DNA of 64,000 nt from Heptranchias perlo (GCF_035084215.1 NC_090332.1:1922001-1986000), one strand, 5' to 3'; counted from the stretch's first letter, positions 1 to 64,000 are shown. Program-made: numbers and translations. The notes: generated by a model not told the origin, from the sequence alone.

Positions 1-3000
1 AGGGAACATGGTTCCTATAGGAGATACATTGTATGTAGGGAATATGGTTCCTATAGGAGATACAGTGTATGTAGGGAATATGGTTCCTATAGGAGATACA
101 GTGTATGTAGGGAATATGGTCCCTATAGGAGGTACAGTGTATGTAGGGAATATGGTCCCTATAGGAGATACAGTGTATGTAGGGAATATGGTCCCTATAG
201 GAGATACAGTGTATGTAGGGAACATGGTTACTATAGGAGATACAGTGTATGTAGGGAATATGGTTCCTATAGGAGATACAGTGTATGTAGGGAATATGGT
301 CCCAATAGGAGATACAGTGTATGTAGGGAATATGGTTCCTATAGGAGATACAGTGTTTGTAGGGAATATGGTCCCTATAGGAGATACAGTGTATGTAGTG
401 AACATGGTTCCTATAGGAGATACAGTGTATGCAGGGAATATGGTTCCTATAGGAGATACAGTGTATGTAGGGAATATGGTCCCTATAGGAGATACAGTGT
501 ATGCAGGGAATATGGTTCCGATAGGAGATACAGTGTATGTAGGGAATATGGTTCCTGTAGGAGATACAGTGTATGTAGGGAATATGGTCCCTATAGGAGA
601 TACAGTGTATGTAGTGAACATGGTTCCTATAGGAGATACAGTGTATGCAGGGAAAATGGTTCCTATAGGAGATACAGTGTATGTAGGGAATATGGTTCCT
701 ATAGGAGATACAGTGTATGTAGGGAATATGGTCCCTATAGGAGATACAGTGTATGCAGGGAATTTGGTCCCTATAGGAGATACAGTGTATGTAGTGAACA
801 TGGTTCCTATAGGAGATACAGTGTATGCAGGGAATATGGTCCCTATAGGAGATACAGTGTATGCAGGGAATATGGTCCCTATAGGAGATACAGTGTATGT
901 AGGGAACATGGTTCCTATAGGAGATACAGTGTATGTAGGGAATATGGTTCCTATAGGAGATACAGTGTATGTAGGGAATATGGTCCCAATAGGAGATACA
1001 GTGTATGTAGGGAATATGGTTCCTATAGGAGATACAGTGTATGTAGGGAATATGGTCCCTATAGGAGATACAGTGTATGTAGGGAATATGGTTCCTATAG
1101 GAGATACAGTGTATGTAGGGAATATGGTCCCTATAGGAGGTACAGTGTATGTAGGGAATATGGTCCCTATAGGAGATACAGTGTATGTAGGGAATATGGT
1201 CCCTATAGGAGATACAGTGTATGTAGGGAACATGGTTCCTATAGGAGATACAGTGCATGTAGGGAATATGGTTCCTATAGGAGATACAGTGTATGTAGGG
1301 AATATGGTTCCTATAGGAGATACAGTGTATGTAGGGAATATGGTCCCAATAGGAGATACAGTGTATGTAGGGAATATGGTCCCTATAGGAGATACAGTGT
1401 ATGTAGGGAATATGGTTCCTATAGGAGGGACATTGTATGTAGGGAACATGGTTCCTATAGGAGATACAGTGTATGTAGGGAATCTGGTTCCTATAGGAGA
1501 TACAGTGTATGTAGGGAATATGGTTCCTATAGGAGATACAGTGTATGTAGGGAATATGGTTCCTATAGGAGATACAGTGTATGTAGGGAATATGGTTCCT
1601 ATAGGAGATACATTGTATGTAGGGAATATGGTTCCTATAGGAGATACAGTGTATGTAGGGAATATGGTTCCTATAGGAGATACAGTGTATGTAGGGAATA
1701 TGGTTCCTATAGGAGATACAGTGTATGTAGGGAATATGGTTCCTATAGGAGATACAGTGTATGTAGGGAATATGGTTCCTATAGGAGATACAGTGTATGT
1801 AGGGAATACTGTTCCTATAGGAGATACAGTGTATGTGGGGAATGTGGTTCCTATAGGAGATACAGTGTATGTAGGGAATATGGTCCCTATAGGAGATACA
1901 GTATATGTAGTGAACATGGTTCCTATAGGAGATACAGTGTATGTAGGGAATATGGTTCCTATAGGAGATACAGTGTATGTAGGGAATATGGTTCCTGTAA
2001 GAGATACAGTGTATGTAGGGAATATGGTTCCTATAGGAGATACAGTGTATGTAGGGAATATGGTCCCTATAGGAGATACAGTGTATGTAGGGAACATGGT
2101 TCCTATAGGAGATACAGTGTATGTAGGGAATATGGTTCCTGTAAGAGATACAGTGTATGTAGGGAATATGGTTCCTATAGGAGATACAGTGTATGTAGGG
2201 AATATGGTCCCTATAGGAGATACAGTGTATGTAGGGAATATGGTCCCTATAGGAGATACAGTGTATGTAGGGAACATGGTTCCTATAGGAGATACAGTGT
2301 ATGTAGGGAATATGGTTCCTGTAAGAGATACAGTGTATGTAGGGAATATGGTTCCTATAGGAGATACAGTGTATGCAGGGAATATGGTTCCTATAGGAGA
2401 TACAGTGTATGTAGGGAATATGGTCCCTATAGGAGATACAGTGTATGTAGGGAATATGGTTCCTATAGGAGATACATTGTATGTAGGGAACATGGTTCCT
2501 TTAGGAGGTACAGTGTATGTAGGGAATATGGTTCCTATAGGAGGTACAGTGTATGTAGGGAATATGGTCCCTATAGGAGATACAGTGTATGTAGGGAATA
2601 TGGTTCCTATAGGAGATACAGTGTATGTAGGGAATATGGTTCCTATAGGAGATACAGTGTATGTAGGGAATATGGTTCCTATAGGAGATACAGTGTATGT
2701 AGGGAATATGGTTCCTATAGGAGATACAGTGTATGTAGGGAATATGGTCCCTATAGGAGATACAGTGTATGTAGGGAACATGGTTCCTATAGGAGATACA
2801 GTGTATGTAGGGAATATGGTTCCTGTAAGAGATACAGTGTATGTAGGGAATATGGTTCCTATAGGAGATACAGTGTATGCAGGGAATATGGTTCCTATAG
2901 GAGATACAGTGTATGTAGGGAATATGGTCCCTATAGGAGATACAGTGTATGTAGGGAACATGGTTCCTATAGGAGATACAGTGTATGTAGGGAATATGGT

Positions 3001-6000
3001 TCCTGTAAGAGATACAGTGTATGTAGGGAATATGGTTCCTATAGGAGATACAGTGTATGTAGGGAATATGGTCCCTATAGGAGATACAGTGTATGTAGGG
3101 AATATGGTTCCTATAGGAGATACAGTGTATGTAGGGAATATGGTTCCTATAGGAGATACAGTGTATGTAGGGAATATGGTCCCGATAGGAGATACAGTGT
3201 ATGTAGGGAACATGGTCCCTATAGGAGATACAGTGTATGTAGGGAACATGGTTCCTATAGGAGATACAGTGTATGTAGGGAACATGGTTCCTATAGGAGA
3301 TACAGTGTATGTAGGGAACATGGTTCCTATAGGAGATACATTGTATGTAGGGAATATGGTTCCTATAGGAGATACAGTGTATGTAGGGAATATGGTTCCT
3401 ATAGGAGATACAGTGTATGTAGGGAGTATGGTCCCTATAGGAGGTACAGTGTATGTAGGGAATATGGTCCCTATAGGAGATACAGTGTATGTAGGGAATA
3501 TGGTCCCTATAGGAGATACAGTGTATGTAGGGAACATGGTTCCTATAGGAGATACAGTGTATGTAGGGAATATGGTTCCTATAGGAGATACAGTGTATGT
3601 AGGGAATATGGTTCCTATAGGAGATACAGTGTATGTAGGGAATATGGTCCCAATAGGAGATACAGTGTATGTAGGGAATATGGTTCCTATAGGAGATACA
3701 GTGTATGTAGGGAATATGGTCCCTATAGGAGATACAGTGTATGTAGGGAACATGGTTCCTATAGGAGATACAGTGTATGCAGGGAATATGGTTCCTATAG
3801 GAGATACAGTGTATGTAGGGAATATGGTCCCTATAGGAGATACAGTGTATGTAGGGAATATGGTCCCTATAGGAGATACAGTGTATGCAGGGAACATGGT
3901 TCCTATAGGAGATACAGTGTATGCAGGGAATATGGTTCCTATAGGAGATACAGTGTATGCAGGGAATTTGGTCCCTATAGGAGATACAGTGTATGTAGTG
4001 AACATGGTTCCTATAGGAGATACAGTGTATGTAGGGAATATGGTTCCTATAGGAGATACAGTGTATGCAGGGAATATGGTTCCTATAGGAGATACAGTGT
4101 ATGTAGGGAATTTGGTCCCTATAGGAGATACAGTGTATGTAGTGAACATGGTTCCTATAGGAGATACAGTGTATGCAGGGAATATGGTTCCTATAGGAGA
4201 TACAGTGTATGTAGGGAATATGGTCCCTATAGGAGATACAGTGTATGCAGGGAATATGGTTCCGATAGGAGATACAGTGTATGTAGGGAATATGGTTCCT
4301 GTAGGAGATACAGTGTATGTAGGGAATATGGTCCCTATAGGAGATACAGTGTATGTAGGGAATATTTTTCCTATAGGAGATACAGTGTATGTAGGGAATA
4401 TGGTCCCTATAGGAGATACAGTGTATGTAGGGAATATTGTTCCTATAGGAGATACAGTGTATGTAGGGAATATGGTTCCGATAGGAGATACAGTGTATGT
4501 AGGGAATATTGTTCCTATAGGAGATACAGTGTATGTAGGGAATATGGTTCCTATAGGAGATACAATGTATGTAGGGAATATGGTTCCTATAGGAGATACA
4601 GTGTATGTAGGGAATATGGTTCCTATAGGAGATGCAATGTATGTAGGGAATATGGTTCCTATTGGAGATACATTGTATGTAGGGAATATGGTTCCTATAG
4701 GAGAGACAGTGTATGTAGGGAATATGGTTCCTATAGGAGATACATTGTATGTAGGGAATATGGTTCCTATAGGAGATACAGTGTATGTAGGGAATATGGT
4801 TCCTATAGGAGATACAGTGTATGTAGGGAATATGGTTCCTATAGGAGATACAATGTATGTAGGGAATATGGTTCCTATAGGAGATACATTGTATGTAGGG
4901 AATATGGTTCCTATAGGAGATACAGTGTATGTAGGGAATATGGTTCCTATAGGAGATACAGTGTATGTAGGGAATATGGTTCCTATAGGAGATACAGTGT
5001 ATGTAGGGAATATGGTTCCTATAGGAGATACAGTGTATGTAGGGAATATGGTCCCGATAGGAGATACAGTGTATGTAGGGAACATGGTCCCTATAGGAGA
5101 TACAGTGTATGTAGGGAACATGGTTCCTATAGGAGATACAGTGTATGTAGGGAACATGGTTCCTATAGGAGATACAGTGTATGTAGGGAACATGGTTCCT
5201 ATAGGAGATACATTGTATGTAGGGAATATGGTTCCTATAGGAGATACAGTGTATGTAGGGAATATGGTTCCTATAGGAGATACAGTGTATGTAGGGAATA
5301 TGGTCCCTATAGGAGGTACAGTGTATGTAGGGAATATGGTCCCTATAGGAGATACAGTGTATGTAGGGAATATGGTCCCTATAGGAGATACAGTGTATGT
5401 AGGGAACATGGTTCCTATAGGAGATACAGTGTATGTAGGGAATATGGTTCCTATAGGAGATACAGTGTATGTAGGGAATATGGTCCCAATAGGAGATACA
5501 GTGTATGTAGGGAATATGGTTCCTATAGGAGATACAGTGTTTGTAGGGAATATGGTCCCTATAGGAGATACAGTGTATGTAGTGAACATGGTTCCTATAG
5601 GAGATACAGTGTATGCAGGGAATATGGTTCCTATAGGAGATACAGTGTATGTAGGGAATATGGTCCCTATAGGAGATACAGTGTATGCAGGGAATATGGT
5701 TCCGATAGGAGATACAGTGTATGTAGGGAATATGGTTCCTGTAGGAGATACAGTGTATGTAGGGAATATGGTCCCTATAGGAGATACAGTGTATGTAGTG
5801 AACATGGTTCCTATAGGAGATACAGTGTATGCAGGGAAAATGGTTCCTATAGGAGATACAGTGTATGTAGGGAATATGGTTCCTATAGGAGATACAGTGT
5901 ATGTAGGGAATATGGTCCCTATAGGAGATACAGTGTATGCAGGGAATTTGGTCCCTATAGGAGATACAGTGTATGTAGTGAACATGGTTCCTATAGGAGA

Positions 6001-8907
6001 TACAGTGTATGCAGGGAATATGGTCCCTATAGGAGATACAGTGTATGCAGGGAATATGGTCCCTATAGGAGATACAGTGTATGTAGGGAACATGGTTCCT
6101 ATAGGAGATACAGTGTATGTAGGGAATATGGTTCCTATAGGAGATACAGTGTATGTAGGGAATATGGTCCCAATAGGAGATACAGTGTATGTAGGGAATA
6201 TGGTTCCTATAGGAGATACAGTGTATGTAGGGAATATGGTCCCTATAGGAGATACAGTGTATGTAGTGAACATGGTTCCTATAGGAGATACAGTGTATGC
6301 AGGGAATATGGTTCCTATAGGAGATACAGTGTATGTAGGGAATATGGTCCCTATAGGAGATACAGTGTATGCAGGGAATATGGTTCCGATAGGAGATACA
6401 GTGTATGTAGGGAATATGGTTCCTGTAGGAGATACAGTGTATGTAGGGAATATGGTCCCTATAGGAGATACAGTGTATGTAGTGAACATGGTTCCTATAG
6501 GAGATACAGTGTATGCAGGGAAAATGGTTCCTATAGGAGATACAGTGTATGTAGGGAATATGGTTCCTATAGGAGATACAGTGTATGTAGGGAATATGGT
6601 CCCTATAGGAGATACAGTGTATGCAGGGCATTTGGTCCCTATAGGAGATACAGTGTATGTAGTGAACATGGTTCCTATAGGAGATACAGTGTATGCAGGG
6701 AATATGGTTCCTATAGGAGATACAGTGTCTGTAGGGAATTTGGTCCCTATAGGAGATACAGTGTATGTAGTGAACATGGTTCCTATAGGAGATACAGTGT
6801 ATGCAGGGAATATGGTTCCTATAGGAGATACAGTGTATGTAGGGAATATGGTCCCTATAGGAGATACAGTGTATGCAGGGAATATGGTTCCGATAGGAGA
6901 TACAGTGTATGTAGGGAATATGGTTCCTGTAGGAGATACAGTGTATGTAGGGAATATGGTCCCTATAGGAGATACAGTGTATGTAGGGAATATTTTTCCT
7001 TTAGGAGATACAGTGTATGTAGGGAATATGGTCCCTATAGGAGATACAGTGTATGTCGGGAATATTGTTCCTATAGGAGATACAGTGTATGTAGGGAATA
7101 TGGTTCCGATAGGAGATACAGTGTATGTAGGGAATATTGTTCCTATAGGAGATACAGTGTATGTAGGGAATATGGTTCCTGTAGGAGATACAGTGTATGT
7201 AGGGAATATGGTTCCTATAGGAGATACAGTGTATGTAGGGAATATGGTTCCTATAGGAGATACAATGTATGTAGGGAATATGGTTCCTATAGGAGATACA
7301 TTGTATGTAGGGAATATGGTTCCTATAGGAGATACAGTGTATGTAGGGAATATGGTTCCTATAGGAGATACAGTGTATGTAGGGAATATGGTTCCTATAG
7401 GAGATACAATGTATGTAGGGAATATGGTTCCTATAGGAGATACAGTGTATGTAGGGAACATGGTTCCTATAGGAGATACATTGTGTGTAGGGAATATGGT
7501 TCCTATAGGAGATACAGTGTATGTAGGGAATATGGTTCCTATAGGAGATACAATGTATGTAGGGAATATGGTTCCTATAGGAGATACAGTGTATGTAGGG
7601 AATATGGTCCCTATAGGAGATACAGTGTATGTAGGGTACATGGTTCCTATAGGAGATACAGTGTATGCAGGGAACATGGTTCCTATAGGAGATACAGTGT
7701 ATGTAGGGAATATGGTTCCTATAGGAGATACAGTGTATGTAGGGAACATGGTTCCTATAGGAGATACAGTGTATGTAGGGAATATGGTCCCTATAGGAGA
7801 TACAGTGTATGTAGGGAATATGGTTCCTATAGGAGATACATTGTATGTGGGGAATATGGTTCCTATAGGAGATACAGTGTATGTAGGGAACATGGTTCCT
7901 ATAGGAGATACAGTGTATGTAGGGAATACTGTTCCTATAGGAGATACAGTGTATGTAGGGAATATGGTTCCTATAGGAGATACAGTGTATGTAGGGAATA
8001 TGGTTCCTATAGGAGATACAGTGTATGTAGGGAATACTGTTCCTATAGGAGATACAGTGTATGTAGGGAATATGGTTCCTATATGAGATACAGTGTATGT
8101 AGGGAATATGGTTCCTATAGGAGATACATTGTATGTGGGGAATATGGTTCCTATAGGAGATACAGTGTATGTAGGGAATATGGTTCCTATAGGAGATACA
8201 TTGTATGTGGGGAATATGGTTCCTATAGGAGATACAGTGTATGTAGGGAACATGGTTCCTATAGGAGATACAGTGTATGTAGGGAATACTGTTCCTATAG
8301 GAGATACAGTGTATGTAGGGAATATGGTTCCTATAGGAGATACAGTGTATGTAGGGAATATGGTTCCTATAGGAGATACAGTGTATGTAGGGAACATGGT
8401 TCCTATAGGAGATACAGTGTATGTAGGGAATACTGTTCCTATAGGAGATACAGTGTATGTAGGGAATATGGTTCCTATAGGAGATACAGTGTATGTAGGG
8501 AATATGGTTCCTATAGGAGATACAGTGTATGTAGGGAACATGGTTCCTATAGGAGATACAGTGTATGTAGGGAATACTGTTCCTATAGGAGATACAGTGT
8601 ATGTAGGGAATATGGTTCCTATAGGAGATACAGTGTATGTAGGGAATATGGTTCCTATAGGAGATACAGTGTATGTTTGGAACATGGTTCCTATAGGAGG
8701 TACAGTGTATGTAGGGAATATGGTCCCTATAGGAGATACAGTGTATGTGGGGAATATGGTCCCTATAGGAGATACAGTGTATGTAGGGAATATGGTTCCT
8801 ATAGGAGATACATTGTATGTAGGGAATATGATTCCTATAGGAGGTACAGTGTATGTAGGGAATATGGTTCCTATACGAGATACAGTGTATGTCGCGAATA
8901 TGGTTCA
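1..8907. repeat. 36-bp minisatellite array (ATGGTTCCTATAGGAGATACAGTGTATGTAGGGAAT)n, ~247 units, runs off the window start
   Basis: Direct 36-bp periodicity; substitution variants only; explains the 12-aa periodic ORFs on both strands. Confidence 0.98.
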
Positions 8908-9169
8908 TTCTGCTTCAGAAACCCTGTGTAGTGATTAACTGTAATTGCAACATGGCAGGTGAAACTCATACTCTTGTATTTTGCTCACCGGTGACTAACT
9001 ATAACTAGGAATAAGCAGTTGAAGGAGTTCACAAACTTAAGTACAGATGTCGGAGGCCATTTGGCCCACCTTGCTCATTATCCCATGGAACCCTGAAATC
9101 CCAATCAAAGTATCTGGCTGCCTCTTGAATGGCTCCAGATTGGGTGCTGGGTGCCCGTATCCTATCTCC

Positions 9170-9624
9170 TAGCCCACATTTAGTCCCATTTGCCCATCAT
9201 CCCAGTGCTCGCTCACCTACATTGGCTCCAGGTCCCAAATTTAATATTCTCAGCCTTGTGTTTAAATCCCTCCACAGCCCCGCCCTCCCTCTCTCTGAAG
9301 CCGCCTCCAGTGCTGCATCCGCCCCCCCCAAAATTCTCCGTTCCTCTGGCACTGATCTCGTGCATCCCCTCCGCCTCTCCTTTTGCCCAACCATTAGTGG
9401 TCTTGCCTTCAGCAACCTAAGTCCCATTCTCTGGAATTTCCTCTCTAAATGTTCCACCTTCCTCTCCTTCCTCTAAGACTCTCCTTAAAACCTATCTCTT
9501 TGACCAAACTGATGGCCACCCCTCCTAATATCTCCTTCCACACCTCGACAGCCACTTTTCCCCTTATGCCTCCGTGATGTACCTTTGGGCATTTTTCCAT
9601 GTTAAAAGTGTTTCTATAAATGCG
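9170..9624 (+). mobile_element. Old L2-type LINE 3' end remnant
   Basis: Degenerate I.PVLA.LHWL...F.IL.LVFK.LH ORF2 C-terminal motif, then CTCCTTAAAACCTATCTCTTTGACCAA and a CTATAAATGC tail; homologous to 17120-17600 and 40960-41262. Confidence 0.65.
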
Positions 9625-12600
9625 GATACAAGGTGTTCAGGAAAGATAGGGAAGGAAAGAAAGGACAGGGTTGGCAGTATTGATTAAGGAGAATATTGCA
9701 GTGCTGGAGAGAGAGGATATCCTGGAGGGGTCAAGGACAGAATCGATTTGGTTAGAGTTAAGAAACAATCGAGGTGCCATTACACTACTGGGTGTATTCT
9801 ACAGGCCACCAACTAGTGAGAAGGATATAGAGGAGCAAATTTGCAGGGAAATGAGGGAGGTGGAAAAGCCATAGATTAGTGATAACAGGGGACTTCAACT
9901 ATCCTAATATAGACTGGTATTGTAATAATATAAGGGGTGAAGACGGGGAGGAATTTTTGAAGTGTGTTCAGGAGAACTTTCTTGACAAATACATTTCGGG
10001 CCCAACGAGGAAGGAGGCATTGCTGGACTTGGTTTTGGGGAATGAGGCGGGCCAAGTTGCGCAGGTGTCAATGGGGAAACATTTAGAGAACAGTGATCAT
10101 AGTATCATAAGGTTTAGAATAGCAATGGAAAAGTAGATGGACCACTCTAAAGTAAAAATACTCATTGGAGGAGGGCCAATTTCAGAGGGGTTGTGAACAC
10201 ATCTGGCCCGGGTAAATTGGAATCAAAGATTGGCAGGCAAAACTGCAATTGAACAATGGGCCTTTAAAGAGGAGATGGATCGGGTACAGTCTAGGTACAT
10301 TCCCACGAGGGGGAAAGGTAGGGCAACTAAAGCCAGAGCTCCCTGGATGACAAAAGAGATAGAGAGTAAGATGAAGCAGAAAAAAGGGGCGTATGACAGA
10401 TATCAAGTTGATAAAACAAGTGAGAACCAGGCTGAATATAGAAAGTACAGAGGGGAAGTGAAAAAGGAAATAAGAGGGGCAAAGAGAGAGTATGAGAATA
10501 GACTGGCCGCAAACATAAAAGGGACATCCTAGACATGTAAATAGTAAACGGGTAGTAAGAGGAGGGATGGGGTCGATTAGGGACCATAAAGGAGATTTAC
10601 TCATCGAGGCAGAGGGCATGGCCGAGGTACTAAATGAGTACTTTGTTTCTGTCTTTGCCAAGGAAGAAGATGCTGGCAGAGTATAATCTTCCAATCATCC
10701 TTCGATACAGGGGTGGTGCCAGAGGACTGGAGAATTCAAATGTTATACTCTTGTTCAAAAGAGGGTGTAAGGATAAACCCAGCAATTACAGGCCAGTCAG
10801 TTTAACTTCAGTGGTGGGAGATCTTTTAGAAACTATAATCCGGGACAGAATTAGCAGTCACTCGGATGAGTGTGGATTGATCAGGGAAAGCCAACACGGA
10901 TTTGTTAAAGGCAAGTCATGTTTAACTAACTTGATAGAGTTTTTTGATGAGGTAACAGAGAGGGTAGATGAGGGCAATATGGTTGATATGGCGTATATGG
11001 ACTTTCAAAAGACGTTTGATAAAGTGCTGCATAATAGGCTTATCATCAAGATTCAAGCCCATGGAATAAAAGGGGCAGTGGCAATATGGATACAGAATTG
11101 GCTAAGTAACAGGAAACAGAGAGTAGTGGTGAACGGTTGTTTTTTGGACTGGAGGGAGGTGTACAGTGGTGTTCCCCAGGGGGTCAGTGCTGGAACCATG
11201 GCTTTTCTTGATATATATTAATGACTTGGACTTGGATGTACAGGGCACAATTTCCAAATTTGCAGATGACACAAAACTTAGAAGGGTAGTGAACAGTGAG
11301 AACGATAGTGATGGACTTCAAGAGGATATAGAGAGGCTGGTGGCATGGGCGGACATGTGGCAGATGAAATTTAATGCAGAAAAATGCGAGTGGTTGTGGT
11401 TGATGTGGTGTATATGGACTCTCAAAAGTCATTTGATAAAGTGCTGCATAATAGGCTTATCATCAAGATTCAAGCCCATGAAATTAAAGGGGAAATAAAT
11501 AGTGATGTCTTGAGGAGTGTACATATTACAGAGAGGGAGGTGCTGGAAGTCTTAACGCGCATCAAGGTAGATAAATCTCCGGGACCTGATGAAATGTATC
11601 CCAGGATGTTATAGGAGGTTAGGGAGGAAATTGCGGGTCCCCTAGCAGAGATATTTGAATCATTGACAGCTACAGGTGAGGTGCCTGAAGATTGTGCCTT
11701 TGTTGTGTAAATGTTGTGCCTTTGTTTAAGAAGGGCGGCAGGGAAAAGCCTGGGAACTACAGACCGGTGAGCCTGACATCTGTAGTGGGTAAGTTGTTAG
11801 AGGGTATTCTGAGGGACAGGATCTACAGGCATTTGGAGAGGCAGGGACTAATTAGGAACAGTCAGCATGGTTTTGTGAGAGGAAAATCATGTCTCACAAA
11901 TTTGATTGAGTTTTTTGAAGGGGTAATCAAGAAGATAGATGAGGGCTGTGCAGTGGACGTGGTCTACATGGACTTCAGCAAAGCCTTTGACAAGGTACCG
12001 CATGGTAGGTTGTTACATAAGGTTAAATCTCATGGGATCCAAGGTGAGGTAGCCAATTGGATACAAAATTGGCTTGACGACAGAAGACAGAGGGTGGTTG
12101 TCGAGGGTTGTTTTTCAAACTGGATGCCTGTGTCCAGCGGTGTGCCTCAGGGATCGGTGCTGGGTCCGCTGTTATTTGTTATTTATATTAATGATTTGGA
12201 TGAGAATTTAGGAGGCATGGTTAGTAAGTTTGCAGATGACACCAAGATTGGTGGCATTGTGGACAGTGAAGAAGGTTATCTAGGATTGCAACGGGATCTT
12301 GATAAATTGGGCCAGTGGGCCGATGAATGGCAGATGGAGTTTAATTTAGATAAATGTGAGGTGATGCATTTTGGTAGATCGAATCGGGCCAGGACCTACT
12401 CCGTTAATGGTAGGGCGTTGGGGAGAGTTATAGAACAAGGAGATCTGGGAGTACAGGTTCATAGCTCCTTGAAAGTGGAGTCACAGGTGGATAGGGTGGT
12501 GAAGAAGGCATTCGGCATGCTTGGTTTCATTGGTCAGAACATCGAATGCAGGAGTTGGGATGTCTTGTTGAAGTTGTACAGGGCATTGGTGAGGCCACAC

Positions 12601-14207
12601 TTGGAGTACTGTGTACAGTTCTGGTCACCCTATTATAGAAAGGATATTATTAAACTAGAAAGAGTGCAGAAAAGATTTACTAGGATGCTACCGGGACTTG
12701 ATGGTTTGACTTATAGGGAGAGGTTAGACAGACTGGGACTTTTTTCCCTGGAGAGTAGGAGGTTTAGGGGTGATCTTATAGAAGTCTATAAAATAATGAG
12801 GAGCATAGATAAGGTAGATAGTCAAAATCTTTTCCCAAAGGTAGGGGAGTCTATAACGCGAGGGCATAGATTTAAGGTGAGAGGGGAGAGATACAAAAGA
12901 GTCCAGAGGGGCAATTTTTTCACTCAAAGGGTGGTGAGTGTCTGGAACGAGCTGCCAGAGGCAGTAGTAGAGGCGGGTACAATTTTGTCTTTTAAAAAGC
13001 ATTTGGACAGTTACATGGGTAAGATGGGTATAGAGGGATATGGGCCAAGTGCAGGAAATTGGGACTAGCTTAGTGGTATAAACTGGGCGACATGGACGTG
13101 TTGGGCCGAAGGGCCTGTTTCCATGTTGTAACTTCTATGATTCTATGATTCTAGTAGCATGGATACAGAATTGGCTAAGTAACAGGAAACAGAGAGTAGT
13201 GGTGAATGGTTGTTTTTCGGACTGGAGGGAGGTGTACAGTGGTATTCCCCAGGGGTCAGTGCTGGGACCACTGCTTTTCTTGATATATATTAATGACTTG
13301 GACTTGGGTGTACAGGGCACAATTTCCAAATTTGCAGATGACACAAAACTTGGAAGTGTAGTGAACAGTGAGAACGATAGTGATGGACTTCAAGAGGATA
13401 TCGAGAGGCTGGTGGAATGGGCGGACACGTGGCAGAATGGTCGGAAGAACGAGGAGAGGCAATGTAAACTAAAGGGCAGAATTCTAAGAGGGGTACAGGA
13501 ACAGAGAGATCTGGGGGTATATGAGCACAAATCATTGAAGGTGGCAGGGCAGGTTGAGAAAGTGGTTAATAAAGCATACGGGATCCTGGGCTTTATAAAT
13601 AGAGGCATAGAGTACAAGAGTATGGAAGTCATGATGAACCTTTGTAAAACACTGATTTGGCCACTGCTGGAGTATTGTGTCCAATTCTGGGCACCGCACT
13701 TTAGGAAGGATGTGAAGGCCTTAGAGAGGGTGCAGAAGATTTACTGGAATGATTCCAGGGATGAGGAGCTTTAGTTCCGTGGATAGACTGGAGAAGCTGG
13801 GGTTGTTGTCCTTGGAACAGAGAAGGTTGAAAGGAGATTTGATCGGGGTATTCAAAATCATGAAGGGTCTCGACAGAGTAGATAGAGATAAACTCTTCCC
13901 ATTGGTGGAAGGGTCAAGAACCAGAGGACATAGTTTCAAGGTGATTGGCAAAAGAACCAAAGGTGACTTGAGGAAAACTTTTTTACACAGCGAGTGGTTA
14001 GGATCTGGAATGCACTGCCCGAGGGGGTGGTGGAGGCAGATTCAATCATGGCCTTCAAAAGGGAACTGGAAAAAAATTTGCAGGGCTGCTGGGAAAGGGC
14101 GGGGGAGTGGGACTAGCTGGATTGCTTTCGCATAGAGCCGGCGCAGCCTCGATGGGCCAAATGGCCTCTTTTCATGCTGTAACCTTTCTATGATTGTATT
14201 ATTCTAT
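9625..14207 (+). mobile_element. Decayed CR1 LINE (APE + RT fragments, 3' tail) with an internal duplication of the RT segment, interrupted by a younger CR1 at 11493-13152
   Basis: YRPP, GDFN, SDH, NYRPVSLTS, PQGSVLGP and FADDTK motifs spread over frameshifted ORFs; tail ...TTCTATGATTGTATT; sequence resumes at 13153 where it was interrupted. Confidence 0.9.
11493..13152 (+). mobile_element. 5'-truncated CR1 LINE with open RT domain (ORF 11692-13068), nested in an older CR1
   Basis: 458-aa RT ORF (GVPQGSVLGPLLF, SKFADDTK); 3' (TTCTATGA)n tail ending ~13152. Confidence 0.93.
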
Positions 14208-14408
14208 AAGTCGTTACAGATCTTTTCCTTCTCTGTGTTGAGAGGGAAAGGGTTCAGGCTCATTCTCCTCTGCTGTTTCCAAGCTGTTTACATAAAGATT
14301 TTGTTTTGTACTTAAACATCATCAGTTCCAATTACGCTGCTTCTTGGGTTGATAAATAAATCTGCGGGTAGCGTGCTGGGTTCAACCGGGGAAAGCCATT
14401 GCGTTGTT

Positions 14409-14419
14409 ACTTCCTCATT
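14409..14419 (-). promoter_or_regulatory. Candidate ETS/PU.1-type site ~115 bp upstream of the Ig-receptor ATG
   Basis: AATGAGGAAGT on the - strand, close to the PU.1 consensus AAAGAGGAAGT; motif match only. Confidence 0.3.
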
Positions 14420-14533
14420 CAGTACCAAATAAGGATTCTAAACAAAGGAACAGGGAAATTGAGAAAGGTTCAGTTAACTCTGCCACATTCTTTATCCAAT
14501 TACAAATCACTCACCAAAGCATTTGGAATCAAA

Positions 14534-14585
14534 ATGATTCTCAGAGCACCCGTTTCAGTCACTCTGATCTTCTGCTTTGTTGCTG
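14534..14585 (+). CDS. Ig-superfamily VJ-VJ inhibitory receptor, exon 1 (signal peptide MILRAPVSVTLIFCFVAG)
   Basis: AAAATG start, hydrophobic leader, phase-1 donor G|GTGAGT typical of Ig leader exons; phase matches the V1 exon. Confidence 0.8.
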
Positions 14586-15074
14586 GTGAGTACACTGGTA
14601 GGGAAATAGTGGGGAAATGCACTACTGTAACATGTGGCATGTTACTGAGATATGGACAGTTCGGAAAGGGCCCAGGGCCAAGCTTTGGTCTGTGGCTAGG
14701 CTTGACGGGGGTGGGTGGGGGCTCTAAGAGTTGGCTTTAGCAGTCCTGGGCTATGGTGGGAAAGAAAAATCAGCCGGAGGTCCTGTTCCCGATCGCTGTC
14801 CACAGAGGACTTGCGTGGACACGGAGTGAGGGCAGATTTGGGGCTTGGCTGTGTTAAGTCTCACAGTCAGATGGTGCAGCAATGCACACACACTGGCTCA
14901 GCTCACCCGTGAACAATGGCCACTTGGTCAAGGTACTGTAAGTAAGCCAGCACCCTGATATCGTTCCCCAGCCTGAGTTACCAGATCCCAGATATCCGTG
15001 GGACTGTACCCCAGATTCAGGAGTTACCAGATTCAGGGATGGACAGGAGGAAAAGGGGAAAAGGAGAAGTGAAA

Positions 15075-17085
15075 TAGGAGTGCAGACAGAGAAAGGGACT
15101 GTGGAATGAAAGAGACTGGGCAGAGAGAGAGAGACTGGGACGAGAGAGAGAGTCTGTGGGCAGAGAGAGGGACTGTGGGCAGAGAGAGAGGGTCTGTGGG
15201 CAGAGAGAGAGAGACTGTGGGCGGAGCGAGGGAATGTGGGCAGAGAGAGAGAGACTGTGGGCAGAGAGAGAGACTGTGGAAGAGAGAGAGGGACTGTGGG
15301 CAGAGAGAGAGACTGTGGGCAGAGAGAGAGACTGTGGAAGAGAGAGAGGGACTGTGGGCAGAGAGAGGGACTGTGGGCAGAGAGAGAGACTGTGGGCAGA
15401 GCGAGGGAATGTGGGCAGAGAGAGAGAGACTGTGGGCAGAGAGAGAGACTGTGGGCAGAGAGAGAGGGACTGTGGGCAGAGAGAGGGACTGTGGGCAGAG
15501 AGAGAGAGACTGTGGGCAGAGAGAGAGACTGTGGGCAGAGCGAGGGAATGTGGGCAGAGAGAGAGAGACTGTGGGCAGAGAGAGAGACTGTGGGCAGAGA
15601 GAGAGGGACTGTGGGCAGAGAGAGGGACTGTGGGCAGAGAGAGAGGGACTGTGGGCAGAGAGAGAGACTGTGGGCAGAGAGAGAGACTGTGGGCAGAGAG
15701 AGAGACTGTGGGCGGAGCGAGGGAATGTGGGCAGAGAGAGAGAGACTGTGGGCAGAGAGAGGGACTGTGGAAGAGAGAGAGGGACTGTGGGCAGAGAGAG
15801 AGACTGTGGGCGGAGCGAGGGAATGTGGGCAGAGAGAGAGAGACTGTGGGCAGAGAGAGAGGGACTGTGGGCAGAGAGAGAGGGACTGTGGGCAGAGAGA
15901 GGGACTGTGGGCAGAGAGAGAGAGACTGTGGGCAGAGAGAGGGACTGTGGGCAGAGAGAGGGACTGTGGGCAGAGAGAGAGAGACTGTGGGCAGAGAGAG
16001 AGACTGTGGGCAGAGAGAGAGAGACTGTGGGCAGAGAGAGAGGGACTGTGGGCAGAGAGAGAGGGACTGTGGGCAGAGAGAGGGACTGTGGGCAGAGAGA
16101 GAGACTGTGGGCAGAGAGAGAGGGACTGTGGGCAGAGAGAGAGACTGTGGGCAGAGAGAGAGGGACTGTGGGCAGAGAGAGAGAGACTGTGGGCAGAGAG
16201 AGAGGGACTGTGGGCAGAGAGAGGGACTGTGGGCAGAGAGAGAGAGACTGTGGGCAGAGAGAGAGGGACTGTGGGCAGAGAGAGGGACTGTGGGCAGAGA
16301 GAGAGACTGTGGGCAGAGAGAGAGGGACTGTGGGCAGAGAGAGGGACTGTGGGCAGAGAGAGAGAGACTGTGGGCAGAGAGAGAGGGACTGTGGGCAGAG
16401 AGAGGGACTGTGGGTGGAGAGAGAGACTGTGGGCAGAGAGAGAGAGACTGTGGGCAGAGAGAGGGACTGTGGGCAGAGAGAGGGACTGTGGGTGGAGAGA
16501 GAGACTGTGGGCAGAGAGAGGGACTGTGGGCAGAGAGAGGGACTGTGGGTGGAGAGAGAGACTGTGGGCAGAGCGAGGGAATGTGGGCAGAGAGAGGGAA
16601 TGTGGGCAGAGAGACAGAGAGAGACTGTGGACAGGGAGAGGGACTGTGGGCAGAGAGAGAGACTGTGGGCGGAGCGAGGGAATGTGGGCAGAGAGAGAGA
16701 GACTGTGGGCAGAGAGAGGGACTGTGGGTGGAGAGAGAGACTGTGGGCAGAGAGAGGGAGACTGGGAGGAAAGAGAGAGACTGTGGACAGAGAGAGGGAG
16801 ACTGGGAGGAGAGAGAGAATGTGGGCAGAGAGAGAGACTGGGCAGAGAGAGAGAGACTGTAGACAGAGAGAGAGACTGTAGACAGAGAGAGAGACTGTGG
16901 GCAGAGAAACCGTGTACAGAGAGTGTGTACAGAGAGCGTGTGTACAGAGAGAGCGTATACTGAGAGAGCGTGTGCAGAGAGAGCATGTACAGAGAGCGTG
17001 TGCAGAGAGAGCGTGTACAGAGAGCGTGTACAGAGAGAGCGTGTACAGAGAGCGTGTGCAGAGAGAGCGTGTACAGAGAGAGTAG
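15075..17085. repeat. GA-rich ~19-21-bp minisatellite (GACTGTGGGCAGAGAGAGA[GG])n grading into (GTGTACAGAGAGC)n
   Basis: Direct periodicity with variable GA dinucleotide number. Confidence 0.95.
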
Positions 17086-17119
17086 ATGGTAATGTGGTGT
17101 TTACTTTGAGCTCAACCAA

Positions 17120-17600
17120 ACTCTGCTGCCAGTATCGTAACCCGCACCAAGTCCCGTTCACCCATCATCTTTGTGCTCGCTGACCTACATTGGCTCCTGA
17201 TCCAGGAACAACTCGATTTTAAAATTTTCATCCTTGTTTTCAAATCTCTCCATGGCTTCGCCCCTCCCTATCTCTGTAATCTCCGACAACCTTCCGAGAT
17301 CTCTGCGCTCCTCCAATTCTGGCCTCTTGCGCATCCACCATTTTCATCACTCCACCATTGGCGGCCGTGCCTTCAGCAGTCTGGGCCCCTAAGCCCTGGA
17401 TTTCCCTCCCTCAACCTCTCCGCCTCTCTCTCCCCCTTTAAGATACTTCTTAAAACTTACTTCTTTGACCAAACTTTTGGTCACCTGTCCTAATATCTCC
17501 TTTTGTGGCTCTTGACAAATTTTGTTTGATAACGCTGCTGGGAAGTGCCTGGGGCATTTTACTACGTTAAAGGCACTGTATAAATGCAAGTAGTTATTGC
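17120..17600 (+). mobile_element. L2-type LINE 3' end remnant
   Basis: LADLHWLLIQEQLDFKIFILVFKSLHGFAPPYL and a ...AAAGGCACTGTATAAATGCAAG tail. Confidence 0.75.
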
Positions 17601-17603
17601 TTT

Positions 17604-17725
17604 GTTACTGGACTAATAATCCAGAGAACGTGAATTCAAATCCCACCATGGGCAGTTTGAGAATTTGAATTCAATTTAAAAATCTGGTATCAGTAAAAGT
17701 GACCATGAGCTGTCGGATTGTCGTT
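17604..17725 (+). mobile_element. Fragment of the tRNA-derived head shared with 38498-38903 and 42700-46012
   Basis: GTTACTGGACTAATAATCCAGAG...TTCAAATCCCACCATGG...TATCAGTAA...CCATGA...GGATTGTCG aligns to 42722-42880. Confidence 0.65.
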
Positions 17726-18117
17726 TGGTAAGGCAGCCAATTTTCATTCCGACCTTTTCCCCCAAAGCCCTTGTTTGGTAATATCTTACGGACAGTGCGC
17801 ACTTTGTGAAAAGCAGAGAGCGCTGAGATCATGTGACGCTAGACATGGAGACAGGCAGCTCCTGACACTTTCCATGTGTAAAGACAGGATACTCCTGTCC
17901 GTCACTATTAATCGCCCAGTTAGACCACGCTTTCACATCGAGCAGGGGTCTCTGCAGAAGGAGTGTTATCACTGGGACGGGCTGCCTTCAGCCACAGAAA
18001 TCTGTAAACGTTATACCATCGGACAGTCGTACTGGGGTGACATTCCACTGTGTTAATTTGCGACTATTTATTTTCCATCCCCCAGGGTAGCAGCAGCCGC
18101 TCCTGAATAAAGATTAT

Positions 18118-21100
18118 GGGCTCGATTTCCGCACCCCTGATCGGGTGCGTTTGTGGCTGGGGGGCTACGAAAATTGGGGATTCCCAACTCGCCCACTTCC
18201 GGGTTCCCCAGTGACGCGCTGACAAACGTGCGCAGCCCCCGCATGTGAGACTCCCGCCGGTAATTAATGCTGGCGGGGTGCCTCTTAAAGTATTTATTTA
18301 GGTATTTCAGGTTGTCTGGAGACCTGGGGCTCAATTTTACCACCCGCTATCGGGTGCGTTTCCCGCGGGGGGGCTCCGAAAATCGGAGAATCCCGGCCCG
18401 GTAGCGGAGCCCCCCCCCCAGAACCCGCGCACTTCCGGGTTCCCCGCTGACGCGCTGGCGTGCGCGCGCAGCCCCCGCTGGTGGGAATCCCGCAGGCAAT
18501 TAAAGCCAGCAGGATGCCACTTGACAATATTTAGTTAGGTATTTCAGGTCATTAACTGACCTGATTAAGGGACTATGTGGGATTTTAGAACAAAATGGGA
18601 ATGTTTCCCACACTGGGGGAAACACTCCCAGCTCGAATGGACGTGTTGCAGCTGTCAGCCTGTAGCAGCTGCAAAGGTCCATTTGACAGGTGGGGTGGGG
18701 AGACCCTCACCCATTGCAGGAGGCCGCTCCGTCACTTGGGACAAAGTTTGGCCCCCACCACCCTCCTCCTGACAGTCAAAGTCACCAACTTGCACACTTA
18801 CCCCGGGGTCCGGAGACATGTACCTACCTTGCGGACCCCCTCAGATGTACATCTTGCGGATGGGGGCCGCCGTAGCTGCAGTCATGACCTCCTCGGAGGG
18901 CGAACAGCATCACCAGCCTCACCAGCCTCGCCGGCCACCTCTGACACGTGGAGCTCCACAACACAGTGCTGTGACACATCCACCTGTACAGCAGGAGGGA
19001 GGGCAACCGCAGAGAGAGATGCGTCGCAGATGGCACTACCCTCGCCACAGATCCCACGGACCGAGGCTCAGCCTCCTGGACCTCTCTGAGCAGCACTGCA
19101 CACGGAGGCTCAGAGTCACTCGACATGTAGCCGTGGACATCTGCAGCCTCTTTCATGCCAAGCTGCTCCCGGCTGGCCCGAGCACCATCTTCTTACCTGT
19201 CGCTGTCAAATTCACCACTGCCCTCAACAACTTCTCCTCCGCATCCTTCCAGGGTGCCACCAGGGACATCGCCGACGTCTCTCAGTCATCTGCACAAAAG
19301 AGCCCAGCAAATACACCTACACCCACTCTGCAGTGACACAATGGGTGGCATCAGTTGTGGGTCTTCATAGTGATCCTCAGGAAAGGGCATTATTGCACAA
19401 ACCAGACAAGATTCGCGAAGACATGGCAGTAGTGGTGACAATATAATATGTAATGTGAGTTGGCTGCAGCACAGGTAGTGGCAGGTTGAATAAGGCTGAC
19501 CGTGAAAGAGATGCATGAGAGGGTGAGTATGAGATAGAGCCATGAGATTGTATGAGGATTGGGTTGCGTGGTAGTGGTGGGATGAGTACTGGCGAGGTGA
19601 GTAAGTGCAGGTGAGATGAGGATGAGCTTTGAGTGGGTGTGAGGAGTGATGTGATAGAGTAGTGTTGGCAGTGCAGAAGGAGATGTGGGGTGTAGGGGGT
19701 GGTGGTGTGTGTCAGCTTCACCTCTGACTTCTGAGCGGTTCGAATCGCTCCCACTCCCTTGATTCTGGACCTTGGACTTATTTGGGGGTTGTGACAAAAG
19801 TGCAGCAGCCAACTGGTTTTGGTGCAAGAAACTTTGATCTTTATTCAAGAGAGGAAATACAACACAACAATCTTAACACTCTAATAAAATGGGGAACACT
19901 TCGGTACACACGAGGGAAATTACAGTAGAAAGATACCTCACCCCTCCCAATCCCACTATACTAGCTGAGTTGGGCTCTAAAGGACCAGAGATAATGCTCA
20001 CCAAACGAATGGTGAGCTGGTTCGCGATTTCGGGGTTCGCTGTATGTGTTGGTTGGTGTTTGCCGTACTCCGGACGTGGTAGAGGACTTCAACTGTGTAG
20101 CTGGTCAGTCTTCGCGAGTCCGCTGATGCGGTAGGGTGTGTCTTGGATCTATCGGGTGAGTACCCACTTTTCTTCGTAAAGTGATAGGATTTAAAGTCTT
20201 TTGAGTAGAAACTCACCCAGGGGTAAGTCAGGAATAGATTGTAGAGTGGAAACTTTGCGGATCTTCGGTTTTCTCCCCAGTTGGTTTTCTTTGGTCGTGG
20301 TAGCCCAATATTACCTGGTTGGTTGGTGGTAATATTCGATTGGTTGTTTCGTAAGGCCCTTGTTGCCGCGAGGTGTCCGATGGTCACTGGGGCTGTTGCT
20401 CTGGTTTCTTCTTGTGTGTCGGCCTGCTTCTTGAGCTGCTGACCTTCTCTGTTGAACTTCTTTCTGTTGCCCCCTCGCCTGGTTGAACTGTTGTCTCCCG
20501 AGCTGTCGAACTCCTGTCTGAAAATTGATCTTCTTGAGAAAATGGGCCTTCAATTATACTAATTGAAGCCTCCTTATCTGCGCGCCAAATCTGACCCGGT
20601 TTATTGTAAGATTTTGGCTGGCTCGTTAAGAGTAACTTGTTTATGAAATGTGTGAAGTGGTTTCGGGTTGGTTTCATGAGTTGTTGAGCTCTTGCTTGAT
20701 TGTAGTCATTGTGCTCAGGTTTCAAGTTTCCTGACTGGGCCTGAGATTTCCATGGAGTGGGTTGATTGAATTTGTTTCATGCATGTTTTGGATGGGTCCT
20801 GTAATTTGGGTGGGGACTGCTCTTCTGTGGGTCTATTGTCTGAATGTAAATGTCTGGTAGGGGCTGAGTGAGGTCACACAGTTCCCCAGACAGTTTGATT
20901 AACTCCAATACTCAAACCGTCTATTACGGATTGATCCCAACTCCTGTTGCAGCCTTTTTCCCCTTTACAAGCCCAAACATGCCTTTTTAGAATACCAAAT
21001 CTTGTTTTTTGACCTTGAATCACCCTCTGTTAGGCCCAATATTTCATCACCCTGAAATGGTTAGAAAAGAGTCTAAAGTTCTTTTCTTTAGGGTTTTCCT

Positions 21101-21684
21101 ACGAGTTTTGGGGGATCTGTGAATTTTGAGAATCTTACAGGGGTGGGGGCAGTGATGTGGTCGACGGAGTGTAGGGGAATGAGTAAGTGTACTCACTTCG
21201 GCTGACCTACTGAGGTCATTGAAGCGCCTCCTGCACTGTATGCAGGTGCGCGATATGTTGGTGGTGCAGGTGACCTCCTCTGCCACCTCGAGCCAGGCTT
21301 TCTTGGTGGCAGAGGCAGGCCACTTCCTCCCGCCCGCCGGGGGGAATATCTCTGTCCTCCCCCTCCTCCTCACCCCATCCAATAAGACCTGGAGTGAGGC
21401 ATCATTAAACCTGGGAGCAGCCTTTCCCCTGGGCTGCTCCATGCTGTACTTTTGCCTATTTTCTGCAGCATCAGTCAGTGGAGGACTGCCCCTTTAAATA
21501 GGGCTCCTCCAGCTGACAGTGCCCGTCCACTGCGCAGCTTACCAGCGGGAAACCCGGAAGCCAAGGTAAGTGGCTCCAATTAGCCTGCGATTCCATGCGG
21601 AGCACACTGATTTCACTGGGCGCGTTCCCCATGCGCCCAGTCAACCTCCCACTGCGAACCTGCTGCCCTGCTAATATTGGGCCC
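18118..21684. mobile_element. Decayed PIF/Harbinger DNA transposon with convergent transposase (+, ~18818-19336) and Myb/SANT-like (-, ~21200-21442) remnants
   Basis: HARBI1-like LSEQHCTRRLR...LPVAVKFTTALNNFSSASFQ...VSQS; Myb-like PRFNDASLQVLL...AWLEVAEEV...QCRRRFNDL; imperfect GGGC(T/C)C.AT TIRs; 3-bp TAT TSD at 18115-17 and 21685-87. Confidence 0.8.
19710..21139 (-). mobile_element. Probable solo LTR inserted in the Harbinger element
   Basis: TG...CA termini with an 8/10 inverted repeat (TGTCAGCTTC / TGTAAGATTC); - strand AATAAA ~130 bp from the 3' end; no clean TSD found. Confidence 0.4.
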
Positions 21685-21911
21685 TATAAATCATAGCTGC
21701 AGCTAAAGAGATGTTCATCCCTTTCTAATCTGTCGCCTGGAATTTCCGCGGGGATTCTCTGGCGGGACGTCAGCAGAATCGGGGAGAATCCCGTGAATAT
21801 TCAAGGCTTCTAATCTGACACGGAGAGAGATCGTAAAAGTTGTTAAGTTACTGCCTTACCATTTGTTGTTTTTGTTCCGTGATTTCATGCTGTAAATGTT
21901 TACCTTTCTAG

Positions 21912-22253
21912 GGGCAGTGAATGACCCGATCCTTATTCAATCACCCCCAGTTATTACTGTGGTGAAGGGGCTGACTGTGCAGCTGTGGTGTGCCATGTAT
22001 GATGCCTGTGTGAGTACAACCAATGTACACTGGTACCAGCAGAGGCCTGGGACAAAGTCCACATGGGTGATAAGTTTACAACCCACCCCTATTTGGAAAA
22101 GAGGTTTCCCTCATCGATTTTGGCCTTCCAGAGAAGTCGCCAGGAACATATACCTTCTGACCATCAGAGACGTGCAGCCCAGTGACACCGCTCTCTATAC
22201 CTGCAGTGTGTGGGGCCGTGTCTCTGGAGCAGGAACTCGGCTGAATGTAACCA
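21912..22253 (+). CDS. VJ-VJ receptor exon 2: Ig V-set domain 1 with germline-joined J-like G strand
   Basis: TTTCTAG| acceptor, |GTAAGT donor, 342 nt, phase 1-1; IQSP, QLWC, VHWYQQRPG, LTIRDVQPSDTALYTC, SVWGRVSGAGTRLNVT. Confidence 0.93.
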
Positions 22254-23041
22254 GTAAGTAAATGTTAGCTCACACTCACAGTAACAATAATGAACGGTGT
22301 TTCTGGATATTCAAATAAAAAGCACAGACTATTGGATTGGATCTTAACACAGGAACTGTGTATTGGGACGAGCTGGGTTTGGCTAAATGCCCTTTCTTGT
22401 TACTAATTCTTTTGTCATCTTTGCCAGGGAAGCTCCTAGTCTATATTAGAAACTTTTAATTTGAGATACGCAAGAAATAAGGTCCCTGATGGCTGACTGG
22501 GTAAATGCATTTCTTGCTGTGGTACTGAGCCCCACTAAGGGCTAAGTACAATTCTTGGTCTCTGAGTCAGCTGATCTCACCCAGTATGATTCTGAGTCTT
22601 ACCACGAGGAAAGGCCAAGGTACAACCCCAGGTCTATGATGAGGTAGAGGATCTCCCTCAGTGTATTAAAGCAGGAAAGGCCGAGGTACAGTCACTCGTT
22701 TGTTCTACGTTATTCAGTGCTCCTTTGTGTAAAGACCATCTGTTTTCTTCCTGATCTTTTCTAGGAACATAGGAACAGGAGTAGGCCATTCAGCCTCTCG
22801 TGCCTGCTCCACCATTTGATAAGATCATGGCTGATCTGCAGTCCCACCTTTAAAGAGATCTATGGTCCAGGAATTCAGGCATGGGGAGGAGGGGGGGTGC
22901 AGTGCAGATATTGTTTTGTCTGAATCAGTAATAAACTAACCCCAGTGCTTCAGTATGGTCATCTGTTCTCTCTTGTTAAACCCTATCCCGTGCTTCCTAT
23001 GCTGATCCTTCAGATTGCTTATGTTTTTTCCTAATGTGCAG

Positions 23042-23380
23042 GTGCTCCCGTTATTATCCAGTCTCCGAGCCTGGAACGTGTCACAGAGGGTCAGACAGCC
23101 CGGTTACAGTGCACCATACAGAAGGCCACAGTGAGAGACACCGATGTCCACTGGTACCGGCAACTACCAGGGCAAGATATGGAGTGGGTTTTAACACACG
23201 ATGTAATGAACAACACACGAGGGGGCCCAGGGTTCACTGACCGTTTCCAGCCTTCCAGAGACATCGCCAATAACAGCTTCATTCTGACAATCACAAACGT
23301 GCAGCCCAGTGACACTGCCGTCTATTACTGTAAAGTGTGGGGAGATATCAGTGGGAATGGAACCCAGCTCAATATAACCA
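23042..23380 (+). CDS. VJ-VJ receptor exon 3: Ig V-set domain 2 with germline-joined J-like G strand
   Basis: TGCAG| acceptor, |GTAAGT donor, 339 nt, phase 1-1; IQSPSLERVTEGQTARLQC, VHWYRQLPG, LTITNVQPSDTAVYYC, KVWGDISGNGTQLNIT. Confidence 0.95.
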
Positions 23381-23703
23381 GTAAGTACAATTTACAATAT
23401 ATTAGTTTAAATTACTATATATGCAGTTAGAATATGCCATGTTCTGTTCTAAAGTTATATAAAAGTGAAAAGGATATAAAATACCAAAAGAGCTCAGACT
23501 TTTCAAAAAATGGACCTTACAAAAAGCGGTGATATAAAATGAGAATCTGGACTTTGTTTCACCGTTACTGTTTGGAGGAAATGTGGGTACCCAGCATCCC
23601 GTGCCCTCTCTGTCCTGCTGTGATATATCTGAAAGTATTGGTTCAGTTTACTTTCTCTGTCCCTTTAAATATCTTATATACCCTTGTGAGATAAAGTTGA
23701 ACA

Positions 23704-23814
23704 CGGACCAAATGCTGGAATATGGGATTAGAGTAGACAGGGCTTGATGGCCGGCGCGGACACGATGGGCCGAAGGGCCTCTATCCGTGCTGTATAACTC
23801 TATGACTCTATGAC
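23704..23814 (+). mobile_element. Very short 3' tail of the young CR1 family at 55697-59085 (another copy at ~39666-39754)
   Basis: Near-identical to 58978-59088 including the (ACTCTATG)n tail. Confidence 0.85.
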
Positions 23815-24203
23815 CTCAGATTTCTATAAAGTCGGAGGGTTGGGGGCAGAGTTGGAGTTGGGTTTCGAGCAGGAAGTGACGGAATTTGGTGGGAGGACCA
23901 AAGATATGATAGAAGACATTTGTTTTAGGAGCCAAGGAGAGAGTGCGGACTATGATACGTGAGTGAAAAGGAATTCTAAACGTGGGTGGGCTGAGCCTGT
24001 GGAGGGATTTAATGAGGAGAAAGATGTTCAAATGGAAGGCAAGATGAGCCAGTAGTGAGACTGGGGGTTGACGAGTTTATGGGACTCTGTGTGGGAGAGG
24101 ACTCGGGCTGCACAGTCTGAATTAGCAGAAGCTTGTGAATGGTAGAGGACAATGAGGAAAATATTTTGGTAATTGATCATTAAAAGATGCTCTTGTGGAT
24201 TCA

Positions 24204-24297
24204 GAGGGGCTGTTCTGGATTAGGAGGGGCTGTTCTGGATTAGGAGGGGCTGTTCTGGATTAGGAGGGGCTGTTCTGGATTAGGAGGGGCTGTTCTG
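24204..24297. repeat. 20-bp minisatellite (AGGGGCTGTTCTGGATTAGG)n, left half of an array split by a nested TE cluster
   Basis: Related unit resumes at 31506-31620. Confidence 0.85.
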
Positions 24298-24461
24298 ACA
24301 TAGAAACATAGAAAATAGGAGCAGGAATAGGCCATTCGGCCCTTCGAGCCTGCTCCGCCATTCAATATGATCATGATGTGGAGATGCCGGTGATGGACTG
24401 GGGTTGACAATTGTAAACAATTTTACAACACCAAGTTATAGTCCAACAATTTTATTTTGAA

Positions 24462-24502
24462 ATCCACAAGCTTTCGGAGGCTTCCTCCTTCCTCAGGTGA
24501 AT
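24462..24502 (-). ncRNA. Minimal type-I hammerhead ribozyme in Penelope pLTR (left arm)
   Basis: Reverse complement of the motif at 26435-26475. Confidence 0.75.
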
Positions 24503-26434
24503 GTGGAACTGAAATCCTCGAACCTTTCGCATTTATAAATCACAGAACAATGCCTGGTGATTACAGAGAGTCTTTTCAACTGCCCGTTGCCAAGGCAACC
24601 AAAGTGTTCAGACAGATAGGTGTTACCTACAGGGCCACCGAATATACAAACGGCCAGAACAAAAAAAACAGAGAGAGAGGCAGAAACATAGAAACATCCG
24701 GAAGGAAAAGACAGCAATTGACCCGTTATATTAAAAACAGATAACATTTGTTCGCTGGTGGGGTAACGTGTAGCGTGACATGAACCCAAGATCCCGGTTG
24801 AGGCCGTCCTCATGGGTGCGGAACTTGGCTATCAATTTCTGCTCGACGATTTTGCGTTGTCGTGTGTCTCGAAAGCCGCCTTGGAGTACGCTTACCCGAA
24901 GGTCGGTGGCTGAATGTCCTTGACTGCTGAAGTGTTCTCCGACTGGGAGGGAACCCTCCTGTCTGGCGATTGTTGCGCGGTGTCCGTTCATCCGTTGTCG
25001 CAGCGTCTGCATGGTCTCGCCAATGTACCATGCTCTGGGGCATCCTTTCCTGCAACGTATGAGGTAGACAACGTTGGCCGAGTCACAGGAGTATGAACCA
25101 TGCACCTGGTGGGTGGTGTCCTCTCGTGTGATGGTGGTACCTGTGTCGATGATCTGGCATGTCTTGCAGAGGTTACCGTGGCAGGGTTGTGTGGTGTCGT
25201 GGACGCTGTTCTCCTGAAAGCTGGGTAATTTGCTGCGAACGATGGTCTGTTTGAGGTTGGGTGGCTGTTTAAAGGCGAGTAGTGGAGGCGTGGGGATGGC
25301 CTTAGCGAGGTGTTCGTCGTCATCGATGACATGTCGAAGGCTGCGAAGAACATGGTGTAGTTTCTCCGCTCCGGGGAAGTACTGGACGACGAAGGGTACT
25401 CTGTTGGTTGTGTCCCGTGTTAGTCTTCTGAGGAGGTCTATGCGATTTTCCGCTGTGGCCCGTCGGAACTGTCGATCGATGAGTCGAGCGTCATATCCTG
25501 GGAGAGTACCCTTCGTCGTCCAGTACTTCCCCGGAGCGGAGAAACTACGCCATGTTCTTCGCAGCCTTCAACATGTCATCAATGACGACGAACACCTCGC
25601 TATGGCCATCCCCACACCTCCACTACTCGCCTTTAAACAGCCACCCAACCTCAAACAGACCATCGTTCGCAGCAAATTACCCAGCTTTCAGGAGAACAGC
25701 ATCCACGACACCACACAACCCTGCCACGGTAACCTCTGCAAGACATGCCAGATCATCGACACAGATACCACCATCACACGAGAGGACACCACCCACCAGG
25801 TGCATGGTTCATACTCCTGTGACTCGGCCAACGTTGTCTACCTCATACGTTGCAGGAAAGGATGCCCCAGAGCATGGTACATTGGCGAGACCATGCAAAC
25901 GCTGCGACAACGGATGAACGGACACCGCGCAACAATCGCCAGACAGGAGGGTTCCCTCCCAGTCGGAGAACACTTCAGCAGTCAAGGACATTCAGCCACC
26001 GACCTTCGGGTAAGCGTACTCCAAGGTGGCCTTCGAGACACTCGACAACGCAAAATCGTCGAGCAGAAATTGATAGCCAAGTTCCGCACCCATGAGGACG
26101 GCCTCAACCGGGATCTTGGGTTCATGTCACGCTACACGTTACCCCACCAGCGAACAAATGTTATCTGTTTTTAATATAACGGGTCAATTGCTGTCTTTTC
26201 CTTCCGGATGTTTCGATGTTTCTACCTCTCTCGCTCTGTTTTTTTAATTGGCATCTCCACATCATCTGTTTTTTTAGTTCTGGCCGTTTGTATATTCGGT
26301 GGCCCTGTAGGTAACACCTATCTGTCTGAACACTTTGGTTGCCTTGGCAACGGGCAGTTGAAAAGACTCTCTGTAATCACCAGGCATTGTTCTGTGATTT
26401 ATAAATGCGATAGGTTCGAGGATTTCAGTTCCAC

Positions 26435-26475
26435 ATTCACCTGAGGAAGGAGGAAGCCTCCGAAAGCTTGTGGAT
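26435..26475 (+). ncRNA. Minimal type-I hammerhead ribozyme in Penelope pLTR (right arm)
   Basis: AUUCAC-CUGAGGA-A-GGAGG(AAG)CCUCC-GAAA-GCUU-GUGGAU: stem I, core boxes, stem II, palindromic minimal stem III. Confidence 0.75.
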
Positions 26476-27137
26476 TTCAAAATAAAATTGTTGGACTATA
26501 ACTTGGTGTTGTAAAATTGTTTACAATATGATCATGGCTGATCCTCTATCTCAATACCATATTCCCGCTCTCTCCCCATACCCCTTGATGCCTTTTGTGT
26601 CTAGAAATCTATCTAGCTCCTTCTTAAATATATTCAGTGACTTGGCCTCCACTGCCTTCTGTGGTAGAGAATTCCACTGGTTCACCACCCTCTGAGTAAA
26701 GAAATTTCTCCTCATGTCAGTCCCAAATGTCCTACCCCATATCCTGAGACTGTGACCCCTCGTTCTGGACCCCCCAGCCAGGGGAAACATCCTCCCTGCA
26801 TCCAGTCTGTCTAACCCTGTCACAATTTTATATGTTTCAATGAGATCCCCTCTCATTCTTCTAAACTTGAGTGAATATAGGCCGAGTCGACCCAATCTCT
26901 CCTCATACGACAGTCCTGCCGGGAATCAGTCTGGTGAACCTTTGCTGCACTCCCTCTATGGCAAGTATATCCTTTCTTAGGTAAGGAGACCAAAACTGCT
27001 CACAATACTCCAGGTGTGGTCTCACCAAGGTCCTGTATAACTGCAGTAAGACATCCTTGCTCCTGTACTCAAATCTTCTTGCAATGAAGGCCAGCACACC
27101 ATTTGCCTTCCTAACTGTTTGCTGCACCTGCATGTTT

Positions 27138-29686
27138 CAAACAGTGTGAGGGGCACAGAGGGTGCAAAATTCTTGATCGGTGTCCAGGAGAACTTTTTTA
27201 GCCAGTACATGACAAGCCCAACAAGAGGGGATGCAATTCTAGATTTAGTCCTGGGAAATGAAGATGGGCAAGTGGGTGAAGTGACAGTGGGTGACCATAT
27301 TGGGGATAGTGACCACAATTCAGTTAGTTTTAGCATTATTATGGAAAAGGACAGTTAAATCAGGAGTAAACGTTTTAAGTTGGGGGAAGGCAAATTTTGC
27401 AGAACGAAGAGGTGATTTGGCAGAAGTGGACTGGACACAATTATTTGAGGAGAAATCAGTGGCAAGCCAGTGGGAGGCAATAAAAAGTGAAACTCTACGG
27501 GTACAATGCAGACACGTCCCCTCAAAGAAAAAGGGTGGCACTGCCAAATTTAGAGCCCCCTGGTTGTCCAGAAGTATACGGGGCAAGATAAAGCAGAAAA
27601 AGGAAGCTTATGACTGTCACAGAAAACTAAATACTGCAGAATGCCTAGAGGAGTATAGAAAGTACAGGGATGACATAAAAAAGGAAAGCAAAGAGAGGGC
27701 ATGAAAAAATATTAGCCAGTAAGATTAAAGAAAACCCAAAGATGTTTTATCAGTACATCAAGAACAGGAGGATAGCTAAGGAAAAGGTGGGACCTATCAG
27801 GGATGATAAGGGTAACTTGTGTGTAGAAGCAGAGGATGTGGGTAGGGTTTTAAATGAATATTTTGTCTCCGTATTCACAAAGGAAAGGGATGATCCGGAC
27901 ATAGTAGTTAAAGAGGAGAGGTGTGAAATATTGGATAAGGTAAACATAACGAGAGAGGAAGTACTAGAGGGACTGGAATCCTTGAAAGTTGATAAGTCAC
28001 CAGGGCCGGATGGATTGTTTCCTAGGCTATTGAAGGAAGCCAGGGAGGAAATAGCGGATGCTCTGAGGATCATTTTCCAATCCTCACTAGATACAGGGGA
28101 GGTACCGGAGGACTGGAAGACTGCAAACATAGTACCATTGTTTAAAAAGGGTACAAGGGAAAGGCCGAACAATTATAGGCCGGTCAGTCTTACCTCGGTG
28201 GTGGGCAAATTATTAGAATCAATACTGAGAGATAGGATAAACTGTCACTTGGAAAGGCATGGTTTAATCAGGGATAGTCAGCATGGATTTATTCAGGGAA
28301 GGTCATGCCTTATAAATCTGATTGAATTCTTTGAGGAAGTGACAAGGAGGATTGATGAGGGTAGTGCAGTGGATGTTGTCTACATGGATTTTAGTAAGGC
28401 ATTTGACAAGGTCCCACATGGCACACTGGTCAGAAAGGTAAAAGCCCATGGGATACAGGGAAATGTGGCAAATTGGATCCAAAATTGGCTCAGTAACAGA
28501 AAACAAAGGGTAAAAGTCAATGGATGTCTTTGTAAATGGAAATCTGTTTCCAATGGTGTGCCACAGGGCTCAGTGTTGGGTCCCTTGCTGTTTGTGGTAC
28601 ATATTAATGATTTGGACTGGAATGTAGGGGGCATGATTGGAAAATTTGCAGACGACACAAAAATTGGCCGTGTAGTTGATAGTGAAGAGGATAGCTGTAG
28701 ACTCCAAGAAGATATCAATGGGTTGGTGGAGTGGGCGGAAAAGTGGCAAATGGAGTTCAACCCGGAGAAGTGTGAGGTAATGCACTTAGGGAGGGCAAAC
28801 AGTAAAAGGGAATACACAGTAAACGGGAATATATTGAGAAGGGTAGAGGAAGTGAGAGACCTTGGAGTGCATGTGCACAGGTCCCTGAAGGTGGCAGTAC
28901 AGGTAGATAAGGTTGTGAAGAAGGCATACGGAATGCTCTCCGTTATTAGCCGAGGCATAGAATACAAAAGCAGGGATGTAATGATGGAACTGTATAAAAC
29001 GCTGGTAAGGCCACAGCTGGAGTATTGTGCGCAGTTCTGGTCACCACATTACAGGAAGGACGTAATTGCTCTGGAGAGAGTGCAGAGAAGATTTACAAGA
29101 ATATTGCCAGAGCTTGAAAATTGCAGCTACAAGGAGAGATTGGATAGGCTGGGGTTGTTTTCCTTGGAGCAGAGGAGGCTGAGGGGTGACTTGATTGAGG
29201 TGTACAAAATTATGAGGGACCCAGATAGAGAATTGCAGCTACGAGATTGGATAGGCTGGGATTGTTTTCCTTGGAGCAGAGGAGGCTGAGGGTTGACTTG
29301 ATTGAGGTGTACAAAATTATGAGGGGCCCAGATAGAATAGACAGGAAGTATCTGTTTCCCCTAGCGGAGAGTTCAAGAACTAGAGGACATAGATTTAAGC
29401 TGATTGGTGGAAGGATTAGAGGGGACATGAGGAAAAGCTTTTTTACCCAGAGGGTGGTGGGTGTATGGAATTCGCTGCCCGAATTGGTGGTTGAGGCAGG
29501 GATACTCAACTCTTTTAAAAAGTACCTGGACCTGCACCTAAAGTGCTGTAAGCTGCAGGGCGACGGACTGGGTGCTGAAAGGTGGGATTAGAATGGGCAC
29601 CCGGTTGTTCTTCGAACCGGTGCGGACACGATGGGCCGAATGGCCCCCTTCTGTGCTGTATCTTTTCTATGGTTCTAGGGTTCTAA
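27138..29686 (+). mobile_element. 5'-truncated CR1 LINE (RT ORF 27742-29289) with a ~110-bp internal tandem duplication near 29120-29335
   Basis: APE C-terminus and RT motifs; TTCTATGG-type tail; GTTT repeated at 27134-37 and 29687-90. Confidence 0.92.
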
Positions 29687-31505
29687 GTTTGCTTTCAGTG
29701 ACTGGCGTACAAGGACACCCAAGTCCCTTTGTACATCAACATTTCCCAATCTATCACCATTTAAATATTACTCTGCCTTTCTGTTTTTCCTTCTGAAGTG
29801 GATAACTTCACTTTTATCCACATTGTACTGCATCTGCCATGTATTTGCCCACTCACTCACTTATCTAAATCGCCTTGAAGCCGCTTTACATCGTCCTCAC
29901 AACTTACGATCCCACCTAGTTTTGTGTCTCAGCAAACTTGGAAATATTACATTTGATTCCCTCATCCAAATTATTGATATATATTGTGAATAGCTGGGGC
30001 CCAAGTACTGATCCCTGTGGTGCCCCACTCGTCACTGCCTGCCACCCGAAAAAGACCCATTTATCCCTACTATCTGTTAACCAATTTTCAAACCATGCCA
30101 GTATATTACTGCCAATCCCATGTGCTTTAATTTTGCACACTAACCTCTTATGTGGGACTTTATCAAAGGCCTTCTGAAAATCCAAATAAACCACATCCAA
30201 TGGTTCTCCCTTATCTATTCTACCAGTTACATCCTCAAAAAACTCCAGTAGGTTTGTCAAACATGATTTCCCTTTCATAAATCCATGTTGACTTTGTCTA
30301 ATCCTGTCGATATTTTCTAAATGTCCTGTTATCACATCCTTTATAATAGATTCTAGCATTTTCCCTACTACTGATGTTGGGCTAACCGATCTGTCGTTCC
30401 CTGTTTTCTCTCTTCCTCCTTTTTTAAATAGTGGGTTTACATTTGCCACCCTCCAATCTGCAGGAATTGTTCCATAATCTATAGAATTTTGGAAGATGAC
30501 AACTAATGCATCCACTATTTCCATAGCTACCTCTTTTAGTACTCTAGAATGCAGATTATCAGGTCCTGGGGATTTATTGGCTTTCAGTCCCATTAATTTC
30601 TCCAGCACTATTTTTTTACTAATACTAATTTCCTTTAATTCCTCCTTCTCACTAGTCCCTTGGTTCCCTAGCATTTCTGGGAAGTTATTTGTGTCCTTTT
30701 CCGTGAAGACAGAACCAAAGTATTTGTTTAATTGCTCTGCCATTTCATTGTTCCCCATTATAAATTCTCCCATTTCTGACTGTAAGGACCTACATTTGTC
30801 TTCACTAATCTTTTTCTTTTTACGTACTTGTAGAAGCTTTTACAGTCCACTTTTATGTTCCTTGCAAGTTTACTCTCGTACTCTATTTTTCCCCTCTTAA
30901 TTAATCTCATGGTCCTTTCTTGCTGAATTCTAAACTGCTCCCAATCCTCAGGCTTGCTACTTTTTCTGGCAACTTTATATGACTCCACTTTGGATCTAAT
31001 ACTATCCTTAATTTATTTTGTTAGCCATGGTTGGGTCACTTTTCTTTTTGTGTTTTTGCACCAGAAACGAATGTATAATTGTTGCAATTCATGCATTCGT
31101 TCCTTAAATGTTAGCCATTGCCTATCCACCGTCATGCCTTTTAATGAAGCTTCCCAATCTATCATAGCCAACTCACTCCTCATACCTTTGTAGTTTCCTT
31201 TGCTTAGATTTAGGACTCTAGTTTCGGATTGGACTGCTTCACTTTCCATCTTAATGAAGAATTCTATCATGTTATGGTCACTCTTCCCTAAAGGACCCCA
31301 CACAACAATATTATTAATTAATCCCTTCTCATTACACAATACCCAATCTAGGATAGCCTGTTCCCTGCTTGGCTCCTCAATGTACTGGTCTAAAAAACCA
31401 TCTCGTACACAGTCCAGGAATTCATCCTCTGCAGTATTATTGCTAATTTGGTTTGGCCAGTCTATTTGTAGATTAAAGTCACCCATGATTACTGTAGTAC
31501 CGTTG

Positions 31506-31620
31506 GGTTAAGAGGGGCTGTTCTGTGTTAACAGGGGCTGTTCTGTGTTAAGAGGGGCTGTTCTGTGTTAACAGGGGCTGTTCTGTGTTAAGAGGGGCTG
31601 TTCTGTGTTAAGAGGTGCTG
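31506..31620. repeat. 20-bp minisatellite (AGGGGCTGTTCTGTGTTAAG)n, right half of the split array
   Basis: Direct periodicity; homologous to 24204-24297. Confidence 0.85.
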
Positions 31621-31786
31621 CTATGTTATCCTGTGTATGGAAGGTAATGCCATGAATGAAACCGGCAACTGACTTTACACAGAATACTCAGACAATGAAA
31701 ATACACTCACAAGATCCTTGAAAATGGCCCTTTTTCTTTCTTATAGGACCTGGGCTGCTCCCATCCAGACTCCACTGACCTGTGAC

Positions 31787-32508
31787 AAATGCAGCACTCC
31801 CTCAGCACTGCCCCTCCGACAGTGCAGCACTCCCTCAGCACTGCCCCTCCGACAGTGCAGCACTCCCACAGTACTGACCCTCCGACAGTGCAGCACTCCC
31901 ACAGGACTGCCCCTCCGACAGTGCAGCACTCCCACAGTACTGACCCTCCGACAGTGCAGCACTCCCACAGTACTGACCCTCCGACAGTGCAGCACTCCCA
32001 CAGTACTGCCCCTCCGACAGTGCAGCACTCCCACAGTACTGACCCTCCGACAGTGCAGCACTCCCACAGGACTGCCCCTCCGACAGTGCAGCACTCCCAC
32101 AGTACTGACCCTCCGACAGTGCAGCACTCCCTCAGCACTGCCCCTCCGACAGTGCAGCACTCCCACAGGACTGCCCCTCCGACAGTGCAGCACTCCTACA
32201 GGACTGCCCCTCCGACAGTGCAACACTCCCTCAGTACTGCCCCTCCAACAGTGCAGCACTCCCTCAGTACTGTCCCTCCAACAGTGCAACACTCCCTCAG
32301 TACTGACCCTCCGACAGTGCAACACTCCCTCAGTACTGACCCTCTGACAGTGCAACACTCCCTCAGTACTGACCCTCCGACAGTGCTGCACTCCCTCAGT
32401 ACTGACCCTCCGACAGTGCAACATTCCCTCAGTACTGACCCTCTGACAGTGCAACACTCCCTCAGTACTGACCCTCCGACAGTGCAGCAGTCCCTCAGTA
32501 CTGAGGGA
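31787..32508. repeat. 33-bp minisatellite (CAGTGCAGCACTCCC(T/A)CAGTACTGACCCTCCGA)n, SINE-related
   Basis: 33-bp periodicity; unit matches an internal segment of the SINEs at ~48895-48920 and ~51803-51826. Confidence 0.95.
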
Positions 32509-32640
32509 TTAATGTAAACTCAAATGAGTCAGCATTTGGCCTGGTCCCACTACAGATAAAGGGACCTGATGGAGGCAGTAGATGTTTGTGAACCGAGTTC
32601 AGTGTTCCCCAGTGATCTATGTTTCTTACTGATGCTGCAG

Positions 32641-32821
32641 TCACCATATCTTCTGGATATGTTACAGAACAGTCGTCTTCCCATGAAATGGTTTGGTCTT
32701 CAAAGGTTATTGGGGCTGTCACAGGCTCCCTCCTGGGATTACTTATCCTAATCTGTGTTCTTGTGGCAATATTCTACATACGACCATGGATTTGTTTCAC
32801 CAGCACTGCAAAACCAGATGG
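32641..32821 (+). CDS. VJ-VJ receptor exon 4: Ser/Thr-rich stalk + transmembrane helix
   Basis: CTGCAG| acceptor (phase 1), GG|GTAAGT donor (phase 2); VIGAVTGSLLGLLILICVLVAIFYI followed by R. Confidence 0.88.
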
Positions 32822-33243
32822 GTAAGTATCACACCTGTGTTATGATCATTTTTAAACCCGTCCCCTGAAATGATTGGTACACATATGAGATGCTGATAAG
32901 ACTCGACGCCTGGGGCAGGACCTTGCCCAGCAGGACTGCAGATCGGAGGATTGATTGGCCTTAATTCCTGGAAGATTGGGCGTGTTGAGAACCACGTGCA
33001 TTCCCACTGCACCCAATTCATATCAACACACGCAAAAAAAACAGCTGATCAATCGGGCCTGTCGCACCCTGGTATGGTGAAGCTCAGCACATCACCCCCA
33101 CATCTCTCCCCTACACACCCAGGGAACCGCCCAATCTCCTGGGAGAGGCAAAAAAAAACACAGAAAGAAACCTTGGGCCTGTTTAAGAAATAAAACCTCT
33201 ATGAAACAAAAGTATACTGGAAATAATGTTAATCCAGAGTTCT

Positions 33244-34160
33244 ACTCTCTCTCTCTGCCTCTGTCTCTGTCTCTCTCTCTGCCTCTGTCTGTCTCTCTCT
33301 GTCTCTCTCTCGCTCTCTCTCTCTGTCTCTCTCTGCCAGCACCAGGCTCAATCCCCGGGAGTCTGACCGTGGGTGAGGAGAGGGAGCTCAGCCTTTCCTC
33401 TCTGGGTCCAGAGACAGCCTGCCAGCACCAAGCTCAGTCTCTGGGGGTCTAAGCATGGGTGAGGAGAGGGAGCTCAGCCTTTCCTCGTGGGGTCCAGAGG
33501 AGCACTCCTGCTTCACCAAGTGCCACTAAGGAAAGTTTCTTGACTTACCTTTACAGAGCTTTCTCTCCCCTTGAATGGGGGCACCAGCAATGGCTATCAC
33601 CATTCACTAGGCCATTAAAATGCCATCATGGATGTTATAGGACCCCGATTAGCATATATTAATGAGGCGGGCACCTAACTAAAGGACCCAGTAAAGATGC
33701 TGGGCTGGACTGGAGCGGGAACAGGACAGTAAGTCTTTCCATAGCTATGGCCAGCGCAAGTTGAAGTTCCCCCCTCTCTCTCTCATTCTTTTTCCCTCGG
33801 TTGTTCTCTCTTTCTCCCCTGCTCGCACCCTTTCTACCTCTTCCACTCACTCTTTCTCATTCTTTCTCTATCTCTCTTAGCCTTTCTCTCTTTCGCTCTT
33901 AATCCTTCTCTCTTGCTCTTTCTCACTCTTTGTTTCTCGTTCTTTTTCAATTTTTCTCTCGCTCTCTCACTCCTTTCCTCTGTGCTCCCTCACTTTCTCC
34001 CACTCTCTCTCATTTTCTTTCCCCCTCACTTTCTCTTATTATTTCTCTCTCTAATTCTTTCTTCACTCTTGCTCTTTCTGTGCTCTCTTTTTAAGCGTGA
34101 CAGGCCTTGTATGTGTTATAAAGAAGCCAAGACTCTTGTTCTCTCTGATCTCTTTCTCTA
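33244..34160. repeat. (CT)n and pyrimidine-rich low-complexity tracts (33244-33334, ~33770-34160)
   Basis: Direct composition. Confidence 0.7.
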
Positions 34161-34463
34161 TATATCTGGGGGCTTTATACTTATTGGGGGTCATTTTCAC
34201 CATCATTGCCCGGGCAGTAATCTGGCAGCCGATCGCCCACTCATTGGGTAACTCGCCCTAATTTTTATTGGATTGAAACGAATGGGATGAGAATCGGGTG
34301 GGTTCTACAATAGGAGGGTGATCAATCTGTCCGTTTACTGCCCAGTCGTTGGATGAGACAGTTACCCCCATTGTGTTGGTTAGATGTACAGGAGAGCATT
34401 GTTCTGTAGTAAAGATGCTGCAAATTAACCCATGTGTTTATCTGGTGTGCGACATTTATTTAG

Positions 34464-34507
34464 GGCCCCGGATGCAGAGCCGGAAGCCATATATTCAAAT
34501 GTGGATG
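34464..34507 (+). CDS. VJ-VJ receptor exon 5: cytoplasmic GAPDAEPEAIYSNVD
   Basis: TTTATTTAG| acceptor, G|GTAAGA donor; 44 nt converts phase 2 to phase 1 exactly as the flanking exons require; contains a tyrosine motif. Confidence 0.78.
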
Positions 34508-35370
34508 GTAAGAGAATCAATTCTGTACTTACTGTCGCACATGGAGTGGTTTTGAATTCAAGAGATGATTCCAAGTACAGATAGTTGCGCCAAACATTGA
34601 TCGCAGCCTCGATCGGCCCAGGTGACCGCCAGCAGGGTAGGGAGGGGAGGGGGGTCGCGATCGCGGAGGTGGGGGACCCCGGTGTTACTGCCAGCAGGGT
34701 AGGTCGGGGGGGCAGGGGAGGGTCATGATCGCAGAGGGGGGGGGGCGCCCCAGGGTGGCAGCGGCCCAGATTATTTTTGTGTGCTCAGGAAGCTCACTCC
34801 TGCTCCTCTGAGGGGCCCAGAAAATAATGCCACATTTACCTTTGTGGGCCTATGGAATTGATCGGAGTGAGCAAAGCGCAGGCTCCAACCAGCTCCACCT
34901 TGAAATGGCAATCACGGTCCCAATTACATCACATGACCCTGATTTCCATATTAAAAGGGGCCGATCGCCTGAAACAGGCGGGCGATTTGGACACACAATG
35001 ATACGCCCCTTTTAAAATGGCGGCAGCCACATCACCGGTGGTTATGGGACGAGAAGGTCACCAACCCCAGTCTGACCCCGTTACCCTCCCTGCCCCGTTA
35101 ATACCAGGCGAGGGCAGTCAAATCCCCCCCCCACCACCTTGACCTTGCTTACACCATTGAAATGATTTGAAAAGGAAATGGGATTAAACAGCCCCGTTGA
35201 AGAGCTGGCACCAGCACTGGCACGCTGGGCCAAATGGCCTCCTTCTGTGCTGTCATTCCTGTGGTTCCACGATCACCACTGAGATAATCAAGCAGCCTCA
35301 TTGCATCTTTCAAACAACAGTCTCTCCATCCTTCAGTGAACAGTGTGTGAAATGTTGTATTTTATTTCAG

Positions 35371-35411
35371 CTCCAACATGGGCTCCCACTGAACCAGCTC
35401 CTCCTACTGAG
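35371..35411 (+). CDS. VJ-VJ receptor exon 6: cytoplasmic proline-rich APTWAPTEPAPPTE
   Basis: TTTTATTTCAG| acceptor, GAG|GTGAGT donor; 41 nt, phase 1 to 0. Confidence 0.8.
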
Positions 35412-35463
35412 GTGAGTAAATCAGGTGAGAAATATCAAGCTGGCCCTGGGTTTTCCGCCTCTC

Positions 35464-35655
35464 NNNNNNNNNNNNNNNNNNNNNNNNNNNNNNNNNNNNN
35501 NNNNNNNNNNNNNNNNNNNNNNNNNNNNNNNNNNNNNNNNNNNNNNNNNNNNNNNNNNNNNNNNNNNNNNNNNNNNNNNNNNNNNNNNNNNNNNNNNNNN
35601 NNNNNNNNNNNNNNNNNNNNNNNNNNNNNNNNNNNNNNNNNNNNNNNNNNNNNNN
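35464..35655. other. Assembly gap (run of N) in intron 6
   Basis: N run; followed by a CR1-like 3' tail (TTCGTATG repeats). Confidence 0.99.
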
Positions 35656-36144
35656 GGGATGCTCCGGCCGCACGGTGTGGGGCAGCTTGATGGACCAGCT
35701 GGTCTTTTCCTGCCCATCATTTTCGTATGTTCGTATGTAAGTTCACTGATTAAACCAACTTTTCCTCATCCTATTATGCAGTAACTGGTTACAGAAGAAA
35801 CAGACTGTAACATAAAATCTTCACTGTAAATCTGCCCCATTCAGAGATGAACGATGCTAATTTAATGTAAGTCAGACTAGAAGCTGGAGTCTCCAGCGTC
35901 CTGGTATCTGATCTCTAATATGGGAGAATAGATATTACAAATAGAAATTATTTTTTTTAAAAATCTGGTGTCTGTATAGAAAGAAAGATTTGAATTTATA
36001 TAGCGCCTTTCACAACCTCAGGACGTCCCAAAGTGTTTTACAGCCAATGAAGTACTTTTGAAGTGTAGATCTGTTGGATCAGCAGTCACATCCTTATTAG
36101 GATCACACATAACTGAAGCAAGCTGGCTGTTCTGTACTAAAAAT

Positions 36145-36474
36145 GTCTTTTGGATGAGACATTAAACCGAGGCCCCGTCTGCCCTCTCAGGTGAATATTA
36201 AAGATCCCATGACTCTATTTGAAGAAGAGCAGGAGAGTTCTCCCCAGCATCCTGGCCAATATTTATTCCTCAACCAATGTCACTGAAACCAATTATCTGG
36301 TCATTATCACATCGCTCATTGTGGGATCTTGCTGTGCGCAAATTGGCTGCTGCGTTTCCTATATTATGACAACGACCACACTTCAAAAAGTACTTCATTG
36401 GCTGTAAAGCGCTTTGGGAGTCGCTGAGGTCATGAAAGGCGCTATATAAATGCACGTCTGTCTTTTTCCTTTCT
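36145..36474 (+). mobile_element. 5'-truncated Deu-domain SINE (SacSINE1/AmnSINE1-like)
   Basis: GGATGAGAC.TTAAACCGAGGCCCCGTC...AAAGATCCCATG...AAAGGCGCTATATAAATGCA; partial copies also at ~35978-36068, ~38375-38460 and ~40209-40365. Confidence 0.8.
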
Positions 36475-37401
36475 AAAAAGATTTGTTAAATAAATGACCA
36501 GAAAGGAGAGGAGATTTGTACCCTGTCATTCTGGCCTAGAGTGGAGAGAAGCCAGACCCGAGTGTGCTAATCATCACGCCACCCATTCCTCCAATTTAAT
36601 TTCACTGCTATGGTCAGACGCTCAGTGAAACATTCTAGGAGCTGATCTTTTACACACCTTTAACCAGAGGTGCCCAAGGGTTTTGTCTTTGTGGGCTGCA
36701 GAAGTTCACAGCTCGGAGCCACAGCGCCATGTACAGAGGGTGACATTAATCTTCACCAGCAGTGTAAAGCAGGCTCCTGGTGAATCCACAGCACGTTTAC
36801 ACCACTCCCGACGTTCGGTTCCGTTCACTTCAATAGAAAAGTAAATCAGGCGCAGTGTATAACAGGGATGCTGATTCGCCAACCAGGGCAACCCAACGAT
36901 CACAGCCTTACCGATCCATTAACCCCAAACATGGGGCCGCACCATCTTGGAACAGGCCTACAGCTGGGGCCTGAAGCACCTGCCTCGTTCAGGTGGTAGT
37001 ACCTTTTTAATATGCAAATCATGGTCACAGGGCCCCCTGTGCCTTTTTAGGTGCGCCCTGCGATCGGGAGATAGAGCCAAGGAGGCCTGGAGGAGCGGGA
37101 GTAATCGGACCCTGTACTTACACGCTGGCGGCTGGGCGGCCCAATATAAATCAGGCTGGGGCCATCAAAATGGTGGCTGCCTCTCCGCAGAGGGTACGGG
37201 AGACCGGTCAGCGCGCTCCGCCAGTCAGCCACCCCAACGTCAAGATTGACCACCATGGGCGAAGAGCAGAGAAAAATAACAGCAACAAAATAACCGTGGT
37301 GTTCGATTTCCACTGACAGCCAGAACTCGTCCGTGTCGTGTCGTGTCCTGCTGCACCGCTCGCCTTGTATATCAACAATAACTGTTTCTGTTATATTGCA
37401 G

Positions 37402-37518
37402 TCAGGTGAAGGTGAAATCTATTACACCGAGCTTCAACTCCCACGACAAGGCACCAGCCAGCCGACAGTGAGAGGTACTGAGAGTAACACTGTGTATGCT
37501 GCTGTGAGATACGCATAA
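37402..37518 (+). CDS. VJ-VJ receptor exon 7 (terminal): ITIM IYYTEL + ITSM TVYAAV, stop
   Basis: TTGCAG| acceptor, phase 0; SGEGEIYYTELQLPRQGTSQPTVRGTESNTVYAAVRYA*. Confidence 0.88.
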   Translation, partial: SGEGEIYYTELQLPRQGTSQPTVRGTESNTVYAAVRYA

Positions 37519-37709
37519 CCACCTGAAGGTTTTCCCAGAAGATTCTTTGGTAACCGTGGCTGTTGTCAGTCAGGAGGGACTTCTTCATACGCTCCTGTAT
37601 GATCGTCTGTCCTTTCCCAAATATGGACAGGACTAGAAACTATCAGATAAACGACTGGTATCCAAACCAGGAGGTGCCATCAACAAAAGCTGAGCAAGAA
37701 AGAGATACG

Positions 37710-40050
37710 CGGAATGTAGAATTATCTACTTTGGACCCAAGAAAGATAAGTCAGAGTATTTTCTAAATGGTGAGAAACTAGAAACTGTAGAGGAGCAAAG
37801 AGAATGAGAGTCCAAGTTCACAAATCATTTAAAGCTACTGGACAGATGCAAAAAGCAATTGGAAAGGTTAATGGAATGTTGGCCTTTATCTCAAGGGGGC
37901 TGGAATACAAAGGGGGGAAAATGATGCTTCAGTTGTATAGAGCCTTGGTTATATCCCATCTGGAGCCATTCAGCCCCTCAAGCCTGTTCTGCCATTCTAA
38001 TAGATCATGGCTGATCTGTACCTTAACTCCATTTGCCCGCCTTTGATCCATATCCCTCGATACCCTTACCCAACAAAAATCATCGATTTCAGTCTTAACA
38101 ATTTCAATTGACCCCCAGCATCCACAGCCTTTTGGGGGAGAGAGTTCCAGATTTCCACTACTGATTATGTGAAAATGTGCCTCCTGATTTCACACCTAAA
38201 CGGCCTGGCTCTAATTTTAAGATTATGCCCCCTTGTTCTGGATTCCCCCTCCAGAGGAAAAAGTATCTACCTACCCTATCGAATCCCTTTATCATTTTAA
38301 ACACCTCAACCATTGAAAGTCAAGCCAATATAAGCCAAGTTTATGCAACCTGTCTTCATAATTTAACCCTTTACAACACTTCAAAAGAACTTCATTGGCT
38401 CTAAAGCACTTGGGAACATCCTGAGGTGGAAAGGCACTATATAAATGCAAGTCTTTTGCTTTTTTTAAGCCCTGATATCATTCTGTTTAATCTGCACTTT
38501 TTTTTATTTGTTCATGTGATGTGGGCATCACTGGCAAGGCCAGCATTTATTGCCCATCCCTAATAGCCCTTGAGAAGCCACCTTTTTGACAACTGAGTGG
38601 TTTGCCAGGCCATTTCAGAGGGCAATTAAGAATCAATCACATTGCTGTGGGTCTGGAGTCACATATAGGCCAGACCGGGTAAAGATGGCAGGTTTCCTTC
38701 CCTGAAGGATATTAGTGAACCAGATGGGTTTTTATGACAAGTAGTTTCATGGCCACCATTACTGATACTAGTTTTTTTTAAATTCCAGATTTTGTTTAAT
38801 TAATTGAATTTAAATTCCCCAGCTGCCATGGTGGGATTTAAACTCCTGACTCCAGATTATTAGTGCAGGCCTCTGGATTACATAACCACTATGCTACTGT
38901 ACCACCTCTAAGGTCAATCTATCCTTCCTGAGATGCGATGCCCAAAACTGAACGCAGTATCTCCAGATGGGGGTCTGACCAAGGTTCTGTACAACTGAAG
39001 CATCACTTCCTCACTTTTGAATTCCAGCCCCCTTGAGATAAAGGCCAACATCCCATCAGCCTTTTTGTTACATTTTGTGCCTGTGCACTAGCCTTTAGTG
39101 ATTTGTGTACCTGGACAGATAAATCCCTTCGCTGCTTCACAGCTCTCAGTCTCTCACCATTTAGAAAATATTCCAATTTCTCTTTCTTGGGTCCAAAGTG
39201 GATGATCTCACACTTTCCCCACATTGAACTCCATGTGCCAGAGTTTTGCCCATTGATTTAGTCTGCTGATGCAACTTTCTGCTCCCATCTACACAACTTA
39301 CTGTGCCTCCTAACTTATTGTCATCTGAAAACCTGGACATACAACTCTCTATTCCTTCATTGCTGGTGAACATCACTTATCACACTTTGTCAATCAGAGT
39401 ACATTCCCTTTATCCCTACTCTCCATCTCCTACCTCCCAACCAATTAACAACCCATGTCACAAAGTTATCTCCAATTCTGTGCGCTTTAATTTTTGCTAA
39501 TAATCTCTTGTGCAGAACCTTACATACTTCCTGGAAGTCCATGTAGACAACATACATAGACACTCCCCTATCCACCCTGCTAGTGACCGCCTCAAAAAAT
39601 TCAACTAAATTAGTCAGACATGACCTACCCTTCACAAATCCATACTGACTCTTTGATCAGCTCATAGAGTAGACAGGGCTGATGGCCGGCGCGGACACGA
39701 TGGGCCGAAGGGCCTCTATCCGTGCTGTATAACTCTATGACTCTATGACTCTATATTTGTCCAAGTGCTCAGTCACTCTGTCCCCAATGATAGATTCCAG
39801 TAACTTCCCCAAAACTGATGTTAAACTGACAGGTCTGTAGTTTCCTGATTTCTCCCTCCCTCCTCAAATAATTTTCAATTTGTCAATCCAAAAGATACAA
39901 TTAATGAATCTAGGGAATTCTGGAAAATTATGACTAATGCATCTCCAATTTCCTCACCAATTTCTTGTAATATCCTGGAGTGGAAACCATCAGTTCCTGG
40001 AGATCTGTCTGTCTTTAGTCCCATTATTTTCTCCATTACCATTTTTAAGC
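37710..40050. mobile_element. Cluster of old CR1 fragments (+ at ~37710-37965; - at ~37965-38370 and ~38905-40050)
   Basis: Degenerate RT/C-terminal motifs (KCEIIHFG, FSDDNKLGG, GRSCLTNLVEFF). Confidence 0.75.
38498..38903 (-). mobile_element. tRNA-headed SINE made of the 5' ~325 bp and 3' ~100 bp of the LINE at 42700-46012
   Basis: A box TAGCATAGTGG; body aligns to 42700-43025, then jumps to 45908-46012; poly(A) tail. Confidence 0.88.
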
Positions 40051-40959
40051 TATGTTGCTCCCTTGACTCATTTACAGAATCAGCCCATTTTACATTAATG
40101 ATGCTCTATATATGTACAAATAATATGTTCCCCTGTGACATGTGGTGAAGTACAACCACTGTATCATTGCTCCTTGCATCAAGTACTGCAACATCACATC
40201 TCTTATCCCATTGCTCTTTGTGGGAGCTTGCTGTGCGCAAATTGCCGCGTTTCCTACATTACAATAGAGACTACACTTCAAAAGTACTTCATTGGCTGTA
40301 AAGCATTTTGGACATCCTGAGGTTGTGAAAGACGCTGTATAAATAAATGCAAGTCCTTTCTTTCTAACTAATAACTTGTATAACAATGGCTGCCAAGGCA
40401 GCGGCACACACTGATCTTCCCTGTATGGTTTATATTCCCTCAATCCCTGATTGTTAGCCTATCACATACTAATAGATTGTGTGTTATATCATGTGCAGCC
40501 GTGTTTATGTATGTGGAGATAATGTGATGTATATTTATGTAGATATTTATATGTTTAGTCTACACAAGTAGTTAGATGATTCTGCAGCCATTGTGAAGGA
40601 GATTTTCCTTGCCCATGTTTGCATTACAGGAGCTGTGTTGTGATATTATTATGTGGACTTGTAAAGGACACGTGTTCCAGATGTGCCTGATATCTGATCT
40701 CTATTTACATATAAGTTAGAACTAAAGTAGGGGTTTCCCATTAGCTCCCTCAGGGCAAACTGATCTTGCTGTGGGAGCCTCGCAAAGGCATCACGCTCAT
40801 TATCTGCATATACAAGGGGTCTAATGCCTGTTTCAGGCACTGGCGTTGGATTTTACCAATATGGCGGTCAGCGCACTTCCGGCTCGTAACGAGCCTGAGC
40901 TTCCTGCCGGCCATATTGAAGGATTAGGAGGCTGTTTAGCCCCCATAAAACGGGCACTG

Positions 40960-41262
40960 CATGGCCAAATTTCTTGGCCATTGAATTTAAAATCTCTCCA
41001 CAGCCTCACTCCCTCCTGTCTCTGCAACTTCCCCCAGGTCCATATTCCCCCCGCACCCTTCGATTCTTGCTGTCACTCTCCCACTCCCGTCAGCCATTTC
41101 GGTCCATACTCTATGGAACCCCTTAAACCTCCCCTCCTCACCGCTACTCTCTCCACCTTTAAAAAATCTATTCAAAACCCTTCTTTCATTGATTTGTTTA
41201 TTTTCTACTTCCTGTAAATAGCCCATGGATATTTTCTGCATTAAAGGTGATGTAGAAATAAA
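40960..41262 (+). mobile_element. Old L2-type 3' end remnant
   Basis: Similarity to 9170-9624 and 17120-17600. Confidence 0.5.
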
Positions 41263-41404
41263 TACACTCAGAAGTGTTGAAAGAGAGGAATTTTCATCAT
41301 GTAGCACATCACACCACCAGGTGACACTGTTGTTCTACTCACCTCACACTAACGACACACATTGATACAGTGGTGAAAATATAATCCTGGCTGGGCTCAT
41401 GGAC

Positions 41405-44400
41405 CAACACACTGAGAGCCACACTGTCACACTCCCTTACACACTGAGAGCCACACTGTCACACTCCTTTACACACTGAGATCCACACTGTCACACTCCC
41501 TTACACACTGAGAGCCACACTGTCACAATCCCTTACACACTGAGAGCCACACTGTCACACTCCCTTACACACTGAGAGCCACACTGTCACAATCCCTTAC
41601 ACACTGAGAGCCACACTGTCACACTCCCTTACACACTGAGAGCCACACTGTCACAATCCCTTACACACTGAGATCCACACTGTCACACTCCTTTAAACAT
41701 GAGATCCACATTGTCACACTCCCTTACACACTGAGATCCACATTGTCACACTCTGCTTTACACACTGAGATCCACACTGTCACACTCCTTTACACACTGA
41801 GATCTACTCTGTCACAAATCTTCACACACAGATCCACACTGTCACACTCCCTTACACACTGAGATCCACACTAACACACTCCTTTACACACTGAGATCCA
41901 TATTGTCACACTCCCTTGCACACTGAGATCCACACTGTCACACTCCTTTACACACTGAGATCCACACTGTCACACTCCTTTACACACTGAGATCCACATT
42001 GTCACACTCCTTTAAACATGAGATCCACATTGTCACACTCCTTTACACACTGAGATCCACACTGTCACACTCCTTTACACACTGAGATCCACATTGTCAC
42101 ACTCCTTTACACACTGAGATCCACATTGTCACACTCTGCTTTACACACTGAGATCCACACGGTCACACTCCTTTACACTCTGAGATGCCCACTGTCACAC
42201 TCCTTTACACACTGAGATCCACATGGTCACACTCTGCTTTACACACTGAGATTCACACTGTCACACTCCTTTACACATTGAATTCCACACTGTCACACTG
42301 CTTTACACACTAAGATCCACACGGTCACACTCCTTTACACACTGAGATGCACACTGTCACACTCCCTTACACACTGAGATCCACAATGTCACACTCCTTT
42401 ACACACTGAATTCCACACCGTCACACTCCTTTTCACACTAAGATCCACACTGTCACACTCCTTTACACACAGATTCACACTGTCACACTCCTTTACACAC
42501 TGAGATCCAGTACTGTCACACTCCTTTACACACTGAGATGCACACTGTCACAATCCTATACACACTGAGATCCAGTACTGTCACACTCCTGTACACACTG
42601 AGATTCACATTGTCACACTCCTTTACACACTGAGATTCACATTGTCACACTCCTTTACACACTGAGATCCAGTACTGTCACACTCCTTTACACACTAAGG
42701 GTACGGTAGCATATTGGTTATGTTACTGGACTAGTAATCCAGAGTCATGAGTTCAAATCCCGCCACGGCAGCTGGTGAATTTAAATTCAATTAATTAATT
42801 AAATTCAATTAATTAAATAAAAATCTGGAATTAAAATACCAGTATCAGTAATGATGGCCATGAAACTACCGGATTGTCGTAAAAACCCATCTGGTTCACT
42901 AATGTTCTTGAGTGAAGGAAACCTGCCGTCCTTACCCGGTCTGGCCGATATGTGACTCCAGACCCAGAGCAATGTGGTTGATTCTTATTTGCCCTCTGAA
43001 ATGGCCTAGCAAGCCACTCAGTTGTAAAATCTCGCTACAAAAAGTCATAATAAGAATAAAACCGGACGGACCACCCGGCATCGGACCACGAGGCACCGGA
43101 CACGACAACGGCAAAACACCAAGCCCAGTCGACCCTGCAAGGTCCTCCTCACTAACATCTGGGGACTTGTGCTAAAATTGGGAGAGCTGTCCCACAGACT
43201 AGTCAAGCAACAGCCTGACATAGCCATACTGACAGAATCATACCTTTCAGCCAACGTCCCAGACTCTCCCATCACCATCCCTGGGTATGTCCTGTCCCAC
43301 CGGCAGGACAGACCCACCAGAGGTGGCGGTACAGTGATATACAGTCAGGAGGGAGTAGCCCTGGGAGTCCTCAACATTGACTCTGGACCCCATGAAATTT
43401 CATGGCATCAGGTCAAACATGGGCAAGGAAACCTCCTGCTGATTACCATCTACCGCCTCCCTCAGCTGATGAATCAGTCCTCCTCCATGTTGAGCACCAC
43501 TTGGAGGAAGCAGTGAGGGTAGCAAGGGCACAAAATGTACTCTGGGTGGGGGACTTCAATGTCCATCACCAAGAGTGGCTCGGTAGCACCACTACTGACC
43601 GAGCTGGCCGAGTCCTGAAGGACATAGCTGCTAGACTGGGCCTGCGGCAGGTGGTGAGCGAACCGACACGAGGGAAAAACTTACTTGACCTTGTCCTCAC
43701 CAATCTACCTGTCGCAAATGCATCTGTCCATGACAGTATTGGTAGGAGTGACCACTGCACAGTCCTCGTGGAGATGAAGTCCCGTCTTCGCACTGAGGAC
43801 ACCATCCAACGTGTTGTGTGGCACTACCACCGTGCTAAATGGGATAGATTCAGAACAGATCTCGCAGCTCGAAACTGGGCATCCATGAGGCGCTGTGGGC
43901 CATCAGCAGCAGCAGAATTGTATTCCACTACAATCTGTAACCTCATGGCCCGGCATATTCCTCACTCTACCATTACCAACAAGCCAGGGGATCAACCCTG
44001 GTTCAATGAGGAGTGTAGAAGAGCATGCCAGGAGCAGCACCAGTCGTACCTAAAAATGAGGTGCCAACCTGGTGAAGCTACAACTCAGGACTACATACAT
44101 GCTAAACAGCGGAAGCAACATGCTATAGACAGAGCTAAGCAATTCCACAACCAACGGATCAGATCAAAGCTCTGCAGTCCTGCCACATCCAGTCGTGAAT
44201 GGTGCTGGACAATTAAACAACTAACGGGAGGAGGAGGCTCTGCAAACATCCCCATCCTCAATGATGGCGGAGTCCAGCACGTGAGTGCAAAAGACAAGGC
44301 TGAAACGTTTGCAACCATCTTCAGACAGAAGTGCCGAGTGGATGATCCATCTCGGCCTCCTCCCGATATCCCCACCATCACAGAAGCCAGTCTTCGGCCA

Positions 44401-47310
44401 ATTCGATTCACTCCACGTGTTATCAAGAAACGGCTGAGTGCACTGGATACAGCAAAGGCTATGGGCCCTGACAACATCCCGGCTGTAGTGCTGAAGACTT
44501 GTGCTCCAGAACTAGCTGCGCCTCTAGCCAAGCTGTTCCAGTACAGCTACAACACTGGCATCTACCCGACAATGTGGAAAATTGCCCAGGTATGTTCTGT
44601 CCACAAAAAGCAGGACAAATCCAATCCGACCAATTACCGTCCCATCAGTCTACTCTCAATCATCAGCAAAGTGATGGAAGGTGTCGTCGACAGTGCTATC
44701 AGGCGGCACTTACTCACCAATAACCTGCTCACCGATGCTCAGTTTGGGTTCCGCCAGGACCACTCGGCTCCAGACCTCATTACAGCGTTGGTCCAAATAT
44801 GGACAAAAGAGCTGAATTCCAGAGGTGAGGTGAGAGTGACTGCCCTTGACATCAAGGCAGCATTTGACCGAGTGTGGCACCAAGGAGCCCTAGTAAAATT
44901 GAAGTCAATGGGAATCAGGGGGAAAACTCTCCAGTGGCTGGAGTCATACCTAGCACAAAGGAAGATGGTAGTGGTTGTTGGAGGCCAATCATCTCAGCCC
45001 CAGGACATTGCTGCAGGAGTTCCTCAGGGCAGTGTCCTCGGCCCAACCATCTTCAGCTGCTTCATCAATGACCTTCCCTCCATCATAAGGTCAGAAATGG
45101 GGATGTTCGCTGATGACTGCATAGTGTTCAGTTCCATTCGCAACCCCTCAAATAATGAAGCAGTCCGAGCCCGCATGCAGCAAGACCTGGACAACATCCA
45201 GGCTTGGGCTCATAAGTGGCAAGAAACATTCGCGCCAGATAAGTGCCAGGCAATGACCATCTCCAACAAGAGAGAGTCTAACCACCTCCCCCTGACATTC
45301 AACGGCATTACCATCACTGAATCCCCAACCATCAACATTCTGGGGGCCACCATTGACCAGAAACTTAACTGGACCAGCCATATAAATACTGTGGCTACGA
45401 GAGCAGGTCAGAGGCTGGGTATTCTGCGGCGAGTGACTCACCTCCTGACTCCCCAAAGCCTTTCCACCATCTACAAGGCACAAGTCAGGAGTGTGATGGA
45501 ATACTCTCCACTTGCTTGGATGAGTGCAGCTCCAACAACACTCAAGAAGCTCGACACCATCCAAGATAAAGCAACCCGCTTGATTGGCACCCCATCCACC
45601 ACCCTAAACATTCACTCCCTTCACCACTGGCGCACTGTGGCTACAGTGTGTACCATCCACAGGATGCACTGCAGCAACTCGCCAAGGCTTCTTCGACAGC
45701 ACCTCCCAAACCCGCGACCTCCACCACCTGGAAGGACAAGAGCAGCAGGCACATGGGAACAACACCACCTGCACGTTCCCCTCCAAGTCACACACCATCC
45801 CGACTTGGAAATATATCGCCGTTCCTTCATTGTCGCTGGGTCAAAATCCTGGAACTCCCTTCCTAACAGCACTGTGGGAGAACCGTCACCACACGGACTG
45901 CAGCGGTTCAAGAAGGCGGCTCAGCACCACCTTCTCGAGGGCAATTAGGGATGGGCAATAAATGCCGGCCTCGCCAGCGACGCCCACATCCCGTGAACGA
46001 ATAAAAAAAAAAACACTGAGATCCACACTTTCACACTCCTTTACACACTGAGATCCAGTACTGTCACACTCCTTTACACTCTGAGATTCACAGTGTCACA
46101 TTCCTTTACACACTGAGATCCACACTTTCACACTCCTTTCCACACTGAGATCCACACTTTCACACTCCTTTACACACTGAGATCCAGTACTGTCACACTC
46201 CTTTACACTCTGAGATTCACAGTGTCACATTCCTTTACACACTGAGATCCACACTTTCACACTCCTTTCCACACTGAGATCCACACTTTCACACTCCTTT
46301 ACACACTGAGATCCAGTACTGTCACACTCCTTTACACACTGAGATCCACACGGTCACACTGCTTTACACATTGAATTCCACACTGTCACACTGCTTTGCA
46401 CACTGAGATCCACACGGTCACACTCCTTTACACACTGAGATTCACACTGTCACAATCCTTTACACACTGAATTCCACACTGTCACACTCCCTTACACACT
46501 GAGATCCACATGGTCACATTCCTTAACACACTGAGATCCACACTGTCACACTCCCTTACACACTGAGATCCACACTAACACACTCCTTTACACACTGAGA
46601 TCCACACTGTCACACTCCTTTACACACTGAGATCCACACTGTCACACTCCTTTAAACATGAGATCCACATTGTCACACTCCTTTACACACTGAGATCCAC
46701 ATTGTCACACTCCTTTACACACTGAGATCCACACTGTCACACTTCTTTACACACTGAGATCCACACTGTCACACTCCTTTACACACTGAGATCCACATTG
46801 TCACACTCCTTTACACACTGAGATCCAGTACTGTCACACTCCTTTACACACTGAGATCCAGTACTGTCACACTCCTTTACACACTGAGATCCACATTGTC
46901 ACATTCCTTTACACACTGAGGTCCAGTACTGTCACACTCCTTTACACACTGAGATTCACATTGTCACATTCCTTTACACACTGAGATCCATTACTGTCAC
47001 ACTCCTTTACACACTGAGATCCAGTACTGTCACACTCCTTTACACACTGAGATCCACACTGTCACACTCCTTTACACACTGAGATCCACATTGTCACATT
47101 CCTTTACACACTGAGATCCAGTACTGTCACACTCCTTTACACACTGAGATCCAGTACTGTCACATTCCTTTACACACTGAGATCCATTACTGTCACACTC
47201 CTTTGCACACTGAGATTCACATTGTCACATTCCTTTGCACACTGAGATCCACACTTTCACACTCCTTTACACACTGAGATCCACACTGTCACATTCCTTT
47301 ACACACTAAT
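41405..47310. repeat. 32-bp minisatellite (ACACACTGAGATCCACACTGTCACACTCCTTT)n, interrupted by a LINE at 42700-46012
   Basis: Direct periodicity on both sides of the insertion. Confidence 0.96.
42700..46012 (+). mobile_element. CR1/L2-group non-LTR retrotransposon, single APE-RT ORF (one frameshift ~43455), tRNA-derived 5' head, poly(A) tail
   Basis: TNIWGL, ILTESYL, GDFN, SDH, NYRPISLLS, GVPQGSVLGP, MFADD; ORF pieces 43169-43455 and 43455-45948; A/B boxes at 42707-17 and 42751-59. Confidence 0.92.
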
Positions 47311-48569
47311 ACACAGAGACAGCATGCATGAGTATTTCAGACCGAATAGTTCACCATCGACAGTACAACCGCAGGGAGTTACTATCTGATTTTAATTATC
47401 TTGTGGAAACAAGTTGATGACAGATGTTTATCTTGAAGGGGCCTCAGGAGATAAGAGAACAGAAACAAACAGATTTGAACATCCATTTCCCGGATTTGGA
47501 AATGGGCTAATGAGGGAGCCCATGTGTGTCTGTCTGCTTTAATTTAATGTATACACGTTAATGATAAGGCAAAGAATTACAGCTCCTAGAGATGGTCTCT
47601 GATGAGATTCGTAACTTGTTATTTAGAGGAAGCTTGTTATATTGCCTGTTATGATGGAGTCTGACATCCTTGACTGAGTGTTTAGAACAAGATGTGACCT
47701 GGTGAAGCAGATGAGGGTTCAGAGGAGGTGGGCCTTTGGCACATGACCCCTTCTCTTTTAGTCACGCACCAAGAGAGGAACTTTGAATCTGCACTCAGCT
47801 TTTCAGATCATTTACCAATCGTCACACTGATGTGAAAGAGAAGCCAGCCAGCTTAACTTCTCAGGATTTAACTGCTGAGCAAGTAGAGAGTGAGAAAAAG
47901 GAACTGAGGTTGCTGGAGTCAAAATAGAACCCGGAGAGGCCACTGGGCTCATCAAACCCATCGGGCTAAATTAGTCTCAGACGGTATTGCAAAAATGGGC
48001 GATAGAGAATCGACAGTCCCTTTCCTGCTCGGTCTTCTTTTCCATTGAAGTCCGTGAAGATCGGGCGGGAAAGGGGCTGTCGATTCGCTATCATCCGTTT
48101 TGCGCTTCTGCCCGAGACTAATTTAGCTCCACAGATCCGTGTACAACCTGTCCTGTCATGGACTCCTCCCAACTCAGGCAATCTCCTCACAGGGCCTAGG
48201 GGACCACGGGTACTGAGAGACCTTCCGTTTGTATCGGGGGTGCTGTTCTTGTGGATGTGGGGCAGAACCTACTGCAGCAAGGGAATTCAATTTGGAAGCC
48301 TTTAAGGCTCAAAAGTGACTGCCACAAACAGGTATCCTAAACCTCCATCCAGCTCTCTCCGACGGCAACTGAAGGTCCCTTTAATTTACCTTGACAATGG
48401 GCACGTCCTGACTTGTACCGCCCAGGTTTGCAGTACATGTCAGGTCCGTCAGCGTTAGTAGAGAGGGGAAGATAGGGCCACGTATCGGGCTGGGCCTCTC
48501 TATCTAACCCAGGCACTGGAAGACAATCCGGCATTTCAGCAGAATCAGGGAAAAGAAAGGAACGCCCAG

Positions 48570-49027
48570 ACAGATTTGCATTTCTATAGTGCCTTTCATG
48601 ACCTCAAGACCTCCCAAAGTGCTTTAGAACCAATGAAGTACTTTTGAAGTGTAGTCACTGTTGTAATGTAGGAAATGCGGCAGCCAATTTGCGCACAGCA
48701 AGATCCCACAAACAGCAATGATTTAAATGACCAGATCATCTCCTTTTTGGTGATGTTGGTTGAGAGATATTGTCCAGGACACTGGGGAGAACTCCCCTGT
48801 TCTTCTTCCAGAAGTGCCATGGGATCTTTTACGTCCACCTGAGAGGGCAGACAGGGTCACAGTTTAATGTCTCATCCAAAAAACAGCTCCTTGGGCAGTG
48901 CAGTACTCCCTCAGTATTGCACTGGAGCGTCAGCCTAGATTATGTGCTCAAGTCTCTGGAGTGGGGTTTGATCCCACAACATTCTGATTCAGAGGTGAGA
49001 GTGGTACCATTGAGCCATGGCTGGCAC
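48570..49027 (-). mobile_element. Full-length tRNA-derived Deu-domain SINE (SacSINE1-like)
   Basis: TGGCTCAATGG A box, central Deu-like domain, ...AAAGGCACTATAGAAATGCAA tail. Confidence 0.85.
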
Positions 49028-50390
49028 AACAGATGCCACAGAGAGGTAGTTACTGGGCTAAATCACCTGTTTAAAGGTGAGCAGGGAGTTGATATAAGTG
49101 ATCACCTCAGAGAGACAACGGGAAGATAGTAAAAGAATGTGGGAATAGCTACAACAGTCTGACGGTAAATAAAAGCATTGGTCTCATTAATGCCAACCGC
49201 CTGGCAAATCCAACTGGGTAAGTAGCAAAGTGCTAACGAGCTGGCAGAGACCACCTCCGCCCTCCTCCCAGCTCCTCCTCACACCAACCCCACCAGTAAA
49301 TAACATATACAGAGGCCCCCGCAACTCCCGGGCACAAAGTCCCCCAACCTGTATTACAAAGGCCTCACCTGGATGTATTCAACTCAGAACCCTGGGTTCA
49401 ATCAGCTGTCCTTTCCCTGCACCCCCATCCCAACGATGATAGAATCTCACAGCACAGACAGAGGCCATTCGGCCCATTGTGCCTGTGCTGGCTCTTCGGC
49501 AGAGCTATCCAATTAGTCTCACTCCCACCCTGCTCATTCCCCAGAGCCCTGAAATTTGTTCCCCTTCAAGTATTTATCCAATTCTCTTTTGAAAGTTATT
49601 ATTGAATCTGCTTCCACCGCCCTTTCAGGCAGTAAATTCCAGATCATAACAACTCTCTGCGTAAAAAAAAAATTCTCCTCATCTCCCCCTGGTACTTTTG
49701 CCAATTACCTTAAATCTGTGTCCTCTGGCGCTATCCATCAGGCTGAGGTATCTGGATTGGTTTTGGACTCCTTTCTCAAAAGAAATTACCTTCAGAGAAC
49801 TGAGCTCGTTTAAAAAATGAGGTTACTTTCTAATGATATGAGAATGTTGGAGACTGGAGTCCGTTAGTTATGACAGTGAGAGCTCTGCAGAATCATTACC
49901 CAGCCAATAAACATCGGTGACATGAAGCTCAGAGACTGATGCTGTTGCTGTCCAATTATAGAACCATTGTTCCCAGAATACTGCTGTAGGTTTCTCGTAG
50001 TCTGTACCTGTTAATCATCCGGGTATTGCTGGAACTCATCGACTTTCAAAATCCACACATTATTTCAGTAATGCATTCTGTGCCCTGTCAATGTGAATCG
50101 ATATCCATCATTCCTGGAACAAACTGTACAATTTAATCATTTATTCTGGTACAGAAATGCGGGTGTGCCCCCCAGCGCCTTAACTTTTAGATTTCCCAAA
50201 TGTCCCCCTTCTCCTCACCCTCTGCTGAAAGCCCGGACTCTTGCTGGGCTGGGTTGTATGCAGCCCTCTTTCCATCTGACCCTTATTCAGATGTGTGTCA
50301 GGACAGTGAGTGAATCACAGAATCTTACAGCACAGAAGGAGGCCATTCGACCCATCATGCCTCTGCTGGCTCTATTGAAAAGGTTTTATT

Positions 50391-50830
50391 CTAATCTAAC
50401 CCGTGCTGCACCCGCCCTGGGAGTGTTTGATGGGACAGTGTAGAGGGAGCTTTACTCTGTATCTAACCCGTGCTGTACCTGCCCTGGGAGTGTTTGATGG
50501 GACAGTGTAGAGGGAGCTTTACTCTGTATCTAACCCGTGCTGTACCTGCCCTGGGAGTGTTTGATGGGACAGTGTAGAGGGAGCTTTACTCTGTATCTAA
50601 CCCGTGCTGTACCTGCCCTGGGAGTGTTTGATGGGACAGTGTAGAGGGAGCTTTACTCTGTATCTAACCCGTGCTGTACCTGCCCTGGGAGTGTTTGATG
50701 GGACAGTGTAGAGGGAGCTTTACTCTGTATCTAACCCGTGCTGTACCTGCCCTGGGAATGTTTGATGGGACAGTGTAGAGGGAGCTTTACTCTGTATCTA
50801 ATCCGTGCTGTACCTGCCCTGGGAGTGTTT
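50391..50830 (+). repeat. 67-bp minisatellite (CTAACCCGTGCTGTACCTGCCCTGGGAGTGTTTGATGGGACAGTGTAGAGGGAGCTTTACTCTGTAT)n, ~6.5 units
   Basis: Direct 67-bp periodicity. Confidence 0.96.
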
Positions 50831-51477
50831 ATTGAGGCAGTAAGTACCTGAAATGGAAAGTGACCCATTCCCCAAAATTAATATCCCTCAAATTGATGTG
50901 CATAAAAAGTTTAAATAATGGATAATGTTTGTAATATATTTATTTGTTAGCAAAGTATGATAATTAACTGCCAACTAAACCCAATTTGGCAGTCTAACAG
51001 TTCCACTGCGGCACTCAATCACCCTGACTTCCTATGAAACAGAACAGGTTTCCGTTTTCTGGTGTTGATGTGTCAATCAAACAGGGAGCTCTTCATGTGG
51101 AAGAGAAACAAACAGCTCCAAGTGCCTGCGAGGCAGATCACCATGTTCCAGCGCTGTGCCCCACTCTATTCCACTCCTCCACTTCGTCTCTCTGACTCCT
51201 GCTCGAATATAAATGAGAATGAACTCTCCCCGCAGCTCATTAGCAGATGTGTGAGATCCACACATCTGCAGATTTGGCATTTCTTCATGGTTGGAGTGGA
51301 ATGGGAAGTGATCTGTGAGTCAGGTCCGTGATGGCTCAGTGACTCATTTCCTCTTGCTGCTGGTACAGGAGATTGCGATCTGAATGTTGGCAGCAATTGG
51401 AGGAACTTGATAACATATCAGGCAATGTCCTAAAATAAATCTCTCCTACATTGGACTAAATATGATGTTAGCGATAT

Positions 51478-51937
51478 ATACATTTAAATAGCACCTTTTA
51501 CAACTCAGGATGACCCAAAGCGCTTTACAGCCAATGAAATACTTTTGAAGTGTAGTCACTGTTGTGATGTAGCAAACGCGGCAACCAATTTGCACACAGC
51601 AAGATCCCACAAACAGCAATGTGATAAATGACCAGATAATCTGTTTTCGTGATGTTGGTTGAGGGATGAATATTAGCCAGGACAGCGGGGAGAACTCCCC
51701 CCTGCTGGTCTTCGAAATAGTGGCCGTGAGATCTTTTACATCCACCTGAGAGGGCAGACAGGGCTTCGGTTTAACGTCTCATCCAAAAGACGGCACGTCT
51801 AACAATGCAGCACTCCCTCAGTACTGCACTGGGAGCGTCAGCCTGGATATTGTGCTCAAGTCTCTGGAGTGGGACTGTGAACCCACGACCTTTAGACTCA
51901 AAGGCAAGAGGGCTACTCACTGAGCCACGGCTGACCC
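51478..51937 (-). mobile_element. Full-length tRNA-derived Deu-domain SINE (SacSINE1-like)
   Basis: TGGCTCAGTGAG A box, GGTTCACAGTCC B-box-like, same body as 48570-49027. Confidence 0.85.
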
Positions 51938-52299
51938 AATTAGTCAATCCCCACCCTCCTCCTGATATTAACAATTCACATTGAAGGAGGATTGAACAAA
52001 TGAAATACTCTGATTAATCATTTTTTTACTCACTCACATTCTGAACATAGGCCCAGGAGTGGGACGGTCTGAAATTCATCTCTCTTGTATTCAACGGAGG
52101 TTTCTGTTAAACGGGTTAACACCTCTGCTCAAAGTGCAGAAAGAACGATTGCAGAAAACATTGGTCACTGATATCCCACAGAGTAACTTCAGGGCAAGAG
52201 AGAAACAGCACAAATACTGTCCCATTTTTTTTGTGGGTGAAAATGCAAAAGGGGGAATTTTTGCTTCAATTAGAAGAGGGTTGTTAATGGTAGCAAGTA

Positions 52300-54272
52300 G
52301 AACACTCCCAGGGCAGGTACAGCATGGGTTAGATACAGAGTAAAGCTCCCTCTACACTGTCCCATCAAACACTCCCAGGGCAGGTACAGCACGGGTTAGA
52401 TACAGAGTAAAGCTCCCTCTACACTGTCCCATCAAACACTCCCAGGGCAGGTACAGCACGGGTTAGATACAGAGTAAAGCTCCCTCTACACTGTCCCATC
52501 AAACACTCCCAGGGCAGATACAGCACGGGTTAGATACAGAGTAAAGCTCCCTCGACACTGTCCCATCAAACACTCCCAGGGCAGATACAGGGTTAGATAC
52601 AGAGTAAAGCTCCCTCTACACTGTCCCATCAAAGACTCCCAGGGCAGGTACAGGGTTAGATACAGAGTAAAGCTCCCTCTACACTGTCCCATCAAACACT
52701 CCCAGGGCAGGTACAGGGTTAGATACAGAGTAAAGCTCCCTCTACACTGTCCCATCAAACACTCCCAGGGCAGGTACAGCACGGGTTAGATACAGAGTAA
52801 AGCTCCCTCCACACTGTCCCATCAAACACTCCCAGGGCAGGTACAGCACGGGTTAGATACAGAGTAAAGCTCCCTCGACACTGTCCCATCAAACACTCCC
52901 AGGGCAGGTACAGGGTTAGATACAGAGTAAAGCTCCCTCTACACTGTCCCATCAAAGACTCCCAGGGCAGGTACAGGGTTAGATACAGAGTAAAGCTCCC
53001 TCTACACTGTCCCATCAAACACTCCCAGGGCAGGTACAGGGTTAGATACAGAGTAAAGCTCCCTCTACACTGTCCCATCAAACACTCCCAGGGCAGGTAC
53101 AGCACGGGTTAGATACAGAGTAAAGCTCCCTCCACACTGTCCCATCAAACACTCCCAGGGCAGGTACAGCACGGGTTAGATACAGAGTAAAGCTCCCTCT
53201 ACACTGTCCCATCAAACACTCCCAGGGCAGGTACAGCACGGGTTAGATACAGAGTAAAGCTCCCTCTACACTGTCCCATCAAACACCCCCAGGGCAGGTA
53301 CAGCACGGGTTAGATACAGAGTAAAGCTCCCTCTACACTGTCCCATCAAACACTCCCAGGGCAGGTACAGCACGGGTTAGATACAGAGTAAAGCTCCCTC
53401 TACACTGTCCCATCAAACACTCCCAGGGCAGGTACAGCACGGGTTAGATACAGAGTAAAGCTCCCTCTACACTGTCCCATCAAACACTCCCAGAGCAGGT
53501 ACAGCACGGGTTAGATACAGAGTAAAGCTCCCTCTACACTGTCCCATCAAACACTCCCAGGGCAGGTACAGCACGGGTTAGATACAGAGTAAAGCTCCCT
53601 CCACACTGTCCCATCAAACACCCCCAGGGCAGGTACAGCACGGGTTAGATACAGAGTAAAGCTCCGTCTACACTGTCCCATCAAACACTCCCAGGGCAGG
53701 TACAGCACGGGTTAGATACAGAGTAAAGCTCCCTCTACACTGTCCCATCAAACACTCCCAGGGCAGGTACAGCACAGGTTAGATACAGAGTAAAGCTCCC
53801 TCTACACTGTCCCGTCAAACACTCTCAGGGCAGGTACAGCACGGGTTAGATACAGAGTAAAGCTCCCTCTACACTGTCCCATCAAACACTCCCAGGGCAG
53901 GTACAGCACGGGTTAGATACAGAGTAAAGCTCCCTCTACACTGTCCCATCAAACACTCCCAGGGCAGGTACAGCACGGGTTAGATACAGAGTAAAGTTCC
54001 CTCTACACTGTCCCATCAAACACTCCCAGGGCAGGTACAGCACGGGTTAGATACAGAGTAAAGCTCCCTCTACACTGTCCCATCAAACACTCCCAGGGCA
54101 GGTACAGCACGGGTTAGATACAGAGTAAAGCTCCCTCTACACTGTCCCATCAAACACTCCCAGGGCAGGTACAGCACGGGTTAGATACAGAGTAAAGCTC
54201 CCTCTACACTGTCCCATCAAACACTCCCAGGGCAGGTACAGCACGGGTTAGATACAGAGTAAAGCACGGGTT
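52300..54272 (-). repeat. Same 67-bp minisatellite in inverted orientation, ~30 units, some 62-bp variants
   Basis: Reverse complement of the 50391-50830 unit. Confidence 0.96.
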
Positions 54273-54299
54273 CAATGTCAGATAAGGCATGTTTTACAC

Positions 54300-54661
54300 T
54301 AGGGTTGCCAACCCTCCAGGATTGTCCTGGAGGCTCCAAGAATTAAAGATTAATCTCCAGGACACTGCCACGAGCAACGTGGGAAAAAAATCATAGGAGC
54401 GTTAAAAAAATCACGTGTCTTTCGTTTTCCCTGAACACTTTCATTCATTAATTATAACAATATCGGAGATGGGGAAAAATGGCTCTTTGACTGACGGTCA
54501 AGAATCACCCGACCGAGTAACAAAGAGTCTGTTCGATCTCCGATTGGCCATGAGAAGACGGTGTGTCGTGAGATTGGACGTGTCGGGTAACCAATGGTGG
54601 GAGCGGGAGGTTCACGTGATGAAATCTCCAGGAATATGTCCAACCAGAGTTGCCGATCGTA
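54300..54661. mobile_element. Probable MITE with TAGGGTTGCCAAC terminus
   Basis: Left end TAGGGTTGCCAACCCTCCAGGA, degenerate right end GTTGCCGATCGTA, repeated CTCCAGGA subterminal motifs. Confidence 0.45.
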
Positions 54662-55152
54662 TTTCAGACACAAACTGATGAGGAATTTGTGAGGAGGAGG
54701 GAGGTGAACCTTCGAGAAGCTGCCAGACCCTTTGTTGCTAACACGTGCTCAGAATCATCGGGGGCAGTTTTCCAGAATTCTAAGTGGATAAATCAAAAAA
54801 GTATCAAGCCATTTATGGGCAAATTACTGATTAATGAACTAAATATGTTATTTTATGTCTTTCCAACCACATAGCCACATTTTTAAAATGATTATTTATT
54901 AAGTTTTTTGATATCCATTTTCATGAAAACATTAATATGAATAATGCATTCAGGCAAAAATAGAATTGGGGCTTAGTGGGTGAGCTGTGTGTTAATCCCT
55001 TGTGACCTGCCATTAAACAGCTTACACATTCTGCATTTAGTTGTGTTGTGGGGGGAGTTCCTATGAGCTGCCACCCGCCTCCCCCCTCATCCCAGTTCAA
55101 CCACTCCCTGCCGACACTCCTCTCCTTCTGCCCACTTTACAGAGGAGAGATT

Positions 55153-55302
<150 letters not shown>

Positions 55303-55696
55303 TCAAAAAAGAAAACTGAAGGAGAGAATTTCTTCTTTGTGGAATGAAGCAGTTGCTAAGTTCGGCCTTTAGTTGGAGCATGCCCTGGTCTGGGGGGCGT
55401 TTCCTGTCAGCACTGAGAGCAGTTCCTGGGGCCACTTTCCACCTGGCCAGAGAGCAGATACAGATATCCCAAGCCCTCCCCGGTACATCATAGTGGACAA
55501 TGTGATGTCTACCTGGCAGGTTCCTCAGGAGATGTCCAATGTCCATTCACATTTTCCTTGTTCTATGAAGTGGGGTTTGCAATGTATTGAGTGAGTTACA
55601 GTAAAAATTAGGGTGGGGCCTTCCATACGTGAATCTGTGTTAAATTATTCTACTCGATGTTTGAATACAGAATTACTGTACGGTTAGCAAGACGTT

Positions 55697-58600
55697 AGCG
55701 GCTACAGGGCATTCTCAAGGGGGAGGGTGAGCAGGCAGAGGTCGTGGTCCACATTGGGACCAACGACATAGGTAGGAAGGGAGATGAGGTCCTGCATCAA
55801 GAATTTAGGGAGCTAGGTAGCAGATTAAAGAGCAGGACCTCAAAGGTTGTAATCTCTGGATTACTCCCAGTGCCACGGGCTAGTGAGTATAGAAATAGGA
55901 GGATAGAACAGATGAATGCGTGGCTAAAGAGTTGGTGCAGGAGGGAGGGTTTCAGTTTCCTGGATCACTGGGCCTGCTTCTGGGGAAGGTGGGACTTGTA
56001 CAAGTCGGACGGGTTGCACCTGAACCAGAGCGGGACAAATATCCTTGCGGGGAGGTTTGCTAGCACTGTTGGGGGGGGTTTAAACTAACTTGGCAGGGGG
56101 ATGGGATACAGAGTGGAGCTACAATAGGGGGTGATGTGCAGCCAAATATAGAGAAAAAAACAAGTCAGCTTGGAAGACAGGGCAAATATGTGAGGGCAAG
56201 GCTGGATGGCATCTATTTTAATGCAAGGAGTCTTGCGAATAAGGTGGATGAACTGAAGGTGTTGATAAACACATGGGAGTATGATATTGTTGCTGTCACA
56301 GAGACATGGTTGAGGGAGGGGCAAGACTGGCAGCTCAATATTCCGGGGTACAGAATCTTCAGGCGAGACAGAGGGGGAGGTATAAGAGGAGGGGGGGTCG
56401 CAATATTAATTAAAGAATCAATTACTGCCATAAGGAGGGATGATATATTAGCAGGTTCCTCTAATGAGGCCATATGGGTGGAGCTTAAAAACAAAAAGGG
56501 GGCAAGCACTTTGATGGGAGTGTACTATAGGCCCCCAAACAGTCAGGGGGAGATAGAGGAACAAATATGTAGGCAAATCTCAGAAAATTGTGCAAATAAT
56601 AGGGTAATAATAGTGGGGGATTTCAACTTCCCCAATATTAACTGGGATACTCAGAGTGTAAAAGGCTTAGAGGGTACAAAATTCTTAACGTGCATCCAGG
56701 AGAGCTTTTTGAGCCAGCATGTAGAAAGTCCTACAAGAGAGGGGGTGGTACTGGACCTAATTCTAGGGAATGTGGCCGGCCAAGTGGAAGAAGTGCTAGT
56801 AGGTGAGCACTTTGGTGACAGTGACCATAATTCGGTGAGATTTAAGGTGGTCATGGAAAAGGACAGGGAGGGGCCGGAAATAAAGGTTCTAAATTGGGGG
56901 AAGGCCGATTTTAATAGGATAAGGCAGGATCTGGCCAAAATGGACTGGGATCAGCTGCTTGTAGGAAAATCCGCATCGGAGCAATGGGAGTCTTTCAGAA
57001 GGGAGATTGAGACCATACAATGGCAACATGTTCCCGTAAAGGTCAAGGGTGGTTCCAAGAACTCCAGGGAACCTTGGATGTCAGGGGATATACGAGAATA
57101 GATTAGGAAAAAAAGGAGGGCTTTTGGCCGATACAAAAGGCTAAAGACGGAGGAAGCCCTAGAGGAGTACAAAAAGTGCAGGGGGATACTTAAAAAAGAA
57201 ATTAGGAGATCAAGGAGGGGCCATGAAATAACACTGGCGAGCAAAATAAAGGAAAATCCTAAGATGTTTTATAAGTATATTAAGGGTAAGAGGATAACTA
57301 GGGAAAAAATAGGGCCCATTAGGGACAAAAATGGCAATCTGTGTGTGGAGCCGGCAGATGTAGGAGGGGTTCTAAATGAATTTTTTGCATCTGTTTTCAC
57401 TATGGAGAAGGACGATGTAGACATAGAAATACGGCAGGGGGACTGTGATATACTCGAACATATTAACATCGAGCGGGAGGAGGTATTGGCGGTTTTAGCA
57501 GGCCTAAAAATGGATAAATCCCCAGGCCTGGACGAAATGTATCCCAGGCTACTGTGTGAGGCAAAGGAGGAGATTGCGGGGGCTCTAACACATATATTCA
57601 GAACCTCTCTGGCCACAGGGGATGTGCCAGAGGACTGGAGAACCGCTAATGTAGTACCATTATTCAAGAAGGGGAGTAGGGAAAAACCGGGGAACTACAG
57701 GCCAGTGAGCCTAACATCAGTGGTAGGAAAATTATTGGAAAAAATTCTGGAGGACAAAATTAGTCTCCACTTGGAGAAGCAAGGATTAATCAGGGATAGT
57801 CAACATGGCTTTGTCAAGGGAAGATCATGTCTGACTAATTTGATTGAATTTTTTGAGGGGGTGACTAGGCGTGTGGATGAGGGTAACGCAGTGGATGTGG
57901 TATACATGGATTTCAGTAAGGCCTTCGATAAAGTCCCGCACAGGAGACTGGTCAAGAAGGTACGAGCCCATGGAGTCCAGGGTGCCTTGGCACTTTGGAT
58001 ACAAAACTGGCTTAGTGGCAGAAGGCAGAGGGTGATGGTCGAAGGTTGTTTTTGTGACTGGAAGCCTGTGGCCAGTGGGGTACCACAGGGATCTGTGCTG
58101 GGGCCCTTGCTGTTTGTGGTCTACATTAACGACTTGGATATGAATGTAAAAGGTATGATCAGTAAGTTCGCTGATGATACAAAAATTGGTAGGGTGGTAA
58201 ATAGCGAGGAGGATAGCCTCAGTCTGCAGGACGATATAGATGGGTTGGTCAGATGGGCGGAACAGTGGCAAATGGAATTTAACCCGGAAAAGTGCGAGGT
58301 GATGCACTTTGGAGGGACTAACAAGGCAAGGGAATACACAATGAATGGGAGGACCCTAGGCAAGACAGAGGGTCGGAGGGATCTTGGTGTGCAAGTTCAC
58401 AGATCCCTGAAGGCGGCGGAACAGGTAGATAAGGTGGTAAAGAAGGCATATGGGATACTTGCCTTTATTAGCCGAGGCATAGAATATAAGAGCAAGGAGG
58501 TTATGATGGAGCTGTATAAAACACTGGTTAGGTCACAGCTGGAGTACTGTGTGCAGTTCTGGTCGCCACACTACAGGAAGGATGTGATCGCTTTGGAGAG

Positions 58601-59085
58601 GGTGCAGAGGAGATTCACCAGGATGTTACCAGGGCTGGAGCGCTTCAGCTATGAAGAGAGACTGGGAAGATTGGGTTTGTTTTCCTTGGAGCAGAGGAGG
58701 CTGAGGGGGGACATGATTGAGGTGTACAAAATTATGAGGGGCACAGATAGGATGGATACTAAGGAGCTTTTTCCCTTCGTTGAGGGTTCTATAACAAGGG
58801 GACATAGATTCAAGGTAAAAGGCGGGAGGTTTAGAGGGGATTTGAGAAAGAACTTTTTCACCCAGAGGGTGGTTGGAGTCTGGAACTCACTGTCTGAAAG
58901 GGTTGTGGAGGCAGGAACCCTCACAACATTCAAGAAGCATTTGGATGAGCACTTGAAATGCCATAGCATACAAGGCTACGGACCAAATGCTGGAATATGG
59001 GATTAGAGTAGACAGGGCTGATGGCCTGCGCGGACACGATGGGCCGAAGGGCCTCTATCCGTGCTGTATAACTCTATGACTCTAT
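55697..59085 (+). mobile_element. Young CR1 LINE: 3' part of ORF1 (SGNH/esterase) + ORF2 with a single premature stop (57099-57101); in the last CHRNA2 intron, antisense
   Basis: VHIGTND...DGLHLN esterase; ORFs 56136-57101 and 57264-59006 share one frame; GACGTT TSD at 55691-96 and 59086-91. Confidence 0.96.
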
Positions 59086-59458
59086 GACGTTCGAAACATC
59101 TCGTCTATCAGATGGTGGTGGTGAAACATTTGTCAATGCGGTTGTGTTGCAGGAGGCCCCACCTGTCCTCCTGTCCAGCTACCTATCTTATTTTTGAAAT
59201 ATCCAGTACACAGGCCACATTCGGCCTTCTTATAATTGGCTTCAATTGCAAACTTTGACTTTTGTGTGAGGGAGGGAGAATCAATCACGTTTGTGGCCCT
59301 TAAGGGTTATCATCTCTTGAGGTGCAGGAAGAGGCCATGTTAATATAGTTGGCAGGGTTTATTTACAGGGTCCTGATGGCACAGTGTTAGCACAGTCTCC
59401 TCCAAGAACATAAATGAAAGGAAGAAGGAAAGTTAATTTAGCCCATCAATTCCGCTTC

Positions 59459-59722
59459 TCCCACAGCCCATGTCCACTCTCCCCTATCATAGACTCTACC
59501 CACCCATTTAATCTCCTCCCACAGCCCATGTACACTCTCCCCTATCATAGACTCTACCCACCCATTTAATCTCCTCCCACAGCCCATGTACACTCTCCCC
59601 TATCATGGACTCAACCCACCCATTTAATCTCCTCCCACAGCCCATGTACACTCTCCCCTATCATGGACTCTACCCACCCATTTAATCTCCCCCCACAACC
59701 CATGTGCACTCTCCCCTATCAT
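59459..59722. repeat. 58-bp minisatellite, ~4.5 units
   Basis: CCACAGCCCATGTACACTCTCCCCTATCAT...TTTAATCTC repeated. Confidence 0.9.
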
Positions 59723-61529
59723 CGACCTAAAAGAACTTTCCGTCCAACTTGCAGCTGGTTATGTCGGCGGAGTGGGGGCACCTCCGCGGAAATTTCTGCC
59801 CATGTCAACATTTAAGAATAGATTCGATAGATGTTTGAAGGAAAGGAATAAAGGGATATGTGATAAGGGCTGGCACGTGGGATTAGGACCTCGAGTCTGC
59901 TCCGCTATTCAATGAGATAATGGTTGATCTGTACCTCAACTCCATTTACTTGCTTTTGCTCCATATCCCTTAATACCCTTACCTAATAATGATCTACAGA
60001 TCTCAGTTTCAAAAACTCCAATTGACCCCCAGCATCAAAGTGTTTCCTGATTTCATTCCTGAATGGCTTGGGACTGATTTTAAGGTTATGCCCCCTTGTT
60101 CTGGATTCACCCACCAGAGGAAATAGGTTCTCTCTATCGACCCTATCAAGTCCCTTTATCATTTTAAACACTTTGATTAGATCACCCCTCAATCGTCCAA
60201 AGGGAAACCAAACCTAGTCAACTGTCCATGTGGGGGGTAAACACCAACACGGACTGTTTGGGTTGAATGACTTGTTTCCATATTGTGATTTCTGTGTGGT
60301 CCTGCGTAATTCCAATTAAATCCACAGCCCACTGCCGGTCACCACCAGCACCACCACCTCTGAGTGTCCCCCCTCCCGATTGACCTCCCCCCGCTTTCCC
60401 GAGAGCGGTGAACTGCCTCTGGGCTTTGGGGCCGTGATTGGCTCCCAGTATTAAACGAGGCTGTGGACCAATATCCCGTGTTCCTACCGCCAGCCTCATT
60501 AGGCGTGTGCAGCGTACTCTGCCCCCATTCGGGCACAATTCAATATCGAGGCACTGGTCCTTCTCCCTGACGGGCTCCATCAGCACAGTGTCAATTAAGA
60601 GTAACACAGGAAAAAATAGCTGTTTGAAATCTGTTTCCAGAACCTGTCTTTATAAATGTCCAGTTGTGTTGATTCCACCAGTAATTTCAGTTATCAGTCA
60701 GCGTGACATCATCGCAGAGTAAATAGCTGTCATTAATATTCTGCCCAAACTAACCAATGGCCTGGATTCTATCAGGTGATTGGAAAAGATCCAATTATCG
60801 GCTTTGTAACTTAACAATGTACAAAGCAGTGAGCAATTATCAGTCAATGGGTGAAGCTGGTTGGTTAACTGATGCCATTAACAACTCTGACCTTGAACTG
60901 AGCTCATATCTTCATTCTCCACCAGCTGTAGATTTTTTACAAGATGCGTTATAGTTTCAATAAAACCAGGGACTATATGAGCAAGAATTCAAATCAGAGA
61001 CTGACGGGCAGGACTTGGGATGTGAATAGTTGAGGTTAATAGTGTCAGACAAGGACAAATGAAAAGTATTGTCACCACTGGACATCTGAAATGAAACCAG
61101 GAAGTGCTGGAAGAGAGGTTCTGAGAAAGACTCAACGCCTGACATTGAGCTGCCTGGTTCCAGACTCGCCTCATATTTCCAGCAGTTTTATTGTCCAGTT
61201 TAGACGAGGTCAGTGGTTTGCAGTGTGGTTTGATTTGGGGTTGGGTGGTGGACGTAATTTCTGTGTATTATCCCCCGACAAAGACAAAATGAATGAAAAC
61301 AGGGGAGTGAGCCGTTGATTTACGACTGGTCCCAGAACCATGCACGGCCCCAGGGTACAGATCCATCCCCCAGAACTGAGCATAGTTTCAGTGATAGAAC
61401 CAAGCTCAGCCCCTCCCAGAACTGTGTGACATGTTGGGTTTCAAATCCAACTACACCCTAATTGTAAATGTAAACTGTGTCAGCCGTGGCTCAGTGGGCA
61501 GCCTGTGAGTCAGAAGGTTTTTTTTTAGG

Positions 61530-64000
<2,471 letters not shown>

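Follow-up and report, generated by a model that had tools for sequence, protein, structure and literature searches.

A SINE-headed, Zenon-like LINE inserted as one unit in the Heptranchias perlo genome, and its possible transcription by RNA polymerase III

Related retrotransposons

Zenon-type CR1-group LINEs of elasmobranchs, found in shark-type genomes with a very large CR1-group load, have a single ORF that encodes both an APE endonuclease and the reverse transcriptase (RT). As stated in the main text of PMC13343379, they universally lack an ORF1 and, alone among CR1-group elements, end in a poly-A tail. The same text states that the elasmobranch Zenon elements were not deposited in a repeat library; the name "CR1-Zenon like" is used in a whale shark preprint (10.1101/443036). 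Our 64-kb window, the whole 64,000-nucleotide stretch of H. perlo DNA that was analyzed, contains a 3313-bp retrotransposon at 42700-46012 (+ strand) that consists of a tRNA-like head, a single APE-RT frame and an A-tail. It has the single APE and RT ORF (in two pieces), no ORF1 and a poly-A tail before the target-site duplication (TSD), and is likened to Zenon by these described features. The lack of an ORF1, which an earlier note on this DNA had treated as special, is normal for such LINEs (PMC13343379). A 5' tRNA-derived head like the one found here is not described in the main text of that paper, which mentions SINEs once and tRNA not at all. The best database proteins were 34-40% identical to the element's ORF and unnamed; the nearest relative retrieved (L001; 38% amino acid identity) has a single ORF and an A-tail.

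Short forms made of the two ends of a long element have precedents. Persaeus, a SIDE (short internally deleted element) of the Zenon LINE in Lepidoptera, consists of the 5' and 3' ends of a long coding element (PMC6740152), as does the SINE at 38498-38903 relative to our unit, and RIME/ingi and other bipartite non-autonomous LINEs follow the same pattern (PMC5786205). However, Persaeus is described as lacking a Pol III promoter and as unrelated in sequence to tRNA, 5S RNA and 7SL RNA (PMC6740152), whereas both partners here have a tRNA-derived head. In the survey of PMC5786205, LINE 5' parts in SINE bodies are given for the RTE and Vingi clades only and not for the CR1 group. Among tRNA-derived SINEs with a partner LINE, the HE1 (V-SINE)/HER1 pair from sharks and rays and the dogfish SacSINE1, compared by name from a table in PMC3747384, resemble our locus in their elasmobranch host, in a tRNA-like head that contains an A and a B box, and in a body followed by a LINE-derived tail. 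Classical SINE/LINE pairs have only the tail in common, the 5' end of the LINE being separate, whereas here the LINE also has the head and body.

Two further systems offer partial parallels. In U6/L1 chimeric retrocopies, as here, a copy of a Pol III RNA lies 5' of a LINE within one TSD; such chimeras are one-off and not known to propagate, with the LINE part truncated at variable points, whereas the junction of our element appears fixed, a diverged contig having the same one without gaps. R2 elements are co-transcribed with rRNA by Pol I and depend on their insertion site and a ribozyme. They are a precedent for a LINE with a template RNA other than a capped Pol II product and with an unconventional ORF start, although our element brings along a promoter-like head and is inserted at sites that are dispersed. 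Our literature search found no published tRNA-headed LINE.

Structure and insertion of the element

The features of the locus are collected in Table 1. The element lies in a 32-bp satellite, the left arm of which spans 41407-42696 and which resumes at 46013; the target duplication is 7-8 bp long, with one mismatch between its copies. One TSD and one tail enclose everything, and no second tail or inner duplication was found within the unit. The interruption of the satellite with a 7-8 bp duplication and an A-tail means that the element moved as one unit; the whole 3.3 kb was inserted in one piece via target-primed reverse transcription.

Table 1. Coordinates of the element, its target site and the short SINE in the window
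Feature	Position	Strand	Basis
Short SINE of the element's family (head, body, tail), lacking the 2.9 kb of LINE	38498-38903	-	alignment
Left TSD copy ACACTAAG, end of left satellite arm	42692-42699	+	sequence, tandem repeat search
tRNA-derived head, Thr-AGU-like anticodon arm	42700-42770	+	sequence; Rfam tRNA match
A box TAGCATATTGG	42707-42717	+	sequence
Anticodon arm CTGGA/CTAGTAA/TCCAG	42726-42742	+	sequence
B box GTTCAAATC	42751-42759	+	sequence
SINE body, common to short SINE; contains 18-bp tandem duplication 42781-42821 (TRF)	42771-43029	+	
Leader, SINE body to endonuclease: A-rich piece 43038-43061 ending GAATAAAA, then CCGGAC-type short repeats	43030-43132	+	
ORF piece 1: N-terminal half of APE endonuclease, frame of 43028, no ATG	43133-43456	+	translation
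Frame break; many other copies differ here by one letter in length	43455-43460	+	frame change, contigs
ORF piece 2: remaining APE, RT, C-terminal region; stop TAG 45946-45948	43459-45948	+	850 stop-free codons
3' tail common with SINE: last ORF codons and 3' UTR	45908-46002	+	alignment to short SINE
A-tail, 10 A	46003-46012	+	sequence
Right TSD copy CACTGAG, satellite resumes	46013-46019	+	sequence, tandem repeat search

The A box, anticodon arm and B box lie where the earlier note had placed them. The A box begins 7 nt past the first base of the element, and the spacing between the starts of the A and B boxes (43-44 nt) is tRNA-like. The Rfam tRNA model matched 42706-42764 with 21.7 bits (E 0.33 in 3.5 kb), short of its gathering score of 29, and ARAGORN found no tRNA in the 64-kb window. 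A true tRNA gene is ruled out by these two results, which mark the head as a degenerate SINE-type tRNA relic. SINE copies located at 38.9 kb and 17.6 kb of the window have the same tRNA-like head. Positions 1-330 of the element aligned with 38903-38585 (- strand) at 81% over 342 columns, and positions 3232-3311 aligned with 38577-38498 (- strand) at 89% over 80 nt, with the alignment reaching 45908. An ordinary SINE therefore corresponds to the first ~330 bp and the last ~80-105 bp of the element, and the SINE/LINE breakpoint falls on the boundary between SINE body and tail. In terms of sequence, these alignments show the element to be a short SINE that encloses 2.9 kb of LINE, the first bases of the two coinciding. 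Like SINE2 elements, our element has a tRNA-related head, in which A and B boxes lie, and a LINE-shared 3' tail, but it is neither short nor non-coding; with 3313 bp and a 958-codon APE-RT frame, it is not classed as a SINE.

The leader may be a remnant of a SINE tail or a LINE 5' UTR. Its motif GAATAAAA occupies 43054-43061; the similarity between the leader and the 3' tail was not significant (178 of 1000 shuffles scored equally well). AATAAA occurs on the sense strand at 42816, 43055, 45957 and 46000, the first three of which are uninformative on the polymerase either way, and mammalian SINEs with AATAAA illustrate that Pol III transcripts can be polyadenylated (e.g. PMC8466645).

The APE-RT frame begins ~433 nt from the 5' end, close to the 450 bp estimated earlier, and is open from 43028. 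As had been claimed, there is no ORF1 (the longest open stretch upstream of the APE is 87 codons, inside the SINE body) and no in-frame ATG ahead of the endonuclease in the window copy, in-frame ATGs further upstream being separated by stops. The N-terminal motif KVLLTNIWGL..GEL of the first ORF piece resembles the start motif of 11 relatives, as judged by eye, this piece lying outside the alignment. Pfam matches were found to Exo_endo_phos_2 (~43486-43764, E 2.3e-11) and RVT_1 (~44608-45351, E 8.6e-38). The stop-free codons on either side of the single frameshift total 958; because of this frameshift, the window copy itself cannot be an intact coding element. The earlier description of a coding retrotransposon thus holds insofar as head, APE-RT frame and tail form one retrotransposed unit, but the window copy is frameshifted, and the missing ATG is a property of that copy only. 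The frameshift, the SINE identity of the ends, the satellite host with its TSD and the satellite nature of other TTTT-free stretches had all been missed in the first reading.

Recurrence in other copies and organisms

Recurrence was assessed with contigs of the runs X1, X5, X15 and X18 (organisms A, B and D), X15 and X18 being putative RNA runs. At least half of the sampled words were contained in 16 of the 21 listed runs, and organisms B-E contained 0.58-0.62 of them. All 30 bins of the element were covered in each of the four runs. The junction bin (43009-43121) showed no hole, its summed contig depth in X1, a measure distinct from copy number, being 2.73M versus 4.04M and 2.09M in its neighbors. 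Among the contigs listed, a single one (X15 record 9) bridged the SINE/LINE junction, running from 42902 to 43074 (174 nt) with 15 differences and no gaps; X5 record 25 covered 43049 to 43186. Twelve contigs of X15 passed out of the element at precisely 42699/42700, where their flanks are unlike. None of the 15 best-supported of 15 + 2152 joints connected the end of the SINE to the LINE at a varying internal point, and among those 15, every joint leaving 42996-43029 landed in the tail (45906-45946). At the level of contigs, these data show that the SINE/LINE junction is also present in diverged copies and in other organisms; the fusion of head and ORF is not unique to this locus, a point on which the earlier note had made its proposal depend. 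The element very probably represents a true, recurrent family that is mobilized as a unit.

The copies vary in the length and sequence of the leader, with loose contig ends at 43086 and 43118. One extra letter behind 43455 was found in 85 contigs of X1, 10 of X5, 4 of X15 and 4 of X18. The coding part of the window copy carries at least 29 private substitutions (9 synonymous and 20 non-synonymous). Differences fixed in organism D numbered 4 synonymous versus 4 non-synonymous, too few to show selection.

T-run depletion and the candidate template RNA

Runs of at least four identical bases on the sense strand of 42700-46012 numbered 0 for T, 19 for A, 10 for C and 6 for G, in agreement with the absence of TTTT and the common AAAA runs noticed by eye; the nearest downstream TTTT is at 47390. 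The expected number of TTTT was 4.5 by mononucleotide shuffles (P(0) = 0.014), 2.5 by dinucleotide shuffles (P(0) = 0.064) and 2.0 by synonymous-codon shuffles (P(0) = 0.10), the last being the composition check that had been proposed. With P values of 0.064 and 0.10 under realistic nulls, zero TTTT in one copy is no more than suggestive, as the earlier note had itself judged from an expectation of about 4. T runs of at least three were depleted, with 8 observed versus 22.6 expected (none of 3000 mononucleotide shuffles was as low) and, in the coding part, 6 versus 13.1 by synonymous shuffles (P = 0.003); such runs of the other bases were at expectation (A, 53 vs 53.0; C, 49 vs 53.9; G, 32 vs 30.6). 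This depletion of runs of at least three is significant, T-specific and sense-strand-specific. The suggested comparison with sister LINEs gave 7-49 TTTT, near the expected counts, in 33 of 33 distant ORFs of at least 800 aa, and the CR1 element at 55697-59085, said to have more than ten TTTT runs, has 13. None of the 40 majority variants listed creates a TTTT. The element is the sole long TTTT-free stretch of the window besides tandem arrays; the other long TTTT-free stretches are plain satellites.

The element has the parts of a type-2 Pol III unit, namely A and B boxes with tRNA-like spacing and start and no internal T4 terminator. Since Pol III does not terminate at T3, the depletion of T3 supports Pol III only indirectly. 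The T-specific, sense-strand depletion of runs fits, but does not prove, the proposed constraint to remain readable by Pol III; for the lack of TTTT in one copy, P is only 0.06-0.10.

Our best explanation, held tentatively, is a recurrent elasmobranch family in which a Zenon-like LINE of the CR1 group, with a single ORF and a poly-A tail, has a SINE head and body at its 5' end and its template RNA made by Pol III. The head and body are best explained as coming from a SINE with the same 3' tail as the LINE, with the window copy slightly decayed. The template RNA would begin at the SINE +1, driven by the internal A/B-box promoter, and Pol III would read through the 3.3 kb, no T4 terminator lying in the unit. 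The family's own RT would then copy this RNA via the shared tail, in cis or in trans. The first composite is likely to have arisen through template switching, probably by extension of LINE cDNA onto SINE RNA, and a SINE-first order is favored rather than proven. That Pol III makes the family's template RNA is quite possible, short of being probable; as a fit and not a proof, it is the best single reading of the element.

Exchange of 5' UTRs is frequent among LINE lineages. The family might accordingly be real and unit-mobilized with a Pol II template, the SINE head and body having been recruited as a 5' UTR whose internal promoter serves Pol II, the tRNA relic a passenger and the poverty in T runs a compositional quirk. 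Internal Pol II promoters are the norm for LINEs (as stated in PMC5786205), the element ends in AATAAA and an A-tail as Zenon LINEs do (in the account of PMC13343379), a 3.3-kb RNA that needs translation suits Pol II better, and TTTT = 0 alone has P = 0.10. We consider this rather unlikely, because Pol II would have to start at the exact base of the Pol III SINE start (the flanks diverge at 42699/42700, and the 5' end is that of the SINE copy) and because the T- and sense-strand-specific depletion, absent from all 33 sister LINE ORFs, would be left unexplained. Least credible is a local accident, in which a SINE and a 5'-truncated LINE are adjacent or nested at this locus or were joined in assembly. 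Both kinds of element are very abundant (599,161 contigs were placed in X1), but the single TSD and tail without inner copies, the junction in other diverged contigs and organisms, including the bridging contig, and the breakpoint at the SINE body/tail boundary all contradict it.

It is also improbable that no lineage exists and that each composite is a fresh chimera, dead on arrival as in U6/L1, made when a LINE RT jumps from the 5' end of a Pol II LINE RNA onto a Pol III SINE-type RNA. Template switching is the accepted route of SINE part exchange (as presented in PMC5786205 and PMC4824008), the 5' module ends in GAATAAAA like a true 3' end, a single TSD is equally compatible, and headless LINE 5' ends could exist among 5248 loose ends beyond those listed. 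A jump onto the end of a normal SINE RNA should, however, have left a canonical SINE tail core, which the 5' module does not have; a diverged copy has the identical gap-free junction, variable SINE-to-LINE joints are missing from the best 15 of 15 + 2152, and the depletion of T runs in the LINE part would be unexplained. A similarly low probability attaches to a giant SINE, in which a non-autonomous passenger would be transcribed by Pol III, would contain a LINE ORF untranslated from its own RNA and would be mobilized in trans by the enzyme of conventional LINE copies. The window copy has a frameshift and no in-frame ATG, Pol III RNA is uncapped, the window-private changes (9 versus 20) look neutral, and the shared tail makes recognition in trans possible. 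On the other side stand 958 codons free of stops apart from one frameshift, the extra letter of other copies at the frame break and, weakly, the lack of a headless autonomous partner among the loose ends listed.

Within the preferred reading of a Pol III-made composite family, a stronger version is doubtful: an autonomous LINE lineage would have swapped its Pol II 5' end for a tRNA-derived internal Pol III promoter, the terminator-free 3.3-kb unit would be read through, translation of the uncapped RNA would use a non-AUG or an internal start, reverse transcription would occur in cis, and the abundant SINE would be the element's own internal-deletion derivative or its parent. We know of no natural translated Pol III transcripts of 3 kb. 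As Pol III RNA has no cap and the window copy has no in-frame ATG, translation in cis would need an unusual start. If this version is true, the SINE and the LINE would be a short and a long form of a single Pol III retrotransposon.

Insertion site and SINE-like ends

The unit (42700-46012, plus strand; 3313 bp) interrupts a satellite with a 32-bp period at 41407-47307. The left satellite arm ends with ...ACACTAAG, the right arm resumes with CACTGAG immediately after 10 A, and a target duplication of 7-8 nt with 1 mismatch, in the satellite array, surrounds the insert. A duplication of this kind is what one round of target-primed reverse transcription leaves behind, and these borders show that the unit was inserted as one piece. 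We rejected nesting of two insertions and an artificial join in the assembly, because a single target duplication and tail bound the unit and the junction is present in other, diverged contigs. The host satellite (unit ACACACTGAGATCCACACTGTCACACTCCTTT) is rich in C and poor in G (G about 10%); TTT is frequent in it and TTTT nearly absent, and its right arm has a 129-bp higher-order period.

An earlier note had described a tRNA-like head, and all three of its elements were recovered (see the table). The Rfam tRNA model matched 42706-42764 at 21.7 bits, under the gathering score of 29, and ARAGORN detected no tRNA. The head is thus a tRNA relic of the SINE type. Folded as RNA, neither the head nor the tail did better than shuffles (z = -0.8 to -1.0).

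Elements of the tRNA-like head of the unit
Feature	Position	Strand	Basis
A box TAGCATATTGG	42707-17	+	sequence
Anticodon arm, perfect 5-bp stem, loop CTAGTAA	42726-42	+	sequence
B box GTTCAAATC	42751-59	+	sequence

Window self-comparison and alignment revealed that the short SINE at 38498-38903 (minus strand) is 81% identical to the first 330 bp of the unit and, about 8 nt further on, 89% identical to its last 80 bp; by local alignment, the tail match reaches 45908. Because both ends of the unit match the short SINE, the unit is that SINE, in which approximately 2.9 kb of LINE separate body from tail; equivalently, removing the coding part from the unit gives the short SINE. In this copy, the SINE body carries an 18-bp tandem duplication (TTAAATTCAATTAATTAA, 2.3 copies, 42781-42821), the extra 18-bp unit of which is absent from the SINE copy at 38.5 kb. 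Some SINE copies have a repeated piece of the anticodon arm with extra GTAATCCAGAGGC-type letters (38860-38885 in the minus-strand SINE; loose end 42726), together with the "anticodon" AAT instead of AGT; thus, the head has at least two subfamilies.

A third, partial head was located by window self-comparison at 17595-17676, just downstream of a GA-rich 19/40-bp tandem array (TGGGCAGAGAGAGAGAGACTG) that is followed by a 15-bp array (15117-17082 together). Elsewhere, a very regular 36-bp satellite (unit AGGGAATATGGTTCCTATAGGAGATACAGTGTATGT; 247 copies, 94% matches) occupies 1-8906, without TTTT over 1-4364 and without AAAA over 657-5836, and 192 N at 35464-35655 mark an assembly gap or masked sequence.

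Recurrence and origin of the composite

Of the 31-letter words sampled from the unit, 16 of the 21 public runs listed contained 50% or more, and four further organisms contained 0.58-0.62. Contigs were taken from four runs: X1 (organism A, perhaps the source sample), X15 (also organism A), X5 (organism B, only 59 million letters) and X18 (organism D), the RNA label of X15 and X18 being a guess. They covered 30 of 30 bins of the unit in every run, with depth sums, which are not copy numbers, that climbed 7-50-fold from 5' to 3', the gradient that 5' truncation of copies would produce. The bin containing the SINE/LINE junction had a depth of 2.73M in X1, compared with 4.04M and 2.09M in the adjoining bins. 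A 174-nt contig of X15 spans 42902-43074, over the junction, with 15 differences and no gaps, and therefore comes from another copy, diverged from this one but joined at the same point; hence the fusion of head and ORF is not confined to this locus. An X5 contig spans 43049 to 43186. Among the loose ends listed, 12 X15 contigs leave the element exactly at 42699/42700 into unlike flanks, which places the 5' terminus of the family at the first base of the SINE. We consider it very probable that this SINE-headed LINE family is real.

SINE-type joints were also present, running from 42996-43029 to 45906-45946 among the joints listed, the commonest of which (43026 to 45938) occurred in 21 X1 contigs. 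Body and tail of the SINE meet within a few bases of the unit's breakpoint, so the short SINE and the composite are parent and child. In two to three short contigs, the letters between the two sides of a SINE-type joint are ATCTCAC or ATCTTGC, which look like CpG-decayed forms of the letters after 43029. On that reading, a SINE subfamily matches the composite for approximately 12 nt beyond the nominal boundary, which favors a SINE-first origin and suggests, as far as so few contigs allow, that template switching gave the unit the 5' module of a SINE subfamily already in existence. The direction of origin is not proven, since deeper-homology tests were negative: the similarity of the SINE body to the 3' coding end or the 5' part of the LINE was not significant (290 of 300, 253 of 300 and 90 of 100 shuffles reached an equal score). 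The A-rich leader at 43030-43065 was also tried as a degenerate SINE tail and rejected (178 of 1000 shuffles were as good); the MAFFT pairing of the leader with the SINE tail was not counted as evidence.

Coding part and T-run depletion

The frame is open from 43028, with the N-terminus of the endonuclease readable in translation from about 43133; it breaks near 43455-43460 and continues for 850 codons in another frame to a TAG at 45946. Pfam identified Exo_endo_phos_2 (E 2.3e-11) and RVT_1 (E 8.6e-38). The opening motif KVLLTNIWGL..GEL resembles, by eye, the start motif of 11 aligned relatives, in an alignment that included only the second ORF piece of the unit. We found no ORF1 in the unit and no in-frame ATG upstream of the endonuclease in this copy, for which the earlier description of a single APE-RT frame lacking both was correct. 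Many contigs of other copies have one extra letter at the break position (85 of X1, 10 of X5, 4 of X15 and 4 of X18); thus, the frameshift seems to be confined to this copy or a minority of copies. Among the 40 best-supported of 255 differences were 32 at which almost no other contig has the letter of the window, comprising 9 synonymous, 20 non-synonymous and 3 non-coding changes, a pattern that we read as neutral decay after insertion. The same 40 included 4 synonymous and 4 non-synonymous changes specific to organism D, too few to judge selection on the ORF. The leader contains three CCGGAC-type short repeats (43062-43110), and organism B contigs pass from 43086 directly to the letters after 43101, which points to copies that differ in length by 15 nt, in frame.

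The absence of ORF1, named in the earlier note, is normal for the Zenon clade: according to a 2026 survey, Zenon elements occur in sharks and rays, lack ORF1, are the only CR1-group elements with a poly-A tail, and have not been deposited in repeat libraries (PMC13343379). The word "tRNA" never occurs in the main text of that survey. The unit shares the missing ORF1 and the poly-A tail with these elements, and its nearest relative in metagenome contigs, L001, shares the single ORF and the A-tail. From these features we infer that the unit is Zenon-like. Protein homologues of the ORF were 25-44% identical, apart from a public gene-model protein of Heptranchias perlo (P0023; 93% identity over 25% of the query). 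The latter is named an aldo-keto reductase of the sevengill shark, and the matching stretch is probably a piece of LINE that the annotation treats as an exon. No close relative of the ORF was found in metagenome contigs, and no exact motif match turned up in contigs of viral and prokaryote genomes. At least five other LINE fragments lie in the window on both strands (9864-13735, 27197-30719, 39363-39842, 56523-58628 and 62332-63159), with only 20-40% protein identity to the ORF; the sense strands of those measured are G-rich and C-poor (C 13-16%). They belong to older, different CR1/L2-type families.

The sense strand of the unit contains no TTTT, as the earlier note had observed by eye. The expected number was 4.5 by mononucleotide shuffles (P(0) = 0.014), 2.5 by dinucleotide shuffles (P(0) = 0.064) and 2.0 by synonymous-codon shuffles that kept protein and codon usage (P(0) = 0.10), and a second-order estimate gave only 0.6 because TTT itself is rare. 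As a statistic on its own, the absence is therefore weak. The depletion of T runs of at least 3 is stronger: 8 were counted versus 22.6 expected, with none of 3000 shuffles as low, and it is limited to T (A, 53 versus 53.0; C, 49 versus 53.9; G, 32 versus 30.6). Under synonymous shuffling of the coding part, T runs numbered 6 versus 13.1 expected (P = 0.003), and the other bases were at expectation.

As a sister-family control, we used 80 loci of distant relatives (24-41% amino acid identity) from metagenome contigs, 33 of which have an open frame of at least 800 codons. Unlike the unit, all 33 ORFs contained TTTT, from 7 to 49 times and close to the synonymous-shuffle expectation; even the two lowest in T (0.22 and 0.24) had 7. 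In the 3' UTR of L001, runs of T reach a length of 7. On the sense strands of the other LINE fragments measured in the window, TTTT occurs 2.4-4.4 times per kb, and the remaining long TTTT-free stretches of the window are tandem satellites. No tRNA-like head was found in sister loci (ARAGORN, 0 of 36; Rfam at gathering scores, 0 of 20; at E ≤5, 0 of 14), a weak negative because ARAGORN misses the shark head, which in a search that large would score about E 6.

Possible transcription by Pol III

The observations to be explained are a one-piece insertion, a 5' end identical to that of the SINE, a common tail, a recurrent junction and a T-specific depletion of runs. We propose that Pol III would initiate at the +1 of the SINE from the A/B-box promoter, setting the start of the template RNA. 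As no T4 terminator lies inside the unit, Pol III could cross it completely; the first T4 downstream is at 47390. Priming would use the shared tail and A-run, with enzyme acting in cis or provided in trans. An AATAAA lies at 46000, immediately before the A-tail, and mammalian SINE Pol III transcripts with AATAAA can be polyadenylated (PMC8466645, for example). This reading is plausible and open to testing. Its weakest link is the translation of an uncapped RNA without AUG. mRNA made by Pol III is translatable, inefficiently, and R2 elements function from uncapped Pol I co-transcripts.

A headed family driven by Pol II is unlikely, yet the most serious of the alternatives; it would fit the terminal AATAAA and A-tail but leaves the T-specific depletion unexplained. 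That a fresh chimera arises at every insertion is a more doubtful reading, against which stands the shared junction of a diverged copy among the contigs listed. A "giant SINE" mobilized in trans is about equally improbable; it overlaps the Pol III reading. A local accident is very hard to credit beside a fusion that recurs elsewhere. We retain the Pol III reading as our proposal.

In the open literature, to which our search was confined, we found no LINE with a tRNA-derived head and no Pol III-transcribed LINE. Kojima 2018 described LINE 5' parts inside SINE bodies only for RTE and Vingi (PMC5786205), and Persaeus, a deletion derivative of the insect Zenon LINE, differs in being without a Pol III promoter (PMC6740152).

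If true, a coding LINE with the Pol III head of a SINE, mobilized from the first base of the SINE, would blur the divide between the two classes. SINEs are classically Pol III-transcribed non-coding parasites and LINEs their Pol II-transcribed coding hosts, with only the 3' tail in common. The unit would be a natural example of a Pol III transcript that is long and may be translated. It would also provide a direct way in which SINEs could arise by ORF deletion or a SINE could capture a LINE. The T-run signature is a simple genomic prediction that is open to testing, and such a family, if true, could help to account for the very large load of CR1-group elements in shark genomes.
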